Shown here: one piece after another, positions 1 through 64,000 of the stretch | Numbering within the stretch: the stretch's first letter is position 1 | Layout of the letters: every line of letters starts with the position of its first letter | DNA from: a virus | IMG/VR virus record: IMGVR_UViG_3300010412_000002 | Span: 42,630-106,629 of that record | Reading direction: 5' to 3' (one strand) | Length of the DNA stretch: 64,000 nucleotides | Position numbers and translations under genes: made by a program | The notes under the pieces: generated by a model | What the model was told of the DNA's origin: nothing | Databases searched by the model: none | The model's input: only the letters and a program-made list of their open reading frames with translations

Positions 1-150
1 TCCTCAGTACTGTGGTGGCAATACGCTATTCTACTTGCTGGAATGTGGATATCTTATTCGGTATTTTTTCATTTATTTTATCATAAATTTTTCTATAACG
101 ATCCTTTCGCAAACCTACTTGACCCGAGCAAAGTTGTCATAAATAACTAA
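1..150 (+). CDS. 3' end of a membrane protein (partial, starts before the window)
   Basis: Frame 1 is open from base 1 to TAA at 148-150: SSVLWWQYAILLAGMWISYSVFFHLFYHKFFYNDPFANLLDPSKVVINN, with a hydrophobic TM-like stretch; not in the ORF track. Confidence 0.65.
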   Translation, partial: SSVLWWQYAILLAGMWISYSVFFHLFYHKFFYNDPFANLLDPSKVVINN

Positions 151-166
151 GACAAATAAGTACAGC

Positions 167-637
167 ATGAAAGCTAAATTTAAGCTGTCTTATCGGGATG
201 TTTACAGAAAATTACTTCATATACTAAACGCCTTTCAGGAGGCTGCCTCGGAAGAAAAATTAGCTAGTTCTGAAATTGATTTGCTAGCAGAGTTTCTAAT
301 TCTTCCAAAGAAAAAATTTGAGTATCAACCATTTTCGACCTTAGCTAAGAATAAGGTAATAGAAAATGCTAAAGCTCAAGGATGGTCTCTCTCAAGAGAA
401 AATATTAATAATAAGATTTATTCTCTTGTGTTAAAAGGTTATTTGTGGAGAGATGATGATGGGGTAGTATACCTAAAACCTCATATAAAAAAACTAATAG
501 ATCAACTTCGTAAGGATATAGATGTCACTGGAAAATATACTTTCGAAGTAGAATTAGCATTAACAAATGAGGAAACTAAAGATAAAACCGACGAGCTACG
601 CAGTGATATCGGATTTGACGGAGGCCCAACTGAGTGA
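167..637 (+). CDS. Winged-HTH DNA-binding protein (crAss RepL-like)
   Basis: wHTH-like pattern SEIDLLAEFL...LSRENINNKIYSLVLKGYL; lies upstream of the terminase as in crAss-like phages. Confidence 0.55.
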   Translation: MKAKFKLSYRDVYRKLLHILNAFQEAASEEKLASSEIDLLAEFLILPKKKFEYQPFSTLAKNKVIENAKAQGWSLSRENINNKIYSLVLKGYLWRDDDGVVYLKPHIKKLIDQLRKDIDVTGKYTFEVELALTNEETKDKTDELRSDIGFDGGPTE

Positions 638-998
638 GTTTGGTATTACACGAGATCAAATAGATTTAGTAGTTGCTTATCAGTTTGATTTTGTGTCAGA
701 ATTTTTTGAAAATCCTATAAAAGGCAAACTCTATATCCATGAACTAGGAAGTTTTGTAATCCACGCAAAAACAGTAATTGGATTTTTAAAATCTATAATA
801 AGCCGATTAAAGAAGAAACGTGCAAATAATGAACCATATGACATTAATGAAGTTAATAGGTTTAAGCATTGGTGGAAATATCGGCATGTTGCAATAGAAT
901 ACGTAGCGAATTATTCGCGACAAAACGTGAAAGGTTTTTATAGGCCTTTCGATATTAAGAAAAATATTTATATACCTAAATCTAAAAAAGGACAATAA
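567..998 (+). CDS. HU/IHF-like DNA-binding protein
   Basis: SEFGITRDQIDLVVAYQFDFVSEFF...KLYIHELGSFVI resembles the HU helix-helix plus (V/L)xIxxFGxF motif; basic C-terminus. Confidence 0.55.
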   Translation: MRKLKIKPTSYAVISDLTEAQLSEFGITRDQIDLVVAYQFDFVSEFFENPIKGKLYIHELGSFVIHAKTVIGFLKSIISRLKKKRANNEPYDINEVNRFKHWWKYRHVAIEYVANYSRQNVKGFYRPFDIKKNIYIPKSKKGQ

Positions 999-999
999 C

Positions 1000-1578
1000 A
1001 TGAGTTCATCGCATAAGCTGAAAAGCATTGTTCAAAACAAGACCTATAGCGATCTAGAGGAGCGCTTGGCATACAATGAAAATATTCAAGTAGTTCCTAA
1101 TTACTTCAAGGATATTATGATTCTAGGACCCAAGGGAGTACTAGTAAAAATGTATAAATTTACTGAGCACACATCTACTCGTGGCGGGCTCGTAACTCAA
1201 AAATATAAAGATTATCTTAAAGATAGTGGCAGTCATGGAGCTAGTCTAGATGACTTCCTATATCAAGCTAGAGGAATCATTATTAGCATTTCCCCTGAAG
1301 CCCAAAAATATATTAACGAGACTCTTTCAGAAGAGGCTGCTGCAAAATTGAAGCCAGGAACAACCGTGTGGCTGCATCCAGGTAATGGAGTTAATCCTAA
1401 TAATCAATTCTTATACGATCGTGTACATCCAGTAGTTGAGCAAATTGACTACTTAACTCTTCATCCCAATCATATTGATGCCGTGGAACTTTCAACTCCG
1501 GTAAAAGAGATTGAATATACGGACACTTATATCGTAGCAGAAACTCCCGTATATGAGCTTCCTGAACAAGATGCGTGA
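1000..1578 (+). CDS. GroES/Cpn10-like co-chaperonin, enlarged (192 aa)
   Basis: LGPKGVLVK...TSTRGGLV (mobile loop)...QARGIIISISP...LKPGTTVWL parallels GroES PLxDRVLVK..TxGGI..xGxVVAVGPG..VKxGDxV; a groEL gene lies 0.8 kb downstream. Confidence 0.65.
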   Translation: MSSSHKLKSIVQNKTYSDLEERLAYNENIQVVPNYFKDIMILGPKGVLVKMYKFTEHTSTRGGLVTQKYKDYLKDSGSHGASLDDFLYQARGIIISISPEAQKYINETLSEEAAAKLKPGTTVWLHPGNGVNPNNQFLYDRVHPVVEQIDYLTLHPNHIDAVELSTPVKEIEYTDTYIVAETPVYELPEQDA

Positions 1579-2179
1579 TTTTGTTGAAGGAAATTACTTA
1601 TTCTTTAACAGACCACATAACGCACCACATATTAACGAGCAAGCCATGTGGCGAGCTTATCACTGTCAAGACTGTCTAAAAGCAGGTAAGTGCAGACATT
1701 GTGGATGCAAAACACCAAATATGTTTTTCTCTCCAAACAAAGCCGACTCTGCTAATAAATGGGGGAAAATGATGAGTCAGACTCAGTGGGAAGCTTTTAA
1801 GGAATCCGAACCTGAGTATAAAATCTTTGAGAAAACATTAATTACCCAAAAGAAAGCTGACAATGCAAGTACTGAACTTTACAGAGAGCAGCAAAAATTT
1901 CTGGGATATACACCCCCAGTTACAGATCCCCTTTTCGCACACAATCAAAGAGCTGGGAAAGAAGGAGTCATCACAACTGCTCTGGGCGATAGCCCTGATG
2001 AATCATCCTCGCTCACCATACTACAATCTACCATACGAAGAGAGGAAAGCAACGATCTTGGAGGATTACCAACTTCAGGAGGAGAATCTAGTAGAAATGG
2101 AGAAGTTAGTGTCATTGTTTCAGAACGTGACAATGACTCCAGAACAGAGACTCTTAATGACCTGGAAGAAGAAGATTGA
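1553..2179 (+). CDS. Zn-finger protein (CxxC...CxxCGC); C-terminal half overlaps the next gene
   Basis: HCQDCLKAGKCRHCGCK motif followed by KWGKMMSQTQWEAFK; a similar small Zn-binding gene sits upstream of TerL in crAss-like phages. Confidence 0.7.
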   Translation: MSFLNKMRDFVEGNYLFFNRPHNAPHINEQAMWRAYHCQDCLKAGKCRHCGCKTPNMFFSPNKADSANKWGKMMSQTQWEAFKESEPEYKIFEKTLITQKKADNASTELYREQQKFLGYTPPVTDPLFAHNQRAGKEGVITTALGDSPDESSSLTILQSTIRREESNDLGGLPTSGGESSRNGEVSVIVSERDNDSRTETLNDLEEED

Positions 2180-2375
2180 CGAACGTAATGAACTCGTTAA
2201 CTCAATAGAATATACTCTTGAGAACTTCGAAACGGTAGATAAACTTATTACGAATACAGATAAAGTATTTAAACAATATCAAACTGTAAAGGCCGAAGTA
2301 GAAAAGCAAGATGAAGCTGCCATGACAACTGAAGGTGGTTCAGTCTTATCTCTATCGGACTTAGATATGATCTAA
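1863..2375 (+). CDS. Conserved crAss-like protein, candidate terminase small subunit
   Basis: LWAIALMNHPRSPYYNLPYEER motif, helical C-terminus, position upstream of TerL; function inferred. Confidence 0.5.
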   Translation: MQVLNFTESSKNFWDIHPQLQIPFSHTIKELGKKESSQLLWAIALMNHPRSPYYNLPYEERKATILEDYQLQEENLVEMEKLVSLFQNVTMTPEQRLLMTWKKKIDERNELVNSIEYTLENFETVDKLITNTDKVFKQYQTVKAEVEKQDEAAMTTEGGSVLSLSDLDMI

Positions 2376-2385
2376 ATAAAGACAT

Positions 2386-4017
2386 ATGGCTAAAGATGTA
2401 ACATTCGCTCCACTAGCGGAACTAAAAATAGGAGTAGACATTATTGCTGATGCAGTAAAGTCCACACTAGGTCCTAAAGGGCGAAATGTAGTTTTGCGTA
2501 CAAACTATAAAAAGAACGCACCTCACGTCACTAAGGATGGGGTAACGGTTGCCAAAGAAATTGAATTGGCTGATCCTGTACAGGATGTCGCCGTACAGCT
2601 TGTAAAACAGGCCGCAGATAAAACCGCCCAACTTGCTGGGGATGGTACGACTACCGCCACAGTACTGACACAAGCAATTTTTAATGAGGGATATAAATTT
2701 ATCAATGCAGGAGTATCTCCTACAGATCTTCGCAAAGGCATTGAAGAGGCCGCAGAGATTGTTCAAGATTTTATTGATCAGCAGGCTGTAACACTGGATC
2801 TCGAAAAAGAAGAAGACAGACTGAAAGTATTTCAGATCGCTTCACTTTCTGCTAATAATGATGAAAAGGTAGGGAGTTTAGTAACTGAAGCCACACTGAA
2901 AGCTACACTTGACGGCGTGATCGCCATAGAAGATTCAAACACCGCTGAATCATATATTGAGCACCTAGAAGGTTACTCATTTGATAGGGGATATATCTCA
3001 CCTCATTTTATTACCGACTCTGAACGTAATGAAGTTGTTTATGAAAATCCATACATCTTTCTATATAATGGGAAGATTCGCGATATCAATGATATGGCCT
3101 CGGTGGCAGAAGAAGTTGCTACTAAAGGAAACAAACAACCACTTCTAGTTATTGCTGATGAGATCGAAGGCCAAGCTATCCAGTTTCTCGTAGTAAATAA
3201 AGTACGAGGAGGATTCCCGCTGGTAGCAGTAAAGGCTCCGTCTTTTGGGGATCGTAGACGTAAGATGCTCGAAGATATTGCAGTAGCTACTAATGGTGTT
3301 GTGATCTCAGATGAGATTGGAGTGCACATTAAGGAAGCAACTATTGAATATTTTGGGAGAGCAGATAAAGTCGTAATCACTAGTGATAATACTTCTATCA
3401 TTGGTGGCCATGGAGACAAACGAGAGATTCAGCAGCGAATTGAAGAAATCAAGGCTGAAAAAACTCGTGCTAAATATGACTGGGAAGCACAGCAACTACA
3501 AGAACGTTTAGCTAAACTTGTTGGTGGTGTGTCAGTGATTAGAGTTGGCGCAATTACTGAGCCAGAACTGAAAGAGAAAAAAGATCGAATTGATGATTCC
3601 TTGAATGCTGCTAGATCCGCTATTAAAGGTGGTATTGTACCTGGTGGCGGGTCTATTTTTCTACGGGCGCATGATCACTTAATCGAACGGGGACTCCCTA
3701 ACGATGAATCAAAATTTGGGTATCAATGCCTACTAAATGCCCTAACTTCGCCTTTTTACACTATATGTAGTAATGCAGGACAATCCGGAGAAAGGTATAG
3801 AGGCATGATTGAGTACGATAAATGGCAGGTATATAATGCTGCTACAAATCGAATTGAAGACGCCCTTTCATCTGGAATTATTGATCCAGCATTAGTATGC
3901 AAGGTTGCACTTGCAAATGCTGCATCAATTGCTACCCTACTCTTAAACACATCAGTTACAATTACCAATGATAGCAACGAGCTAGATTTGTCTCAAGCCC
4001 CAATGTCACCACTATGA
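2386..4017 (+). CDS. groEL: Chaperonin GroEL (Cpn60), phage-encoded
   Basis: TLGPKGRNV, TKDGVTVAKEI, AGDGTTTATVL, FDRGYISP, KAPSFGDRR, LQERLAKL, GIVPGGG, GIIDP; lacks the GGM tail. Confidence 0.97.
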   Translation: MAKDVTFAPLAELKIGVDIIADAVKSTLGPKGRNVVLRTNYKKNAPHVTKDGVTVAKEIELADPVQDVAVQLVKQAADKTAQLAGDGTTTATVLTQAIFNEGYKFINAGVSPTDLRKGIEEAAEIVQDFIDQQAVTLDLEKEEDRLKVFQIASLSANNDEKVGSLVTEATLKATLDGVIAIEDSNTAESYIEHLEGYSFDRGYISPHFITDSERNEVVYENPYIFLYNGKIRDINDMASVAEEVATKGNKQPLLVIADEIEGQAIQFLVVNKVRGGFPLVAVKAPSFGDRRRKMLEDIAVATNGVVISDEIGVHIKEATIEYFGRADKVVITSDNTSIIGGHGDKREIQQRIEEIKAEKTRAKYDWEAQQLQERLAKLVGGVSVIRVGAITEPELKEKKDRIDDSLNAARSAIKGGIVPGGGSIFLRAHDHLIERGLPNDESKFGYQCLLNALTSPFYTICSNAGQSGERYRGMIEYDKWQVYNAATNRIEDALSSGIIDPALVCKVALANAASIATLLLNTSVTITNDSNELDLSQAPMSPL

Positions 4018-4619
4018 TAAGTGCACTATTTATTGATTTAGATGGCACTTTAATTAGAACCAAAAGCAGGAAAAAGTTCCCGGTCGATAAGTTTGACTGG
4101 GAATTTATTCCTCGTACTTTAGAAGTAGTTAAGGAAGCCAAGAACCTAGGGAAAACCCTAGTAATTGTTACTAACCAAGGAGGTATTGGAATTGGACGAT
4201 TAGATGAAGCAGACTTCTTAGAAAAGATGGATGCCATCTGTAATTCTATTCATGAGCTAACTGGTTACGTGTTAAATGAAGATTTTAGATATTATTATTG
4301 TCCTAGCAATGAGGCACAACATTTCGATCGTAAACCAAATCCAGGTATGGCTTATCAAGCTGCTCTAGACATGGGTATTAGTTTACGTCATAGTGTCATG
4401 ATTGGAGACGCTTCTGGTAAAAAGGATGATTGGTCTGCTAGTGATCTCAACTTCTCGATTAATGCGGGTATTGGAAAATATATTGATGTAGATTCCTACC
4501 TCAAATCAGGATTCTTTGACCCGAGACAGATGTTATCATTCTTTGTGAAACGAACTTTTAAAAGTTGGAAAGAACGGGAAGAAGACAAGGAATTCTTTAA
4601 AGATATAAATGGAGACTAA
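4014..4619 (+). CDS. HAD-IIIA phosphatase, polynucleotide 3'-phosphatase-like
   Basis: DLDGTLIRTKS (DxDxT), IVTNQGG, RKPNPGM, IGDASG..WSASD..F; ATGA-coupled to groEL. Confidence 0.85.
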   Translation: MISALFIDLDGTLIRTKSRKKFPVDKFDWEFIPRTLEVVKEAKNLGKTLVIVTNQGGIGIGRLDEADFLEKMDAICNSIHELTGYVLNEDFRYYYCPSNEAQHFDRKPNPGMAYQAALDMGISLRHSVMIGDASGKKDDWSASDLNFSINAGIGKYIDVDSYLKSGFFDPRQMLSFFVKRTFKSWKEREEDKEFFKDINGD

Positions 4620-4855
4620 TGAACTTATCTGAACAAAGTTATTATCCTAAGAAAATCAAACTGGCTCAATTATTCTTTGAACGATATTTCATTGAGGGTA
4701 GAAGTGGAAGATTACCACTAAATGAGTTTGAGTTTGATAGTGGCAATATGTGCTACGTACCAGTAAATATGACAAAAGAACGTGAGGTTACGCTTTCAAT
4801 GAAACAATTTGAACAAGCTGCACGTTTAGGAACAGTAGAAGAAATTCATGATTAA
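4619..4855 (+). CDS. Hypothetical protein
   Basis: 78-aa ORF, TAATG-coupled to the upstream gene and overlapping the TerL start. Confidence 0.7.
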   Translation: MNLSEQSYYPKKIKLAQLFFERYFIEGRSGRLPLNEFEFDSGNMCYVPVNMTKEREVTLSMKQFEQAARLGTVEEIHD

Positions 4856-7136
4856 TAGAGAGAACTTCTTAGTTCATGATTTTGAGGTACATCACCCAGC
4901 ATCATTATCTTATAAAACATATTGGACAGAACAAAAACGTAGATGCATAGAGGGGCATTGGGTATCAGGTCAATGGATGCCTGGGCGTCTCTATTTCTAT
5001 GTTAACATGGCTACTATTCTTTTAAATAAAAAAGGAAGTAAAGTCAAGTTCTATGGCAGGCCGCTGTTGCGAGACCTGGAATGGGCCTTTTTCCCTATTT
5101 GGGAAGAGGCTCGTGGTTTTTCTGGCTTTGACGAAGATGAAGAATATTCTTCGCATAGGGCTCTTCTAGAATATGGGGAAGACCAAAAAGCAGAGCTAGA
5201 AATGAATTATCCAGACGCTTATCCAACGTTAGTAAAACCCGATGGTACGCTCAAAAAGTATGTACGAGCTAAGGATTACATAGGACAACAACATGCAACT
5301 TCTTTAGGAAAACCGCTATTTCTTAATGAATCAAAGAACCTAATGATGCTAGGTCCCCGCGGTTTCGGGAAGAGTTATTCCGTTGGATGTGGTATTGTAG
5401 CTCCAGAATTTCTGTTTGATGGCAAGACTCGACTGCGTAATCCAGATGGGAACAAGCCTTCTAGTGTATCAATTGTAGGAGCTGCGGATGCTAAATATTC
5501 TAACGATCTACTAGGCAAAACAAAAATTACATTAGATAATTTACCTGGATCACTGGAGATAAATGGGGTATTCACTCCTTCTCCTATTTCGAAAAAATAC
5601 AAAGGATCTCTACAACCAGGTAAAGAAATAGAAGCTAGATATAAAGTAAAAGTAGGTGGGAACTGGAGAACGCTTGGATCAGGTTCCCTTATTAAGAATC
5701 GTACCTTTAAAGATAATCCATACGCAATTCAAGGAACTCGTTCTTCCACGGTTATTTACGAAGAGGCTGGTATGTTCTCAAACCTAAGAGAAAGTTACAA
5801 CAACTCTGTGGATGTAATGAAAGATGGTTCACACAAGTTTGGTTCCGCGATGTTTCTAGGAACTGGTGGTGACATGGGAGCTGGTACTATTGATGCTTAT
5901 TACATGTTTTATAATCCCGATGAATTTGATCTTATTACATTTGATGATCAATGGGAGCATAAAGGTAATATCAGTTACTTTATTCCTGCTCATTATGGAG
6001 ATAATGCGTACAAAGATTCCCATGGTTACACCAGGGTTGAGTATGGTCTAAAACGAGAAATAGCTACCAGAGAACGGCTAGCAGGAGACAAAGGGGCTTC
6101 GTCTACTTTAGATGCGTACATAGTCTATCACCCACTTGTACCATCTGAGATGTTCCTTGTGAAGGGAACAAATATTTTTCCTGTTCTGGAATTACGTAGA
6201 CGTCGACAGGAGCTAGACGAAAGTTCAACTGTAGCTCTACTTGAAAAGAGAGTTGAACTATATTATGATCCTAATGCAAAGGCCACTGACGGCGTAAATT
6301 ATAAGTTAGATGTAAGTAATAAGCTAAAACCTATTCGAGAATTTCCTTACAAAGGAGATGATAAAGAGGGAGCGCTTGTTATTTACGAGTTACCCATCTT
6401 AGATGATAAGACCGGAAAAGTGCCAAATGATCTGTATTTAATTGGGCATGACCCTGTAAGAACAGATAACCCAGACGGACCGTCTTTGGCTAGCGTGTAT
6501 GTACTGAAGACTAAAAAATATAAGTACAAATATGGGCATGATGAAGTCGTAGCTCAGTATGTTGGTCGACCATTTAGAGGTCGAAATGTAACCAACGAAT
6601 TAATATTAAAGTTATCAAAATTCTATAACGCCAAAGTATATTTTGAAAATTCTGTTGGCAATGTTAAAGAATATTTTGAAAAACATAAAGAGTTACATAG
6701 ACTAGCAACACAACCAAAAACTGTGTTCACAAATAAAGCGTCATATGAAATTCGAGGAGCATCCACAGTATACGGATATCCAATGGAAGGACGCAAGAAT
6801 AAAATTGATGCACTACATTACGTTGCTGAATGGCTACTAGAAGAAAGAGGCGAAAGTAGAGATGGCCGAACGATACGTAACTTAGATCTACTACCTGATG
6901 TAGGATTGTTAGATGAATTAATCTTTTTTAACCTGGAGGGAAACTTCGACCGTGTCATGGGTTTTGCCGGATGCATTGTTGGATTAGAAGAAACTCATAA
7001 TCAGTACGAAGAGGAATTATTTGCGAAGACAGATACCAAGAATCCTATAACAGACTTTTTTAACAATAACAAAACTCTATTTGCAAATGGCATTAGTAAG
7101 CAACATGACCTTTCCCTCTCAAAGGCTGTCGTATAA
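4848..7136 (+). CDS. terL: Terminase large subunit
   Basis: crAss-type N-terminus YWTEQKRRCIEG...GRLYFYVN; Walker A GPRGFGKS; Walker B VIYEEAG; motif FLGTGG; RNase H-like IGHDP...FENS...NFDRVM. Confidence 0.95.
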   Translation: MINRENFLVHDFEVHHPASLSYKTYWTEQKRRCIEGHWVSGQWMPGRLYFYVNMATILLNKKGSKVKFYGRPLLRDLEWAFFPIWEEARGFSGFDEDEEYSSHRALLEYGEDQKAELEMNYPDAYPTLVKPDGTLKKYVRAKDYIGQQHATSLGKPLFLNESKNLMMLGPRGFGKSYSVGCGIVAPEFLFDGKTRLRNPDGNKPSSVSIVGAADAKYSNDLLGKTKITLDNLPGSLEINGVFTPSPISKKYKGSLQPGKEIEARYKVKVGGNWRTLGSGSLIKNRTFKDNPYAIQGTRSSTVIYEEAGMFSNLRESYNNSVDVMKDGSHKFGSAMFLGTGGDMGAGTIDAYYMFYNPDEFDLITFDDQWEHKGNISYFIPAHYGDNAYKDSHGYTRVEYGLKREIATRERLAGDKGASSTLDAYIVYHPLVPSEMFLVKGTNIFPVLELRRRRQELDESSTVALLEKRVELYYDPNAKATDGVNYKLDVSNKLKPIREFPYKGDDKEGALVIYELPILDDKTGKVPNDLYLIGHDPVRTDNPDGPSLASVYVLKTKKYKYKYGHDEVVAQYVGRPFRGRNVTNELILKLSKFYNAKVYFENSVGNVKEYFEKHKELHRLATQPKTVFTNKASYEIRGASTVYGYPMEGRKNKIDALHYVAEWLLEERGESRDGRTIRNLDLLPDVGLLDELIFFNLEGNFDRVMGFAGCIVGLEETHNQYEEELFAKTDTKNPITDFFNNNKTLFANGISKQHDLSLSKAVV

Positions 7137-9516
7137 AAAGAAGATTGAAAACAATCTTAAGTGGGGAAAAGACATGATCGACAATCTATGCTTGTATTAT
7201 CAGCATAGCTACGATGGTGAGTCAGATAGTGAGGGCAGATCCTCTTATCGAAATAAATGGACAAACTACCAACTATATAATAACATGTTGGAACAATCTG
7301 AATTTGAACGAGATTGCAACTTGTTAGGCATTGAAGTTGGTCAGTTTAAAGATGAGATTAAGCCTTACAATAAGACTCCCAATAAAATTCAAGTTTTACT
7401 TGGAGAAGAAATGCGCAGACCTTTTAACTATAACAGTTTGCTAATCAATAGCTCTGGTATTCGTACAAAACAGGCTATGCGCACCGAGCTGCTTAAAGAA
7501 ACAATTCTTAAGAACATTGAAGAACTAGTTCAAGTTATTAGAGAACTAAATCAAAATCCTGAGGATCCGGCAGCAGAACAACGTGTGCAAGAGAAGATAA
7601 ACGCTCTTGTACCGCCAGAAGAACTACAGACGTTGTCTCCTTCTACATATTTAGATAGGAGAGAAATTATGGCTACTAAGCTGCTTAAGTATCTAACTAA
7701 GCAGCAGAATATTCGTGAGAAGATGAACGACGCATTTAAACACGGACTCATCTCGGGTGAAGAAGCTGCTTGGGTTGGCGTACGTAATAACCAACCAGTT
7801 GTGGATGTTCTGAACTCACTAGGATTATTCTATGATAAATCCCCCGAAGTTAAATATATTCAAGATGGCCGCTTTGCTGGATATCGAACTATGATGACTA
7901 CTGGCGATGTAATTGATCGTTGGATTGATGAGTTATCTGAAGATGATTTAACAAAGTTAGAGGGCCCTATGCAAGGTATAAATGGTGTTCGCGATGATCT
8001 AGTAGGAAAGGAAATGAACTACCATAATGTGGATCTATACTACGAATACATGTCTCGAATGGGAGACTATGGATTCGAAGAAGGCTCGTATGGCCGCGCT
8101 CAAAATGGTGATCACGTACTAGTTACGCATGTGGAATGGAAGTCAATGCGTAAGGTTTATTTTGTAACGTATGTCAATGAATTTGGCGACAAGCAAAAAG
8201 ATATCTACTCAGAAGAATTTGAAATTCCTTCTCATTTCCGTGAAGAGAAAAAGAACTTAGGTCCAACTAAAACTAAGAAAGTTTGGACTGATGGTGTGTC
8301 AGTAATTGAAGAAGCCTGGATTCCAGAAGTATGGGAAGGTACTCGTATCGGTGATGATATTTATGTAGGAATTCGTCCTAAGTCATATCAACATCGTAAT
8401 GAAGATAACCCATATGATGTAAAATTAGGTTATCACGGGCTTGTATATAACAACATGAATGCAGGTTCTGTTTCTCTTATGGATCGTATGAAACCTTTTC
8501 AATATCTCTATTTCTTTGTAATGCATAAGATGAAACTTATGATTGCAAAAGATAAAGGTCAAGTATTCCATTTCGATACTTCTATGGTACCAGAGAATAT
8601 GTCTATTGAGAAGGTACTATATTACTTGGAAAATCTTGATCTAGATATTTATAACTCATTGCAGAACGCTCAAATGGCTGGGGCTACGCAACGTGGCAAG
8701 ATTACTGGCTCAACGAATCGTTCCAATATGCAACACATCGTAAGTTATATTAATGTTCTGGATGCGTTGGATATGCAGATTTCAGATGTAGCAGGTATTC
8801 CAAAACCACGCGAAGGTTATACACCTACTCAACAAGCAGTAACTAATGCGCAACAGGATCTTCAACAATCTTCTGCTGTTACGGAAGCTGTATACTTTGC
8901 TCCACACTATAATCTTTGGAGACATATTTTAACATCTCTTCTTGAATGCGCGCAGGCTGTATGGAAAAATAAATCTATTGTTAAGCAGTATGCATTAGAT
9001 GATATGTCAATTGAAACATTGGAACTTACTCCAGATGACTTATCAAACGATTCTATTGGATTATTTGTTTCAAACTCATATGAAGATTCCCAGATTATAG
9101 AAACCTTAAAGAGCATGGCTCAGCCCCTTATTCAAAATGATAAGGCAAAGATCTCTGATCTTATTCGTATTGTTAAATCTAGTTCTATTCAAGAGCTTGA
9201 ACAGTACATTCGTCAATCAGAGAAAACCGCAGAGGAAGCTCTTAATAGACAGTACGAACAACAACAGAAAGTTGTGGAAATGCAGATTGAGGCTAAGAAA
9301 GCTGAGATTGAAGATCAACAAGAACACGAAAAAGAACTCAAGCAGATGGAACTTGATAATGCCATTCTAATAAAGCAAATGGAAATCGAGTCGGATCAAA
9401 TGATAGACACATTAGAAGAAAGAAAGCTTGAGCAAGAAAGAACGCTTGCAGAGAAGAAATTAGACGTAGAACGTCAAAAAGTACAAGCGCAAAAGAATAA
9501 ACCCGTCAGCAAATAA
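7087..9516 (+). CDS. Portal protein
   Basis: Follows TerL; FPSQRL..KK, NKIQVLLGEE..RP, EVWEGTRIG, SLMDRMKPFQYLY, AGIPKPREG; coiled-coil C-terminus; ATG at 7087 preferred to TTG at 7081. Confidence 0.92.
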   Translation: MALVSNMTFPSQRLSYKKKIENNLKWGKDMIDNLCLYYQHSYDGESDSEGRSSYRNKWTNYQLYNNMLEQSEFERDCNLLGIEVGQFKDEIKPYNKTPNKIQVLLGEEMRRPFNYNSLLINSSGIRTKQAMRTELLKETILKNIEELVQVIRELNQNPEDPAAEQRVQEKINALVPPEELQTLSPSTYLDRREIMATKLLKYLTKQQNIREKMNDAFKHGLISGEEAAWVGVRNNQPVVDVLNSLGLFYDKSPEVKYIQDGRFAGYRTMMTTGDVIDRWIDELSEDDLTKLEGPMQGINGVRDDLVGKEMNYHNVDLYYEYMSRMGDYGFEEGSYGRAQNGDHVLVTHVEWKSMRKVYFVTYVNEFGDKQKDIYSEEFEIPSHFREEKKNLGPTKTKKVWTDGVSVIEEAWIPEVWEGTRIGDDIYVGIRPKSYQHRNEDNPYDVKLGYHGLVYNNMNAGSVSLMDRMKPFQYLYFFVMHKMKLMIAKDKGQVFHFDTSMVPENMSIEKVLYYLENLDLDIYNSLQNAQMAGATQRGKITGSTNRSNMQHIVSYINVLDALDMQISDVAGIPKPREGYTPTQQAVTNAQQDLQQSSAVTEAVYFAPHYNLWRHILTSLLECAQAVWKNKSIVKQYALDDMSIETLELTPDDLSNDSIGLFVSNSYEDSQIIETLKSMAQPLIQNDKAKISDLIRIVKSSSIQELEQYIRQSEKTAEEALNRQYEQQQKVVEMQIEAKKAEIEDQQEHEKELKQMELDNAILIKQMEIESDQMIDTLEERKLEQERTLAEKKLDVERQKVQAQKNKPVSK

Positions 9517-9590
9517 TTACATAATTTTTTAAATAAATTGCTGTCCATAGGTTATTATATTATAAATTATAATTAAAATTTTTTATCTTT
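9517..9590 (+). promoter_or_regulatory. AT-rich spacer upstream of scaffold/MCP genes, candidate late promoter and translation initiation region
   Basis: One of the longest spacers in the block, very AT-rich (TATTATATTATAAATTATAATT), no SD; position only. Confidence 0.35.
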
Positions 9591-10724
9591 ATGTCGACTG
9601 AATATACACTTGAAGACGTTCTCGAGTTTTTAGAAGCTGAAGAGCAGTCTGGAGAATATACAGATCAGAATGTAGCAAAGTTCGAGAAAGAGAAAATCTC
9701 TACTCCTCCCAAAGTTGAATCAGAAGAAGAACCCGAAGAACTCGAAGAAACGGAAGAAACTGAAGAAGAACCAGAGGAACAGAAACCTGCTATAATAGAA
9801 GAACAAGAAGAAAGTTCTGAAGAAGACGAAATCACTGAAGGTGATATCCCCAACGCTTATTATAAGTTTCTCGTAGATAATAATGTTATTGTTGTTGACG
9901 AGAATTTCAAGTTTGATGGTAGTGCAGATGCCTTAGAAGAGGCTCTACTCAAGACACGTGAGAATCTAACCACTCAAGCTCTTACTTCTCTTTGGAACAG
10001 ACTATCTCCAGACTTTCAAGCTGCCCTCAAATATAACTTAGATGGAGGCAAAAGTTTCGAAGAATTTGCAAAAGTATATAGTAAAACCGATGATATTTCA
10101 GCCTATGATCTAAATAAACTAGATGATCAAAAAGCTATTGTCGAAAAGTACTATAAGCTAACTAGCAAATATAGCGATGAGCGTATCCAAAAATTCATTA
10201 ACCGCCTAATTGAAACGGAAGAACTATACGATGAAGCGGAAGATGCTCTTGAATACATTAAAGAACACCAAGTTGCTGAACGTAAGAAGCTCCTAGAAGA
10301 GACCGAGCAAAAGCGACTTGAGCAAGAGAAAGCTGTGGAAGAATGGCGTTCTGGAATTATCGGATTAATTAATGATTCTGAAATTCCTAAACCACGTCGT
10401 TCTAAAGTTCAAGCTTTCTTACTGAATCCAATTAAACGTGGAGAATCAGTTGGAACTGATTTTGAAAGAACTTTATCTGCTATCTTTCAAAACCCACAGC
10501 ATTACATTCAGCTAGCAGATATTTTATATAACTACGATGAAAAGAAAGGTCTCGATCTTTCTAGGTTCGTCGAGAAACAAAAAACTCAGGCCAGCTCTAA
10601 GTTTCAAAAAGAACTAGAGGAGGCACTTCGCACAGGCGGAAAAGCAAGAGGAGGTAGTCCCGAAGCACCGTCGAAGTCGCTGAAATTGGACTGGGAAAAT
10701 ATCCTAGAACAACTAGACAATTAA
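9591..10724 (+). CDS. Acidic scaffold-like protein (crAss gene between portal and MCP)
   Basis: Glu-rich disordered N-terminus, helical C-terminus, conserved position. Confidence 0.75.
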   Translation: MSTEYTLEDVLEFLEAEEQSGEYTDQNVAKFEKEKISTPPKVESEEEPEELEETEETEEEPEEQKPAIIEEQEESSEEDEITEGDIPNAYYKFLVDNNVIVVDENFKFDGSADALEEALLKTRENLTTQALTSLWNRLSPDFQAALKYNLDGGKSFEEFAKVYSKTDDISAYDLNKLDDQKAIVEKYYKLTSKYSDERIQKFINRLIETEELYDEAEDALEYIKEHQVAERKKLLEETEQKRLEQEKAVEEWRSGIIGLINDSEIPKPRRSKVQAFLLNPIKRGESVGTDFERTLSAIFQNPQHYIQLADILYNYDEKKGLDLSRFVEKQKTQASSKFQKELEEALRTGGKARGGSPEAPSKSLKLDWENILEQLDN

Positions 10725-10741
10725 TAAAATTTTAACTTAAC

Positions 10742-12214
10742 ATGGCAACTACTAGAAGTCAATTTATTATTAAGCATTACGATGGATTTGGTGGCAACTT
10801 TGTTGACTCCCAATATCTGGCTGCTTCTTACGAAACTGGCAAGCCGCACATGTTCAACAATACTCTGATGAAGATTTATTCTTCGCAGAATCGTTGGTTC
10901 ACTGGCAAGCCGCTGCTCGGTATGACGGGCGCAAAATCTTTCGGTAAAGTAACTATTGATACCGAAATTTTCCGTTGGAAACTGCAAGGTGCTGAAGAAA
11001 AAGTCGCCCGCGTTGTTGAGAACGTGGACGTCTCTAACACTACTCCAGGCCTGAATGGTGCTACTTTCCGTATCAAACTCGATCTTGATTACTATGCAGA
11101 ACCGGATGTACTCCTTCCGGAAGATAACGATTTCCCTTGTGAAATCATTGGTGATCCTATTCAAGATGGTACTGGTTATGTGTACGTTCTACGTCTGCAG
11201 GGTGATGATCCTACCTCTGTACTCCCCGCTTACCTCATGGAAGAAGGTCGTGAGTGGAGCAAAGGCTGGACCACGGTACAATCCGAATACAACAAGAAGT
11301 TTGGTACCCAACAGGTTCCTGCTTCCTTCATGCTCGAAAGCCAAGTTGGTGCCTTCGCTCAGAAGTTCACTGTAACTGATAAGGCTATGCGTGATGAAGG
11401 CCGTTTGGCAGTTGAATTCATGGTAACTGACCCCAAAACTGGCAAAGAAACCGTAGTTAAGCGTTTCATGCCTATGTTCGAAGCTAAGATGCACGATGAA
11501 CTCTATATGTCTATGGAGTATCAATTCCATCTTGGTCGCAAGCAAACTCGTCCTGGTCATGACGGTTACTGGAAGAAGACTGGTCCCGGTCTGCGTCAGC
11601 AACTTGCTGATTCTTGGATCGAGTACTATAATGGTCCCCTGACTGTTAACCGCCTGAAGGATTACTTGCTTTCTATTTTCTTCTCACGTGAGAATGAGCA
11701 GAATAGAAAAGTCACGGTTATGACTGGTACCCTTGGTTCCTTGATTTTCCATGACATGCTCGCTTCCGAAGCTTCTAGCTTCTTCACGGTTGATACTAAC
11801 TTCGTACAGCAGATTTCAAAGAATCCGCGTCACCTTTCCTTCGGTGCTCAATTTACGCACTACCAAGGTCCGGAAGGAATCGAAGTTACGTTGATCAAAA
11901 ATCCACTTTACGATTCTCGTAAATTCTGTAAGCGCATGCACCCGCTGTATCCGGAATTCCCAATTGATTCCGCACGCTTTACTTTCCTTGACTTTGGTAC
12001 TTCCGATGGTCGTAATAACATCTCGATGGTTGAAGTTGCTGATACCTATCGTTATGGTTACACCGTAGGTACTGTAGGCCCAATGGGTCCAGTTAAAGGT
12101 GGTCAGGCTGGTGCTCTTGTCGCTGGTTATGATATGTTCGTAGAAGGTACTGGTGGTATCTGGATGGTAGACATTACCCGTGGTGGTGAATTGATCTACG
12201 ACTACGAATATTAA
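10742..12214 (+). CDS. Major capsid protein
   Basis: Position, 490 aa, FRWKLQG, KTGPGLRQQL, VMTGTLG, FGAQFTHY.GPEG..VTL..NPLYD; codon bias typical of highly expressed genes. Confidence 0.92.
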   Translation: MATTRSQFIIKHYDGFGGNFVDSQYLAASYETGKPHMFNNTLMKIYSSQNRWFTGKPLLGMTGAKSFGKVTIDTEIFRWKLQGAEEKVARVVENVDVSNTTPGLNGATFRIKLDLDYYAEPDVLLPEDNDFPCEIIGDPIQDGTGYVYVLRLQGDDPTSVLPAYLMEEGREWSKGWTTVQSEYNKKFGTQQVPASFMLESQVGAFAQKFTVTDKAMRDEGRLAVEFMVTDPKTGKETVVKRFMPMFEAKMHDELYMSMEYQFHLGRKQTRPGHDGYWKKTGPGLRQQLADSWIEYYNGPLTVNRLKDYLLSIFFSRENEQNRKVTVMTGTLGSLIFHDMLASEASSFFTVDTNFVQQISKNPRHLSFGAQFTHYQGPEGIEVTLIKNPLYDSRKFCKRMHPLYPEFPIDSARFTFLDFGTSDGRNNISMVEVADTYRYGYTVGTVGPMGPVKGGQAGALVAGYDMFVEGTGGIWMVDITRGGELIYDYEY

Positions 12215-12240
12215 TCACATTTAAACTATATAATATAATT

Positions 12241-12260
12241 CTTCATTATTAATAATGAAG
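12241..12260. repeat. Perfect 20-bp palindrome CTTCATTATTAATAATGAAG downstream of the MCP gene
   Basis: Sequence equals its own reverse complement; lies in the 72-bp spacer after the MCP stop. Confidence 0.85.
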
Positions 12261-12286
12261 GACGTTAAAGCACTAAAAACGTAAAA

Positions 12287-13258
12287 ATGGGACGCAAAGT
12301 TTTTATTAAGTCAATTCCGCGCGAAACTGCGCTGAAGATAGAAGACTGGGTCAACGACTCATCTGGTATTAGAATGAAGAAAACCAAAGTAGGACGCACT
12401 CGCGACGCTATTATGGCTCTTTATAGTCCGAAAGTTGGGGGCCTAAAGAATGGGCTTAGTTATAAGCCTTGGATGGAAGAGGGTAAGCAGGTGAAGGACG
12501 CAAACGGGCAACCTCTCACGCTTCAAGATAAACTTGAAAAAAAGTGGGGATTGGAGCCCGGTACCCTCACCAACAGAAGTTGGAGAAGAGGGGAATCTAC
12601 ATCTGAAGACAAACTTACTTACTATCAGAAGACAACTTGGAAACTTAACGATGGTTCCACTGTACTAGATCTCGATAACATGGAAGATGAATTGGGATAC
12701 TACGTAGCACTGGACGACTCTAAAGTTGCCAACTCTGAGGCAGAATGGCGATCACATAAATGGCCAAAAGCTACTCATTATATTGCTTGGGAAAATGAAG
12801 CAGAAGAACTCAAGTTCTCTCGTACTTCTCAAAAATCTAAAGCATTCTCGCAATTGCATGATCCAGAGATGTCTTCTACTATGAAACGTAAGTTCATCTA
12901 CTTACTTGGAATCGCATCCGCAACAACCACCCTTACAGACGAACAAGTACACAACCTACTATTTGATTATATTGATGCTACGGCATTTACCCCCGGCTCG
13001 AACATCGAGAAGTTCCAAGAACTTTCTGGGATGCTCAAGTCCAAAGACGGTAGAGATCAGCTTGAAGCTCGTTTCCTATTGAAGCAAGCTCAAGATTATC
13101 GAATCATATATGAAAAAGCAGGTACGTACACATGGGTTCGTCCGGAAGGAACTCTTGAATTAGGTAATACTTTAAGCGAAGCTGTAGACTTTATCCTGAA
13201 TCCCAAAAAACAGGGTCTAGTTGAAGAACTCGAATCCGCAATCAAAGCTAAACAATAA
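12287..13258 (+). CDS. Conserved crAss virion protein downstream of MCP
   Basis: Synteny; LNDGSTVLDLDN and LGNTLSEAVDFILNPKK patterns. Confidence 0.7.
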   Translation: MGRKVFIKSIPRETALKIEDWVNDSSGIRMKKTKVGRTRDAIMALYSPKVGGLKNGLSYKPWMEEGKQVKDANGQPLTLQDKLEKKWGLEPGTLTNRSWRRGESTSEDKLTYYQKTTWKLNDGSTVLDLDNMEDELGYYVALDDSKVANSEAEWRSHKWPKATHYIAWENEAEELKFSRTSQKSKAFSQLHDPEMSSTMKRKFIYLLGIASATTTLTDEQVHNLLFDYIDATAFTPGSNIEKFQELSGMLKSKDGRDQLEARFLLKQAQDYRIIYEKAGTYTWVRPEGTLELGNTLSEAVDFILNPKKQGLVEELESAIKAKQ

Positions 13259-13260
13259 CG

Positions 13261-13986
13261 ATGATAATCACCGAAATGCACTACGACTTTGACGTGAAAA
13301 TTGATAAAGTAGCGTCATCGGGTAAGGCAAACTTTACACGGCCTGAAAAAGACTGGCTATTAAACCGTGGTACCGAGCTTTTCATTAAGCAAAAATATGG
13401 AATGAATAATCCGCATAGGACAGGTTTTGAAGGAAGTCAAAAACGAATTGATGATTTAAAATCACTCGTAATTAAATATCCTGAACAACCTGGAATCACT
13501 CCTACAGTGCATGATGAAAATACTTATGAAGTACCACTAAGCTCTTTGGTCTATCCCTATTGGTTCTTAGTCCGAGGTAGTGCTGAGGTAGTCTTTTCAG
13601 ATTGTGTTCAATCCGCTTCTCTGAAGTTTATACAGCATGATGATTTAAATTATGCTCTTAAAGATCCTTTCAATAAGTCTTCTCGTGAAGAAATCCTATT
13701 TAACTTCGGTAGATCCTCCCAGGATCCAAGTATAGATTCTATTTATCTATACCCTGGGGGGTTAACCTTAGGTAAAATTTATTTGGAATATATTAAGCAG
13801 CCAGCAAGACTAAACTATGGCGGCTACCAATATATTGATGGAGTTACATACGCCCAAACAAATAGTGATCTTCCAGAACATACACATAGTGAGATAGTCG
13901 ACTTAGCCGTGCAATTAGCTGCTGGCATTATAGAGGATCCTAACTACGTACAGTTGAAAACACAACAAGTGTTCACAAATGAATAA
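13261..13986 (+). CDS. Head-tail ring protein
   Basis: EKDWLLNR, GFEGSQKRIDDLKSL, YIKQPARL, DLPEHTHSEIVDLAV; synteny. Confidence 0.8.
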   Translation: MIITEMHYDFDVKIDKVASSGKANFTRPEKDWLLNRGTELFIKQKYGMNNPHRTGFEGSQKRIDDLKSLVIKYPEQPGITPTVHDENTYEVPLSSLVYPYWFLVRGSAEVVFSDCVQSASLKFIQHDDLNYALKDPFNKSSREEILFNFGRSSQDPSIDSIYLYPGGLTLGKIYLEYIKQPARLNYGGYQYIDGVTYAQTNSDLPEHTHSEIVDLAVQLAAGIIEDPNYVQLKTQQVFTNE

Positions 13987-14005
13987 TTATTTTAAATTCT
14001 AAAAT

Positions 14006-15394
14006 ATGTCTTTATTTACGCAAAACAATAAGCGTGCAAACGAGACTTTTTTGGTAGCCGGAGTCTCTACGACGACCGTGCCTAACCTTGGTACTGCTCT
14101 AGTTAATTCCTCTACTGGCGCCGTTAATCTTAGCGATGGCCAGATTGGTTTCTTTGCTGCTTATCCGATGGATGGTGGTTCTATTTTGAATCTTAATACC
14201 GCCCTCAATCATACTACTACTTATAGTACGGTAGCCAACGCTCCTTGGATTCAAATTTTCCAAGGCACGGAGGATTCCGCAAACCCCGGCGCTTCTACCA
14301 AGAAGTATCCGCTTTTCCCGCGTCCGTACGAAGCTTCTAATGTAATTAAGGGTACGAACAATCTATCCGTAACCAAGCAAGCTCCCGTATCACCTACGAC
14401 GAGCACCTGGGTTATGGGTTCCGCCCAAGGTAACCACAATTCAATTACTGCTCTGGATAATACGGAGTATGGTATTGCTATTGCTTACCGTGGTCGCATG
14501 ATGGATGAACTTTACTCACCCGAAGCTTCCAACCATATTACGCACTATTACACTACTCCTAACTATACCGCTTTGTCTACAGCTCAGCCTACGGATCATC
14601 TCCTGCAGAATCTTGCATGGCAGATTAACCGCAACTCTAAGGCTGTTGCTGTTAACCGTACGAAGTACCGTGGTTCTGAGCCTGTTGTTGCTCTCCTCGT
14701 AGACTCCAACACTCCTTCTGCTGGTGTAGCTATTGGTGGTGGTTCTCCTATTGCTGCTGGTGATACTATTCCTGTGGTTACCACTAACTTTGGTACTCGC
14801 TCGATTATCCTCACCGCAGATCAAGCAGAGTCTATTAAGAATGCTATGATTGCCGCTACTGGCCAAGTTATTGCCTCTGTAGATGCTAACATTCTTAATA
14901 TTAATCTTGCTACTGCTGGTACTGCTACTGGCGGTGTTGCTGATACCCTTATCTTGTTGGCTTTAGATCGTGATCAAGCTTTCGAAGATCGTATTCCTCA
15001 AGTCAAAGTCCGTTTGGACGTAGCAACCGCTGCTGGATTTGATGTCGACACTACTTACCTCACGGAAGAGGAAGAAGCTAGTGAAGGCCAAGGTCAAGGT
15101 CGCTGGTTGGATCTGTGGTACAAAGCTACCCATGGTCAACGTAAGTACAGCCTCGATCACACTATGGATCCCGTAATCGAATTCGATTCTCCGATTGATG
15201 TTACGGATGCCTATTATCAGTATACGATCCTTCATGAGGACGTAAATCAAGTAGATACGCATAATGTAGTTGTTTCTCCGCTCAAGGAAATTCTTCTTGT
15301 TCCGGATGCTAACACCACTCTCGTAACTGCTATCGACAACGTATTTGGTGCTTGGGTAACCTCTGCCAATGGCGTTGGTATTGTATCTGTATAA
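14006..15394 (+). CDS. Abundant virion structural protein (auxiliary capsid protein-like)
   Basis: Synteny after the ring protein, EGQGQG motif, MCP-like codon bias, followed by a hairpin. Confidence 0.65.
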   Translation: MSLFTQNNKRANETFLVAGVSTTTVPNLGTALVNSSTGAVNLSDGQIGFFAAYPMDGGSILNLNTALNHTTTYSTVANAPWIQIFQGTEDSANPGASTKKYPLFPRPYEASNVIKGTNNLSVTKQAPVSPTTSTWVMGSAQGNHNSITALDNTEYGIAIAYRGRMMDELYSPEASNHITHYYTTPNYTALSTAQPTDHLLQNLAWQINRNSKAVAVNRTKYRGSEPVVALLVDSNTPSAGVAIGGGSPIAAGDTIPVVTTNFGTRSIILTADQAESIKNAMIAATGQVIASVDANILNINLATAGTATGGVADTLILLALDRDQAFEDRIPQVKVRLDVATAAGFDVDTTYLTEEEEASEGQGQGRWLDLWYKATHGQRKYSLDHTMDPVIEFDSPIDVTDAYYQYTILHEDVNQVDTHNVVVSPLKEILLVPDANTTLVTAIDNVFGAWVTSANGVGIVSV

Positions 15395-15408
15395 TCTAAT
15401 TATATAAG

Positions 15409-15445
15409 TAGGGAAGGGGGAGCAATCCCCCTGCTCTATTATTAA
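15409..15445 (+). terminator. Stem-loop with GCAA tetraloop, probable (leaky) terminator or RNA stabiliser
   Basis: TAGGGAAGGGGGA-GCAA-TCCCCCTGCTCTA followed by a weak TTATT tail, 14 nt after the stop. Confidence 0.65.
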
Positions 15446-15456
15446 ACGTAACAATC

Positions 15457-16143
15457 ATGGCTAAGGCTAAATTTTTTCTTAACGAAAATCGCAATACACA
15501 AATTGATCCTTCTACGGCTCTTCCTACTGACATTTATTTGCCTGCAAATAATGGTCGTGATGTAATCCGTCGGGAATCTACACAAGGTCGATTTTCTACT
15601 ACTGTCCCAAGCTATTCTGTTTCTCTTAACAGCTATCTTACTAATTGGTTAGCAGAGAACTTTGATGCTGGGGATATTGTCTATCCCTTTACAGGTAACT
15701 TTGAGGTAGCTTCCGATACTGCTGTTATTACATCTGCAGTTGGTGTAGGTGTGACTGCTACTGCAGGTGAAATTGATCTAACTTCTGCTGGAGGACCTAT
15801 TGACATTAATTCTGCTACTGCTATCACTCTGGATTCGGACGGCGCTACAACTATCACTGCTGCCACCAATCTAACTGCTGAAGCAACTGCAGGCAAACTT
15901 AATCTTGTTGCAGGTACTTTGGATGTAGATATTGACGCCAATACGGATGTAACTGTTAACGCCACTACTGGTGATATCATTCTTACATCTGGTGATGATA
16001 TTATCTTTACTCCAACTGCTAATCTCACGTTCACTCTTGCCGCTATTCCTACTTATGCAGACGATACTGCTGCAGGTGTTGGAGGATTGACCGCAGGTCA
16101 AGTTTACAAGCAGGCTACTGGAGAATTAATGATCAAACTTTAA
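15457..16143 (+). CDS. Head fibre/decoration-like protein A
   Basis: Thr/Ala/Gly-rich beta repeats (G.I.LTS); C-terminus IPTYADDTAAGVGGLTAGQVYKQATGELMIKL shared with the next gene. Confidence 0.6.
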   Translation: MAKAKFFLNENRNTQIDPSTALPTDIYLPANNGRDVIRRESTQGRFSTTVPSYSVSLNSYLTNWLAENFDAGDIVYPFTGNFEVASDTAVITSAVGVGVTATAGEIDLTSAGGPIDINSATAITLDSDGATTITAATNLTAEATAGKLNLVAGTLDVDIDANTDVTVNATTGDIILTSGDDIIFTPTANLTFTLAAIPTYADDTAAGVGGLTAGQVYKQATGELMIKL

Positions 16144-16153
16144 TTTCTAATCT

Positions 16154-16888
16154 ATGGAAACTCATCTTAAAAGAAACGATATGCCTACTAGGGCACAAAG
16201 ATTCGATGTAACCGTTCCGGCAGATATTTGGATTCCTAACCAGGATGAGTTCATTACTCCACCTTCTAGAAAGAATGTGGGATTTGGCGGATTTATTTCT
16301 ACCTCTCGTAAAGGTACTAAATTCTCTCTAAAGGAATTTGTCGCTAGTGTAGCCAATGCAACTATTAGCGCTGTTAACGGTCTTACGGAATCTTTAGGAA
16401 CAGTAAAACTAGGCGGTTCTCTTACCGAGAATACTACTATTACTGGTACTACGTATGACCTTGCAGTTACTACTTCGACTGGGGATATAACTTTCACGAC
16501 TACAAATTCTGCAGGAAGTATTGATCTTACTTCTGCTGGGGCTATTGATATTACTAGCAGCCAATCACTATTTGTAACTGCTCCAAGTAATCAAGCGACA
16601 TTTGGAGGTCACACTACTTTTATTTCAACATCTTCTCCTACTGGTCTAGACATTAATGTAACCGCAAATGACGGGGTACTCATTAGAGCTGAAGGAGTTG
16701 TAGGAAGTAATACAAATGTTGATATTGAATCTGCTGTAGGTGATATTACTCTCACTGCAGCTGGTAATATTAATATGGCTCTTGCTTGTATACCAACATA
16801 TGCAGATGATACTGCGGCAGGTGTAGGTGGACTTACTGCAGGAGAACTATATAAAACTGCCACTGGCTCTCTTCAAATTAAACTCTAA
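16154..16888 (+). CDS. Head fibre/decoration-like protein B (paralogue of A)
   Basis: NGLT...VKLGGSLTENTTI fibre motif; C-terminus IPTYADDTAAGVGGLTAGELYKTATGSLQIKL. Confidence 0.6.
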   Translation: METHLKRNDMPTRAQRFDVTVPADIWIPNQDEFITPPSRKNVGFGGFISTSRKGTKFSLKEFVASVANATISAVNGLTESLGTVKLGGSLTENTTITGTTYDLAVTTSTGDITFTTTNSAGSIDLTSAGAIDITSSQSLFVTAPSNQATFGGHTTFISTSSPTGLDINVTANDGVLIRAEGVVGSNTNVDIESAVGDITLTAAGNINMALACIPTYADDTAAGVGGLTAGELYKTATGSLQIKL

Positions 16889-16890
16889 TC

Positions 16891-17385
16891 ATGACTTTAA
16901 CTGTAAACTCCGATTGTACATCCTTACAGATAGTTTCTACTTTGATAGATGATTATATTGCTACACCTACTGTAGATTTAACATTATCCTTTGAAGACTG
17001 TGAAGGTACTACATACGAATATGATATTGTGGAGGGGACTGATGTTACTGCAGGTACTCCCAATTTTGCAACTATTACTCCTGCTCAGATTATTTCTGCT
17101 ACCGCCACAGAGTTTCCTGACGGAGTTTATCAGGTAACACTTACTGCGGATGATAGCGGCACAATTACTACTGAAGTACAATGCATGTTAGTAGATTGTG
17201 ACTTGGAATGTAGAGTATTCGATTTTCAAGCAGAGAATCTTACTTCTAGGGTTTCGCAGTATTACGAAGCACTTAAATTAGGAGAAACGTGTGATAACTG
17301 CTCCTGCACTGGGATGTGCTCTCTTTACAATAAAATACTTGATCTTTTAGCAAACAACACAGAAAATGATTGTGGATGTCAGTAA
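16891..17385 (+). CDS. Tail hub-like Cys-rich protein A
   Basis: PDGVYQVTL, Cys cluster, C-terminal DCGCQ; position of crAss tail-hub genes. Confidence 0.55.
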   Translation: MTLTVNSDCTSLQIVSTLIDDYIATPTVDLTLSFEDCEGTTYEYDIVEGTDVTAGTPNFATITPAQIISATATEFPDGVYQVTLTADDSGTITTEVQCMLVDCDLECRVFDFQAENLTSRVSQYYEALKLGETCDNCSCTGMCSLYNKILDLLANNTENDCGCQ

Positions 17386-17725
17386 TCTAGATTTAGCTGC
17401 ACTAAGGTGCTATGCATTCTTCAATGCTTCTCAAATTGCATTAGCAGAGGAGTATGGTATTGAATGTAATACAGAGTATTACGAAACTCAGATGCATAAG
17501 GCCTTAGCATACTTGTTTTTAGCAGAGAATTGTGCGGCTAATCTCACTGACGAGATCTTCTGTGCAATTCAAGAATTTATTGATGATGCATTATTTAGTG
17601 CATTATATGTTCGAAGAAACAGTGAAGATTGCGCTGAAGGAGCTTCTGATCCAGTTTGTATTTTAACAATCACCGATAATGTAACTTCTTGTACTGGAGG
17701 ATTATCAATAAACATATTGCAATGA
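17366..17725 (+). CDS. Tail hub-like Cys-rich protein B
   Basis: EEYGIEC motif, helical, paired with the upstream gene. Confidence 0.5.
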   Translation: MIVDVSNLDLAALRCYAFFNASQIALAEEYGIECNTEYYETQMHKALAYLFLAENCAANLTDEIFCAIQEFIDDALFSALYVRRNSEDCAEGASDPVCILTITDNVTSCTGGLSINILQ

Positions 17726-19269
17726 TAACGATAACAAAACATATTACATTAAATCCTGGTGTAGGTGAGACTGGCCCTTATAATTATACTTGGGGCGTTA
17801 CCTCATCTTCTTCTGGATGTGTTACGTTTTCTCCATCTACCACTGGAACTATTGCAAATCCTTCGTCTGGATCAATTATTACTGATATTAATTTTCTTAA
17901 TGGTACATGTATTGATGACAGTACTATTACTTTAACTATTAGTTATAATGGAGGTACTTGTAGTAAAGTATTTCCTATTACTATTGCAGATCCTTGCGAT
18001 GATTTAGATGTAGCAATTAGTGCTACTACAACAGATGCTTACCTATTTACTGCGGTAGCCTCTGGTGGGGAAGGCCCTTATACGTATACGTGGGGCTGGG
18101 ATGAAGACCTATTTACCCCTGCAGGAAGTTCTGGGAACTCACAAGTTCTTAAACTGACATACATCGGAGGATCAGTGCCTCCTGCACAATCAACTGTTTT
18201 CTTAACTGTTGCAGATCAAAATGGATGTAGCTTTACTACATCTCAAGATTTTGCAACTTGCTCTCTTTCTTTTGATCCAGTGAGCGTTATTCTAGAATGT
18301 CAACCTGACGGATCTCGTTCCGCAGTGGTATGTTTAGACCCACTAGGATGTGCTACATCCTTAGTAGATTGGACTACATTCCAAAGTAACAGCGCACTAA
18401 TGGATGTGACTTTACTTCCGCCAACTCTATTTGGACAAAATTTTGCTTGTTATGTAAATGGAGGAAGACGGGCGCGTATTACAATGGATGCTGATACTAA
18501 TCCTGGCAACAGTGGTTACAACACGTTCTACTGTTACGTACAAACTACAACAGGAGTAACTGCAAGTATTCAAGTTACGGCTACTTATCCAAGTTGTACT
18601 ATTCCGCCTGTTAATCCTATTAGCATTGCTGCTCAAGCTCCTTTCCAAATTGACTGTAGTTATACGCCTGGAAGTACGTACGAAATTGGCCCAATTACGG
18701 ATTTCATCACCACGTATAATGGTGGGCAGATTGACTTTACTTCATTTCAATTTATTCCACTCGATACTGGTATTCCGACTGCAGGACCTGTCACGACTAC
18801 ATTAAGTGGTAGCGCAGACTACAACAATGCTACCAAGATGATAGAGTATACAGTACCTGCGGCAACTGGCACGGATGCTTTTATGTGGACAATATGCGAT
18901 ACCGCAGGAAACTGCGCAGAATCTCAAATATATGCTATTGTTCTTGATTGCACTCTTAGTCCTACTGCTGTTAATGATTCCGAATGTGCCGTTTGTGGAG
19001 AAGCTATTGAGCACGATGTGTTGTCTAACGATACTGTTAATGGTGTTTTATACAATGTTTCCATTGCTTCTTCTCCTTCTCATGGCTCTGCTGTTTTTAA
19101 TGGCGACTTTGGGACTCCTCGTATTATTTACACTCCCAATGCTACTTACAGCGGTAGCGACTCATACGATTATACAGTATGGAATGACTCTGGTGAATCG
19201 GATACGGCGACTGTTACCGTAAACGTACTTTGTGCTGGAGCTGATTCTGAAATAGCTACTTGCGAATAA
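17722..19269 (+). CDS. Multi-Ig-like adhesin-type protein with SprB-like repeat and cadherin/Big_9-like domain
   Basis: ASGGEGPYTYTW...TVADQNGC (SprB-like); PTAVND...VLSND...PSHG...YTPNATYSGSDSYDYTV (Big_9-like); 20 Cys; ATG at 17722 forms ATGA with the upstream stop. Confidence 0.75.
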   Translation: MITITKHITLNPGVGETGPYNYTWGVTSSSSGCVTFSPSTTGTIANPSSGSIITDINFLNGTCIDDSTITLTISYNGGTCSKVFPITIADPCDDLDVAISATTTDAYLFTAVASGGEGPYTYTWGWDEDLFTPAGSSGNSQVLKLTYIGGSVPPAQSTVFLTVADQNGCSFTTSQDFATCSLSFDPVSVILECQPDGSRSAVVCLDPLGCATSLVDWTTFQSNSALMDVTLLPPTLFGQNFACYVNGGRRARITMDADTNPGNSGYNTFYCYVQTTTGVTASIQVTATYPSCTIPPVNPISIAAQAPFQIDCSYTPGSTYEIGPITDFITTYNGGQIDFTSFQFIPLDTGIPTAGPVTTTLSGSADYNNATKMIEYTVPAATGTDAFMWTICDTAGNCAESQIYAIVLDCTLSPTAVNDSECAVCGEAIEHDVLSNDTVNGVLYNVSIASSPSHGSAVFNGDFGTPRIIYTPNATYSGSDSYDYTVWNDSGESDTATVTVNVLCAGADSEIATCE

Positions 19270-19279
19270 ATAACTTGAT

Positions 19280-20014
19280 ATGGCAATTATAATCACACCT
19301 TACGATATTTTAACAGACAATAACGCGGGTGTTGCGCCAACTACTGGAGGTACGTGGTCATATGTCGGCACTGGATCTACTGGTGCCGCACCACTTCCCC
19401 CTAATCCACCTGGTTTATACGATGGTACTCTAGATTTTACTGGGGTAACTAATGCTCCGGCAGGTACGTATATTTATCGATATACTGTTACTTCTGGAGG
19501 ATGTTCCGCTTATGCAGATCTTGACGTTTCTAACTTTGACCACATTATTGTAAAAAATGATGTGTGTGCATCTGCAAGAGAAATCGTATTCCCTTATAAT
19601 GGAGGAACCGCAACTTTGCCCAATCAGTTATTAGGTGAAGCATGCCCTGGCCAAATCCACCCAACTTACTCAGCAACTGCTACTCCTACTGAATGGGGTA
19701 GTGCGACATTTGTAGGAGATTTATGGTATGAATTAAACTATGATGCTACTTATCTGCCTGCTACCGACATTCCTATTGTAATGTCAATAACTGCGGATGG
19801 TATTCCTTACGGAAGTGAAGGAATTGTAGAACCATATTTAGCTGTCTATTCTTCTTGTACACCCGGTCTTGTAGAAGCAGATGTTCCTATTAGTGGATCA
19901 CAAAGCATCGATATAATCATATCGGATGTATTTACAAGTAACTTTACATACTACATTAGAGTAGCATGTGTAGATGGAAATCAAGGAAAATTTAATATTT
20001 CTGTAACAACCTAA
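19280..20014 (+). CDS. Ig-like protein with Bacteroidota surface-protein domains
   Basis: TTGGTWS...GTYIYRYTVTSGGCSA then NDVCASA...DLWY...LAVYSSC...TYYIRV. Confidence 0.65.
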   Translation: MAIIITPYDILTDNNAGVAPTTGGTWSYVGTGSTGAAPLPPNPPGLYDGTLDFTGVTNAPAGTYIYRYTVTSGGCSAYADLDVSNFDHIIVKNDVCASAREIVFPYNGGTATLPNQLLGEACPGQIHPTYSATATPTEWGSATFVGDLWYELNYDATYLPATDIPIVMSITADGIPYGSEGIVEPYLAVYSSCTPGLVEADVPISGSQSIDIIISDVFTSNFTYYIRVACVDGNQGKFNISVTT

Positions 20015-20016
20015 TA

Positions 20017-20310
20017 ATGGCTATCATATACACCACCCCTAGTGGTAATGTTCAAACATCTGTAAATACTGCTAATAGAAGGGATGATGGAACTAGCGGC
20101 TCGTCTTCATCAGGAGATAAGCATTATACCCATTATCAAGGTGTAGCATCTACAACATGGAATGTAACCCATAATCTAGGGAAATATCCTGCTGTGCAAG
20201 TACTAGATTCTGCTAAAAACCTAGTAACTGGAGATGTACAGCATATAGATCTAAATAATACCGTGCTCAGCTTTGCGTACGCTTTCTCGGGCTCGGCAAC
20301 TTTTAATTAA
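20017..20310 (+). CDS. Small fibre-associated protein (HNLG domain)
   Basis: ASTTWNVTHNLGKYPAVQVLDS...IDLNN...FSGSA, a common phage fibre module. Confidence 0.7.
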   Translation: MAIIYTTPSGNVQTSVNTANRRDDGTSGSSSSGDKHYTHYQGVASTTWNVTHNLGKYPAVQVLDSAKNLVTGDVQHIDLNNTVLSFAYAFSGSATFN

Positions 20311-20315
20311 AATAT

Positions 20316-22205
20316 ATGGCTCACTTATTTCACACTCCAATTGACCTTAATCAATTGGAAGTTTTAAACCCAACTTTTCAGTTGTTAGGATCGGCCCCGG
20401 GTACACCCGTTGAGGGCCAATTCTATTATAATACAACTGATGATGGAGTGTATTTTCGTAACGGGTCAGCTGCCTGGGAAAAGTTCGTAGGCACAATTAA
20501 TAACGTTGGTACTATTGCTGGAGCGGTAGACGGAGCCAATGATTATTTTGTAATCTACGATGGTTCTGCAAGTGCAAACGTAAAAGTAGCAGTAGACACT
20601 TTACTGTCTGATGTAGGACCATTTGAGAATGTTCTAACCTTCTCTAACGGCCTAACTCGCACAGTTGATGCAATTGCACTAGGTGGAACACTTACTGGTA
20701 ATACAACCATTAACGGAAGTACTAGTTATTACCTGGATGTAACTGGTAGCTCGGGTAGTATTGTTCCATTGCATGCTACTAACACTTCAACTGGTACAGC
20801 ATTACTAGCAACAGCTTCTGAATCATCTGCAATTGAATCAGTGATAGAAACTACCAATACTAATTCAGTTTACCAGAACATTACTCTTACAAGAACTAGT
20901 TCAGGAACTCCTGCAAATGGTATTGGTTCATCAATTCAATTTAATATTGAAACAACTGTTGCTACTCGCGCTGCAGGTTCTTTTCAAATGCTGTGGACAG
21001 ATGCTACAGATGCTACTCGTACTTCGGCAATTGATCTTTATACAACTAATTCTGGCTCAACTTCACGTAAAGTACGTATCGCGGGTTCTGGGCAGCTTAC
21101 GCTGGACGGCTATGGTACGGGTACTTTTACTGGTACCGATGCATATTGGCTTGCTGTAGATTCCTCAGGTAACATTATCGAAGAGGCAGCGCCAGGAGGT
21201 GTATCTGATACTTATTCTACTGTAACAGGTGACACTGGAACTGCTTCTGCTACTGGTGCAGAAACTCTTGATTTTTCCGGTGGAACTGGTATTAGCACTA
21301 CTGTAACTGCAGGTTCTCCGGATGATGTAACTATTGCAATTGACGTAAACTCAACTGTAGATTTTTCGGCTAGTACTCCTGTATGGACTTTTGGTAATGA
21401 AACTACCGCAGAAGGTTTGTTTGTAACTGGTACTCCCGTAGATGGAAACCACGTAGTTAATAAAACCTATGTAGATAATTTGGCTAGCGGACTTGATGGC
21501 AAAGCATCTGTTCTTGTCGCCACCACTGCTGATATTACTATTGCCACCGCACTTAATAGTGGGGATACTATTGATGGTGTACTTCTTGCTGATGGTGATC
21601 GCGTGCTTGTTAAGAACCAAGCTGCCCCAGCAGAAAATGGTATTTACGTAGTAGACGCTTCCCCATTCCGCGCAACTGATGCAGATGCTTGGGACGAGCT
21701 TGTCGCTGCGTATGTATGGGTAGAAGAAGGAACTGTTAATCAAGATACTGGCTGGCTTTGTACTGTAGATGCAGGTGGAACACTAAATACTACTGCAGTT
21801 ACTTGGACATTATTTGCCTCTGCAACTGCACTTATTGCTGGCGAAGGTCTTGCCAAGACTGGAAATGCAATTGATCTAGATCTCAGTGATCTTACTTCTC
21901 TTGGAGCTACCGCAGCTTTGGATGATACTTTGGGTATCTATGACACTGACGCTGTTTCTACAAAGAAAATTACTGTAGCAAATCTCTTAAATGCCCACAA
22001 GTATGCCACAACGACTAATGTTGGTACTGCTGAAGGTGCAGTGGTTGTAAACCACGCATTAAATAGTACTGATGTTATTGTTCAAGTATATGATACTTCT
22101 ACTAGCGATGTTATCACCATTGATATTGATATCACGGATGCTAACAACGTAACCATTCAAGCGTCGGGTTCAACTCGTTCTGTTCGTTGTATTGTAATGC
22201 GGTAA
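20316..22205 (+). CDS. Tail fibre protein
   Basis: PGTPVEGQFYYNT, VNKTYVD...KASVLVATT...IDGV.L..GDRVLVKNQ..ENGIY; C-terminal H-x-L-N..DVIVQVYD module. Confidence 0.85.
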   Translation: MAHLFHTPIDLNQLEVLNPTFQLLGSAPGTPVEGQFYYNTTDDGVYFRNGSAAWEKFVGTINNVGTIAGAVDGANDYFVIYDGSASANVKVAVDTLLSDVGPFENVLTFSNGLTRTVDAIALGGTLTGNTTINGSTSYYLDVTGSSGSIVPLHATNTSTGTALLATASESSAIESVIETTNTNSVYQNITLTRTSSGTPANGIGSSIQFNIETTVATRAAGSFQMLWTDATDATRTSAIDLYTTNSGSTSRKVRIAGSGQLTLDGYGTGTFTGTDAYWLAVDSSGNIIEEAAPGGVSDTYSTVTGDTGTASATGAETLDFSGGTGISTTVTAGSPDDVTIAIDVNSTVDFSASTPVWTFGNETTAEGLFVTGTPVDGNHVVNKTYVDNLASGLDGKASVLVATTADITIATALNSGDTIDGVLLADGDRVLVKNQAAPAENGIYVVDASPFRATDADAWDELVAAYVWVEEGTVNQDTGWLCTVDAGGTLNTTAVTWTLFASATALIAGEGLAKTGNAIDLDLSDLTSLGATAALDDTLGIYDTDAVSTKKITVANLLNAHKYATTTNVGTAEGAVVVNHALNSTDVIVQVYDTSTSDVITIDIDITDANNVTIQASGSTRSVRCIVMR

Positions 22206-22217
22206 TAAATTTTAACT

Positions 22218-24716
22218 ATGTCTAAGAAATACGCAACTACTATAGATGCAGATGGCTTGTTAGTAAACACTCCATCGTCTACTTCTACCAATGAAGTAAT
22301 AGCTAGATTCACCATATCAGATGCTTCTGGGAGTGAAGAACTTCGGATCGACAACCGTTCAGTATCTGATGGATCATTCTGGCCTTCTATTAATGCTTTA
22401 GGAACTACTAGTACTACGGCCATGTATGTAATGGGTACTAGTACAAGCGACAATTCCTCTGATAATGCTGTAATTAGACTAGGTGGAGTTAAAGTACCAA
22501 GCATAGCGGCTCCTTATACTAGCCGCACTTCATTTTCTGCTAGACCAATAGTACAGATTATGAATGGTACGGCTGCTATAACTGCTGTTGTTGGTTACGA
22601 CGGACAATGGACGTTGTCTCCTACTACTGCTTCCAAGGAATACTTGACTACTCGTGGCCATTTATCAGGAACAGAGGAACGATTTACCGTTCTTAACAGT
22701 AGTGAATCTTCTTGGGTTAATAGCGTGGCTGTATCTAACACGCAATCAGATATAGCAGGAATAACGTTGGCAAAAGCTGCTGGTACTACTTTATCAAGTA
22801 CTCCTACTGCAATTACCACGGGAGAATCAGTTGCAAGAATTGATGCCACAGGGTACTTTGGAGCTACTGCTGGGTGGAACACAAATGCTTCAATTGCATT
22901 CAATGTAGGTACAGTTACAACTGATACCCACATGCCAATGTCAATTACTTTCAGTACATCCAATCAGTTGGAAGGTAACCTAACAAGCGCGTTAGTTCTT
23001 CAATCAACTCAACAAGCTACACTTAGTCAATATGGATCTGGGACGTATACTGGAACTCCTGCTTATTACTTAGCGATTGACTCAAGTGGTAATATAATCG
23101 AAGAAACTGGAGGTGCAGGTGATGGCAATGGTATCTACGATGGAAGTGGTACTATTGGAGCAGCTGCTGTTGCAACTATTACAGGAACCTCTACGTTTAC
23201 GATTGATTGGTCAGATACTACAGATGCTTTATTATTTACAGATAGTACCAAAGTATTAAAATTCGATGGGGCTAGACTAGACATAGGTGGAGGAACAACT
23301 GCTCCCTCACTAAGATTCTGGGAACCATCAGGTAGTGGTTCTAACTATGTTGAGTTTAAAGCTATAGCTACTACTTCTGACCAAACTTATACTTTACCTG
23401 TAGCTTACCCATCTACTTCAGGTAGAGCATTAATATCCTCTACAGGAGGGGCTATGTCTTGGGCAACATTAGAAAACTGGGGAGACATCTGGGTAGTTAA
23501 TACTGATGGTAGTGTACAGGTTACTGCTGATCAGAATAACGATGGTATAACATATTATTCCCCAGACAATTCTATTCGTATGGTTGGTGACAATGCATAC
23601 GGTGGATTTAGTGATGATGCTATTACTTGGAGATTAGCAATTGACAAGTTAACTAACTCACTTACTTCGGGCACATTAGCTACTGGAGATCTTTTCGTAG
23701 TATGGGATCTGGATGCGAACGAAAATAAATATATTACCGCTAATGAAATGTCTTCCTACTTTGGAGGTGGAGGTGGTGGTATATATGGAGGTTCTGGAAC
23801 CATTGCTTCTGCGGCAGTAGCTACATTGACATCTAGTTCTACATTTACTATTGATTATAGTGGCGGAACAGATGCTATTACTATTACCGATACTACAAGT
23901 ACGATTCGATTAAACGGTTCTGCTATTTATATTGGAGGAGAAGCTTCTACTACTGAGATGAGATTTCTTGAAGCTTCTGGAAATGGATCAGAGTATACAG
24001 GATTTAAAGCTCCAGATTCCCTCGGAGCAAATCAGATGTACACGCTACCATCCGATACCCCTAATGATGGCGACGTATTAGAGTGGAATACAGGAGGGAC
24101 CCTATCTTGGGAAACAAGAGTAACTGGTCCAGGAGCTGTTACTGATAATACCATTGCTTTATTTAATGGTACTTCTGGAAATGCGATAGACAGTTCTGGT
24201 GTAACTCTTACAACAGCTACTGATCAATTTACTTTGACTAATGGTAACGCATCACTTATTGTTGACGATAATTCTGGTGGGGCAGGAGCACTTAGGCTGT
24301 CTATCAGCGCCACTGGTATCGCTCAAGTTGATGTTGCAGGATCTCCTGATGACATCGTTAGCAGGACAGCCTCTCAAACAATTACTAACAAATTTATAAA
24401 TCCTAGAGTATACAGTACAGCTAGCGCTTCCTCAGTTTCTATAGATGGTGGTTATGATCACTATCAAGTAACTGCTTTAGCAACTGGCTTAACTATTGAT
24501 GATACTATTGCTACTACTCCTGCTGCAGGGCAAAGAGTAGTATTAAGAATACAAGATAGTGGTAGTTCTCAATCATTAACCTGGGATCCAGGATTTGTTC
24601 CTGTCGGAGTAACGTTACCTACAGCAACTACTTCCGGTAAATTGCATTATTTTGGAATGATCTGGAATAATACAGATTCTGTATTTGATGTAGTTGCTTA
24701 TTCTGTAGAAGCTTAA
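22218..24716 (+). CDS. Tail fibre protein with internal 111-aa duplication
   Basis: S/T/G-rich beta fibre; GPGAVTDNTIALFNGTSG; SQTITNK; C-terminal GQRVVLRIQDSG..LTW..GVTLPTATTSGK adaptor-type domain. Confidence 0.85.
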   Translation: MSKKYATTIDADGLLVNTPSSTSTNEVIARFTISDASGSEELRIDNRSVSDGSFWPSINALGTTSTTAMYVMGTSTSDNSSDNAVIRLGGVKVPSIAAPYTSRTSFSARPIVQIMNGTAAITAVVGYDGQWTLSPTTASKEYLTTRGHLSGTEERFTVLNSSESSWVNSVAVSNTQSDIAGITLAKAAGTTLSSTPTAITTGESVARIDATGYFGATAGWNTNASIAFNVGTVTTDTHMPMSITFSTSNQLEGNLTSALVLQSTQQATLSQYGSGTYTGTPAYYLAIDSSGNIIEETGGAGDGNGIYDGSGTIGAAAVATITGTSTFTIDWSDTTDALLFTDSTKVLKFDGARLDIGGGTTAPSLRFWEPSGSGSNYVEFKAIATTSDQTYTLPVAYPSTSGRALISSTGGAMSWATLENWGDIWVVNTDGSVQVTADQNNDGITYYSPDNSIRMVGDNAYGGFSDDAITWRLAIDKLTNSLTSGTLATGDLFVVWDLDANENKYITANEMSSYFGGGGGGIYGGSGTIASAAVATLTSSSTFTIDYSGGTDAITITDTTSTIRLNGSAIYIGGEASTTEMRFLEASGNGSEYTGFKAPDSLGANQMYTLPSDTPNDGDVLEWNTGGTLSWETRVTGPGAVTDNTIALFNGTSGNAIDSSGVTLTTATDQFTLTNGNASLIVDDNSGGAGALRLSISATGIAQVDVAGSPDDIVSRTASQTITNKFINPRVYSTASASSVSIDGGYDHYQVTALATGLTIDDTIATTPAAGQRVVLRIQDSGSSQSLTWDPGFVPVGVTLPTATTSGKLHYFGMIWNNTDSVFDVVAYSVEA
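23130..24110 (+). repeat. Two 111-codon diverged repeats (23130-23462 and 23778-24110)
   Basis: GIYDGSGTIGAAAVATITGTSTFTIDWS...LRFWEPSGSGSNY..FKA...YTLP...GAMSW vs GIYGGSGTIASAAVATLTSSSTFTIDYS...MRFLEASGNGSEY..FKA...YTLP...GTLSW; same length. Confidence 0.9.
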
Positions 24717-24735
24717 ATATATTAATATATAAACC

Positions 24736-26013
24736 ATGTCTCTATTCTATACTCTTATTGTACCTTTTCTGGTTTCTTTTTTCTCAATTACAGAAGGCAC
24801 ATGGATTACGGATTGTGAAGTCCAAGATGCGTGTGCGGATGCTTGTAACTATACTGATAGTCCAGTATACGTTAATCAAGATTGTTTAGAGAAAGTTGCT
24901 AACCTATCTGATTGGTCAGATCTACAAGGAGATAACTGCGATACAGTATTCCTAAAACCTGGGGATTATACTGGACTTGGCAATCTTGAGTATTCTGATC
25001 TTAATTCAAACACGGTAGTACTGTATGGACTAACCTATCCTATGGGTTCCGGTACTACTTCTGCTGTGCGTATTCTTTCCTTCAATGATCCGGATTTCAC
25101 AGACTCAAAACTTGAGTTTGTTAATATCATCTTCGAGGAAGGAGTAAGCATCGCAGCTCAGCCTACATCTAGCTTTGGTTGGTTTAATGATTCCGACATT
25201 ACGTTTAACTGCTGCTTATTTGAAGATTATGGATTTTCCTCTACGGATGATCCGCAAAAAGCACAAGCTCCTGACATCGGGTTCTTTAGCTGCTATTTCG
25301 ATGCTTGTGATGTAGGAATTGCTTTTGGAAATGGCTATGTTAAAAACTGTATCTTCGATGCCTGTGGAGTTGGCATTGATCTCTATGCTGCACATCCAGC
25401 TAGTTACGATGCGGTTGGACATACTGTTGAACTTGACTCCCTAGTATTTATTGGCGATGAATCTGAAGCTGTTAATTACGCAGTTATAGATAACAGTGAA
25501 TATTATGGATACTACGATGAAAATGAAAATTGGGTAGATGCAGATAACATTAGTTATACTGAACTTACTAATTCTTCATTTATTGATATTGAAAAAGGAG
25601 TTACTCTAGATGCAGGAGTTGCACATGAATTTAACTACTATTTCTATCATCTATGGTTCTTACCTCTTAACGTTACTCCAAGTACCTATGGAGCTATTGA
25701 TCATCCTGAACTTACTTGGTCTGGATTTGGAACTAAGTCCAGTACTATTTCAGGTTGCCGATTTGTAGACTTTAGTAATGTTGCTCCTAATAATCTTTCT
25801 TGCGATTATCCAGATAGTCAGATTAACATGAGTAGCTCACTATTTGAATACTGCGGATCTGGAGTTTATAACTGGGTAAGTTGTACTGGAAATTACCATA
25901 GAAATTCTAGTTCTAATTGTAACTCAAGTGCTTATCCTTCTTCTTACACGTTTTGGTATCCTACCAATACTAATGTGAAGAACTCGGCAAAAACTTCTTA
26001 TACAATTAACTAA
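24736..26013 (+). CDS. Parallel beta-helix (pectin lyase-like) protein with hydrophobic N-terminus
   Basis: DTVFLKPGDY cap motif; coil repeats FNCCLFED, FFSCYFDACDVGI, VKNCIFDACGVGI, ISGCRFVD; 16 Cys; N-terminus MSLFYTLIVPFLVSFFS. Confidence 0.65.
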   Translation: MSLFYTLIVPFLVSFFSITEGTWITDCEVQDACADACNYTDSPVYVNQDCLEKVANLSDWSDLQGDNCDTVFLKPGDYTGLGNLEYSDLNSNTVVLYGLTYPMGSGTTSAVRILSFNDPDFTDSKLEFVNIIFEEGVSIAAQPTSSFGWFNDSDITFNCCLFEDYGFSSTDDPQKAQAPDIGFFSCYFDACDVGIAFGNGYVKNCIFDACGVGIDLYAAHPASYDAVGHTVELDSLVFIGDESEAVNYAVIDNSEYYGYYDENENWVDADNISYTELTNSSFIDIEKGVTLDAGVAHEFNYYFYHLWFLPLNVTPSTYGAIDHPELTWSGFGTKSSTISGCRFVDFSNVAPNNLSCDYPDSQINMSSSLFEYCGSGVYNWVSCTGNYHRNSSSNCNSSAYPSSYTFWYPTNTNVKNSAKTSYTIN

Positions 26014-26021
26014 TACAAGAT

Positions 26022-26060
26022 AGGGTGTGTTGGCCAAGGCAACTTGGCCTTACATTCTTA
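26022..26060 (+). terminator. Stem-loop with GCAA tetraloop after the beta-helix gene
   Basis: GGCCAAG-GCAA-CTTGGCC core, extended by AGGGTGTG/TACATTCT; weak U tract. Confidence 0.6.
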
Positions 26061-26073
26061 ACTTCTAAATAAT

Positions 26074-26775
26074 ATGGCAACAGAAACATTTACATCATCA
26101 GGTAGTTGGTCTAAACCTGCGGGAGTTACATCTGTATTCGTAGAATGCTGGGGAGCTGCTGGAGGAGGAGGTGCATCAAATAATACTTCAAATGGTGGTG
26201 GAGGAGGCGGAGGTGGTGCCTATGCCTCTGATACAGTTGCGTATAGTTCTGGAGCATCATCGGTAACTTATGTAGTTGGTACTGGTGGTGCAGGCGGTAC
26301 TGGCACAAGTGCTGGCATTAGTGGAGGACACACTTATTGGGGAGCATCTTTTGATGTATTTGCAAGAGGTGGATATGGTGGTGGAGGTACTGCAGGTGGA
26401 AACGGTAGTTCTGGAGCAGGAGGAGAAGATTCCCTTAGTGCAGGTTCTACAAAATACGCCGGAGGAGCTGGGTCTGCCGGAAACGGTGGAACATACGGAG
26501 GCGGCGGTGGCGGCGGTGGAGCTGGATCTACTGGAGCTGGTGGTACGGCTACTAGTACTGCAACTGGCGGAACTGGAACTTCTGAAAATGGGGGTGATGG
26601 CGGTAATGGAGGAATTGGAGCAGGAACCACTGGAAATAATTACGGAGGTGGTGGAGGTGGAGGCCGTAGAAGCGGTAGTCCATCATCAGGCCCTGGTGGC
26701 GATGGAGCTGGAGGTTATATTAGGATTACATATACACTTCCTACATCGACAGGAAATTTCTTTTTAGTACTTTAA
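26074..26775 (+). CDS. Glycine-rich (polyglycine-type) fibre-tip/adhesin protein
   Basis: TFTSSGSW..PAGVTSV.VECWGAAGGGG...VVGTGGAGG...GGDGAGGYIRITY; C-terminal GNFFLVL. Confidence 0.8.
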   Translation: MATETFTSSGSWSKPAGVTSVFVECWGAAGGGGASNNTSNGGGGGGGGAYASDTVAYSSGASSVTYVVGTGGAGGTGTSAGISGGHTYWGASFDVFARGGYGGGGTAGGNGSSGAGGEDSLSAGSTKYAGGAGSAGNGGTYGGGGGGGGAGSTGAGGTATSTATGGTGTSENGGDGGNGGIGAGTTGNNYGGGGGGGRRSGSPSSGPGGDGAGGYIRITYTLPTSTGNFFLVL

Positions 26776-26804
26776 ATAGCAATATAATATAATATTTATA
26801 AATT

Positions 26805-27068
26805 ATGAAACAGACTAATACTATTAATTTTTCGCAAAACGCGATTGAAACTATTGAACCTACTCTTGAAACTATTAATAAGTTAACTCAAGAGATTCTA
26901 AATCTAAATTCTCAATTAGAAGTTTTTATTAAAGGGTTTGCTTCCGCTCAGAATATTCCTGACGGAGCTGTTTTAAAGCTGTCACAAGATGGCAAACAAT
27001 TGCTTGTCTTCGAGAAAGAAATCGAAGAGCAAGAAGAACCCACAAAATCTAAAACTAAAAAGAAATGA
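26805..27068 (+). CDS. Small coiled-coil protein, possible fibre chaperone
   Basis: Heptad INKLTQEILNLNSQLE, charged tail, position after the fibre genes. Confidence 0.55.
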   Translation: MKQTNTINFSQNAIETIEPTLETINKLTQEILNLNSQLEVFIKGFASAQNIPDGAVLKLSQDGKQLLVFEKEIEEQEEPTKSKTKKK

Positions 27069-27736
27069 GTTTAAGAAATAATAGATATTTTACTCTCTGG
27101 CAAAACTCAGATGATAGAGAACTAATATTGCTAGATGACGTAAAGAACTTGCGCCATCTTGTAACTGCGTTAGATCCAGCTTTAGCAGATGCTGCGTTGG
27201 ACTACTTTGCAATTCATGACAGATCTTCTGGCCATGCAAAGCAATTTACTATTAATGATCTTGTTACCCTCTTAAGTACACTTGGTGTTGGTGGGGGAGT
27301 AATTCAGTATAATACTGGAGATGTAACAATCACAGCTTCTGACACAGGTGTAACAGCTAGTAGAGATGCAGTCAATGGCATCGTTACTATTACTGTTCCA
27401 GAAGATGTACACCTTTTCGGAGCCAACGTATATGGTGTTCAAACAGACACAGATTCATCTAACAACCTTAAAATCAAAGTTGTATATACTAATGAAACTG
27501 TTGTTAACCAAAATACTAGAACTGCAGATATTCCACAAGTAGAATTTGTCGATCTTACTATTCCTTACGCATCTAATGGCGGAGTAGTATCTGAAACATA
27601 TCCAGGTGTTTATGCTAAAACATCTGCAAAGGATGTTTCTCTAGTAACCGCAGAACTTGATGGTTCTGATGCAGTGCTCCAAGTTAAAGTAGAGAGCATT
27701 GTAGAAACTAACTTTTTAATAAAATTAACATTTTAA
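27065..27736 (+). CDS. Fibre-associated structural protein
   Basis: DYFAIHDRSSGHAKQFTINDL module shared with the fibre genes; ATGA-coupled. Confidence 0.6.
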   Translation: MSLRNNRYFTLWQNSDDRELILLDDVKNLRHLVTALDPALADAALDYFAIHDRSSGHAKQFTINDLVTLLSTLGVGGGVIQYNTGDVTITASDTGVTASRDAVNGIVTITVPEDVHLFGANVYGVQTDTDSSNNLKIKVVYTNETVVNQNTRTADIPQVEFVDLTIPYASNGGVVSETYPGVYAKTSAKDVSLVTAELDGSDAVLQVKVESIVETNFLIKLTF

Positions 27737-27738
27737 GA

Positions 27739-29802
27739 ATGAAACGTATTGTAATATTTATATTAACCATACTGCCATTCTTAGGGTATTCTCAAGTAGA
27801 AGAAGACTTTGGGGGAAGATTTATCTTCTACCATGACACACTTATCCCTACTACGGAAAGCTTTTATGTGGAAGGTATTTATGCCCATCCACGTAACGCG
27901 TACACCGCAGACTCTGCATCAGTAGGAGATATCATTGTGGATTGCGATTGCAATGCTTTCGTAATTGATACTATTCACTCTGTATTGTCTAACATTCTTT
28001 CTCTTACGATTACACCCCAAGATACGTCAGTGAATGATATTCGTTCCTGCACAGGCGGTATTCTTAGAGCTAAATCTCCACCAAATGGAAATTATGCTTT
28101 TCCTGCTGGAGTTCCTGATAACATAGCAGATTGTATTCTAAACTTTAACTTATCAAATACCTACGATATCTTATTTAGTACAGATACACTTTATATTGCA
28201 GCTGATACACTCTATCTTATAGTAAAAGGAAATACTCAAAAGATACCTCTATCTAGTATTAATGATGGTAATGGTATTTACAGCGGTGATGGGGTCTTAG
28301 TGACAGAGACTGATGTTACTCAGAATGCCTTTAAGATCAACTTTAGCTCTGATGTAAATGGCAGCTACGGGGGCAGATTTAGTAACTTAGGAACTGGTGG
28401 TACTGGTGTTCAAGGTATTGGGAAAGGATATGGAGTAAGAGCTACTGGATCTAGTATAGCTGATGCTGTTGGATTATGGGCAGAGAATACCTCAGCTTCT
28501 GCTTATACCGTACTCATAGCAAATTATTCAACTGCCAATGGTATACTACCAATGATGTCTTTTCAAAGACCTTCTGCCACAACTGCTGCGATAGGAGATG
28601 GAACCGGAATTGAATTTCAGGCAAAGAATGGTTTTGGTGGGAATCCAATTTATTTAAAGATTCAAGGATACTTGTCAGATCTATCTAGTGGGGCTGAAGA
28701 CGGTGTGTTTACTGTTAAACTTATGGAAGAAGGAGCAACAGCTGCTGATAGGCTCACTCTGGCTTCTACAGGAGCATTAACACTTCAAGGATATGCTAAT
28801 GCTGCGTTAGTAAATGCTGACTCTTCTCTGTATGCTATGACTCTAGACGAAACTGGAGACGTGCATGCAGTAGCTGTAAGTGGACTTGCAGATGGGTTCA
28901 TCGGAACTACTAATGCTACTCTTACGAGTAATCGTACTATTACTAACGCAGGTTTTAGTTTCATTATGTCTAATAATACTTCTACTACTACTTTCAGAGC
29001 AAACAATACTGCAGCTAGTGGTACCGCTATTTATGGTAACTCTACTTTAAGTTATGGAGTTCGTGGTTATTCTGGATCTAATTACGGTGGATATTTTGAA
29101 AGTAATGGTGCTAGCAGTGGGGCGTTATATGTGAATAATACTTCAACTGGTACTGGGGCTGTTATTGGTGCTAATTCTGGAATCGCTCTAATTGCAGGAT
29201 CTACAGGTCAAATAGCTATACGTGCTAGTGAAGACGGATCTACTACTAATACTGTTGTAGATGTGTTTGAAATGGCTACAACCACTAGTGGTACAGCTGC
29301 TGATGGCTATGGTATAGGAATGAGATTTACTGCTGAACAAGCTTCTGGATCTAGTACTACGATGGGATCAGTAGATATGTATTGGGAAGATGCTACTAAC
29401 GTAAACCCGGAACTTAGAATACAAATGCGTGAAGAAGGTTCTGCTGAAACTACTAAGTTAACTTTGGAGTCTACTGGTATTATGACTCTTCAATCTGGTG
29501 TACGTGATAATGTACTATCGGAAGTATCTTCTACTACCACTGCTACTTTATACAAAACTCTACCAGTAAACACTACTGGTGGTGGATTTGATATTGATGT
29601 TCCAACTGCACCTGTTGCAGGTGATTGGTTTGCTGTAGTTGACTCTCGTGGACAAGCTGGTAGTAATAACATTACCGTAAACTTTACTGGAGCCACCGTA
29701 AATTTCCATGGAGCTAGCAACGATTATGTCCTTGTAGCTACCAATGAGTATGCTCGTTTCACCTATGTAAATGCTACAGTAGGTTGGGTTAAATCTAACT
29801 AA
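27739..29802 (+). CDS. Fibre-like protein with N-terminal Sec signal peptide
   Basis: MKRIVIFILTILPFLGYS|Q; fibre modules DGNGIYSGDG and GVRGYSGSNYGGYF; C-terminal VNTTGG..PTAPVAGD...NNITV...YVNATVGW phage fibre domain. Confidence 0.75.
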   Translation: MKRIVIFILTILPFLGYSQVEEDFGGRFIFYHDTLIPTTESFYVEGIYAHPRNAYTADSASVGDIIVDCDCNAFVIDTIHSVLSNILSLTITPQDTSVNDIRSCTGGILRAKSPPNGNYAFPAGVPDNIADCILNFNLSNTYDILFSTDTLYIAADTLYLIVKGNTQKIPLSSINDGNGIYSGDGVLVTETDVTQNAFKINFSSDVNGSYGGRFSNLGTGGTGVQGIGKGYGVRATGSSIADAVGLWAENTSASAYTVLIANYSTANGILPMMSFQRPSATTAAIGDGTGIEFQAKNGFGGNPIYLKIQGYLSDLSSGAEDGVFTVKLMEEGATAADRLTLASTGALTLQGYANAALVNADSSLYAMTLDETGDVHAVAVSGLADGFIGTTNATLTSNRTITNAGFSFIMSNNTSTTTFRANNTAASGTAIYGNSTLSYGVRGYSGSNYGGYFESNGASSGALYVNNTSTGTGAVIGANSGIALIAGSTGQIAIRASEDGSTTNTVVDVFEMATTTSGTAADGYGIGMRFTAEQASGSSTTMGSVDMYWEDATNVNPELRIQMREEGSAETTKLTLESTGIMTLQSGVRDNVLSEVSSTTTATLYKTLPVNTTGGGFDIDVPTAPVAGDWFAVVDSRGQAGSNNITVNFTGATVNFHGASNDYVLVATNEYARFTYVNATVGWVKSN

Positions 29803-29804
29803 TT

Positions 29805-29954
29805 ATGGCTTTTTTTCAAATCGTCATTGAGGACGAAATTATGGGGATGATCACTCCCCCAAATAAATTCCGTAAACTGATCAACCGTTTTAAGAAATGG
29901 CTTTGCTGTAAAGTATGCGGATGTAATAAAGAAAATCAAGAAAACAATGGCTAA
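29805..29954 (+). CDS. Small 49-aa Cys-cluster protein (not in the ORF track)
   Basis: MAFFQIVIEDEIMGMITPPNKFRKLINRFKKWLCCKVCGCNKENQENNG; exactly fills the gap, 2 nt after the upstream stop and 8-nt overlap with the next gene. Confidence 0.65.
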   Translation: MAFFQIVIEDEIMGMITPPNKFRKLINRFKKWLCCKVCGCNKENQENNG

Positions 29955-30309
29955 TCAAGAATCTATCGAACTCGCAGTATTCCTTGCGCACTTTGCAAAT
30001 GGAATCTATTTTTCTGCACAAGATGGGAAAGTAAATTGGACTGACGCATTTCATTTTGTAAATGCTGTTACTAAAGCTCCAGCAGCCTTCTCCAATATTA
30101 AGTTGGTACCCAGTGAAATCGAGTCCTGGGATGCAGTAGAAAAATCTCAGGTAATTTCATATTTTAAATCTAACTTGAAATTTGATAAACCTGACCTCGA
30201 GAATAATATTGAAGACATCTTTATGGCAGGTGTAACACTTGCTAAAGCAATCGTAGAACTAATCGAAAAAGAAGAAGATGGCGTGCCCAGTAATCAACCT
30301 GAGGTCTGA
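29947..30309 (+). CDS. Helical hypothetical phage protein
   Basis: DGKVNWTD...APAAFSNIKLVPSEI..WD..EK pattern; function unknown. Confidence 0.7.
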   Translation: MANQESIELAVFLAHFANGIYFSAQDGKVNWTDAFHFVNAVTKAPAAFSNIKLVPSEIESWDAVEKSQVISYFKSNLKFDKPDLENNIEDIFMAGVTLAKAIVELIEKEEDGVPSNQPEV

Positions 30310-31240
30310 TCTTCTTCTAAATGCCGATGCGGGTGGAACGTGGACGTATAACGGATACTCTGCAACATTTGACGGGGACGATGACAATCTAGCTCAGTTT
30401 GTCGGAAGCCCCGCTTCACCTCCCGAGGAAACTGCTTCCTTAATTGGTGATGACCCCACCCTTGATCCAACTGGTCATACGGTGGGGTTTTATTCTTTTA
30501 CCTACTCGCTCGTCTCTGGAGGTTGTTCAGCCGATAATAATATAGTGTTGCCTATCATGGCAACGTATACAGCAGGAGATGATGTCTCCAAAACTATTTG
30601 TCAAGATGATAGATCAATATTTAATCTATTTGATCTCATTGATGACTTTGGAGCAAATGGAGTTGATACAGGAGGAAGTTGGGAACAACTAAATGGGACT
30701 CCTAATCCACATCCTGGTTTCTCTAATAATGTAGATCCTACATTAGCAACATTTGACGTATCTGAAATTGATTGGCCTAATGATACGTTTCCCATTCATT
30801 TTTATTATACTACTCAAGAGCCAGGAGTAGCAGGATTTACGCGAACAAGATGTCCGCAATGCAGTTCTGATCATTCGTCGGTCTACATAACAATGACTGG
30901 TACATCATGTTGCACAGCATCAACCTATTGCTATCAAGGAACAGTTCTAGATGGGACTACTATATATAAAATTACGTACCTAGACGGATCTTTTATAGAT
31001 AATACTAGTGATGCAATGAATTTCCCGTATACCTTACCTGGGGACAATGCAACATTTGAAGCCGATTTAAATAGTTATTTAACAAATAATGGAGGTGGTA
31101 CTTGTACTATTATTGCGAGTGATCCAGCCCCAACCTATAACACTGTTTATGTAGATATTCCATGTAAGAGATTAGATGCTCTGTGTACAACGTCTGACTG
31201 TTCGTTATACACTCGATTTACAGGAGGAATATGTATTTAA
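30278..31240 (+). CDS. Cys-rich Ig-like protein with two GG(T/S)W repeats, related to 19280..20014
   Basis: DAGGTW...GFYSFTYSLVSGGCSA; TAGDDVSKTIC...NLFDLI...DTGGSW; 13 Cys. Confidence 0.65.
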   Translation: MACPVINLRSDLLLNADAGGTWTYNGYSATFDGDDDNLAQFVGSPASPPEETASLIGDDPTLDPTGHTVGFYSFTYSLVSGGCSADNNIVLPIMATYTAGDDVSKTICQDDRSIFNLFDLIDDFGANGVDTGGSWEQLNGTPNPHPGFSNNVDPTLATFDVSEIDWPNDTFPIHFYYTTQEPGVAGFTRTRCPQCSSDHSSVYITMTGTSCCTASTYCYQGTVLDGTTIYKITYLDGSFIDNTSDAMNFPYTLPGDNATFEADLNSYLTNNGGGTCTIIASDPAPTYNTVYVDIPCKRLDALCTTSDCSLYTRFTGGICI

Positions 31241-31662
31241 CTTTTCTTAATATTACAATGACTGATATTGGAGTCTGGGCGTCGCTATTACCGATCGTAG
31301 GATCTGTCATCTTTACCTATGTTCGGTTATCCAGTAGAATGGCACGTATGGAAACTATTCAAGAAGAACAAGCAAAAGTAATTTCCAGAATAGAATTAGA
31401 TTCAGATGCTCACTACGATAAGGTATCAAAACAAATTGATGATCTAAAGACTAGTGTTGTTTCTGTAGAAAAAGCTATCTTAGAAACATCACTAAGACGT
31501 AGTGTAGAATATGATAATCTAACTAAACAATTGGATAATATCGCTTCTAGTGTGCACGCACAGGAAGCACGTATTACTAACCTGGAACTCTTTAATCAAC
31601 GCATGTATGAGATCCCTATGGAGAATCCTAGACGCCCTAGGAGAAAAGGCAACACGAACTGA
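31231..31662 (+). CDS. Single-TM coiled-coil protein of the lysis cassette (holin/antiholin-like)
   Basis: TM IGVWASLLPIVGSVIFTYV followed by a long coiled coil; basic tail. Confidence 0.55.
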   Translation: MYLTFLNITMTDIGVWASLLPIVGSVIFTYVRLSSRMARMETIQEEQAKVISRIELDSDAHYDKVSKQIDDLKTSVVSVEKAILETSLRRSVEYDNLTKQLDNIASSVHAQEARITNLELFNQRMYEIPMENPRRPRRKGNTN

Positions 31663-31930
31663 TATATGGACCCTCTGTGCTATAACGGCGTTTATATGGG
31701 CGCTTATTAAATCAGACACAGATATGGTTATATGGTTATTAGGATTTATGTTTGCCGACCTAGGAATTGAAAAATATACAGATGTACAGAAAGTAAAACA
31801 CTATGCTGAAACTATTAGAGAAGATCAAAGCGACTCACATCATTATCCTAATACTCGTGGGAGTAATAGCAATGTTGTGGATTCGAACCGACTCCTTGAA
31901 AAAGGACATGACGGATCTTCTGATGACTAA
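31607..31930 (+). CDS. Putative 2-TM holin
   Basis: From ATG 31607: IWTLCAITAFIWALI and MVIWLLGFMFADLGI, hydrophilic tail; overlaps both neighbours. Confidence 0.55.
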   Translation: MRSLWRILDALGEKATRTDIWTLCAITAFIWALIKSDTDMVIWLLGFMFADLGIEKYTDVQKVKHYAETIREDQSDSHHYPNTRGSNSNVVDSNRLLEKGHDGSSDD

Positions 31931-32552
31931 TGACACTCTCGTAACTTATATAAACGAGTTAGGGCAAAGAGTATATGATATACCCGTGCAAGTAATTGAT
32001 CCCACAGTAATAGGAAAGTTACGCGCTGTTGACTCAACTTATAAGGAACTCGATAGGAGAATACGAGCTTTTGATAAAAAACATAAAGATCTTATGGCTT
32101 CAATGGCTCTTGTATTAGAATCAGAAGGAACAGTAAGCTCCACTTACGTTACTAACAACTACTATAGTGAGGACTCCACAGTATATTCTAAAACATTCCA
32201 TTATGATGATGGGCTGCTGGATGCGTATACTACGATTCCAAACACTTTAGATAGTATAGAAACTTCTTATAAAATTAACTTAGGGAAAATGTATATAGAT
32301 ATCTTTAATAAGCGACGAGGCATTTTAAGCCGTTCTGAGCCGCTTTATGATGTCTATGCTACATTCGATAACCCCAAAGTTAATCTTTTGTCACAGCGCG
32401 TCTCTGTGGGTCTTAGACCCGTTCCTGTGGTCAGTATTACTGCTGGAGGAGGATTTGCAATAGTACAACACAACAAACAATTACATTGGGGGCCAAGCCT
32501 ATACTTAGGAGCAGGAATTCCATTATACACTTTTTATAAACATAAAAGATGA
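31803..32552 (+). CDS. Spanin-like protein: N-terminal TM, coiled coil, C-terminal amphipathic beta-hairpin
   Basis: HIIILILVGVIAMLWI; VVSITAGGGFAIV...WGPSLYLGAGIPLYTF; directly upstream of the endolysin. Confidence 0.5.
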   Translation: MLKLLEKIKATHIIILILVGVIAMLWIRTDSLKKDMTDLLMTNDTLVTYINELGQRVYDIPVQVIDPTVIGKLRAVDSTYKELDRRIRAFDKKHKDLMASMALVLESEGTVSSTYVTNNYYSEDSTVYSKTFHYDDGLLDAYTTIPNTLDSIETSYKINLGKMYIDIFNKRRGILSRSEPLYDVYATFDNPKVNLLSQRVSVGLRPVPVVSITAGGGFAIVQHNKQLHWGPSLYLGAGIPLYTFYKHKR

Positions 32553-33130
32553 TTATTAAAAACTATACCGAGCTAAGGGATGTCTTACATGGATTAAACT
32601 ACGTTTTCTATGAGGAACCCTTCAAAATGAATATAGTAGGATTACGAAGAATCATTAATACTAACAACTTTGATGATGTCTTATACGTAGCTTTTAAAGA
32701 TGATTATCAAAATGTCTATTTAGAAGATTACTACATTACTACAGATCCCGGAAGGAGTTCTCTTATGAATCCTAAAAATAGACATGGTACTGCAATTTTG
32801 AAAGAAGGACAATACGTAGATACATACGCAATTGATTATCATCGTGGTAACTACCTAGCGTTATGCCAACGTCTTGGACCAGTAACTGTGTATAGAGACA
32901 TAGATCGTGATGCAGAATTAGATCTAAATAACTCTACTACAGAAACTGGATTCTTTGGTATTAATATACATAAGGCTGGGGTACTTTCTAAACTAGTAGA
33001 CGGTTGGAGTGCAGGTTGCCAAGTTTTTGCAGATGAGAACGATTTTAAAGCGTTTATGAAACTATGTAAAACACATTCAAAAAGACATGGAAACAAGTTT
33101 ACATATACTCTGCTTAGCTCCGTGTTATAA
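32549..33130 (+). CDS. Endolysin, L,D-transpeptidase (YkuD)-like Cys peptidase
   Basis: NIVGLR, TTDPG, GTAILKEGQY, GINIHKAG...GWSAGCQV (His...SxGC catalytic motif). Confidence 0.75.
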   Translation: MIIKNYTELRDVLHGLNYVFYEEPFKMNIVGLRRIINTNNFDDVLYVAFKDDYQNVYLEDYYITTDPGRSSLMNPKNRHGTAILKEGQYVDTYAIDYHRGNYLALCQRLGPVTVYRDIDRDAELDLNNSTTETGFFGINIHKAGVLSKLVDGWSAGCQVFADENDFKAFMKLCKTHSKRHGNKFTYTLLSSVL

Positions 33131-33166
33131 TATTTTATATTTCACTAATAATTAATTATATTTGTC

Positions 33167-33865
33167 ATGACTCGTGATGAACATGTATATGCCATTCAGA
33201 ACCTTCTAAACGCAGGTTCCCCATCGGATGATAATAGATATCCTAATCGTCTAGTTTATCATTTCCTGAAAGTGGCTCGGGCACGCCTAGTTAAGCAAAA
33301 AGCTGACTCTCACCGATTTATTGCAGAAGATAACTATCAATCTTTATGCATGCCACTAATTAAGACTACCTTCCACGACTGTGACTGTGTTCCTAGTTCG
33401 GATTGTTTGATTTTGAGATCGAAGTACAAGATTCCAAAACAATTAATGCCTTACTTTGGTTCCGCACTACAAGTGTATTATTTCGATGGAAAATCCATCG
33501 GGCGTATTGCAACTCCTTCAGCTTCAAAGTTAGAGTACTCTCTTGTAGAAAATCCTGTGACATTCTTTTTTCACGATGGCTACATCTTTATAACTGGAAC
33601 TCTAACTTTGAAAGCTGTTCAAATATATGGAGTATTTGAAGATGTTGACAATTTGTCACAATACACAATTTGCGACGAGTCTGGTGACGATACATCAGTA
33701 ACTTGCTATAATCCTGAAGAAGACATATTTCCAATGGATGGAGATTTAGTATGGCCTGCTTACAAGATGGTACTAGAAATACTTGCACAAAGTAGAATGC
33801 AAATGCCAGAAGATAACGAAAATAATGCTAGATCTACAACAACTGTTCAAGACAAAGAAATTTAA
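33167..33865 (+). CDS. Tail ring protein
   Basis: SDD...RARLVKQ...YQSLCMPL...ILRSKYKIP...GVFED...FPMD; crAss synteny. Confidence 0.75.
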   Translation: MTRDEHVYAIQNLLNAGSPSDDNRYPNRLVYHFLKVARARLVKQKADSHRFIAEDNYQSLCMPLIKTTFHDCDCVPSSDCLILRSKYKIPKQLMPYFGSALQVYYFDGKSIGRIATPSASKLEYSLVENPVTFFFHDGYIFITGTLTLKAVQIYGVFEDVDNLSQYTICDESGDDTSVTCYNPEEDIFPMDGDLVWPAYKMVLEILAQSRMQMPEDNENNARSTTTVQDKEI

Positions 33866-34292
33866 AGACCAAGCATCAATACGTCCTAATGATATGTATG
33901 AACTCTTTGAGGACAAGACTAAAGTAACTAAAGAAGAGTACATGCTAATTTCAAAAGTATTTAACTATATCTTAATAGAATATATTATAAATACTGGGGA
34001 AGTAATAAGACTTCCAAATAAATTAGGAACTTTAAGTATTCGATCTACTACTCCTAAAAAGAATAGAGCAATTAACTTTAAGCATCTAAAAGAGACAGGA
34101 GAAAAGATATACCATAAGAACTACGCTACTGAAGGTAAAATGGTAACGTTCTACTGGGATAGATCAACTCCATATTGTATAGGAATGAATACACGATTCT
34201 TTAAATTTAAACCTACCGAAGCTTCTAAATCTAAGTTAGCAAAAGTAGTAACAGAACAATTGACTATTAATAAATATTATCCAAGACCATAA
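33825..34292 (+). CDS. IHF/HU-like protein of the crAss tail module
   Basis: GEVIRLPNKLGTLSIR...INFKHLKETGEKIYHKN...FYW...FKFKP; ATG at 33825 preferred to TTG at 33783. Confidence 0.75.
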   Translation: MLDLQQLFKTKKFKDQASIRPNDMYELFEDKTKVTKEEYMLISKVFNYILIEYIINTGEVIRLPNKLGTLSIRSTTPKKNRAINFKHLKETGEKIYHKNYATEGKMVTFYWDRSTPYCIGMNTRFFKFKPTEASKSKLAKVVTEQLTINKYYPRP

Positions 34293-34293
34293 T

Positions 34294-35118
34294 ATGAATT
34301 ACCAATATATTCCAATAGATGCTGTTCTATATGACTTGTCTTTGGATATTGACCCACCTCATTACAATGAACATAAGTTTCGTGAATGGGCTATTAAAGG
34401 TTATCGGAAGCTGCAATCAAAGGATAAGTATGCTGAGAAGGTGGCACTTATCCAGGTAGAGGACCATAAAGCCCAACTACCTACAGACGTTAAATTCATC
34501 AATCAGATTGCATATAAAGAATACTTAGCATCTGATCAAGATCAGGCGCTACTAGATTTATTGGGCATCGGAGAAACTGAAGCTCAATTTATTAATACTG
34601 AGAGTTGGTTGTCAAAACTAAGCCAATCTACTTCGTGGAAACCTATGCGAAGATCTACTAACTCCTTTATTCATACTGCTAATTTAACATATACTATATT
34701 TCCTAATTTAGATACGATTGAGGATTGTTGTCATGAATATACTGTTGACCAAGGTCTATGCATGACTACTACATTACGTAACGGATATATATGGTTATCA
34801 TATTTAGCATATGCTACTGATGACAAATGCCGCATACTTATTCCAGACGATGAAGATCTAAAGGATGCAATAGGACATTATTGTATGTACCGATTCTGGA
34901 AATCTAAAGTAATTACAGGAGATAGAATGGCAGTAACCGAAAGAGATTGGAACCTTTCCCAGTATCAAACATTACTAGCAAAAGCTGCTGGTAAATTAAA
35001 TATGCCAGATAGTGATGGATTTGAAAACATCAGAACTACCACTACTAGGCTCTTACCACGTACTGATTTTGCTAGGAGCTTCTACTCTAAACTTAACCAA
35101 CAAGAACGACTCCCATGA
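34294..35118 (+). CDS. Tail tubular/ring protein (P22 gp4-like)
   Basis: IQVEDHKAQLPTD, NGYIWLSYLAYATDD...LIPDD...AIGHY; position before the muzzle gene. Confidence 0.8.
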   Translation: MNYQYIPIDAVLYDLSLDIDPPHYNEHKFREWAIKGYRKLQSKDKYAEKVALIQVEDHKAQLPTDVKFINQIAYKEYLASDQDQALLDLLGIGETEAQFINTESWLSKLSQSTSWKPMRRSTNSFIHTANLTYTIFPNLDTIEDCCHEYTVDQGLCMTTTLRNGYIWLSYLAYATDDKCRILIPDDEDLKDAIGHYCMYRFWKSKVITGDRMAVTERDWNLSQYQTLLAKAAGKLNMPDSDGFENIRTTTTRLLPRTDFARSFYSKLNQQERLP

Positions 35119-38100
35119 AACAAGTAGCACCTAATAGATTTAATGTAGGATTAGAAACAGATTCTAATCCAAAGTTTGCCTCAGAAGGAACGTATAGATT
35201 TGCTCTAAACTCCGCACTAGAGACAACTGAAGGCGGCATCCCAACTATCACCAATGAGGTAGGGAATGCCGTTTCTGCGTTTCTAGAAGAAGGATACAAA
35301 GTAATTGGCGCATGTCTAACTAACACATCTGAGATAGTAATCTTTGCTACCAACGAAGAGATGTCTCAAATAGGTATCCTTAATCCGGAAATTAATACCT
35401 ACACTACAACAATATCCTCTAGCTGCTTAAACTTTAGTTCTAAGTATCCTATCTCATGTTTATTTAACATACGAAAGGGATGTGAAAGAATGATCTACTT
35501 TACAGATAGATATAATAAATATAGAAGTATTAATCTAGATAATCTTTTATCTTATACTTCTGCTCCAACTATTGCTCAGGCAAATAGTGAAGATAATTGG
35601 AACTGTGATGAATTTAGTCTCACACCAAATTATCAGGTACCTATTATTGATCTATTAAATGTAGAAGAAGGAGGAGGGCAACTAAAAGTTGGTACTTATC
35701 AGTTTGCTATTCAATACATAGATGAAGATGGTAATAACTCTGATTGGTTCAATGTAACTACCCCAGTTCCTGTTACGGTAGGTAATCCAAATGGAGACTG
35801 GAGATATATCCAAGGAGGTCTACCTGTTGCTAATACAGCAGAACCAGAAGAAGGTTCTGTACCAACTACTTCAAAGTCTATTCGACTTAGTATTTCTAAT
35901 CTAGATATTAATTACCCATACTACAGACTAGCGGCTTTACATAGTACTGGCGCTATTGCTAGAGTTACAGAGGTATGGTACTTAGAACCTGTGGCAATTG
36001 GGTATGATACACAGGAGTATGTTTATAGAGGTCCAAATACAACAATAGATATTGTTGGGTCTCTTCCAGATATTAACATTAATAATACTCCTATTCACGT
36101 AGCTAAAGCTCACGCACAAATTGATCAATCATTGTGGTTAGCTAACTTAGAGGGTACAAAGTATAACTACGCAGACTTTCAAAGAGCTGCATCTAAGATA
36201 CTTGCTACTCCTATTACCAAGGCTGTCCAAGTGGTTAATGCCTTGAACCCTGGCGATCCTAAATGTCCAAACACTTGGTGGGACAGTCGATCGTTTATGC
36301 CAGATGAAGTATATGCATTCGGTATTCAATATCTTTATGCAGACGGATCTTGGTCACCCGTATTCCATATTCCTGGAAGACGTCCATTAAGTAGTGACCT
36401 AGGACTTGTTAACACAGTAGAAAGCCAATTCTTAGGTACAGGTGATTTTCCTAGATGGAGAGTTGAAAATACCGGAACAGAAAGCATATTTGCTTATCAT
36501 GAAACACTAAGTACTACATATCCTGATATACAAGATTGTTCTGGAGAAAGTATATGGGGAGAAGACTATGATGGATATACTCTTGCAGGAGAGAAAATTA
36601 GACACCACAGATTTCCGAGCCGCCAAACTACTCCGATATATGATGATGCTACTGACAGTATTAGCATATATGGAGTTAGATTTGATAACGTAGACTATCC
36701 TCACAATGATATAGTTGGGCATAGATTCTTAATGGCGGAACGTACTGAATCCAATAAAACAGTACTTGACAATGGATTTGTTGCAGAAATCCATTTTGAT
36801 GGGGAAGTACTTGATTACAAAGGAGTTGTTCCTCACTCTAACGATCAAACAGGGAAAGCATTTGCATTTCACTCACCTAAAACCTTATTAGAGCAAAGAT
36901 TCTTAAATGCTGATTATTACGATTTTCATACGAAAGCTGGATCAGCTGCAACACAAGATTCTGTAAATGACGATATTGATATAAAAGGTACAGCAGCTCC
37001 TGCAGCTATTTATATGTATGTATCTGCATTTGGTAGTGGTGACTATAATCCAGATGACTGTGTACCAAGACGAATGGCTACTGATAGTAGTATATTCGTT
37101 GCTCCACGTTCATCTCAGTCTCAGTTAGGTAGTTTTGAAAGTGCATTAGTAAATAGTTCACATTTTAATACAGCATACTTTGTTCACTATGAAACAGAGT
37201 TTCAATTCTTTGGATTTAACCTGCATATAGCAGCAGCAAAAAGAAATGTTGATCCGTATACTAGTTTGTCAAACATAGTATACTATGCTATTCAACCAGG
37301 CTACCAGCAAACAACAGATGCTGTAGATATCTTTGGAGGCGACAGCTTTGTTACTAATATGAACTATATAGATACCGCCTATATAAATGCGCTAGATCCA
37401 AGTGCTAAACATCTAAAGACTGTTGTAGGAGATTACTTATCTGGAGTGTGGGTAGATAGCGAATTAAACTTTGCATTACGTCACGGAGGTACCGATAGAT
37501 GTAATACAGTGTTTAACGGAGTCGGCCCCGTATGGGAACACGTAAGAGATAAACTAGTTGATCCAGATCCGGATACAGTTAACCCTATTACTGGACAACC
37601 AGCAGTAGATACTAAGTATGTTACACGAGAAGAATTTTGTACTGAGTACTATGCGTACAACAAAGACTTCTCTAAAACTGTCTTTGAGAAACCTGGTGTG
37701 TCGTTATCGTATCAATTTGACTACTGCTCTGACTGCTTAAATTCATTTCCTAATAGGATTAGAGTATCACAAAAGAATTATCAAGAAAGTTCTTTAGATA
37801 ACTACAGAATCTTTAAGGATGGAGATAGAAATGATCTCCCAGGAGTTAGCGGAAATATTAGTTCTTTACTAGTATACCAAGATAATCTCTATGCACTATG
37901 CGCTAGAGATATCTATATGATTCCTATTAATGCGCAAACAATTCAGACTTCTGAAAGTCTTGCTTACTTAGGAACTGGTGAAAGACTAGCAATTCCACCA
38001 AGAAGATTGTCTAGCACTACCTATCCGTATGGAGGCAGTCAACATCTATTCTCTAATATGGTTACTGAATTCGGTGCCATATATGTAGATGCCTTGTCCA

Positions 38101-39134
38101 ATAAGATTATCATGCTGACTCCTAATGGTATGCAAGAGATCTCTGCACATGGTATGCGGAAGTTCTTTCAACGTAATATGAACTTTGATCTTAATACTCA
38201 GTTCTTACAACAGCTTGGAATTTCGTATCCATTTCTAGATAATACAACGTATGAGTATGGACTTGGTTATTATGTAACATATGATCCAGAGTTTAAACGA
38301 ATTATTATTACCAAGAAAGATTATAGACTACGAGATGATAAAGTACTTCAACTATCTTCCTTAGGAGCCAATGGTCAAATCAATTGGGTAAATGATAAGT
38401 TTGTTGTAAATAAAAACTCTATTAGCGTTCCTATTCATTTTACGGATACTAATTACTTTGAAAATAAGAGTTGGACATTATCTTATTATGTTCCCTCCCA
38501 ACATTGGGCATCATACCATTCATATTTACCAACTATGTTTTTCAATGATGCTACTAGATTTTATTCTGTAAATGGAGACAACAAGATTTGGAGACATGGA
38601 GGAACATCTAACTATCAAACATATTACGGATTAAAGAAGGATCATATCTTAGACTTTACAAGTTCGAGCAACCCAGCTATTGCTAGCACTTACACAGTGT
38701 TTGATGTTAATTCAAACTTTGTAGATGCAGAAACAGATACTGATGATTTCTTCTTTGACCACGCTATCATCTATAACTCATATCAAAGTTCTGGTAAATT
38801 ACCTGTAGTAAGAAAGACAAGTTCTTTTATGCCTGCCACCGATCAAGGGTTGATTGCAGCCAAAGCAGAACGTAACTGGAGAATATCAGATTTTAGAGAT
38901 ATGGTAGTAGATTACACTGAACCTCTTTTTACAGATGATTGGGATGATATTCTTAACTATCACTATATTGACAAAATTCCAAATGATTCTGTTATAAGTT
39001 CTTCAAAGAACCCTTTTGAACAAGGACGATTTAGAGATCACTATGTTGGATGTCGACTATTCTTTAATCCACGAGAGAACGTTAAAGTAACTACGGATTT
39101 AATATCCTCAATAAATAAATTATCATTTCGATGA
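35115..39134 (+). CDS. Tail stabilisation/muzzle protein (P22 gp10-like)
   Basis: GLETD..P...GTYRFALN, IYFTDRYN, GQLKVGTYQFAIQY, DEVYAFGIQY, FGGDSFV, SWTLSY..WASYHSYLP. Confidence 0.88.
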   Translation: MKQVAPNRFNVGLETDSNPKFASEGTYRFALNSALETTEGGIPTITNEVGNAVSAFLEEGYKVIGACLTNTSEIVIFATNEEMSQIGILNPEINTYTTTISSSCLNFSSKYPISCLFNIRKGCERMIYFTDRYNKYRSINLDNLLSYTSAPTIAQANSEDNWNCDEFSLTPNYQVPIIDLLNVEEGGGQLKVGTYQFAIQYIDEDGNNSDWFNVTTPVPVTVGNPNGDWRYIQGGLPVANTAEPEEGSVPTTSKSIRLSISNLDINYPYYRLAALHSTGAIARVTEVWYLEPVAIGYDTQEYVYRGPNTTIDIVGSLPDININNTPIHVAKAHAQIDQSLWLANLEGTKYNYADFQRAASKILATPITKAVQVVNALNPGDPKCPNTWWDSRSFMPDEVYAFGIQYLYADGSWSPVFHIPGRRPLSSDLGLVNTVESQFLGTGDFPRWRVENTGTESIFAYHETLSTTYPDIQDCSGESIWGEDYDGYTLAGEKIRHHRFPSRQTTPIYDDATDSISIYGVRFDNVDYPHNDIVGHRFLMAERTESNKTVLDNGFVAEIHFDGEVLDYKGVVPHSNDQTGKAFAFHSPKTLLEQRFLNADYYDFHTKAGSAATQDSVNDDIDIKGTAAPAAIYMYVSAFGSGDYNPDDCVPRRMATDSSIFVAPRSSQSQLGSFESALVNSSHFNTAYFVHYETEFQFFGFNLHIAAAKRNVDPYTSLSNIVYYAIQPGYQQTTDAVDIFGGDSFVTNMNYIDTAYINALDPSAKHLKTVVGDYLSGVWVDSELNFALRHGGTDRCNTVFNGVGPVWEHVRDKLVDPDPDTVNPITGQPAVDTKYVTREEFCTEYYAYNKDFSKTVFEKPGVSLSYQFDYCSDCLNSFPNRIRVSQKNYQESSLDNYRIFKDGDRNDLPGVSGNISSLLVYQDNLYALCARDIYMIPINAQTIQTSESLAYLGTGERLAIPPRRLSSTTYPYGGSQHLFSNMVTEFGAIYVDALSNKIIMLTPNGMQEISAHGMRKFFQRNMNFDLNTQFLQQLGISYPFLDNTTYEYGLGYYVTYDPEFKRIIITKKDYRLRDDKVLQLSSLGANGQINWVNDKFVVNKNSISVPIHFTDTNYFENKSWTLSYYVPSQHWASYHSYLPTMFFNDATRFYSVNGDNKIWRHGGTSNYQTYYGLKKDHILDFTSSSNPAIASTYTVFDVNSNFVDAETDTDDFFFDHAIIYNSYQSSGKLPVVRKTSSFMPATDQGLIAAKAERNWRISDFRDMVVDYTEPLFTDDWDDILNYHYIDKIPNDSVISSSKNPFEQGRFRDHYVGCRLFFNPRENVKVTTDLISSINKLSFR

Positions 39135-41329
39135 ATAAAAATAATCAAATAGCCCAGGGGATGGCCTCCGTAGGAGCTTTAGCAAAGCCACTAGATCTAG
39201 TAGTTCCTGGGTTAGGAACGGGTATTGGGGCTGCCACCCAACTAGGTGCGCTATTGCTTCCAGATACAACGGTACAATATCCAATCAATCCCTATAATGT
39301 AAACGCATTTGGAAGTGTTGGTTATTATAATGCAGGCGGAACTTTACCAGGAGGTATAGGAGATCGGCAAATATCACGCGACGCGTTCAAAGTTCAAGGC
39401 AATGGTGGTATAGATAATAACTATCGGCAGGTAGAAGGACAACCTGCAATGCTTACACAAAATGAAATTGTAGGGAAGTTAACAAACGGAGAAAACTATG
39501 TTTACTCTGATTACTTACGTAATCCTCTTTCCGGTAATACTTTTGCAAAAGACGCAGAGAAACTCAAGAAAGCGCAACATCAAGCAGATGTAAGAGCAGA
39601 ACTTGGTGATCCTATAGCAAGAAAAACTGTTGCTGCAATTAAACAAGAAAGTGACAAGCTTGCTACAATAAATGATATGGCAATCAAAATGGCACAACAG
39701 AATATGCCCGGCAAGACTGCAGAAGAATACTGCAGAGGTGGCAAAATTAAACCAAAGAAGATGGTTCTTGGAGGTGCTACTGAATTACCACAACCTGGAC
39801 AAATTACACCAGAAATGTCTGGTTGGTGGGGTAACCCATCAGTATCTCAGGTTCCTGTAGTAATGCCTACTCCAGATCCAATTCCTATAGTTCCTCCTTT
39901 TAGTACTGTAGCTCCTTACCCAAAACAAGGAGACTTCTGGTATGGCATTGATCCTGCTGCTAGAGCAGGTATTGAAAACGCTGGAAGACAAGTAATGCAA
40001 GGAGCTAATAACGTACGAGACTTTAATCATAATCTTTCCCAAGGAATTGTACAAGGATTTACAGATTATTCTACAGCAATTGGTAGAGGACTATACGGTC
40101 CAGGATTCCAATTTGGAGATATCGGACCTATCAATTCCATGGCTAGAAACTATGTAGAACGTACTCCACAGAATCCTGGTATGCGTTCCAGAGGAATAGG
40201 GGCATCAGCATATGATCCTACCCAAGATCCAAGAATAATGGGATGGCAACAATATAGCCCAACCAATTCTCCCACAACTGTTGCTACTCCTACTGTTACT
40301 CCAGAACAACTCGCCGCAGATAAAGCTGCTGCAACTGCTAGTACGTCTAAAGGAGGTAGTAAAGGGAGTAGTAAAGGATCTGTAGGACTTGATTATATCC
40401 CAGGTACTGAAGAGCTTACTGCTAGGCCCAATAAAGAAACTCTATCTATAGAGGATGTAAAAGCAGGTAAGACTTTAAATTATACTGATCCTAATTGGAA
40501 AGGAGTGAAGACTTCTGACTTCCAATCTTGGCTAGAGAAAAATCACCCAGGGGAATTGCCAAAATTTGGTGTAGATGGTAAATGGGGTAGTGAAACAGAA
40601 AGTGCATGGAATAAATATGGTAAAGAATACTTAACGTTTGCAGGATTTTTTGGGGCTCCTCCAGTAGAAATGCTTAAGACAAATGCTCCGCAACAAATTG
40701 ACCGTACTAAGGAACAAGGAGCAATAGCGCAGGAAGCTGCCAATAAAAAATCAGAGCCTGTAGCAAATGACAATCAAAGTTTCTTTTCAAGTATTCAACC
40801 TTATATTGGTGATATCATGCAAGGATTAGCCTTTGCAGGTCAATTTGCAAATATGGGTCCAGCTACATGGGAACAAATCCCAATGATGGATAATAGACAA
40901 ATTGATCCCACGTATATGCAAGAGCGTATTCGAGCTGCAAGGACTGCTGCAATGCAGCAAGCTGGAACTTCCTATACTTCAAATCAAGCTGCTCAAATGG
41001 CTATGATTTCAGATGCTGCTCAACAAGAAACACAAATGCTGCAACAGGTGGCTCAACAAAATAAACAATTGTCAGCCTCTACACAGCAATATAATAATCA
41101 AGCTAGAGTACAGCAACAAATTGCTAGAATGCAAGCTCAGGGAGCAAGAGATGCTGCAATGCAGGGTATCTGGGGATCATTTGCAAATGCTGGTCAAGCA
41201 CTTAATGAACAGTATTCAAACAAAGTTGGACAAGCCGCACTTGCTGCAGCTTATCCTCTTATCTTTGAAGGATTATCCGCAGATATGAAAGAGTTTCTAC
41301 AAAAGAAAGCAAACAAAACTAACATCTAA
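39131..41329 (+). CDS. Virion cargo/ejection protein with peptidoglycan-binding-like motif
   Basis: Gly/Ala hydrophobic N-terminus, YVYSDYL...GNTFA, xxGG repeats, GVDGKWGSETESAW, Q/A-rich coiled coil. Confidence 0.7.
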   Translation: MNKNNQIAQGMASVGALAKPLDLVVPGLGTGIGAATQLGALLLPDTTVQYPINPYNVNAFGSVGYYNAGGTLPGGIGDRQISRDAFKVQGNGGIDNNYRQVEGQPAMLTQNEIVGKLTNGENYVYSDYLRNPLSGNTFAKDAEKLKKAQHQADVRAELGDPIARKTVAAIKQESDKLATINDMAIKMAQQNMPGKTAEEYCRGGKIKPKKMVLGGATELPQPGQITPEMSGWWGNPSVSQVPVVMPTPDPIPIVPPFSTVAPYPKQGDFWYGIDPAARAGIENAGRQVMQGANNVRDFNHNLSQGIVQGFTDYSTAIGRGLYGPGFQFGDIGPINSMARNYVERTPQNPGMRSRGIGASAYDPTQDPRIMGWQQYSPTNSPTTVATPTVTPEQLAADKAAATASTSKGGSKGSSKGSVGLDYIPGTEELTARPNKETLSIEDVKAGKTLNYTDPNWKGVKTSDFQSWLEKNHPGELPKFGVDGKWGSETESAWNKYGKEYLTFAGFFGAPPVEMLKTNAPQQIDRTKEQGAIAQEAANKKSEPVANDNQSFFSSIQPYIGDIMQGLAFAGQFANMGPATWEQIPMMDNRQIDPTYMQERIRAARTAAMQQAGTSYTSNQAAQMAMISDAAQQETQMLQQVAQQNKQLSASTQQYNNQARVQQQIARMQAQGARDAAMQGIWGSFANAGQALNEQYSNKVGQAALAAAYPLIFEGLSADMKEFLQKKANKTNI

Positions 41330-43227
41330 TGGCATTTAATAGATTTATGACACGCACTCCAATGCAGTTTGATTTCTATAAACAACCATTGGAAGTTATA
41401 TCTCAAGCGTTACAAGTCAAACAACAAGCTTACGATAAGAACGCAGCCCTAGCGGATCAATTACTTTCTATGTCCATTAATTCAATGGATGCAGATAGAG
41501 CTTCAGCTAATGCTTTAACTAGAGGGTATCAACAGACTGTTGATCAAATGGCTGAACAGTATAATGGTGATTACTCTAAAATGGGGCGAGAGCTGATGGG
41601 GCTAGCTAGAAAAATTCGTAAAGACTTCACATCTGGAGGAGAAGCTTTTGCATATGAGTACAACAAAAGTTTATATGATAAATGGCTTGACTTCTCACAG
41701 AAAGCTTCATTATCTGGACGTGGACCATCAGTACAGCAAGTTAATCTTGGCAATGCGTACATTCTTAACAACTACAAAGGTGCAGGTTACAATAAAGAAA
41801 CTGGGACCTTTAGCAGTTTACAAACCCCCAATCTTGTAGAGTATCAAGAGATGTCAACATTAGTAGATACCTTTGCCAAGAACGTTGTACCAAATAAAGT
41901 AGCTTCTGGTGAATGGGAAGTTAATAATGGGAAAGTATGGTATAAGAATAAAGTAGGTATACAAGAAGTAACTCCAGATAGAATTCAAGCTGCTGTTAGA
42001 GAAGGGCTAAGATCTCATCAAGGATGGCAGGCATATGCAAATCAAATGGAACAGTTCGGTGCGCCAATTACAGAAGAGATGTACAATTCTCAAGTTAACC
42101 GCGCTATTAATTCCTTTGCTTATCGTTGGAAAGAATCTGATCAAGATATCATGGTTAATCCATTTGCACTTAAAGCATATGAGAAGAGCCTAGAGACTCC
42201 AGAACCGCAGCCAATGACTAGCTACTATTCCCCAGCAAGATCAAAAGGCCAACCGACAGAAAGACAAAAAGCAGAAGGTGCCGTAGGAATTCCTACATCC
42301 TTTGATGCGTCCGACTTTAATACCTGGAGCTTTAGTGCTGCTCCTGGAGGAAGAATGGGTAGTTTCACAGTTCAACGAAACAAAGATCAATCTTTTGATC
42401 AGTATATGAAACGTGCAGATGTAGTAAATAAGTATGGACAATTTGGGCAGAATCTATATGCATCAATGTCTAAGAATCCTGAATGGAATAACATGTCGGA
42501 GAAAGAGAAATCTCACGCATTTAGAGACGCATACGGAACTGCTGCTGCAGAATTTAATAGAGTTCAAGATAATATCTATACTCTGAATGATAAGACTCGT
42601 CAGAACCTACGAGAGAACTTCTTGCAATCTTCTTTCCCAGCTCAAGCGCAGTATACTGTTGTAGATATGAAAGATGAAACTACCATTTCAGATATCACTG
42701 CAAGAGATATGACTAGTATGACTGGGTATAGTGTATCAGATATTCAGGAAGGAGGGGTTGTACAAGGAATTACTAATCCTGCATCTGGATTACCTATGGG
42801 TATTGAACTTGGTCTCCCCGATCAAGGGGATAAAAAAGAACGTAGATACCGAGTAGTAATGCAGGGGTACGATGCCCGTGCAGAAGAAACTGGTAACAAT
42901 CTACAAAAACTATACTATCCATATTATGGCGGAGCAAGTAAGTCTCCTCAAGTTCCGCTAGCTTCTGTAGGTCCATACTTAGTACAAACAGAAGTTCAAC
43001 CGACCTTTGATCAGAATGGTAAACTTGGGCAACCAATTGAAAAAGTATACTTCCAAGAATATGAAGTAGATGATCAAGGACGTCCAGTATTCGATCACAA
43101 CAATCAGCTTAAAGTTAAAGATAAACCATTTGAAGTTCCTTACACTCTGCAATCACTAGTAGATTCAGAATTTAGAGCAGCAGGCTTGGATTATCAATCT
43201 AATAAACTCAAAGATAGTAAATTTTAA
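41329..43227 (+). CDS. Virion cargo protein preceding the RNAP gene
   Basis: MAFNRF...P.E.....LQ.KQQAYD N-terminus; synteny; TAATG coupling. Confidence 0.7.
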   Translation: MAFNRFMTRTPMQFDFYKQPLEVISQALQVKQQAYDKNAALADQLLSMSINSMDADRASANALTRGYQQTVDQMAEQYNGDYSKMGRELMGLARKIRKDFTSGGEAFAYEYNKSLYDKWLDFSQKASLSGRGPSVQQVNLGNAYILNNYKGAGYNKETGTFSSLQTPNLVEYQEMSTLVDTFAKNVVPNKVASGEWEVNNGKVWYKNKVGIQEVTPDRIQAAVREGLRSHQGWQAYANQMEQFGAPITEEMYNSQVNRAINSFAYRWKESDQDIMVNPFALKAYEKSLETPEPQPMTSYYSPARSKGQPTERQKAEGAVGIPTSFDASDFNTWSFSAAPGGRMGSFTVQRNKDQSFDQYMKRADVVNKYGQFGQNLYASMSKNPEWNNMSEKEKSHAFRDAYGTAAAEFNRVQDNIYTLNDKTRQNLRENFLQSSFPAQAQYTVVDMKDETTISDITARDMTSMTGYSVSDIQEGGVVQGITNPASGLPMGIELGLPDQGDKKERRYRVVMQGYDARAEETGNNLQKLYYPYYGGASKSPQVPLASVGPYLVQTEVQPTFDQNGKLGQPIEKVYFQEYEVDDQGRPVFDHNNQLKVKDKPFEVPYTLQSLVDSEFRAAGLDYQSNKLKDSKF

Positions 43228-43233
43228 TTACTT

Positions 43234-46200
43234 ATGAAGGTAGATGCTTTCACCTACGCACTGATGAACAATATGGATCCGGTAACAGGTGAACCCATTA
43301 AAGGCGGGTTCACTGCCGATCAATTGTATGCTCCACGGCCTGCTCAAGCTATGCCAGGATCTGGTGGCCCCTCTAGTTATATGATGGGATATCGTCCAGG
43401 TATGAACGCTGATTATGTTCGTTCCGCAAACCAGCCTCTCGGTGCATCCTTCCTTAACGGCTTAACTTCAAATATCGTGGTTGGTACCATCGGTAAGATT
43501 GGAGAAGGAGTCGGGATGATTGCTAATATTCCCTCTGCAGTTGCTTCTGGCGACATAGAGAAGCTATTTGATAATTCAATCACTAACTTCTTTGAAAGTA
43601 TTCAAGAAGATGCTAAAGACGCACTACCAGTTTACCAAGGTAGAACATATCAAACTGGAAATATTCTTGCTCGTATGGGCACAGACGACTTCTGGTTTAA
43701 CGATGGATTTGATGCTGTATCATTTCTGTTATCTGCATACGTACCTGGTGGGGCAGTATCTAAAGTATCTAAGTTAGCCAAACTAGGTAAACTTGCTACA
43801 TCAATTAACAACTTGGGCTCTAAAGCAAAGGGCGCTAAGTTAGCCAAACTATTAAAAGAAGTAACTGAAGATCAAGTAGAAAATGCAGTCACACAAGGCG
43901 TTTCAACTGCTTATAACACTATTACCGAAGCTGGATTTGAGGCTAAGGATACATTTGATTCTGTATATCAAGAGTATAAGAAAACTATGTCAGACGAAGA
44001 AGCGAAGAAAAAAGCTTCTCAAGCTGCTGCTAGAGTTTTCACTGCTAACATGTATGGTCTCTTGGTACCTAACGCTATACAGTCTAGCTTTATGCACGGT
44101 AATAATTCTTTTAATCTACGTAAGATTAAGGACGCTGTTCGTAGTGGCAATGGACTTGATGAGATTCTAAATACTAGAGCTAAGATGCTAACTAAACTTG
44201 GCGAAGGTATTGCATCTGAAGGTCTATGGGAAGAAAACTTTCAAAATGCCGTGCAACGATATGAGCGTCGTATGTCTGAAGGATGGGTAGGCGATCGTGC
44301 AGGAGAGTATACATATGGTATGCTCCTAGGTTTAAAAGGTACAGCTAAGGCTTTTATTCCTGGTTTACCTGCTCCAGAAGCTGGCACGGATGAAGATGAA
44401 GCAGCCGCATCAATTGCCCTTGGTGGATTGATTGGTGGTGGTATGGGTATTGGATCTACTATTCTAGAAAATAAGAATCTTAGTAAAGTAATTAAAGGTG
44501 CTGAGGTTGATTGGGCAAGAGTTAAAGATGCTAATAAATTTAGTAAGAATTTACTAGTAGATAACTTATCGGTTAACTTAAAGAGTCATGGCATGGTCGA
44601 TGAAACCGATGCTAATGGTAATCCTACTGGTCGTAAAGTTCCTCAATATGTAGATCCTGATTCAGGTCAAGTATCTATGGATCCACAGAAGATGCAAACT
44701 TTTATGTTGCGTCGAGCTAAGGATATGAATCTTGGAGCAGCACAAGTAGATGCTGTATTAGGTAATAGCCAAAGCTTGATGGACTACAATAGAGAAATGG
44801 CTCTTATGTCCTATGCTTGGCATTTACGGTCAATTCCTAACTTATCAAAAGAAGATATAGACGATCTAATTAAATACGATGTACAACTTCCTGTATCTAG
44901 GGAGTTGGATGGAGTTGTAGATCAGAATTTGCTTTCTCAGAATGTTGATAAGATTCGTGCATACATGCAATTGTATGACGATAGTCTTACGCATACATCT
45001 GGCATGTATGATTTCTCTGACACAAATGTTGACAGGGATTTTGGTGCATATATCCGCAGGGCTTATTTCTATGATGCTGGTAAAAAATTGGCTGCGCAAC
45101 ATATGAAAGAAACTGCATCTGATACTATGCGCCCGCAACTTGATCAGATGATTACAGATATTGATTCTTACTTGGCTCGATTCAGAAATAATATTCCTAA
45201 GTTTCGTCAAGCTTATGACCTTGAAGTAAAGTCTGCAATTGGTCTTGGTAATCGACTTGTTGATATTGAAGAGGCTTTAAAAGTTGAGGGTATTACTGAT
45301 GAGGTTAAGCAAGATCTAGAAGCCGAAAAGAAAGTAATTGAATATCAACTAGAGGAACTTCGAGATGTAGATGGATATTTCTATGATACATTTGGTGGAC
45401 AGCGCGCTACTGAATACGGATCTGCTAGTTTATCTAAGAACGAACCTGCATATCATATGCGCAAACGTGGGGAACAGTTCCGTCCACGTTCAATGGCAGA
45501 AAAGTATTACTACAACAGGGCTTTAACTGATCTATTTAATATTGAAGTATCTAGAGATTTTCAAGACAATGTACCTGTAGAAGAAATTTTTGATAAGGCA
45601 GCTGTACGCCCAGAATTAAGACTCAACAATGCAAATAGAACTGCGTTAAAGGAAGGATTCATTGCAAAGAAAACTGAGGTTGAAAGCAAAAATGATTCCT
45701 TTAATCAAATGAAAGAGTTGCGTGATAATATGCATGCAAGTCTTAATCTTGAATATAATGCAGAACGTCCTGAACTTGTAACTAATGAGGATGAGATGGA
45801 TGAGTATCAAGCTTTCCTAGATGACAATGTTCATGATATGGAAGCTGCAGGTGATCTCCTCTCTGAAGGATTAGGCGAAAATCCATTTACAGAACAGACT
45901 CTACGAGAGAATCCTAATTCTTTTGTGGAATTGTATCGTCGTATGGATAAAGCAATTAAGGACCACGAACTAGCTGTTAAGAAAACACAAGCTGCCCTAG
46001 ACTCTCTTGAAGAACTTTCTAGAGTATCGAATGAACTTGCTGCAGAAAGTGCTATTTACGATAATCTAACTCCTGAGAAGAGGGGCGAAGTATTCAGAGA
46101 TAAATTCTTTGAGCAAAAAACTGCAGGTGTACGTAGTGTTATCGCGCAATTCCGTGCGGACAGAGATGGATTCTCTAGGGGTGTAACAGGGGAAATAAAT

Positions 46201-49200
46201 CTTCTTAACCGTTTACGTAAAATTTTTGCCTCTCGTACCGATATTTCTGATACTTTTAAACAGTCAGTACTAGATCGAATTGATGCTTGGTTAATAGTTT
46301 TAAATCAGGCATCAGAAGTAGCTAGAGGTAATGCTGCCAAACGCTATGAGATTCAACAAATGTCTGAACGATCATATGCTGAAGGACTACATAATCTGTT
46401 TAATAAAGAAGAAATAAAACAATTTCTTATTAATCAGTTTGGACCAGAGATACAAGAGATGTTACGTAAGGTAGCCGAATATGGTGAAAAACCTAATTCA
46501 AAAGAAGGTTACGAGGCTATTCTAGAATTTGTTCGTAGGAAACTTACTACGGAGGAACAACGTACTGCATTTATGCAGAAGTTAATGGAAGAGTCCGACA
46601 AGGATGGGGCTAAAACAAAAGGTATTATTAAGCCTCTAATGTCAGCAAAACTAGGAAGAGAATTCTTTACCTTAGGTGGTCACTATGATAATCCTAACGG
46701 ACTACCTGGCATTATGTTTAGAAATCCATTGATGATTCCACATACGATGTTAATGGATAAAGAAGTATTTGGAGAACGTACTTTAGCGGCGTTTGAAGAA
46801 GGTAAAGAAATTACTCCTTGGCAACGATATAATCTTGATTTCGATTTCCCAAAACTTGTTTATAGTATAAAGGATTCTGGATACGAAGGAATGGATCAAG
46901 CAGAGATCGAAATATTTGATGCACTAGTAGATGCGTATTCTTATGCTAGAGCTTATCATGCTTTGGCTACTATTGCTACTGGTACCACAGATAACATTGA
47001 ATTATACAAGTATGAAGCCCAGGAATTTAATAAACCTGGATCTCATGCCCCCACCAGTCAGCAAGCAGTATCATTCAGAGAAGCTGTAAGACAACTAAAA
47101 AGTCAATTAACTTACCAGCAGTCTGCTGTGTTTGGGATCTATGGCTCAGGTAAAACTGCAATGGTAGCTAGGAAGGTAATGGAATTTTTAATTCCTAATC
47201 CTGATACTCGTAAGGGCAAGGTTCTCGCTTTTGCTCAATCAGAAGCTACATCAAAAACAATTGCAGATTCAGTAAATGGTACCCAAACATCTTTTGATGC
47301 AGTAGCTAATATGACTATTGAACAATTATCTAACTATGAATATGTTGTAGTAGATGAAGCCTTTACGCTTAACTCTAGCCAGATAGAAGTTTTAGATACT
47401 CTTGCTAGACAAAAAATAGTTAAGGTACTATATCTTGGTGACCCATCTCAGAACAAAAGTGAAAGTGTCTCTACTCTACAAGATGGGGTATCTAGAGCAC
47501 AACCTCTTACCGTAGTACTTAGGACTAATAATCCTGCTATTACTAATTTTGCAAATTTCTTTCAATATAATCCAGCAGAAATAGATTCGGCTACAGCAGA
47601 AGCCACCTCTACTCTAGAAGGTAAAACAGAAGCTGATAGTGGCGTATTTGTAACATCTAATAGTCGTCCCGCAGAAGAGCAAATTATTGAAAGAGCAAAG
47701 AATCCAAATGGTAAGTCTAAGATGATTATCTCTAATCATAACCTAGAGACTTACCGACAAGCCTTTGCTGGAACCGATGTAAAGGTTCTGTCTCCTAAGG
47801 ATTCCCAAGGTCAAGAAGCAGATGAAGTATATATTGACCTATCTAAGTCAGGAGAAGCTGTTAACGGTGGGCCATTTGGGTCAGCATTAGCATTTAATAC
47901 TATGGTAGCTACTGCGGCATCACGGGCAAAAGAAATGCTTGTAGTGGCAAATCGACCTGGCCTTGTAATAGACCAAGCAATTATCGCTGATCTTAATGAG
48001 AGCATTCAAGATTTATCTGAAGAGTTTGCTAAGTATGAGCAGGATTATAAAGAATCATTAGATGCTTATAGGGTATTTTATTCTGAATTTACTGGCATAG
48101 CTATTGCGGAAACTCCTCAAGCTCCACCAACTACTCCAACTTCTAACCCCGTTCCAGGACCTGCGGATAATACTGAGCCTACTCCACCACCTCCTGCTCC
48201 ACCTATGGAACCCATGGAAGGTGATGTTAAACTCAAGCATCCACAGAACGATAATCTTATGAAGGTTATGACTGGTACTGGATTTATTGTTAGAACTGTA
48301 AGATCCACTGAAGCAGCTACTAACGAAAAATGGACGGTAATGGCTCCAACTCCTAATGGTAAGTTTAGGACTGTAGGCGTATTGTCTGGAGAAGAGATAG
48401 CTGCAGGCGGGTTTACAGAGGAACAACGAGCTAGAGCAACTTCTCGTAATCAGCTCTTTAAATTAGATACTGATAGAACTCTTGAATACTCAAAGGACCA
48501 GTTCGAGAATTTTATTGTGTCTCCTGTGGAAATTAGAGACGTTAAACCTCTTTGGTTCGAGTTTGGCGAGAACAAGACTACATTAACTGCTGATGGAGTT
48601 CAATGGTTAATGAGAGATTTCTTTCAACAAGAGGGTGTACCTGTACAGGGTAATGTAGATGCAAACATCCGTATTTATCGTCGTCCTAGTGAATTTCCTA
48701 ATACTAGGTTTACGCCCGATATAGGCGTACCTTATATTGTATTATCTGGTTTTCAAGTTCCAGAAGATAGACAATATAGTTTCCCACGAAACTTGCATAT
48801 TCCAATCAGTGCTCCAAAATTAAGTACTGACCATGAAGTATTTAAAACTGCTCAGAAGTTTAAAACTGCTTTTGATACATTTTGTGGTATTGTCAATAAG
48901 GATCCAGTACAGTATTTTAACTCGGAACCTTTTGAGAATTTAATGGATAAATTTAGCAAGTTATATACTGTAGATGTACTTCGTAGAGAAGGAGATCAAA
49001 TTGTTAAAGTAGAAGATTTTGATGAGAAGATACAGGTGCTACTTCGTAACTATCGTTACCCAGAAACAGCTGTAGCTCCACTCTTTGAAATGCTTAAACT
49101 ACTATATGCTCCACATGAATCGCGTCGTAGGTTTACTGCTCAGGAATTAGAAGATTGGAAGCAAGCTAATCCAGAGCAAGCGAAAGACGCAGTTTTTACT

Positions 49201-52200
49201 GAAGTTAAGTTTGGCAAAGCTAAAAGTAATGAAGTTGCCATAGAGGAAGATAAGAAACTTTGGGAAATTACTTATCGTAATTATAATAGAGATGGTACAT
49301 ATGAGATGACTGATGTTACCAAAACTATCTTGGGACAAAGTGCTGGGCCTATGTCTGAAGCTTGGGCAGATCTTGCATCTTCTAATAATGATATTGGAGG
49401 ATATTTCCCTAGAGCTCTGGTTGCGGTTAACCCATCTAATAAAACCATTACTAAGTTTAAACCTAAAAGTTTCTTTGGGTCGAAGCAATCACATGCTAGA
49501 GCTTTTCAATGGATGAAAGATACACTTCGTACTTTTGAACAAACGCTATCTGAGAGCATTAAGCTAATCGAGGAGAATGATCCTTTTAATGCAGATCTCG
49601 AAGCTAACAAAAAGTTACGTACTGCCATTGATAGTATCATTAGATATGACTATGATTCACACGAACTAGAAAAAGTTATTGGGCACCTAGAAATGCTAAC
49701 AGGTACTGGTCCCTATGCTGAAGACGGTCCTGTACACCCTGCTTTCAAAATTTATGAAAAAGATCCTCTAACTGGGGATAAGCGGGAGATTACTCCTAGA
49801 GAAGGTATTCAAGGTATGAGTACTTTTGCAGTACCCTACTCTGCTCTGGAGGCAATTGCTTCTCCTACCAATTATGGATTAGCAGGAGAACATAATTCTC
49901 TTTATCTTAACTTTGATCTGCAGAAAGATGGTACTGTTAGATATGATATGGGCAGTAAAGTAATAAATACTACTACTAATAACGCATTTAACAGCGCTAA
50001 GGTAACAACTAAAGTTAAACGTATTACTCCAACTGCTGTTACTATTAATCTAAGTGGTGCAAGAGCGCAGGCTCAGCAAACACCTGAACAAACAGCACGT
50101 ACTACTCCACAACCAACTCCCGAAACAACTGAGGAATCTGAGCAACTAATTGCTACTCTTGCCCAGATAAGTAACAAAACTCCTGAGCAAATCAGAGATC
50201 AGGTGGTAACTCACTTTGGATCTGCAACTTCTCGCGATGCCATTCGATTCCTAAAGAATACGATTGCTCGTAGAAATATGATGTTTGGTAGTTCAGAAGA
50301 AGACGTAGATGAGTTTAATCAGAAGAAAACTGTATTTGCTGACACAGTTCCTGGTAAACTTCAAACTATCGAATGGGCTAAAGCAACTTTAAAGAAGATC
50401 TTACCCGGCCTTGATATAGATCAGCAGGTTCAATTCCTTGATACTCTGCAAATGTCTATTCTAGAAAAACCAAATGAAGATATTCTAGGGCAGGTACATA
50501 AGGCTATTATGCGTCTAAAGAAAGACGAGAATGGCCGTATTCACGATCAAGTTGTTTACCACGAAGCTTTCCACATGGCCTGGAATTATCTCTTCTCTGA
50601 GAGGCTTAAAACACGTCTACGCGAAGCTTTCAGGGCAGTTTACGGAAGAGAAATGACTGATAAACAAGTTACTGAAGGACTTGCAGAATTGTATCAACGC
50701 TTTGATACTCGCTTTGAAAAGAGAAAAACTTGGGTACGTAAGTTAATTGATGCTGTACGTGGATTCTTTGATACTATGTACAAGCACAAAGAATTTATTA
50801 ATGATGTATTCTTTAACTTGGATGAAGGTAAGTACTCCGGTGCTGTACGTGTTAAAGTAAAAGAAGGTGCACCCGATAACATTTCTTTTATCAAGGATAA
50901 CTTTGGTACTCGTGGTAATTATCTACAGGCCGTACGAAAGATCAAAGATAGGATTGAACACTACAAATTAAATGGTAAGGATAATCTTCCTATGACTCGG
51001 GATGAAATCTTTGAACAGATTTACAGAGAACTCGAGATTGAGATGGAAGACGCGCGCATTGATATGGAAATGCAGCGTAAAGACATTCTTACTGAATTTG
51101 GTGTTAAGAATCTTGGGCAACTTCGAGAAAGATTACTAGGACTTAAGGCGCTTTTAGAGAAGGGAGATCTAAACATTTTTGAAGAACAAAAGGTTGTTGA
51201 TGATATTCTAAAGATCGAACAAGCATTTGTTCCCTATAACTCTGCTAAGAATGCACATATCTTATTTACTACTCTGACAGGAGTGAATAAGCATAGTAAG
51301 AAGTATGTGTTCTATGAAATAGTAGAAAATCTTTATCCTTCTTATAAAGCAGAAGATGCGTATCAGTTTGAACTTGATACCTTAACAGAAGAAGATACAG
51401 CTGAGTTTACTCAAGAAGATGTTGAAGCTCTTGATATTGATGGAGATGCAAGTGTAAGTGAATTACAGGAAGCATTTGAAGGTCTTAAAGCAGAAACAAT
51501 AGATCATGCTAAAGTTAATTGGTCTAGTAAACAAAGTTTGGCACTTAAAGATATCTTTGCTTTCATTCCTCTATTACAAGAAGATTCAAACGAACCTGAG
51601 ATAATTGATGGAATTCGCTCCATGATCCATCCAAAAATTGCCTATGTTAGAGGATTACAACTTTTGTTGCAACTAGATCTTAATGGGTCTAATTTGCTTG
51701 ACCAAATTGTATACCTACAAAAGCATGAGGAACTCAATCGTTGGGATAGATCAATTCTACATGCAATCACTGAGTTATTTGGTAAGCTTGCTGATATTGA
51801 AGAACGTCATGACTCATATAGTATAGTTGCTAAATCATACCCACTAGACAGCAGAGTAGAGTATTACTTCTTCAATGATCGTAGAGGAGGAACAGATGCG
51901 CATGCCACTACTTATGAAGATGCAAAAGAACTAGTAGCTAAAGATCCAGAACGTTATAAGCTTGTATCTGCTGGGGATAAAACTCTATCTTCTTTATACG
52001 CAAAGGCAGTAGAAGAAATTCCTAGTTTAACGAGGGAAGAATTCTCAAATATCTTCTATAATCGCGAAGCTATTAACTCTATTGCTAACTTACAATCTTT
52101 CATGGGATCTCTTAAAGATACCACATATAAGATGAGTATTAAGAGTACTAGAGGAAAGACTAGAACACTAAGTATGGTAGATGCACGTGGAGGAGATTCA

Positions 52201-55200
52201 CATGTAAACACTCGTTCAGTTTTAAAGGAAGCTATTCGGGCTGCTGCTAACAATACTACCACTCCGTTATTCCAAAAGAGTAGAGAGATTAGTTCTATTA
52301 TTGGGCAGTTAGAAAGTAATATTGAAGATGCAAGAATTGCAGGGATAAAAGAATTACTAAGTCTTTTAGGGCTTAAGGATAACTATCCTATTATTAATAG
52401 TAAACTTCTTACTCGTAATGCTAAGTCGATTAGCTCCTTCTTAAAGACTATCCTTGCTGTAGGAGAATTACCAACTCATACAGTTGTTACTTACGCTAGT
52501 GGACGAGAAGAATTAGATGAACGTTACGATATAGATGCCTGGTTGCTTAAGAACAACAGTGCTCTTACGGCTTTGAGTAAAGTGGTTGCAGAGGAAAATA
52601 AGATTCCTAAGTCAACTATGATTACGTCAGTTAAAAAACAACGTATCTATAAACATACTCTTTCTAATCCTATCTATAATATTACTCAAAAGATTATTAA
52701 TGTTCAGGAAAGACTCCTTAAAGGCGTTGATCCAGAATCTAGTTTAGTTAAACTTCCTGAATACTTAGAACTACAGTCTAATAAAAATCCTTTCTTAATG
52801 AAGAAGGGCAATGGATTTATGTCTCGTATTTATTCTCTATTTGAGTTAGACGGACATAAAGATAGATTTGGTTCAGGTAGAGAAAATGGTTCTGAAGTAC
52901 TAGCATTCGATAAGAAAAAGCTTCATACTACTTTATTCTCATCTGGATTTTTGTCCAACTTAGAAGGAGGTGTGTATCAGCAATTATTCTATCAGCAAGC
53001 AGATAAGCCGCGTCCTATTGGTGCTACTATCAGTATTCTTAATTCGAAAGAAATAAAGGAATTCATTCCTATTCTGGAAGAGAATATCAAATTCTTTATG
53101 GATGAAGATCGTGCAAATCGTTTCCGAATTCACTCTAAGTCCTACAGCACTAGTAACCTGGTTAATGGAACTCTCTTAGAGAAAGCCATGAAACATCCTA
53201 AAGGCTTCGAGCAAGGCTTTAAAGAATTGATTGCTGAAGAGGCATTTAAACTGGCTAATGATTTAATTGAAGCTAGAGTAGATACAGTAGGTACGGAAGC
53301 TCAAGCAACAGGTCTTGTTGATAAATTTGATACTTCTGAAATGCTGCAGTTACTCAACACTGTATTGGACAAACGTGGTATTGCGCCTATTAAAAGTATA
53401 TCACAACTAGCTGAAAGATCAGTTGATTCTACTGGTAAGTATGTAAATACAGTTGAAATGCTTATGCCATATGCATACGCATACTTAATGAATCACTACA
53501 TCAATAGCTACTTTATGAATCAACTTGTTGCTGGATCTTCACAATTCTACGGATCCGGTGGCACAGTTCTAAAACGTATGACTGGGGCTGCTGGTCCTGG
53601 GCATATAGGCTGGACTCACCCACGCTTTGGAACAAAATCTACTTTTAAAGTTATTGTTGTAGGTGATGAATCGACTACAGCGGATCAAATGTTTGATCAT
53701 GTTAAAGCAGCTCTATCTGGTAAGTATACAGAAGAAGAGATAGCAGCTTTGCGTCACTTCTTTGGTAATGAATCTACGGATAGAACTGATGGTCAAGTAT
53801 TTATTACTCCTGCGCGACTACGAGATCTTCAAAAAGGGTATGGTCGAGAATTTAGACTATCTAATATTCTTAAACCTAAATACTTTGGCCCGCGTATTGA
53901 AGAGCTTGTATATGGAGAAGGAGCAGATCAAACACGTGAAAGAGTATCTATTCCAACATATATTAAACCTTCGGCAGTAGTACTCTCAGATGAATTGCTT
54001 TATCAACCTGGTACTAAGACTCCTCGTCCTGGTATGGAGAAATTGGCAAGCATTCGTCAAGCAATGGAAAGAGATGGTATTGATGAATTAGCATTTGGTT
54101 CTGCAGTGAAAGTAGGAAATCCAAAAGAGAAACATAGCTTAGATGAATTTATTGCTAATCCTTCTCAAAAGGGTATTATGAATCTAAGTAGTGAACACTA
54201 CGGGATACAGTTAAATCCACGTGCTAAAGTAGATTCTTCTGCAGCCTTGTTTACCCAGTTGACTTACTTCTTGAATATTTATTCCTCTTCTGAAGACAAG
54301 AACAATATTGCACGAGCTGAAGCTGTGTACTCTGCTATTGCTTTTCTCTTCGAGAAAGGAGGCAAGTTATTTGAACGAGATACTGATAACTTTAAGACTC
54401 TGTTACAAAAAGCTTTCTCCGAGAAATCAGATGAACTAGTATTTGCAGATCTTATAGAAGCAGGAATTCAACCTAATTCCCCCATCTTTGAACAAAAAGC
54501 TCTCATTAAGTTGGCTTCATTGATGGAGAAACTAGCTATTAAAATTAGATTACCTGGTGGTAAACTTGTTCTTCAATCTGATGTAGGAGTAAACAATCCA
54601 CAAACAGGTCAACCACTAAAGTTTACAAAGGAGAATGGAAAGCTTGTAGCAGAAGTAATTGTTCCTCGTGGCCTATTTCCAGAAGATCTTGCTAAGAGAA
54701 TTGAAGCAGGTGATACACTATTTGAGAATCCTACCTTACTTGGATTCCGTATTCCTTCAACTGAACTTCACTCGGCTGTAGCTATGAAGGTAGTTGGTTT
54801 CTATGATAATGAGGCTAATACAAACATGGTTATTGCTCCTGAGCTTCTAGTAGCACTACACGGTTCAGACTTTGACGTAGACTCGCTTTTCTTTGCTAAA
54901 CGTCCTATCGCTAAGCAAGATGTTAAAGCGTCTTCTAAAGCCTCTATAAACGCTTTATTTGACATAGCTGTTAAATTAGACGAATTAGTTGAGAATGACG
55001 CTTTTAAAGGTCACCCCGCAAGTCATAAGATCTACGACGCTCTTAATAAAATTCGTAAGAACTTTGGATCAAATGACAATAAACTTACCACAGATGACTA
55101 CAATGATATTAGTAGTCCTCGTGCATTAGTAGAGATTGAACAGGATTTTTTAAAATTTGCTCAGCAATATAGATTAGATCCAACATCTATTGGTGCTAGA

Positions 55201-58200
55201 AAAGAATACGCAAAATTAGCAGGACTAGCCTGGCTAGAAAAGAAAACAGTTAGACCTACTATTTCAGAGTATGATCGCAGCCTATCCCCAGATCCTAAAG
55301 TAATTCTCAACTCTAGAAGATGGCAAATTGCTTCTGCAGATACTTATGCACTCTTTGATGTTAAACGTCAAATCTATAACTTAAGTAAAGATTCAGATGT
55401 ACTAGATGTATTTCCAGCTATCCAGAATCTTGTTACAGAATTGTTTACAAGCATTCAAAAGGAGAAGCTAGCCCCCGCTGAGACTTTTATTAAGAAAGGC
55501 GAAATCATAGGATTTAAATTAGGAGAGGATGGTATATACAGATTTGATCCCGAATTCGATACAGAATTATCTAATAAAATTAGAGAAGTAAAACTTCTTG
55601 CAGATCAAGCAAAAGAATTTAAACTTTCTAAACTTTATAGCATTCTTAATCGTCAATATAAAGATCTACTAGGAGTTAAAGAAGAATACTATAAGGGAGC
55701 TATTATTGATACCTTCTTGGAAACCATTTCTGATGCTGAAAGAAATGAATTGCGTATGATGCGTCCTATCTCAAAATCTTTCCTTGTAGGTAAGAAAGCA
55801 GGTAGTAAAACTGAATACGCAGAAGATTCTGCAATCTATTCGGTAGCCAAACATGGACTCGTAAACAAAGAAGATGTAGACCTTTCTAACTATAACGATG
55901 TTTATACTGCCTTTAAGTCTGTTGCTGATATGCAACGACTCACTGGGATCTTTGCGAGCTCAATTAAAGTACTTGCATATATTGGTCGTTCTGGTGTAAG
56001 TGAAGGTACAGAAAAACTTATTGTTAATCTTAATAAGAAAGTCAACAAGTTAGAAAAATTTGTTAACTCTCTCAGTGAATCGGCTACTCCCACACAACTT
56101 GCGCAAGTAGCTGAAATGCAAGAAGAGATTCGTCTTGCTCAGGCAAATCTAAAAGATGTACTGAAAATTGAACGCAGAGAACAGATCGGTAATTCTGCAC
56201 CACGTATTGCAACTAATTTGAGATTTAACTACACAGTTAACGGAGAAGTTCATCATATTGCTAGTATGAATGAGTTCGTTCTCGGTACTAATCAGAATGT
56301 TTCTATATATGATGTGTTAGATGCTCTTGTTAATATCGCTATTGATAATATCAAGGATCAGGAGTTGTTTGCGCTGCAGGCAACAGCTGAGACAGGTACC
56401 ATATATTCTGCGCTTATATCCCTTGGATTGCCTACTGGTGATATCATTGCAATGATGTATCATCCTAGCATGCAAGATTTGCTAGGAATGAATCGCAATG
56501 ATTCTAAAATGCGCCTAGAGAATATGTTGCCAGAATACCTATCCAAAGTAGGTGAATATATTGAAAGTCAATTTGGTCCTCTAGATACTCTGTTGGACGG
56601 TAAGACTATTGGTATTACTGAGTTAGATGAAATGCTAACTAGTGATAAATTTAAAGCTCTTAAAACAGTCTTTACTGAAGATCGTAAACGTCAAATTAAG
56701 TATATTGAGAACTTAGACCAGCTTGATCAACGAGAAGCTTTAATGCTGTATCAATATATGCATATCATGAATACTGGTAAGAAGCTAGGAGATGATATCT
56801 CTACTCTTTCTAAATTCATGGGTATTCTTAGAGGCATGCCGATTAGTTTCGAAGGTATTCAAACCATTGAACAGGCGATTGAGAAGCTAGGTGCGATTAT
56901 TCAAAATGCTGAAGATAGCAAAGAATTAGACTCAATTGACAAACTTACTATGATGGAGGCTTCCGAAGAGCTAAAGACTCTGGGAAGTGTTATGTATACT
57001 AAAAAGAAAGAATCTGGATATAAGATAGCTGGTTTCATGTCTAGAAACCCCCACATCCTTGCAGCGTATAGAAGACTTCTTCAACTTAAAGCTACTATTC
57101 AAAAGAACTTCCCACTATATAGTGAGAAGGTAGTAAGCTTCATGAAAGATCTGTTTGGTAAAGATACTAAGTTAGGTGGTATTGAAGAACAAGGTATACT
57201 AAGAAAAGAACTTAGAAAGTACTTACTTACTCAACTTATTGATAGAGATTTCTATAAAGAGAAATATTACACTACTTACGCATCTAGAAAAACAGGAAAG
57301 TCAAATCGTATAGAACTCTATGGAGTAGACGCTTGGAGTGAAAGATTTATTGATTCTGTTCGTAGAGTTAAGGAGTACGATCAACTACTGGCTAAACAAC
57401 AGAATAGGGCACCAAACGCCTTCTTAGATGCCTTGTATATGGAGAGTGGTAAGCTTCGTTTCAACTTTGATGTTGAGATGGATCGTGCTATGATTGAAGA
57501 ACTGCGACAAGGATTTAAACAACTTCGCTATTTTACTTTTAAAGATGGTTATAAGCAATATAATCCTAAGCAGCCTGGTAATGTAGAACTTTCTTTAAAC
57601 AAAGATCCAAAAACTCTAAGTGATTTTGATCTAGAATATAATGCAACGGAGTTCCAAAAAGATTTCTTGTTTTATCTAGCTCTTGTAGATGGACTTAGAT
57701 TTGCTAACAACAACTATTCGGTAGCAGTTACACCCAGAATTGTCCGTGTACTCACTGATAAGTTAGATGACATGGAGAAGAAGTTTAGAGATGATGCTGA
57801 GTTTAGAGACAAACTAGCTTATCACATTAAGATTGAACTTCTCCGAGAAAACGCAGGACTTGTTTCTACCTACATTAATCAAGATGATAATGAAAATTAT
57901 CTTATTCGATCAGAAAGAACTGAAGGAGATGAAGAACTAAAAGATGAACAAGGTAAGACTGTTGAGCAACCACTAAATGGTGTTGCTACGATTAACGGTA
58001 GACGTATCTTTTATGATAAGGCTTATAATAATCCATATGAAACAACTTCTGAAAGAGAAACCAAGGAAGATGAACTAGACCGCAGATTTCCTGCTTTTAT
58101 TTCTTCTGGATATGATAGTAATGCACAAGTATATATGCGTATTACTAGTCCTACTGATGATGTAATTGCTTATACTTCTGTTGGTAGAGCTTCTGAAACA

Positions 58201-61200
58201 TACACCCGTATTCCTGACATTTCTAAAATGGAAGATGTTAAACAGAACTTTGAACCAACAGTACCTACTCAATATGTTGCAGACGTATCTCAGAATACTA
58301 TGCAAACGTATAAAAACTTTGACTATCTATTACCAGGAGAACCTATTCGACTTGTTGGCTTTGCAGACAAGAGTCGTCTTGCTCCTCGTTACGTAGTTAT
58401 TAAAAACGTAGAAAAGATTTATGAGAAGTTTGGCGTTAAAGAGGAAGTACATTTTCGAGGATATAAGTATACATTTGAAGATTACGTAGTTCCTAGTACT
58501 TTTAGGCAAATTACTGATTTGGCAGATGTTACTCCAGGTACAGCTATGACTTCTTTAGATCTGGTAAACAGTCTTCTAAATACTACAACTATTACAGATT
58601 ATGAGCGAAGTGTCCTGGAATCCTTCCAAGCTAAATATACTAAGGAGGGACGTAAGAATACTCCGATAGTATTATTTATAGATAAATTACCAGAAGGGTC
58701 AGGAGCACAGTACAATGTGGGATTTGGTTATGTAAATATAAAAGCAAATAAAGTAATTGCACGAGAGATAATACATGAATTAACTCATGCAGAAACTCAT
58801 ATGTTAATAGTTGCAGATTACCTAGCAACTGAACCTATGACAGGATTAGCTTTGAGATTAACCAATCCAGAATTTAGAAATGTAGAAGCAGAGTTTTCAA
58901 CTAAGTATAATTTCGAACTAACCACATTTACAACAGAACTTACTAATCTGCAGGTAGAAGCCGCTAAAGCATATAGAGCTCAATTTAATAGTGGACTTGA
59001 GAGTGACGATGAATTCTCTGCCTTCGTAGAGGATTATCATAGTGACTTACTTATACATGAAGGCATACCTTATGGCTTATCTGATCCACACGAAATGCTA
59101 GCAGAGTTTGTTTCTAATGAGCAGTTTAGGGAGTTAACCAAGCTAATTAAAATTACTCCGAAAGAAACATTGTATGATCGAATTATAAATCTCATCTCAC
59201 GTTTTATTCTTGGTAAGCAACAAATTAGTTTATATGATGTCTTAGATGGGCTAATGCGCGAAGGTGTGTTTAATAATATGTATATTCGTACTGAATCATT
59301 ACGAAATACTAGAGGTGATTATAAAATTATTTATACTAGTCAACGAGAAAAATTAAATCTTTTTACTCCACCTACAGATATAGAAGTTGATGAATTTATT
59401 AAGTGGATGAACTCAGTAGGCTATCAATTACCTATAGAAAAATTATCAGACGCAAGCCCAGAGTTTAAAGATATACTAATGAATAGAATAGAGGTAAGTC
59501 ATAACCGATATGGTACAGATGCTCGGATGGACGCAGACAAACAAACAGCTGCACAGTATTCTGTAAATCCAAATAACGAAGCAAAGTACCAGAAAGTTAA
59601 TGCCCCTGGTCTAGATCTTGCACGTGTGTCGGATGATATTGAAGGTTGGATGAGCTTCTTTAAACGTAACCCAAAATCTACTACGACTATTGAGGAGAAA
59701 GCAGATCGCATCTGGGGAAATATTGATCCTATGACTCAGAAGTTTACTCGACATGGATGGATCAATCGTCCAGATTGGGTAGCTAAAGAGGCTGAGATAG
59801 AAGCCCGAGGTAAAAACCGCGGACGATTGGTGCACTCACTTATGGAATTGTATTCTAAGACAGAAGCAGATCCAGAGTTGGAAGCTAGAATTGAGCAATT
59901 GCTGGATATAACTGGTTATGACAGGGAAAAATTTAAATGGGTTCAACAGAAGTTAGATTCTATTTATCGTAACGCTGACATTAATACCAGAGACGATGTA
60001 GATCCAGACCAAAAGGATAAGATAGGTAGTGAGGTAACAGTTGCCAACGACATCTTAGGCTTAGCTGGTACAATTGACATGCTAATTTATCACGCAGATG
60101 GTACTTTAGGCATCAAAGATATCAAAGCTGGTTATTCATTATTTAATAGTTCTACTACGGATATCATGATGTTTGGTGAGCAGCCTAGTGCTCCAGACCT
60201 AATCTATGATACATGGTTTAATCATGCAAAGCTTCAAGTAATGACGTATGCTTTCTTATACAAATCTACTCATCCTGAAGCTAAGTTTAAAGATTTAGAT
60301 GTATTGTGGATGCCAGATAAAGATTCTGTAGATGAGAATACTTTCAGAAATATGGTTAACCCTGAGCCGTATCTTAACATGATTCATTTGATGCTTAAGG
60401 AAAAGATGCCAGAGAAATACCAAGCTCTTAAAGATTCTATGTCTGCAGAAGATTGGAAGAAACTTTGGGATCCTAAAGAATATAAAGCAGGGGTAGGAAA
60501 ATCACTTAGAGATGCGCATACAGTTAGTCCAGATCTTCCTATTGACCAACAAATTAAAGCTAAAATTGAGAAAATTAGGACTATCATACTTACTGATCTT
60601 AATCCTAACACTTATTCAAAGGCCATATTCACTGGGAAAGACGCAGAAAGAAAAACAAAATTAGTTTCAAAACTGATGAAGGAAGTTTTGGAATTGCAGA
60701 AACAAGCTACTGATCTTGATATACAGACTGTAAATGAAGATATCAGCGGGTTCCAAAACTGGTTATTTACTTCTGCTACTACCAGTAATCCTTATATTCA
60801 AGTGTGGGATGAGTTATTCATGGCACGTAGAGATGAATTTAATAAGCAATACGAGCAGTATAGGAATAAATTCTTGTCACTTCTTGATCCTATTAAGAAT
60901 GATTACTTACGACGTCATCCAGGTAAAGCAACATTAGATGCATTAACTAGAGGAGGAGCTAATCATATTAGTTCTAGAGATTTATTTAGCTTTGCATATA
61001 TTCCTGTAAAAGATGAAGGAGGTGATGTAATAGATTATCAACTTCGTCATACAGATGCACATTTCCAAGAACTGATTGATGACAATACTAACTTTGGGCA
61101 TATCAATGCTACTAATATTCATATCTATAAGAACTTCTTAAACTTTGTGAATGATAGTTATGCAAGATTCTTTGTAGATCAGAACGGAACTAAAGCTCTA

Positions 61201-63273
61201 GCCAATAGAACTGCTACTTATTATAAAGGTAAAGGAGCTATTGACAAACCAATTAGTAATATTGAACTGTACAATGGTAAACGTGCTAAATTACATAAAG
61301 AGAATCTAAATAGGGATAAAGAATTATTTGAATACAAACGAGGATTTATGCCTAAGGTTCCACCTCTGTTATCAGAGTTTGGGTTATTAACCAAAGGAGC
61401 TAAACTAGAAGGATCTAAGCAGGCTTCTGCACAAAATTGGTGGAAGACTTGGTACCATAGAAACTTGACTTTCTCAGAAGAACATGCGTTTGAAGGCTTC
61501 GATAAGAAAGCTATGGCAGAAGGACTACCTATGAAGTACCTAAATAATAAACGAGACTTTGCTAGCAATCCTGATCTGTTTTCTTTAAATCTTGAACATC
61601 AATTTGATAGATTTATGAGAGCCTATCTGTGGAAGGAACAAATGGATGATGTATTTGCATATGGACAAGGCATCCGCATAATGCTCAATGCTCAGAAGGA
61701 TAATGTTCCTGACAGAACAATTGAGTTTATGAAGAGAGAACTTGATCTCAAGCTCCGAGGGAGACCTGCTGGGTATGGCAAGAGTGAGAAGTTTATTTCA
61801 AAGAATAGATATAATGTTAGTTTGATTAAAGTACTTTCTAAGATTAAGTATTTATCTGGATTTCCTCTTATGGGTCTTAACTATATAGGAGGTACAGCTA
61901 ACGCTATCTTTACTGGTCTACTTACTTTAAAGCACGCTGCACAAAATCAATCGTTTAAAGGAAAAAGCTTAGATGGATTGAATGGTAGTGAATGGGATTT
62001 CGGACTTAAAGATTTAGCAAAGGCTTGGCCAGAAGTACTAAAGATTATGAAAGCTGGTATGGTAGATGGCAATGTACGAAACTCTAAAGCCTATTTAATG
62101 GCTAAGAAGTTTGGTTACTTCCCAAATAGCTTCGACTGGTCTACTGCTCATAACAACTTAATCACAGATGGTAACAGAGTGTTTAATTCTGAATCAATGT
62201 TCTTATTCTATTCTCTACCTGAAGAAATGATCGCTTTAACTATCATGACTGCACAGTTAATGAGTATGAAAGTTAAAACAGGTCCCTTTGCAGGACAATC
62301 AGTATGGGATCTATACGAAATGGTAGATATAACTGATGAGAATGGTAATACTTACAAGGAAATTAAGTGGAAAGAAGATCCTAACACAGGTAAAGCATAT
62401 GTGCGGGCTGTTGTTAATGTCTCTGCAGATCCTAATAATCCTGAGTATCAAGAACTTACGGAATTAGATGGCAAAGAAGTTAGACGTCTATACAACGCAT
62501 ATGATAGGATGCACGGTGGTTATCGCAAGATAGATAACACAATGTTTCAAAATACGATCTGGGGAACTCTTGCTATTCACTTACGTAGATTCCTACCACA
62601 CGTTTTACGTCAGGCTTTAACTTCTGCTGGCAAGCGTTCCGCAATGGGCTTTTATAAAGTAACTGGAGCGTTAGAAGACGGAACCGAAACGGTAGAATGG
62701 GTATCCAAAGTAATGGAAGGACGTTGGGCTGTTACAGGAAAGATCCTACTTAGACTCTTGGCAAAAGTTGCAAATATAGATAATATTCCTAAAGATGCTG
62801 AAGGATTTGCAGGTATGCTAAGAAGGAAATTAGGTAATCTTGAGATGTACGACATGGATAAACTAGATGCAGGACAATTAGAGGCATTTAGAGATGCATG
62901 GGTAACTTTAATGATACTAGCGGTTGGTATGACCATACCATTCTTTATGGGTGGAGATGGGGATGACGATGATCCAATGAATAGATTTGTTACTAGAATC
63001 TTCAATGATTTAACACAGATGTATAATATCTATGAACTTGGTAAAAACGTAGTTACATGGAATCCTGTATCACTTAATAAGTTACATGACTTCCAAGCCG
63101 ATACTGCTAAAGTACTATTTTCACTAATGTTCTGGGCAGCAGGAGATGAAGAAAAAGCATTTACACCTGATGGTCGATTAGAAGGATTAAATCGACTAAT
63201 GAAAGACTTACCTGTTACATCAATGATTCGAAAAACAGAAGACTTTATGACCTCAGATATCTTCAATGAATAA
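43234..63273 (+). CDS. Giant virion polyprotein (6679 aa): two-barrel virion RNA polymerase plus SF1 helicase, two zincin motifs and a PD-(D/E)xK nuclease
   Basis: RNAP motifs KRMTG, TDGQVFI, SAVKVG, FRIPST, GSDFDVD (54868-54882), AIDNIKD; helicase GIYGSGKT/VVVDEA/LGDPSQ/SQGQE/ASRAK; HEAFH and HELTH; E..LAGTID..IKDIK. Confidence 0.92.
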   Translation: MKVDAFTYALMNNMDPVTGEPIKGGFTADQLYAPRPAQAMPGSGGPSSYMMGYRPGMNADYVRSANQPLGASFLNGLTSNIVVGTIGKIGEGVGMIANIPSAVASGDIEKLFDNSITNFFESIQEDAKDALPVYQGRTYQTGNILARMGTDDFWFNDGFDAVSFLLSAYVPGGAVSKVSKLAKLGKLATSINNLGSKAKGAKLAKLLKEVTEDQVENAVTQGVSTAYNTITEAGFEAKDTFDSVYQEYKKTMSDEEAKKKASQAAARVFTANMYGLLVPNAIQSSFMHGNNSFNLRKIKDAVRSGNGLDEILNTRAKMLTKLGEGIASEGLWEENFQNAVQRYERRMSEGWVGDRAGEYTYGMLLGLKGTAKAFIPGLPAPEAGTDEDEAAASIALGGLIGGGMGIGSTILENKNLSKVIKGAEVDWARVKDANKFSKNLLVDNLSVNLKSHGMVDETDANGNPTGRKVPQYVDPDSGQVSMDPQKMQTFMLRRAKDMNLGAAQVDAVLGNSQSLMDYNREMALMSYAWHLRSIPNLSKEDIDDLIKYDVQLPVSRELDGVVDQNLLSQNVDKIRAYMQLYDDSLTHTSGMYDFSDTNVDRDFGAYIRRAYFYDAGKKLAAQHMKETASDTMRPQLDQMITDIDSYLARFRNNIPKFRQAYDLEVKSAIGLGNRLVDIEEALKVEGITDEVKQDLEAEKKVIEYQLEELRDVDGYFYDTFGGQRATEYGSASLSKNEPAYHMRKRGEQFRPRSMAEKYYYNRALTDLFNIEVSRDFQDNVPVEEIFDKAAVRPELRLNNANRTALKEGFIAKKTEVESKNDSFNQMKELRDNMHASLNLEYNAERPELVTNEDEMDEYQAFLDDNVHDMEAAGDLLSEGLGENPFTEQTLRENPNSFVELYRRMDKAIKDHELAVKKTQAALDSLEELSRVSNELAAESAIYDNLTPEKRGEVFRDKFFEQKTAGVRSVIAQFRADRDGFSRGVTGEINLLNRLRKIFASRTDISDTFKQSVLDRIDAWLIVLNQASEVARGNAAKRYEIQQMSERSYAEGLHNLFNKEEIKQFLINQFGPEIQEMLRKVAEYGEKPNSKEGYEAILEFVRRKLTTEEQRTAFMQKLMEESDKDGAKTKGIIKPLMSAKLGREFFTLGGHYDNPNGLPGIMFRNPLMIPHTMLMDKEVFGERTLAAFEEGKEITPWQRYNLDFDFPKLVYSIKDSGYEGMDQAEIEIFDALVDAYSYARAYHALATIATGTTDNIELYKYEAQEFNKPGSHAPTSQQAVSFREAVRQLKSQLTYQQSAVFGIYGSGKTAMVARKVMEFLIPNPDTRKGKVLAFAQSEATSKTIADSVNGTQTSFDAVANMTIEQLSNYEYVVVDEAFTLNSSQIEVLDTLARQKIVKVLYLGDPSQNKSESVSTLQDGVSRAQPLTVVLRTNNPAITNFANFFQYNPAEIDSATAEATSTLEGKTEADSGVFVTSNSRPAEEQIIERAKNPNGKSKMIISNHNLETYRQAFAGTDVKVLSPKDSQGQEADEVYIDLSKSGEAVNGGPFGSALAFNTMVATAASRAKEMLVVANRPGLVIDQAIIADLNESIQDLSEEFAKYEQDYKESLDAYRVFYSEFTGIAIAETPQAPPTTPTSNPVPGPADNTEPTPPPPAPPMEPMEGDVKLKHPQNDNLMKVMTGTGFIVRTVRSTEAATNEKWTVMAPTPNGKFRTVGVLSGEEIAAGGFTEEQRARATSRNQLFKLDTDRTLEYSKDQFENFIVSPVEIRDVKPLWFEFGENKTTLTADGVQWLMRDFFQQEGVPVQGNVDANIRIYRRPSEFPNTRFTPDIGVPYIVLSGFQVPEDRQYSFPRNLHIPISAPKLSTDHEVFKTAQKFKTAFDTFCGIVNKDPVQYFNSEPFENLMDKFSKLYTVDVLRREGDQIVKVEDFDEKIQVLLRNYRYPETAVAPLFEMLKLLYAPHESRRRFTAQELEDWKQANPEQAKDAVFTEVKFGKAKSNEVAIEEDKKLWEITYRNYNRDGTYEMTDVTKTILGQSAGPMSEAWADLASSNNDIGGYFPRALVAVNPSNKTITKFKPKSFFGSKQSHARAFQWMKDTLRTFEQTLSESIKLIEENDPFNADLEANKKLRTAIDSIIRYDYDSHELEKVIGHLEMLTGTGPYAEDGPVHPAFKIYEKDPLTGDKREITPREGIQGMSTFAVPYSALEAIASPTNYGLAGEHNSLYLNFDLQKDGTVRYDMGSKVINTTTNNAFNSAKVTTKVKRITPTAVTINLSGARAQAQQTPEQTARTTPQPTPETTEESEQLIATLAQISNKTPEQIRDQVVTHFGSATSRDAIRFLKNTIARRNMMFGSSEEDVDEFNQKKTVFADTVPGKLQTIEWAKATLKKILPGLDIDQQVQFLDTLQMSILEKPNEDILGQVHKAIMRLKKDENGRIHDQVVYHEAFHMAWNYLFSERLKTRLREAFRAVYGREMTDKQVTEGLAELYQRFDTRFEKRKTWVRKLIDAVRGFFDTMYKHKEFINDVFFNLDEGKYSGAVRVKVKEGAPDNISFIKDNFGTRGNYLQAVRKIKDRIEHYKLNGKDNLPMTRDEIFEQIYRELEIEMEDARIDMEMQRKDILTEFGVKNLGQLRERLLGLKALLEKGDLNIFEEQKVVDDILKIEQAFVPYNSAKNAHILFTTLTGVNKHSKKYVFYEIVENLYPSYKAEDAYQFELDTLTEEDTAEFTQEDVEALDIDGDASVSELQEAFEGLKAETIDHAKVNWSSKQSLALKDIFAFIPLLQEDSNEPEIIDGIRSMIHPKIAYVRGLQLLLQLDLNGSNLLDQIVYLQKHEELNRWDRSILHAITELFGKLADIEERHDSYSIVAKSYPLDSRVEYYFFNDRRGGTDAHATTYEDAKELVAKDPERYKLVSAGDKTLSSLYAKAVEEIPSLTREEFSNIFYNREAINSIANLQSFMGSLKDTTYKMSIKSTRGKTRTLSMVDARGGDSHVNTRSVLKEAIRAAANNTTTPLFQKSREISSIIGQLESNIEDARIAGIKELLSLLGLKDNYPIINSKLLTRNAKSISSFLKTILAVGELPTHTVVTYASGREELDERYDIDAWLLKNNSALTALSKVVAEENKIPKSTMITSVKKQRIYKHTLSNPIYNITQKIINVQERLLKGVDPESSLVKLPEYLELQSNKNPFLMKKGNGFMSRIYSLFELDGHKDRFGSGRENGSEVLAFDKKKLHTTLFSSGFLSNLEGGVYQQLFYQQADKPRPIGATISILNSKEIKEFIPILEENIKFFMDEDRANRFRIHSKSYSTSNLVNGTLLEKAMKHPKGFEQGFKELIAEEAFKLANDLIEARVDTVGTEAQATGLVDKFDTSEMLQLLNTVLDKRGIAPIKSISQLAERSVDSTGKYVNTVEMLMPYAYAYLMNHYINSYFMNQLVAGSSQFYGSGGTVLKRMTGAAGPGHIGWTHPRFGTKSTFKVIVVGDESTTADQMFDHVKAALSGKYTEEEIAALRHFFGNESTDRTDGQVFITPARLRDLQKGYGREFRLSNILKPKYFGPRIEELVYGEGADQTRERVSIPTYIKPSAVVLSDELLYQPGTKTPRPGMEKLASIRQAMERDGIDELAFGSAVKVGNPKEKHSLDEFIANPSQKGIMNLSSEHYGIQLNPRAKVDSSAALFTQLTYFLNIYSSSEDKNNIARAEAVYSAIAFLFEKGGKLFERDTDNFKTLLQKAFSEKSDELVFADLIEAGIQPNSPIFEQKALIKLASLMEKLAIKIRLPGGKLVLQSDVGVNNPQTGQPLKFTKENGKLVAEVIVPRGLFPEDLAKRIEAGDTLFENPTLLGFRIPSTELHSAVAMKVVGFYDNEANTNMVIAPELLVALHGSDFDVDSLFFAKRPIAKQDVKASSKASINALFDIAVKLDELVENDAFKGHPASHKIYDALNKIRKNFGSNDNKLTTDDYNDISSPRALVEIEQDFLKFAQQYRLDPTSIGARKEYAKLAGLAWLEKKTVRPTISEYDRSLSPDPKVILNSRRWQIASADTYALFDVKRQIYNLSKDSDVLDVFPAIQNLVTELFTSIQKEKLAPAETFIKKGEIIGFKLGEDGIYRFDPEFDTELSNKIREVKLLADQAKEFKLSKLYSILNRQYKDLLGVKEEYYKGAIIDTFLETISDAERNELRMMRPISKSFLVGKKAGSKTEYAEDSAIYSVAKHGLVNKEDVDLSNYNDVYTAFKSVADMQRLTGIFASSIKVLAYIGRSGVSEGTEKLIVNLNKKVNKLEKFVNSLSESATPTQLAQVAEMQEEIRLAQANLKDVLKIERREQIGNSAPRIATNLRFNYTVNGEVHHIASMNEFVLGTNQNVSIYDVLDALVNIAIDNIKDQELFALQATAETGTIYSALISLGLPTGDIIAMMYHPSMQDLLGMNRNDSKMRLENMLPEYLSKVGEYIESQFGPLDTLLDGKTIGITELDEMLTSDKFKALKTVFTEDRKRQIKYIENLDQLDQREALMLYQYMHIMNTGKKLGDDISTLSKFMGILRGMPISFEGIQTIEQAIEKLGAIIQNAEDSKELDSIDKLTMMEASEELKTLGSVMYTKKKESGYKIAGFMSRNPHILAAYRRLLQLKATIQKNFPLYSEKVVSFMKDLFGKDTKLGGIEEQGILRKELRKYLLTQLIDRDFYKEKYYTTYASRKTGKSNRIELYGVDAWSERFIDSVRRVKEYDQLLAKQQNRAPNAFLDALYMESGKLRFNFDVEMDRAMIEELRQGFKQLRYFTFKDGYKQYNPKQPGNVELSLNKDPKTLSDFDLEYNATEFQKDFLFYLALVDGLRFANNNYSVAVTPRIVRVLTDKLDDMEKKFRDDAEFRDKLAYHIKIELLRENAGLVSTYINQDDNENYLIRSERTEGDEELKDEQGKTVEQPLNGVATINGRRIFYDKAYNNPYETTSERETKEDELDRRFPAFISSGYDSNAQVYMRITSPTDDVIAYTSVGRASETYTRIPDISKMEDVKQNFEPTVPTQYVADVSQNTMQTYKNFDYLLPGEPIRLVGFADKSRLAPRYVVIKNVEKIYEKFGVKEEVHFRGYKYTFEDYVVPSTFRQITDLADVTPGTAMTSLDLVNSLLNTTTITDYERSVLESFQAKYTKEGRKNTPIVLFIDKLPEGSGAQYNVGFGYVNIKANKVIAREIIHELTHAETHMLIVADYLATEPMTGLALRLTNPEFRNVEAEFSTKYNFELTTFTTELTNLQVEAAKAYRAQFNSGLESDDEFSAFVEDYHSDLLIHEGIPYGLSDPHEMLAEFVSNEQFRELTKLIKITPKETLYDRIINLISRFILGKQQISLYDVLDGLMREGVFNNMYIRTESLRNTRGDYKIIYTSQREKLNLFTPPTDIEVDEFIKWMNSVGYQLPIEKLSDASPEFKDILMNRIEVSHNRYGTDARMDADKQTAAQYSVNPNNEAKYQKVNAPGLDLARVSDDIEGWMSFFKRNPKSTTTIEEKADRIWGNIDPMTQKFTRHGWINRPDWVAKEAEIEARGKNRGRLVHSLMELYSKTEADPELEARIEQLLDITGYDREKFKWVQQKLDSIYRNADINTRDDVDPDQKDKIGSEVTVANDILGLAGTIDMLIYHADGTLGIKDIKAGYSLFNSSTTDIMMFGEQPSAPDLIYDTWFNHAKLQVMTYAFLYKSTHPEAKFKDLDVLWMPDKDSVDENTFRNMVNPEPYLNMIHLMLKEKMPEKYQALKDSMSAEDWKKLWDPKEYKAGVGKSLRDAHTVSPDLPIDQQIKAKIEKIRTIILTDLNPNTYSKAIFTGKDAERKTKLVSKLMKEVLELQKQATDLDIQTVNEDISGFQNWLFTSATTSNPYIQVWDELFMARRDEFNKQYEQYRNKFLSLLDPIKNDYLRRHPGKATLDALTRGGANHISSRDLFSFAYIPVKDEGGDVIDYQLRHTDAHFQELIDDNTNFGHINATNIHIYKNFLNFVNDSYARFFVDQNGTKALANRTATYYKGKGAIDKPISNIELYNGKRAKLHKENLNRDKELFEYKRGFMPKVPPLLSEFGLLTKGAKLEGSKQASAQNWWKTWYHRNLTFSEEHAFEGFDKKAMAEGLPMKYLNNKRDFASNPDLFSLNLEHQFDRFMRAYLWKEQMDDVFAYGQGIRIMLNAQKDNVPDRTIEFMKRELDLKLRGRPAGYGKSEKFISKNRYNVSLIKVLSKIKYLSGFPLMGLNYIGGTANAIFTGLLTLKHAAQNQSFKGKSLDGLNGSEWDFGLKDLAKAWPEVLKIMKAGMVDGNVRNSKAYLMAKKFGYFPNSFDWSTAHNNLITDGNRVFNSESMFLFYSLPEEMIALTIMTAQLMSMKVKTGPFAGQSVWDLYEMVDITDENGNTYKEIKWKEDPNTGKAYVRAVVNVSADPNNPEYQELTELDGKEVRRLYNAYDRMHGGYRKIDNTMFQNTIWGTLAIHLRRFLPHVLRQALTSAGKRSAMGFYKVTGALEDGTETVEWVSKVMEGRWAVTGKILLRLLAKVANIDNIPKDAEGFAGMLRRKLGNLEMYDMDKLDAGQLEAFRDAWVTLMILAVGMTIPFFMGGDGDDDDPMNRFVTRIFNDLTQMYNIYELGKNVVTWNPVSLNKLHDFQADTAKVLFSLMFWAAGDEEKAFTPDGRLEGLNRLMKDLPVTSMIRKTEDFMTSDIFNE

Positions 63274-63290
63274 GAGGTAATCCGGCTTGG

Positions 63291-63340
63291 AAAAAAAAAT
63301 TAGGGGAGACTGTCTTACGACGGCCTCCCCTTTTTTATTT
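63291..63340. terminator. Bidirectional intrinsic terminator between the convergent gene blocks
   Basis: A9-TT-AGGGGAGACTGTC-TTAC-GACGGCCTCCCCT-TTTTTATTT; A tract before and T tract after the stem. Confidence 0.9.
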
Positions 63341-63350
63341 GGTCTATTTT

Positions 63351-63512
63351 TTAGACCCCAAAGTACGATTTAAAGCGTTCTACCAACCAGTTACCGAGTG
63401 GCACTGGGTCCATCTCACTACCATCTGGATTAATCTCACGCGCATCAAAGCAATTAATGAATGCACGTAAAAGATAGAACGCCACTATCCCAAAAATGAT
63501 TACTTGGAACAT
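63351..63512 (-). CDS. Small membrane protein, 53 aa (not in the ORF track)
   Basis: MFQVIIFGIVAFYLLRAFINCFDAREINPDGSEMDPVPLGNWLVERFKSYFGV; ends just before the terminator. Confidence 0.6.
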   Translation of the reverse strand: MFQVIIFGIVAFYLLRAFINCFDAREINPDGSEMDPVPLGNWLVERFKSYFGV

Positions 63513-63533
63513 GACTGTAATATATTGAAAAGA

Positions 63534-64000
63534 TTAGAAATCTTCGCCTATAATTCGGTCTCCATACAGAGATTTTTCCCAATGTAACGCCATAATTCTT
63601 TCGTAAACGAGCTTAGCTCTGCTATAATCCACATGCCAAAAAGTAAATAACTGTAAGGCATTTGGAGGAAGAGCTGTCGATAGAGTATCTAACTCATAGG
63701 ATAAGTCCTCATGGTTATAAAGGATACGGTAACGTTGAGCATTCTTACGAAACCATAACCAATAGATCCTCCACACGATTTTTAAGAACAGCTTAGCAGC
63801 CATTATTCCAAAGAGATTGTCTGTAGTTACTATCGAAGCAACCCGTTTCCAACCTTCTATTTCTTCTGGCACCGCTGTAATTCGATTTGCCAGCCCAAAA
63901 CGTCTTCCACGAAACTTATTATTGGTACCAAGTCCCTCTGTAGGTTCGTATGGGACACAGTATTCAACTCGGTGAGTTTCCCAAAATTCATTGTAGGCCA
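63534..64000 (-). CDS. Hypothetical protein (5' end at or beyond the window edge)
   Basis: Frame of the listed 63534..63872 ORF stays open to the window end (AYNEFWETHRVEYCVPYEP...), so the GTG start is probably internal. Confidence 0.65.
   Translation of the reverse strand, partial: AYNEFWETHRVEYCVPYEPTEGLGTNNKFRGRRFGLANRITAVPEEIEGWKRVASIVTTDNLFGIMAAKLFLKIVWRIYWLWFRKNAQRYRILYNHEDLSYELDTLSTALPPNALQLFTFWHVDYSRAKLVYERIMALHWEKSLYGDRIIGEDF

Follow-up and report, generated by a model that had tools for sequence, protein, structure and literature searches.

A gene boundary in a crAss-like phage fiber locus divides an Ig/cadherin-like domain after its first strand

In a crAss-like phage, an Ig/cadherin-like domain is cut by the boundary between two neighboring fiber-type genes, a stalk gene (product P0001) and the tip gene that follows it (P0002). 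The cut falls directly behind the first (A) strand of the domain; judged by comparison with homologous proteins, it is an old break that has been conserved, with both halves of the split domain under constraint. We favor, with moderate confidence, a model in which the C-terminal tail of the stalk completes the N-terminal domain of the tip protein in trans, where the binding, its geometry, and any disulfide are features that we infer.

The window, the whole stretch of 64,000 nucleotides that was analyzed, spans bases 42630-106629 of an IMG/VR virus record that is 106,629 bp long and has direct terminal repeats. It is matched in marine sediment metagenomes from one study; Logan contigs aligned to positions 18900-19700 leave 19234-19700 uncovered. 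The terminase, portal, major head protein (MCP), and tail ring hallmarks are all present, and by these sequence matches the phage is crAss-like (Crassvirales); its MCP shares 30% identity with the MCP of Flavobacterium phage FpV4 and also has matches among Bacteroides crAss-like phages. The split stalk/tip locus sits in a Cys-rich block of fiber-type genes 3' of the ring protein gene (Table 1). Searches of cultured and deposited phages returned no DNA match to positions 17000-21000 and no tblastn match to P0002, and scans of IMG/VR with single proteins found no relative; the profile scans returned one locus each, L002 and L003. Outside the fiber block, a GroEL-type chaperonin gene (2386-4017, + strand; phrog_5725, E 6.7e-142) lies just 5' of the terminase, and the structural block ends in one continuous ORF (43234-63273, + strand), whose 6,679-aa product has just one Cys. 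Judged from its position in a crAss-like genome, this ORF may encode a virion RNA polymerase or cargo giant protein.

Table 1. Features of the split fiber locus, the second acceptor-type gene, and the phage hallmark genes, in window coordinates
Feature	Position	Strand	Basis or description
Large terminase (TerL)	4848-7136		PHROG match
Portal	7081-9516		PHROG match
Major head protein (MCP)	10742-12214		PHROG match
crAss tail ring 3/4 protein	13261-13986		Pfam CrAss_Ring_3_4, 41.1 bits versus cut-off 27
Stalk protein P0001, 515 aa, 20 Cys	17722..19269	+	Ig-like/SprB-like domain string, then Big_9 and tail
Big_9 bacterial Ig domain, residues 414-503, last complete stalk domain	18961..19230	+	Pfam PF17963
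12-residue tail C-A-G-x7-C-E, residues 504-515, proposed donor strand	19231..19266	+	Homologue alignment
TAA stop and 10-nt spacer	19267..19279	+	Read directly from sequence
Tip protein P0002, 244 aa	19280-20014	+	ATG 10 nt past stalk stop, +1 frame
P0002 N-terminal PKD/cadherin-like domain without A strand, residues 1-88, proposed acceptor	19280..19543	+	AF2, hhalign
P0002 C-terminal beta-sandwich, about residues 93-244	19556..20014	+	Foldseek, weak Pfam
P0003 domain 1, residues 1-96, starts M-A-C	30278..30565	+	Homologues, profile alignment
P0003 domain 2, residues 97-209, intact reference copy	30566..30904	+	AF2, fold matches
P0003 C-terminal Cys-rich domain	30905..31240	+	AF2 secondary structure; barely reached by fold matches

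An earlier sequence-only reading of this DNA had noted that the stalk gene ends with the first part of a repeat and that the tip gene, 10 nt farther on and out of frame, starts with the second, and this arrangement was borne out. Beyond the Big_9 domain, which scores above the Pfam gathering cut-off (match at residues 414-501, 53.6 bits versus 23.6, E 4.3e-14), the stalk protein ends in C-A-G-A-D-S-E-I-A-T-C-E, followed by TAA at 19267-19269. The tail is present in all seven full-length stalk homologues (33-54% identical), a set made up of P0056, P0063, P0067, the P0142 cluster, and the L002 and L003 proteins; the domain evidence for the stalk likewise includes full-length homologues (P0056, P0063, P0067, and L002:2841-4376). 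Residues C504, A505, G506, and C514 are invariant across six aligned stalk homologues, the L003 protein has the tail too, and the stop always falls exactly one residue past the final tail Cys. The last 25 residues are in fact the most conserved stretch of the stalk. Across the whole 106.6-kb genome, the GG[ST]W motif of the second repeat part is restricted to P0002 and P0003, and a gene end of the AG-x7-C type occurs in one real gene only, so the match between the repeat parts goes beyond chance. The A-x2-D-x5-C pattern of the tail recurs in the opening strand of the Big_9 domain of the stalk itself, a likeness of motif only. Giant Big_9 repeat proteins, which dominated a search of representatives with P0001, were considered as fused forms and rejected, since another Big_9 repeat is what comes next wherever their matches extend into the tail.

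The tip side of the boundary is equally well defined. All 20 tip homologues (30-72% identical) begin at the same point, and they are 226-247 aa long with one longer exception (P0021, 378 aa); invariant positions are about twice as dense in the N-terminal domain as in the head that follows. The AF2 model of the N-terminal domain, made without the tail, has a pLDDT of 80-89 and consists of strands at residues 4-5, 25-28, 51-52, 62-72, and 75-85 and a helix at 7-14, with the GGTW motif at residues 23-26. In both this domain and domain 1 of P0003, all later elements are present in the AF2 models and the A strand is absent. Searches of PDB sequences returned no more than marginal PKD-like matches, some family members give weak K319L-like PKD matches, and the Big_9 profile aligns with just the last two strands of the N-terminal domain (E 1e-4). 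In Foldseek, the head matches domains of the collagen-binding and pre-peptidase C-terminal (PPC) type along with several carbohydrate-binding modules (CBMs), and the hits include 1nqj, 5sv5, and 2o8o; 4 of the 20 family members have weak Pfam matches to GBD_T9SS_assoc, the T9SS-associated galactose-binding domain. The model thus points to a head that is likely of the pre-peptidase C-terminal/collagen-binding/galactose-binding type and ligand-binding.

A second protein of the same genome, P0003 (320 aa, gene 30278-31240), holds both an intact copy of the repeat and a copy lacking its first strand, as the sequence-only reading had described. The intact internal repeat was confirmed by direct reading, with A-G-D-D...C at residues 98-108 (A-G at 98-99, Cys at 108) and GGSW at 132-135. 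In the AF2 model of P0003 (pLDDT 87.5), the AG-x7-C segment forms a strand at residues 103-108, and more than 30 single cadherin/Ig domains superpose on residues 97..209 with middling Z-scores of 5.5-6.6, for example, residues 1-101 of protocadherin-19 EC1 on P0003 100-209. The modeled strand together with these superpositions identifies AG-x7-C as the predicted A strand of the cadherin/Ig-like domain 2. Domain 1, in turn, carries GGTW at residues 19-22, and its M-A-C start, which is invariant among 12 P0003 homologues, coincides with the position at which the absent A strand would end. Profile comparison by hhalign places the N-terminal domain of the tip on P0003 domain 1, residue 1 on residue 1 (probability 96.9%, E 1.5e-10), and on P0003 domain 2 from residue 113 on only (E 3.6e-5); residues 94-112 of P0003, at the start of domain 2, are the portion that has no counterpart in the tip.

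The strongest single result of the analysis is the junction in a natural fusion of stalk and tip. P0186, a distant relative of 730 aa encoded on one Logan contig of 7.1 kb, aligns over residues 3-486 with stalk residues 8-514 (26% identity, E 3e-7) and over residues 508-729 with tip residues 21-243 (40% identity, E 5e-42), and it contains a Big_9 match at 384-473 that falls just under the Pfam cut-off (22.7 bits). Its junction consists of AG-x7-C, 21 residues, and TTGGTW, a length equal to that of the stalk tail joined to the tip start. The break aligns without an indel across four split pairs, P0186, and six junctions between domains 1 and 2 of P0003 proteins. The fusion, known from this single sequence, implies that the tail and the tip domain are one structural unit when unsplit. 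Relatives therefore present the split point in both of the forms that the earlier reading had asked about: conserved in 7 stalks and 20 tips, and fused in P0186.

A complex prediction provides a weak indication that the separated parts still come together. Stalk residues 405-515 and tip residues 1-95, with alignments for both, gave a score of 0.42, compared with 0.07 for the best control, and the runs agreed in at least 78% of contacts with a partner pLDDT of at least 75. In the benchmark for this mark, 58 of 80 solved complexes passed, compared with 2 of 110 mismatched pairs. Only 7 of the 80 solved complexes passed with a score of 0.60 or under, a range that also contains both passing mismatches; these counts hold only roughly here because alignments of our own were used.

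According to the model that we favor, P0001 and P0002 would be the two halves of a fiber protein that is made as a single chain in one relative. The stalk would keep the A strand as its 12-residue tail, and the tip would start with the remainder of the domain, followed by the binding-type sandwich. Once the two proteins have been translated separately, the tail most likely slots back into the edge of the first tip domain, so that an Ig/cadherin-like domain would be rebuilt with strands from both chains. The joint is probably aided by contacts of the Big_9 domain with the tip domain, and a disulfide may lock it once the virion is in oxidizing seawater. The outcome would be a two-piece fiber whose ligand-binding head is encoded on its own gene and is exchangeable. 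An interchain disulfide between C514 and C75 of the tip was weighed specifically and kept as a possibility only, since C75 is missing from 6 of the 20 tips, P0015 and P0020-P0024, and its equivalent from the fused P0186.

Several observations speak against completion in trans. The donor segment is short, with about six strand residues of which two or three are hydrophobic, far below a pilus donor strand, and AF2 models the N-terminal domain of the tip confidently without the tail. Domain 1 of P0003, also modeled with good confidence, has neither the strand nor a dedicated donor, suggesting that this type of domain may tolerate the loss. These points lend some substance to an alternative that we nevertheless consider unlikely, namely that the tail is a leftover turned into a cap, in the form of a C504-C514 disulfide loop, and that the tip, its N-terminal domain being stable alone, attaches to the stalk or the virion by other surfaces. 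C504 is found in all seven split stalks, whereas neither the fused P0186 nor any P0003 domain 1-domain 2 junction has a Cys at that position; a Cys peculiar to the split form might pair with C514 to form a closed loop, at odds with an extended strand. The even Cys count of the stalk and the dispensability of C75 in some tips also fit such a cap. A cap, however, would have no need to keep A-G and a strand-like pattern before the last Cys at 33% identity, nor a stop placed exactly one residue past that Cys in such diverged lineages, and the complex prediction exceeded its controls by a wide margin.

We find it quite improbable that stalk and tip no longer touch at all and are independent virion or accessory proteins whose matching ends merely record their history. 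The stalk and tip genes are not adjacent in L002, and P0003 lies 10 kb away in the window, as might be expected of unconnected proteins. Against this stand the existence of the fused relative, the weak support from the complex prediction, the apparent presence of stalk and tip homologues on the same contigs, and the fact that each protein is most conserved at the end facing the cut.

The arrangement of stops and genes around the cut bears on its age. The tip frame has its own in-frame TAA at 19271-19273, so the tip ORF cannot start any earlier, and because this TAA lies past the stalk stop, a frameshift inside the stalk gene cannot fuse the two genes; a stalk-tip fusion by frameshift or read-through was accordingly rejected. 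In L002, a whole gene of 203 aa sits between stalk and tip, and in L003 the order is stalk, tip, and then directly a P0003-like gene, with the tip in the +2 frame relative to the stalk instead of the +1 frame of the window. It is next to impossible that the stop at 19267 reflects a sequencing error or a freshly broken pseudogene, or that programmed frameshifting bypasses it: nothing favors this beyond the 10-nt gap and the fact that a fused relative exists, and it is excluded by the conserved ends (seven independent homologues stop at this very residue), the varied gene order, and the varied relative frames. The same conserved ends contradict a unique recent fission, which the sequence-only reading had named, along with sequence error, as grounds for giving up its proposal.

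That proposal, in which the C-terminal strand of one protein completes the first domain of another as in pilus assembly, holds insofar as the cut falls after the first strand, is old, and has a fused homologue; the likeness to pili is loose, because the strand concerned is A and not G and there would be no polymerizing. In chaperone-usher pili, the subunits lack the C-terminal G strand, which an N-terminal extension of 11-13 residues supplies; assembly requires a periplasmic chaperone and an usher, and the subunits polymerize. What the phage proteins have in common with them is an incomplete Ig-like fold that would be completed by a strand from another polypeptide, but here it is the N-terminal A strand that is absent, and the single donor of the genome is a C-terminal tail. 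Classical cadherins form strand-swap dimers through EC1, exchanging the A strand reciprocally between two complete domains; the fold class and the exchanged element are the same as those proposed here, where instead one domain is split across two genes.

The type V pili of Bacteroidota (FimA/Mfa1) come closer in polarity. A C-terminal donor strand replaces the N-terminal strand of the acceptor, and the pilins are lipoprotein precursors that polymerize after gingipain removes their N-terminal strand (PMC13655056). This donor/acceptor polarity fits the phage sequences, and the likely phylum of the host is the same, but the phage tips start at a Met directly in the domain, without a signal peptide or lipobox. 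P0002 and P0003 also end without a donor tail, so a chain would stop after one joint and not polymerize.

The closest published case is the BppU-BppA joint of phage Tuc2009, in which, as seen in a crystal structure, a 25-residue C-terminal hairpin of BppU completes the sheet of BppA domain 2, and the composite resembles a titin Ig domain while BppA bears a CBM (PMC4742702). Both systems have a C-terminal extension on one structural protein and a partner with an Ig-like domain and a carbohydrate-binding module, the latter recognized in P0002 at the level of fold (the collagen-binding/PPC and CBM matches and the weak GBD_T9SS_assoc matches). As in that system, the extension is specific to forms with a separate partner, the tail being found in all split stalks. 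The phage joint described here differs in that it would consist of one short A strand and an N-terminal acceptor domain, has a natural fused form, and involves binding that is only predicted; searches of Pfam and PHROGs gave no BppU or BppA match. With the Tuc2009 joint on record, the mechanism proposed here, a plausible one, is not new in kind; what makes the case valuable is its natural fused form together with the layout of one donor and two acceptors. A disulfide lock, finally, is conceivable by analogy with crAss001, in which intersubunit disulfides hold the tail together (PMC10172136).

The genome has one donor-type end, that of the stalk, and two acceptor-type starts, those of P0002 and P0003. 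With a single donor, two homologous acceptor domains, and the three genes adjacent in L003, a shared stalk is plausible on sequence grounds. P0003 has no match in the L002 record, which is a 23% fragment. On a two-tip reading, P0003 would contribute two Ig domains and a Cys-rich head, and P0002 a head of the galactose/collagen-binding type. P0003 retains the Cys that the stalk tail would bring as well. A broader version, in which P0002 and P0003 compete for one tail and yield a mixed population of fibers, the joint becomes covalent, by an interchain disulfide, only after release into oxidizing seawater, and the arrangement is a general head-swap seam in crAss-like and other phages, seems to us rather unlikely.

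Even the crAss001 atlas, for which the fibers proved too flexible to model, leaves the fiber and receptor-binding modules of crAss-like phages poorly resolved (PMC10172136). If completion in trans is correct, a conserved seam joining a stalk to an exchangeable head would explain the shuffling of host-recognition modules. It would also yield a rule for annotation, an orphan first strand at one C terminus together with a strand-less Ig domain at an N terminus, and a natural split-domain tag with which chosen heads could be attached to a phage stalk in laboratory studies of host range.

The genes around the seam have features of their own. In L002 (5710-8078), the tip is directly followed by homologues of the window genes at 27065-27736 and 27739-29802, so that, by comparison, the window has about 7 kb of additional sequence here: an extra set of fiber-type genes at the stalk/tip seam (20017-27064; 97, 629, 832, 425, 233, and 87 aa). 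Within this block, the gene at 26074-26775 (+ strand) encodes a glycine-rich domain protein (PF21722, E 1.5e-12) with the PHROG annotation 'tail fiber assembly'. The products of 27739-29802 and 24736-26013 (both + strand) have a hydrophobic, signal-peptide-like N terminus, which is unusual for genes of a virion module; the signal-like segment of the former ends in ...G-Y-S-Q, and the latter has 16 Cys in 425 aa.

Upstream of the stalk, two adjacent paralogues (15457-16143 and 16154-16888, + strand) have near-identical 30-residue C termini of the Y-A-D-D...G-L-T-A-G...I-K-L type, and the C-terminal extension of the long tip homologue P0021 repeats a similar Y-x-D-D...G-x-G motif. The two genes that follow encode Cys-rich proteins, with 11 Cys in 164 aa (16891-17385) and 7 in 119 aa (17366-17725). 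The second of these, on the + strand immediately 5' of the stalk gene, overlaps the start of 17722 by ATGA, and L002 shows the same overlap of a gene of this type with its stalk gene. The 119-aa protein is helical at its N terminus and has, near its C terminus, a C-A-E-G-x5-C stretch followed by two strand-like segments; this stretch recalls the stalk tail and may mark another joint of the same fiber.

Follow-up and report, generated by a model that had tools for sequence, protein, structure and literature searches.

A conserved tail-fiber protein of crAss-like phages with a leader of the signal peptidase I type

Results

Organization of a leader-bearing fiber gene

The gene described here lies in a 64,000-nucleotide stretch of the IMG/VR virus record IMGVR_UViG_3300010412_000002 (positions 42,630 to 106,629), which we refer to as the window. 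Its reading frame was found as described in an initial annotation of the DNA and encodes a tail-fiber-like protein of 687 aa, designated P0001. The frame, its parts, and the gene directly upstream are listed below in window coordinates.

27065..27736, + strand: leaderless gene (223 aa) directly 5' of the fiber gene, with homologues in L003 and L004
27739..29802, + strand: whole open reading frame of the leader-bearing tail-fiber-like protein P0001, 687 aa
27739..27792, + strand: Sec/signal peptidase I (SPase I)-type leader, residues 1–18, with a predicted cut before Q19 (sequence, homologue pattern, and model)
27793..28176, + strand: N-domain, residues 19–146, a beta-barrel plus a long helix (alignment and AlphaFold)
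28177..28248, + strand: two DTLY beta-hairpins, residues 147–170 (family-conserved motif and model)
28351..28788, + strand: fiber module copy 1, about residues 205–350 (internal repeat with copy 2)
28993..29493, + strand: fiber module copy 2, about residues 419–585 (internal repeat, also found in the protein encoded at 20316–22205)
29506..29799, + strand: C-terminal XD1-type beta-sandwich, residues 590–687, with the motif GDWFAVVDSRG..NNITV (fold match)

The N-terminal features named in the initial annotation are all present. Residues 1–18 comprise M1-K2-R3, the hydrophobic stretch I4–L15 (IVIFILTILPFL), and G16-Y17-S18 followed by Q19. The N-domain is modeled with a pLDDT of about 90 in the full-length AlphaFold prediction and contains four cysteines (C69, C71, C104, and C132) that form two co-varying pairs, along with a D58-S59 dipeptide that is invariant in the family alignment. 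Its fold matches to gpJ-like tail-tip barrels were middling (Z 7–9), and Foldseek searches of the PDB and BFVD returned nothing convincing for this domain. The repeats described as DTLYI correspond to a DTLY motif at residues 147–161 (TDTLYIAADTLYLIV) that forms beta-hairpins in the model.

The central part of the protein contains two copies of a fiber module (local alignment score 123 versus 46.9 ± 8.6 for shuffled sequences, z 8.8), the first of which was modeled poorly as a monomer. The module recurs in many database matches, with 2–6 matched stretches in each. Residues 452–585 resemble residues 139–264 of the 629-aa protein encoded at 20316–22205 (E 1.7e-6), and module copy 2 is the only part of P0001 common to another protein of the same phage. 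The proposal that P0001 shares modules with the other fibers of this phage thus holds for this one module; no second copy of the N- or C-domain was detected in the 106.6-kb genome.

The assignment of a typical phage fiber C-domain was borne out by structure. Residues 590–687 (pLDDT about 96) superimpose on the XD1 domain of CBA120 TSP4 (7rej_A residues 80–176) with Z 16.9 and an rmsd of 1.2 Å over 96 residues at 21% identity, and on a baseplate protein of Klebsiella phage KP1 with Z 12.2 (Foldseek E for the fold match, 1e-8). The C-domain has the same 9-stranded mixed beta-sandwich as TSP4 XD1 (PDB 7REJ, residues 80–178), a T4 gp9 domain, and the KP1 protein, and domains of this type close hundreds of fiber-like proteins (532 matches, E≤0.001). 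Trimeric tail appendages include XD1 among their parts (PMC8825819). This domain lies near the N-terminal, baseplate-proximal end of TSP4 and gp10, whereas in P0001 it occupies the extreme C-terminus, and in relatives of P0001 it also stands alone behind a leader. To our knowledge, TSP4 has no signal peptide.

By sequence, P0001 had no significant match in Pfam, PHROGs, or NCBIfam, where no enzymatic domain was detected either, and no match in the PDB. A word-based search of 5.8 billion proteins returned only P0001 itself, and tblastn searches with P0001 and P0028 against 50,697 phage records found no match.

Gene context and relatives

The upstream gene ends with TAA, and 2 nt separate it from the fiber ATG; in L003 and L004 the upstream stop overlaps the fiber ATG as TAATG. 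Further on, the first alternative start in the same frame is a GTG (codon 44), at a position that is not conserved in homologues. A start 3' of the leader, raised in the initial annotation as a challenge to its own proposal, was rejected: in three genomes the leader's own ATG is tied to the stop of the preceding gene, and no internal start codon is shared among homologues. Homologues of the upstream gene are found at 9279–10001 in L003 (37% identity) and 9444–10001 in L004 (35%), and this partner is immediately 5' of the leader-bearing fiber gene in all three genomes for which context is available. The 223-aa protein had no match in Pfam, PHROG, or NCBIfam; an Atlas search gave weak leads to Mtd_N and Gp53-like_C, with scores below 0.9.

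In the window, the fiber gene sits in a late, co-directional structural block, with portal, capsid, and tail genes on one side and a holin-like gene and an endolysin gene on the other. The lysis cassette is about 1.4 kb downstream, and no terminator-like site was seen 3' of the fiber gene. In L003, the gene pair directly follows conserved tail genes, and the other fiber genes of the window (20316–27068) have no counterpart at that position. The nearest cultured relatives of the capsid infect Flavobacterium, Cellulophaga, and Bacteroides. Neither the upstream partner nor the other fiber-block proteins of this phage have clear leaders. As a counterpoint to maturation of P0001 in the periplasm, this means that the tail apparatus would need completing from two compartments.

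The N-domain is common to proteins of 425–1471 aa with differing C-terminal parts, and a conserved N-domain with a variable C-terminus is the usual pattern for fibers. Many other relatives are tiny and consist of a leader and an XD1 domain alone (P0018, 126 aa; P0086; P0099; P0110). Motif scans for the N- and C-domains found no relatives in 185,579 species genomes and JGI metagenome contigs, and in IMG/VR they returned only L002/L006 (one contig), L003, L004, and L005. PHROGs identified almost nothing in the L005 neighborhood. Neither this genome nor the 103.5-kb genome of a relative (G001) was found to encode a leaderless protein sharing the N- or C-domain of P0001. We take P0001 to be a conserved tail-fiber protein belonging to a clade of crAss-like phages of roughly 105 kb.

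The leader has the conservation pattern of a signal peptide

The P0001 leader has a positive n-region (K2, R3) and an h-region of 12 uncharged residues (I4–L15) that is rich in Ile, Leu, Phe, and Val (mean hydropathy 2.3). The helix breaker Pro13 is at −6, and small residues are found at −3 (G16) and −1 (S18). A core of 12 residues is short for a stable membrane anchor. In the model, residues 2–15 form a helix that is followed by a low-confidence linker (residues 17–20). The leader is kept in all full-length homologues, which goes against one of the conditions that the initial annotation named as refuting its proposal, a leader that is not conserved. A Lys or Arg precedes the hydrophobic core in every one of them, and Q19 is invariant, being one of only seven invariant columns in the N-domain family alignment. 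The leader drifts more than the mature domain (39% versus 47% identity across homologues); what is kept while the core drifts is its physicochemistry, the Pro at −6, small residues at −3 and −1, and Gln at +1. This conservation pattern is that of a signal peptide, and from it we infer that P0001 is exported and cleaved.

A rule requiring a leader followed by Gln flagged every full-length N-domain homologue seen, but only 4 of the 136 open reading frames of at least 100 aa in this genome. Among 62 leader-like relatives of P0001, Gln was at +1 in 51 (82%); the mean Q-value for Bacteroidetes is 71% (Bochtler et al., PMC5837995). Counting only database relatives with an initial Met, such Q-rule leaders were present in 51 of the best 139, and they precede many unrelated N-domains. 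In the 51 leader-bearing relatives, which were picked by a rule demanding small residues at −3 and −1, position −1 is only A, S, or G, and position −3 is A, L, V, G, S, T, or I.

Several features of the mature protein were examined alongside the leader. C69 and C104 are lost together in homologues P0009, P0010, and P0150, while C71 and C132 are lost together in P0150 only; this loss in pairs points to disulfides. The sequon D-(S/T)-(A/I/L/V/M/T) of the Bacteroidota general O-glycosylation system, which acts on exported proteins, occurs five times against an expectation of 3.6 ± 1.8 (z 0.8), with no clear enrichment over the whole protein. All five copies are within residues 19–165, a region with the invariant D58-S59 and the conserved DT(L/A/M) hairpin motif. 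Amino-acid composition failed to separate leader-bearing from leaderless relatives.

Three other classes of exported or membrane-associated protein were considered and rejected. P0001 is not a candidate type IX secretion system (T9SS) cargo, as it had no match to TIGR04183, TIGR04131, or PF18962 (NCBIfam E≤0.1, Pfam E≤1), and its C-terminus is an XD1-type domain rather than a T9SS sorting domain. A lipoprotein was rejected because there is no Cys in residues 1–68 and Gln follows the site, so that there is no lipobox. Finally, the leader does not resemble a SAR domain, having an Ile/Leu/Phe/Val-rich core followed by a G-Y-S|Q site.

Leader-bearing structural proteins of cultured Cellulophaga phages

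In the cultured Cellulophaga phages phi10:1 (NC_021802, gp091–gp094) and phi18:3 (NC_021794, gp085–gp087), a series of proteins all begin with Lys or Arg, a hydrophobic core, and [AGS]|Q. The records call them structural or tail proteins 'based on experimental MS/MS proteomics', although such detection could stem from co-purified envelope material. Like P0001, they combine a leader with Gln, and they form a consecutive run, at the tail module's distal end, of tail-fiber or pectate-lyase-like proteins. Both phages have a Bacteroidota host, as is presumed for the phage studied here, and endolysin genes downstream. They differ from P0001 in having no detectable sequence similarity to it, in belonging to different phage types, and in carrying an MS/MS-based annotation as structural proteins. 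A literature search found no paper discussing the phi10:1 or phi18:3 leaders.

Discussion

We favor the view that P0001 is a conserved, late-made fiber that is exported by Sec, matured in the periplasm, and docked onto the particle at lysis, a proposal for which we find belief and doubt evenly balanced. P0001 would presumably be made late, alongside other virion proteins, and its N-terminal leader would direct it to the host Sec translocon. Signal peptidase I would cut after Ser18, and the new N-terminal Gln19 would probably be cyclized to pyroglutamate, as happens in most SPase I substrates of Bacteroidota. In the periplasm, two disulfides would form in the N-domain. The matured fiber would meet the cytoplasm-built particle only once the neighboring lysis cassette breaks the inner membrane, and it would dock via its clade-conserved N-domain, possibly onto the product of the leaderless upstream gene. 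The exchangeable C-terminal XD1-type sandwich would then face outward as a probable glycan-/receptor- or partner-binding tip.

What the analysis shows directly is how the leader is built and conserved, where translation starts, the synteny, the folds of the domains, and the lack of paralogues. We favor this view on account of the synteny in three phages and the virion MS/MS annotation of the leader-bearing Cellulophaga phage proteins. A virion role would also fit the location within the structural block, the conserved N-domain joined to a variable C-terminus, and the homology of the C-domain to a tailspike and baseplate domain. Of the two functions put forward in the initial annotation, a fiber matured in the periplasm and attached at lysis appears the better supported, if indirectly, on the grounds of synteny and virion annotation. 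More generally, and a shade more tentatively, we suggest that tailed phages of Bacteroidota may use a two-compartment assembly route, in which a fiber is Sec-exported, trimmed, capped with pyroglutamate, disulfide-bonded, and joined to the particle at lysis, and that this route may be common to many uncultured phages and the cultured Cellulophaga phages. The initial annotation knew of no described mechanism of this kind. Our literature searches agree, as they found no publication on periplasmic maturation of tailed-phage fibers. Tailed-phage assembly is, in the textbook account, wholly cytoplasmic, and we know of no documented precedent for fiber attachment after lysis in tailed phages.

Parallels to parts of the proposed pathway exist in other systems. 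The leader anatomy, the Gln at +1, and the presumed host phylum all fit the Q-rule Sec/SPase I substrates of Bacteroidota (PMC5837995; PMC10653852). Those substrates, however, are cellular envelope proteins, while P0001 belongs to the late structural module of a lytic-type tailed phage. In Porphyromonas phages, Q-rule leaders have been noted on proteins whose function is unknown, but not on fibers (PMC10367356). A functional analogy, and only that, can be drawn between P0001 and pIII of filamentous phages. The latter (Inoviridae) is a receptor-binding protein with a Sec leader and periplasmic disulfides that is added to the particle outside the cytoplasm. Inoviruses extrude through the envelope, whereas here we are dealing with a tailed dsDNA phage with terminase, portal, and capsid genes and a lysis cassette. 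Llp of T5 and Cor of phi80/N15 are exported, receptor-masking phage lipoproteins encoded beside receptor-binding genes, a likeness that would suit the exclusion idea of the initial annotation. Both are small lipoproteins of the SPase II class, have a lipobox Cys, and bear no relation to fibers. P0001, with Gln at +1, no lipobox, 687 aa, and fiber domains, is unlike them.

The same leader evidence would also serve an exported protein that is not part of the virion but is secreted late to the periplasm or envelope, where it might mask or modify the receptor or its precursor, or loosen the envelope before release. Masking or modification of the receptor would amount to superinfection exclusion or to protection of progeny from debris. 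Receptor-masking phage proteins such as Llp and Cor show that export to this end exists, and the tiny relatives with a leader and an XD1 domain look more like soluble binders than fibers. Moreover, two secreted proteases, CpaA and StcE, contain the XD1 fold as a module that binds glycans (PMC8825819). We nevertheless consider a non-virion role unlikely. Three phages share the synteny of the gene, which lies in the late block in tight coupling with a structural gene, whereas known exclusion genes are as a rule early or expressed separately. No leaderless fiber with the same domains is encoded in this genome or in G001, leaving no receptor to mimic, and both this lack and the late structural context disfavor the initial annotation's idea of an exported paralogue occupying the receptor. 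Without a lipobox or a T9SS C-terminal domain, P0001 would stay periplasmic, away from surface receptors; it has no detected enzymatic domain; and its leader-bearing Cellulophaga phage analogues are annotated as virion proteins.

More improbable still is that the leader goes unused for export, the fiber folding and joining the tail in the cytoplasm with its N-terminus serving as a buried structural or oligomerization element or being removed by a phage protease. All documented tailed-phage fibers do assemble in the cytoplasm, and the upstream partner and other fibers of this phage lack leaders. The same is true of the fibers of the cultured crAss-like phages crAss001 (gp21–26) and FpV4, indicating that export is no general need of such fibers. 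In addition, leader predictions in some phage capsid proteins were explained by the authors of that work as prohead-protease targets (PMC10367356). Nevertheless, an N-terminus with Lys/Arg and 12 hydrophobic residues would be expected to engage the targeting machinery regardless of its 'purpose'. What is conserved in it (Pro at −6, small residues at −3 and −1, Gln at +1, with a drifting core) matches a signal peptide, similar leaders on dozens of unrelated N-domains would be unexpected for a fold-specific helix, and the paired loss of cysteines points to disulfides. The least probable of the readings in our estimation is an uncleaved or slowly released membrane tether. In its favor, the protein starts with a hydrophobic helix that has positive charge on its N-terminal side, there is a parallel in the SAR endolysins, which are tethered and then released, and the lysis cassette is about 1.4 kb away. 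SAR domains, however, are Gly/Ala/Ser-rich and weakly hydrophobic, unlike the Ile/Leu/Phe-rich core found here. With 12 residues this core is short; it is also strongly aliphatic and precedes a textbook small-x-small site. Furthermore, only cleavage at the site would give an invariant Gln at +1 a known role (PMC5837995).

If the conserved fiber does mature in the periplasm, the host range of Bacteroidota phages would hang on the export, oxidative folding, and perhaps glycosylation machinery of the host. Infectious particles would reach completion only at lysis, and anyone expressing fiber proteins for engineering or structural studies would have to route them to the periplasm.

Domain organization of P0001

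The 687-residue protein under study (P0001) is made up of the following parts.

Window 27739-29802 (+): P0001 open reading frame, 687 aa
Residues 1-18: leader with MKR, a 12-residue aliphatic core (IVIFILTILPFL), Pro at -6 and G-Y-S, followed by Gln19
Residues 19-146: N-domain, a beta-barrel plus a long helix (pLDDT ~90 in the full model)
Residues 147-170: two DTLY hairpins
Residues ~212-350 and 419-585: fibre module in two copies (local alignment z 8.8 versus shuffles)
Residues 590-687: C-terminal beta-sandwich (pLDDT ~96)

In the structure model, a low-confidence linker joins the leader helix exactly at residues 17-20. The C-terminal domain had been described as typical of phage fibres, and structural comparison confirmed this: residues 590-687 match the XD1 domain of the CBA120 tailspike TSP4 (7REJ residues 80-176; Z 16.9, rmsd 1.2 Å, 21% identity), a match also returned by Foldseek (E 1e-8), and a Klebsiella phage KP1 baseplate protein is matched as well (Z 12.2). 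XD1 is closest to a domain of T4 gp9, and CpaA and StcE, both secreted proteases, have glycan-binding modules of the same fold (Chao et al., PMC8825819). The N-domain barrel gave only middling matches to gpJ-like tail-tip barrels (Z 7-9), and this likeness may be just a common arrangement. On all features that could be tested, P0001 qualifies both as a tail-appendage protein and as a Bacteroidota SPase I substrate. Identities as T9SS cargo, a lipoprotein or a SAR anchor were rejected in their respective feature tests.

Conservation of the leader

An exhaustive HMMER search identified 532 relatives of P0001, and the reality of the leader was judged by its conservation among them. The N-domain is common to P0004, P0006, P0007/P0157, P0009, P0010, P0011, P0012, P0015, P0016, P0005/P0156 and an ORF at the IMG/VR locus L003, with P0150 being a more distant carrier. 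The N-terminus of every full-length member runs from K/R through a hydrophobic core with L..LPF to a small-x-small site and then Gln, and Gln19 is among the seven invariant alignment columns. P0005 seems leaderless only through a gene call that starts too late, the leader being present in its cluster mate P0156. Leader sequences are somewhat more divergent than the mature domain (39% versus 47% identity), with their physicochemistry kept. Because a crude leader-plus-Gln rule flags only 4 of the 136 ORFs that reach 100 aa in the whole 106.6-kb genome (G000), the presence of a leader in 12/12 of the N-domain family is not due to chance. The other ORFs passing this rule (G000 233-820 (-), 30417-31007 (-) and 40438-40815 (+); e.g. 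MRNNIFGFLATLLLLLLTMLLAHNRGIA followed by Q) all lie outside the window, and a lipobox-like VASC occurs in a small ORF at G000 32375-32635 (-).

The P0001 ATG lies 2 nt past the upstream TAA, and at L003 and L004 (the latter in a 103.5-kb related phage) the fibre ATG overlaps the upstream stop as TAATG. The one in-frame alternative nearby, codon 44 (GTG), is not retained at that position in homologues. With the leader retained and no conserved downstream start, the two sequence-level tests proposed by the initial annotation, leader conservation in homologues and the site of translation initiation, do not refute it. Judged from sequence, the leader is likely to be functional and cleaved.

The four N-domain cysteines are lost as pairs: C69 and C104 are both missing in P0009, P0010 and P0150, while C71 and C132 are both missing in P0150 only. 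This pattern fits two disulfides, which would be a sign of periplasmic folding. D58-S59 is invariant in the same alignment. Bacteroidota O-glycosylation sequons are not enriched overall in P0001 (5 versus 3.6 expected), and all fall within residues 19-165.

Leaders in the wider family

Among the best 150 of the 532 relatives, most match P0001 by the C-domain alone, and 139 start with Met. A leader with K/R, a hydrophobic core and [ASG] before Gln was found in 51/139, ahead of many unrelated N-domains. Another 11 have leader-like ends without Gln, putting Gln after the site in 82% (51/62). The mean for Bacteroidetes is 71%, and related phyla are much lower (Bochtler et al., PMC5837995). Some relatives consist of a leader and the XD1 domain alone, such as P0018 (126 aa). 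It and P0086, P0099, P0110, P0014, P0059, P0060, P0105 and P0042 (126-203 aa) have a Q-rule leader and little beyond an XD1-type C-domain; these are possibly soluble exported binders or fibre-tip partners. On a 68% G+C contig (L002), an XD1-type C-domain occurs as a leaderless 118-aa protein. The domain also occurs in a large protein on a 40-kb viral contig (L005):

L005 2598-8306 (+): 1,902-aa protein with a Q-rule leader and a P0001-type C-domain

It is followed by a lipoprotein-like ORF (MKGFISIFILTLIMVSC) at L005 8846-9601 (+), and the L005 neighbourhood had almost no match to PHROGs. Motif scans of 185,579 species genomes found neither the N- nor the C-domain, which suggests that these are proteins of non-integrated phages.

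Genomic context

The source contig is viral, complete (106,629 bp, direct terminal repeats) and crAss-like. It encodes a large terminase, a portal and a major head protein, the last with closest cultured relatives (~30% identity) infecting Flavobacterium, Bacteroides and Cellulophaga. Terminase, portal and head genes are followed by the fibre-like block, holin-like and endolysin-like genes, and crAss-type tail proteins with a 6,679-aa ORF.

Window 2386-4017 (+): full-length GroEL-like gene in the packaging module (phrog_5725, E 7e-142)
Window 31231-31662 (+): holin-like membrane protein, probable lysis cassette
Window 31803-32552 (+): protein with N-terminal signal anchor, probable lysis cassette
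Window 32549-33130 (+): endolysin-like protein (phrog_33083, E 2e-10)
Window 43234-63273 (+): single 6,679-aa ORF, end of the structural arm

The probable lysis cassette (31231-33130, +) lies ~1.4 kb downstream of the fibre gene. Its signal-anchor protein has 5 O-glycosylation sequons versus 1.2 expected (p 0.004).

The P0001-type gene and the leaderless 223-aa gene directly upstream (27065-27736, +) form a conserved pair in 3/3 genomes with readable context. At L003 the pair directly follows conserved tail genes, coming immediately after the homologue of window 19280-20014. No counterpart of the five fibre-block genes of window 20316-27068 (+; 629, 832, 425, 233 and 87 aa) occurs at the corresponding position in L003, and on sequence comparison the segment looks like an inserted accessory fibre cassette. 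Its 425-aa Cys-rich product (24736-26013, +) has a hydrophobic, uncharged N-terminus (MSLFYTLIVPFLVSFFSITEG) with no preceding K/R and matched nothing in Pfam, PHROG or NCBIfam; it may be one more fibre-block protein targeted to the membrane, or may merely have a hydrophobic start. At L004, a second Q-rule leader, MMKRAAIILSLILGHLWPSQAQ followed by V, starts at an internal Met of the ORF directly after the leader-bearing fibre (14365-15195, +).

Proposed functions: exported decoy or virion fibre

The initial annotation offered two functions, an exported paralogue occupying the receptor or a fibre matured in the periplasm and attached at lysis. The former requires a leaderless virion fibre with the same receptor, and none was found: the N- and C-domains have no second copy in G000, and P0012 has no paralogue in its own 103.5-kb genome. 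The decoy is therefore disfavoured. Of the modules said to be common to the phage's other fibres, only the central one resembles another G000 protein (20316-22205, E 1.7e-6). Conservation of the N-domain together with exchangeable C-terminal parts usually marks a fibre that docks N-terminally.

In the cultured Cellulophaga phage phi10:1, each of gp091-gp095 has a Q-rule leader at its start, and the annotation lists gp091-094 as structural, "based on experimental MS/MS proteomics"; phi18:3 gp085-087 likewise combine such leaders with MS/MS-based structural annotation. Virion preparations from two cultured phages of Bacteroidota are thus reported to contain leader-bearing tail-end proteins, which by analogy shifts the odds toward a virion role for P0001, although the signal could reflect co-purified envelope material. 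Export of P0001 without incorporation into the virion is given some weight but appears unlikely. That the leader is not used is improbable given its conservation, and its service as an uncleaved tether, set beside the conserved site and Gln, is less probable still.

Unlike P0001, the fibres of crAss001 and FpV4 are leaderless, so the leader is not general to crAss-like phages. The statement that no such mechanism had been described held up, as the literature searched contained no Sec-exported tail fibre; the nearest published remark concerns Q-rule leader proteins of unknown function encoded by Porphyromonas phages (PMC10367356). The upstream partner and the phage's other fibres are leaderless, and assembly would therefore span two compartments, a weakness of the virion-fibre reading. 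We give roughly even chances to the full chain, in which P0001 would be exported, mature in the periplasm and join the particle at lysis.
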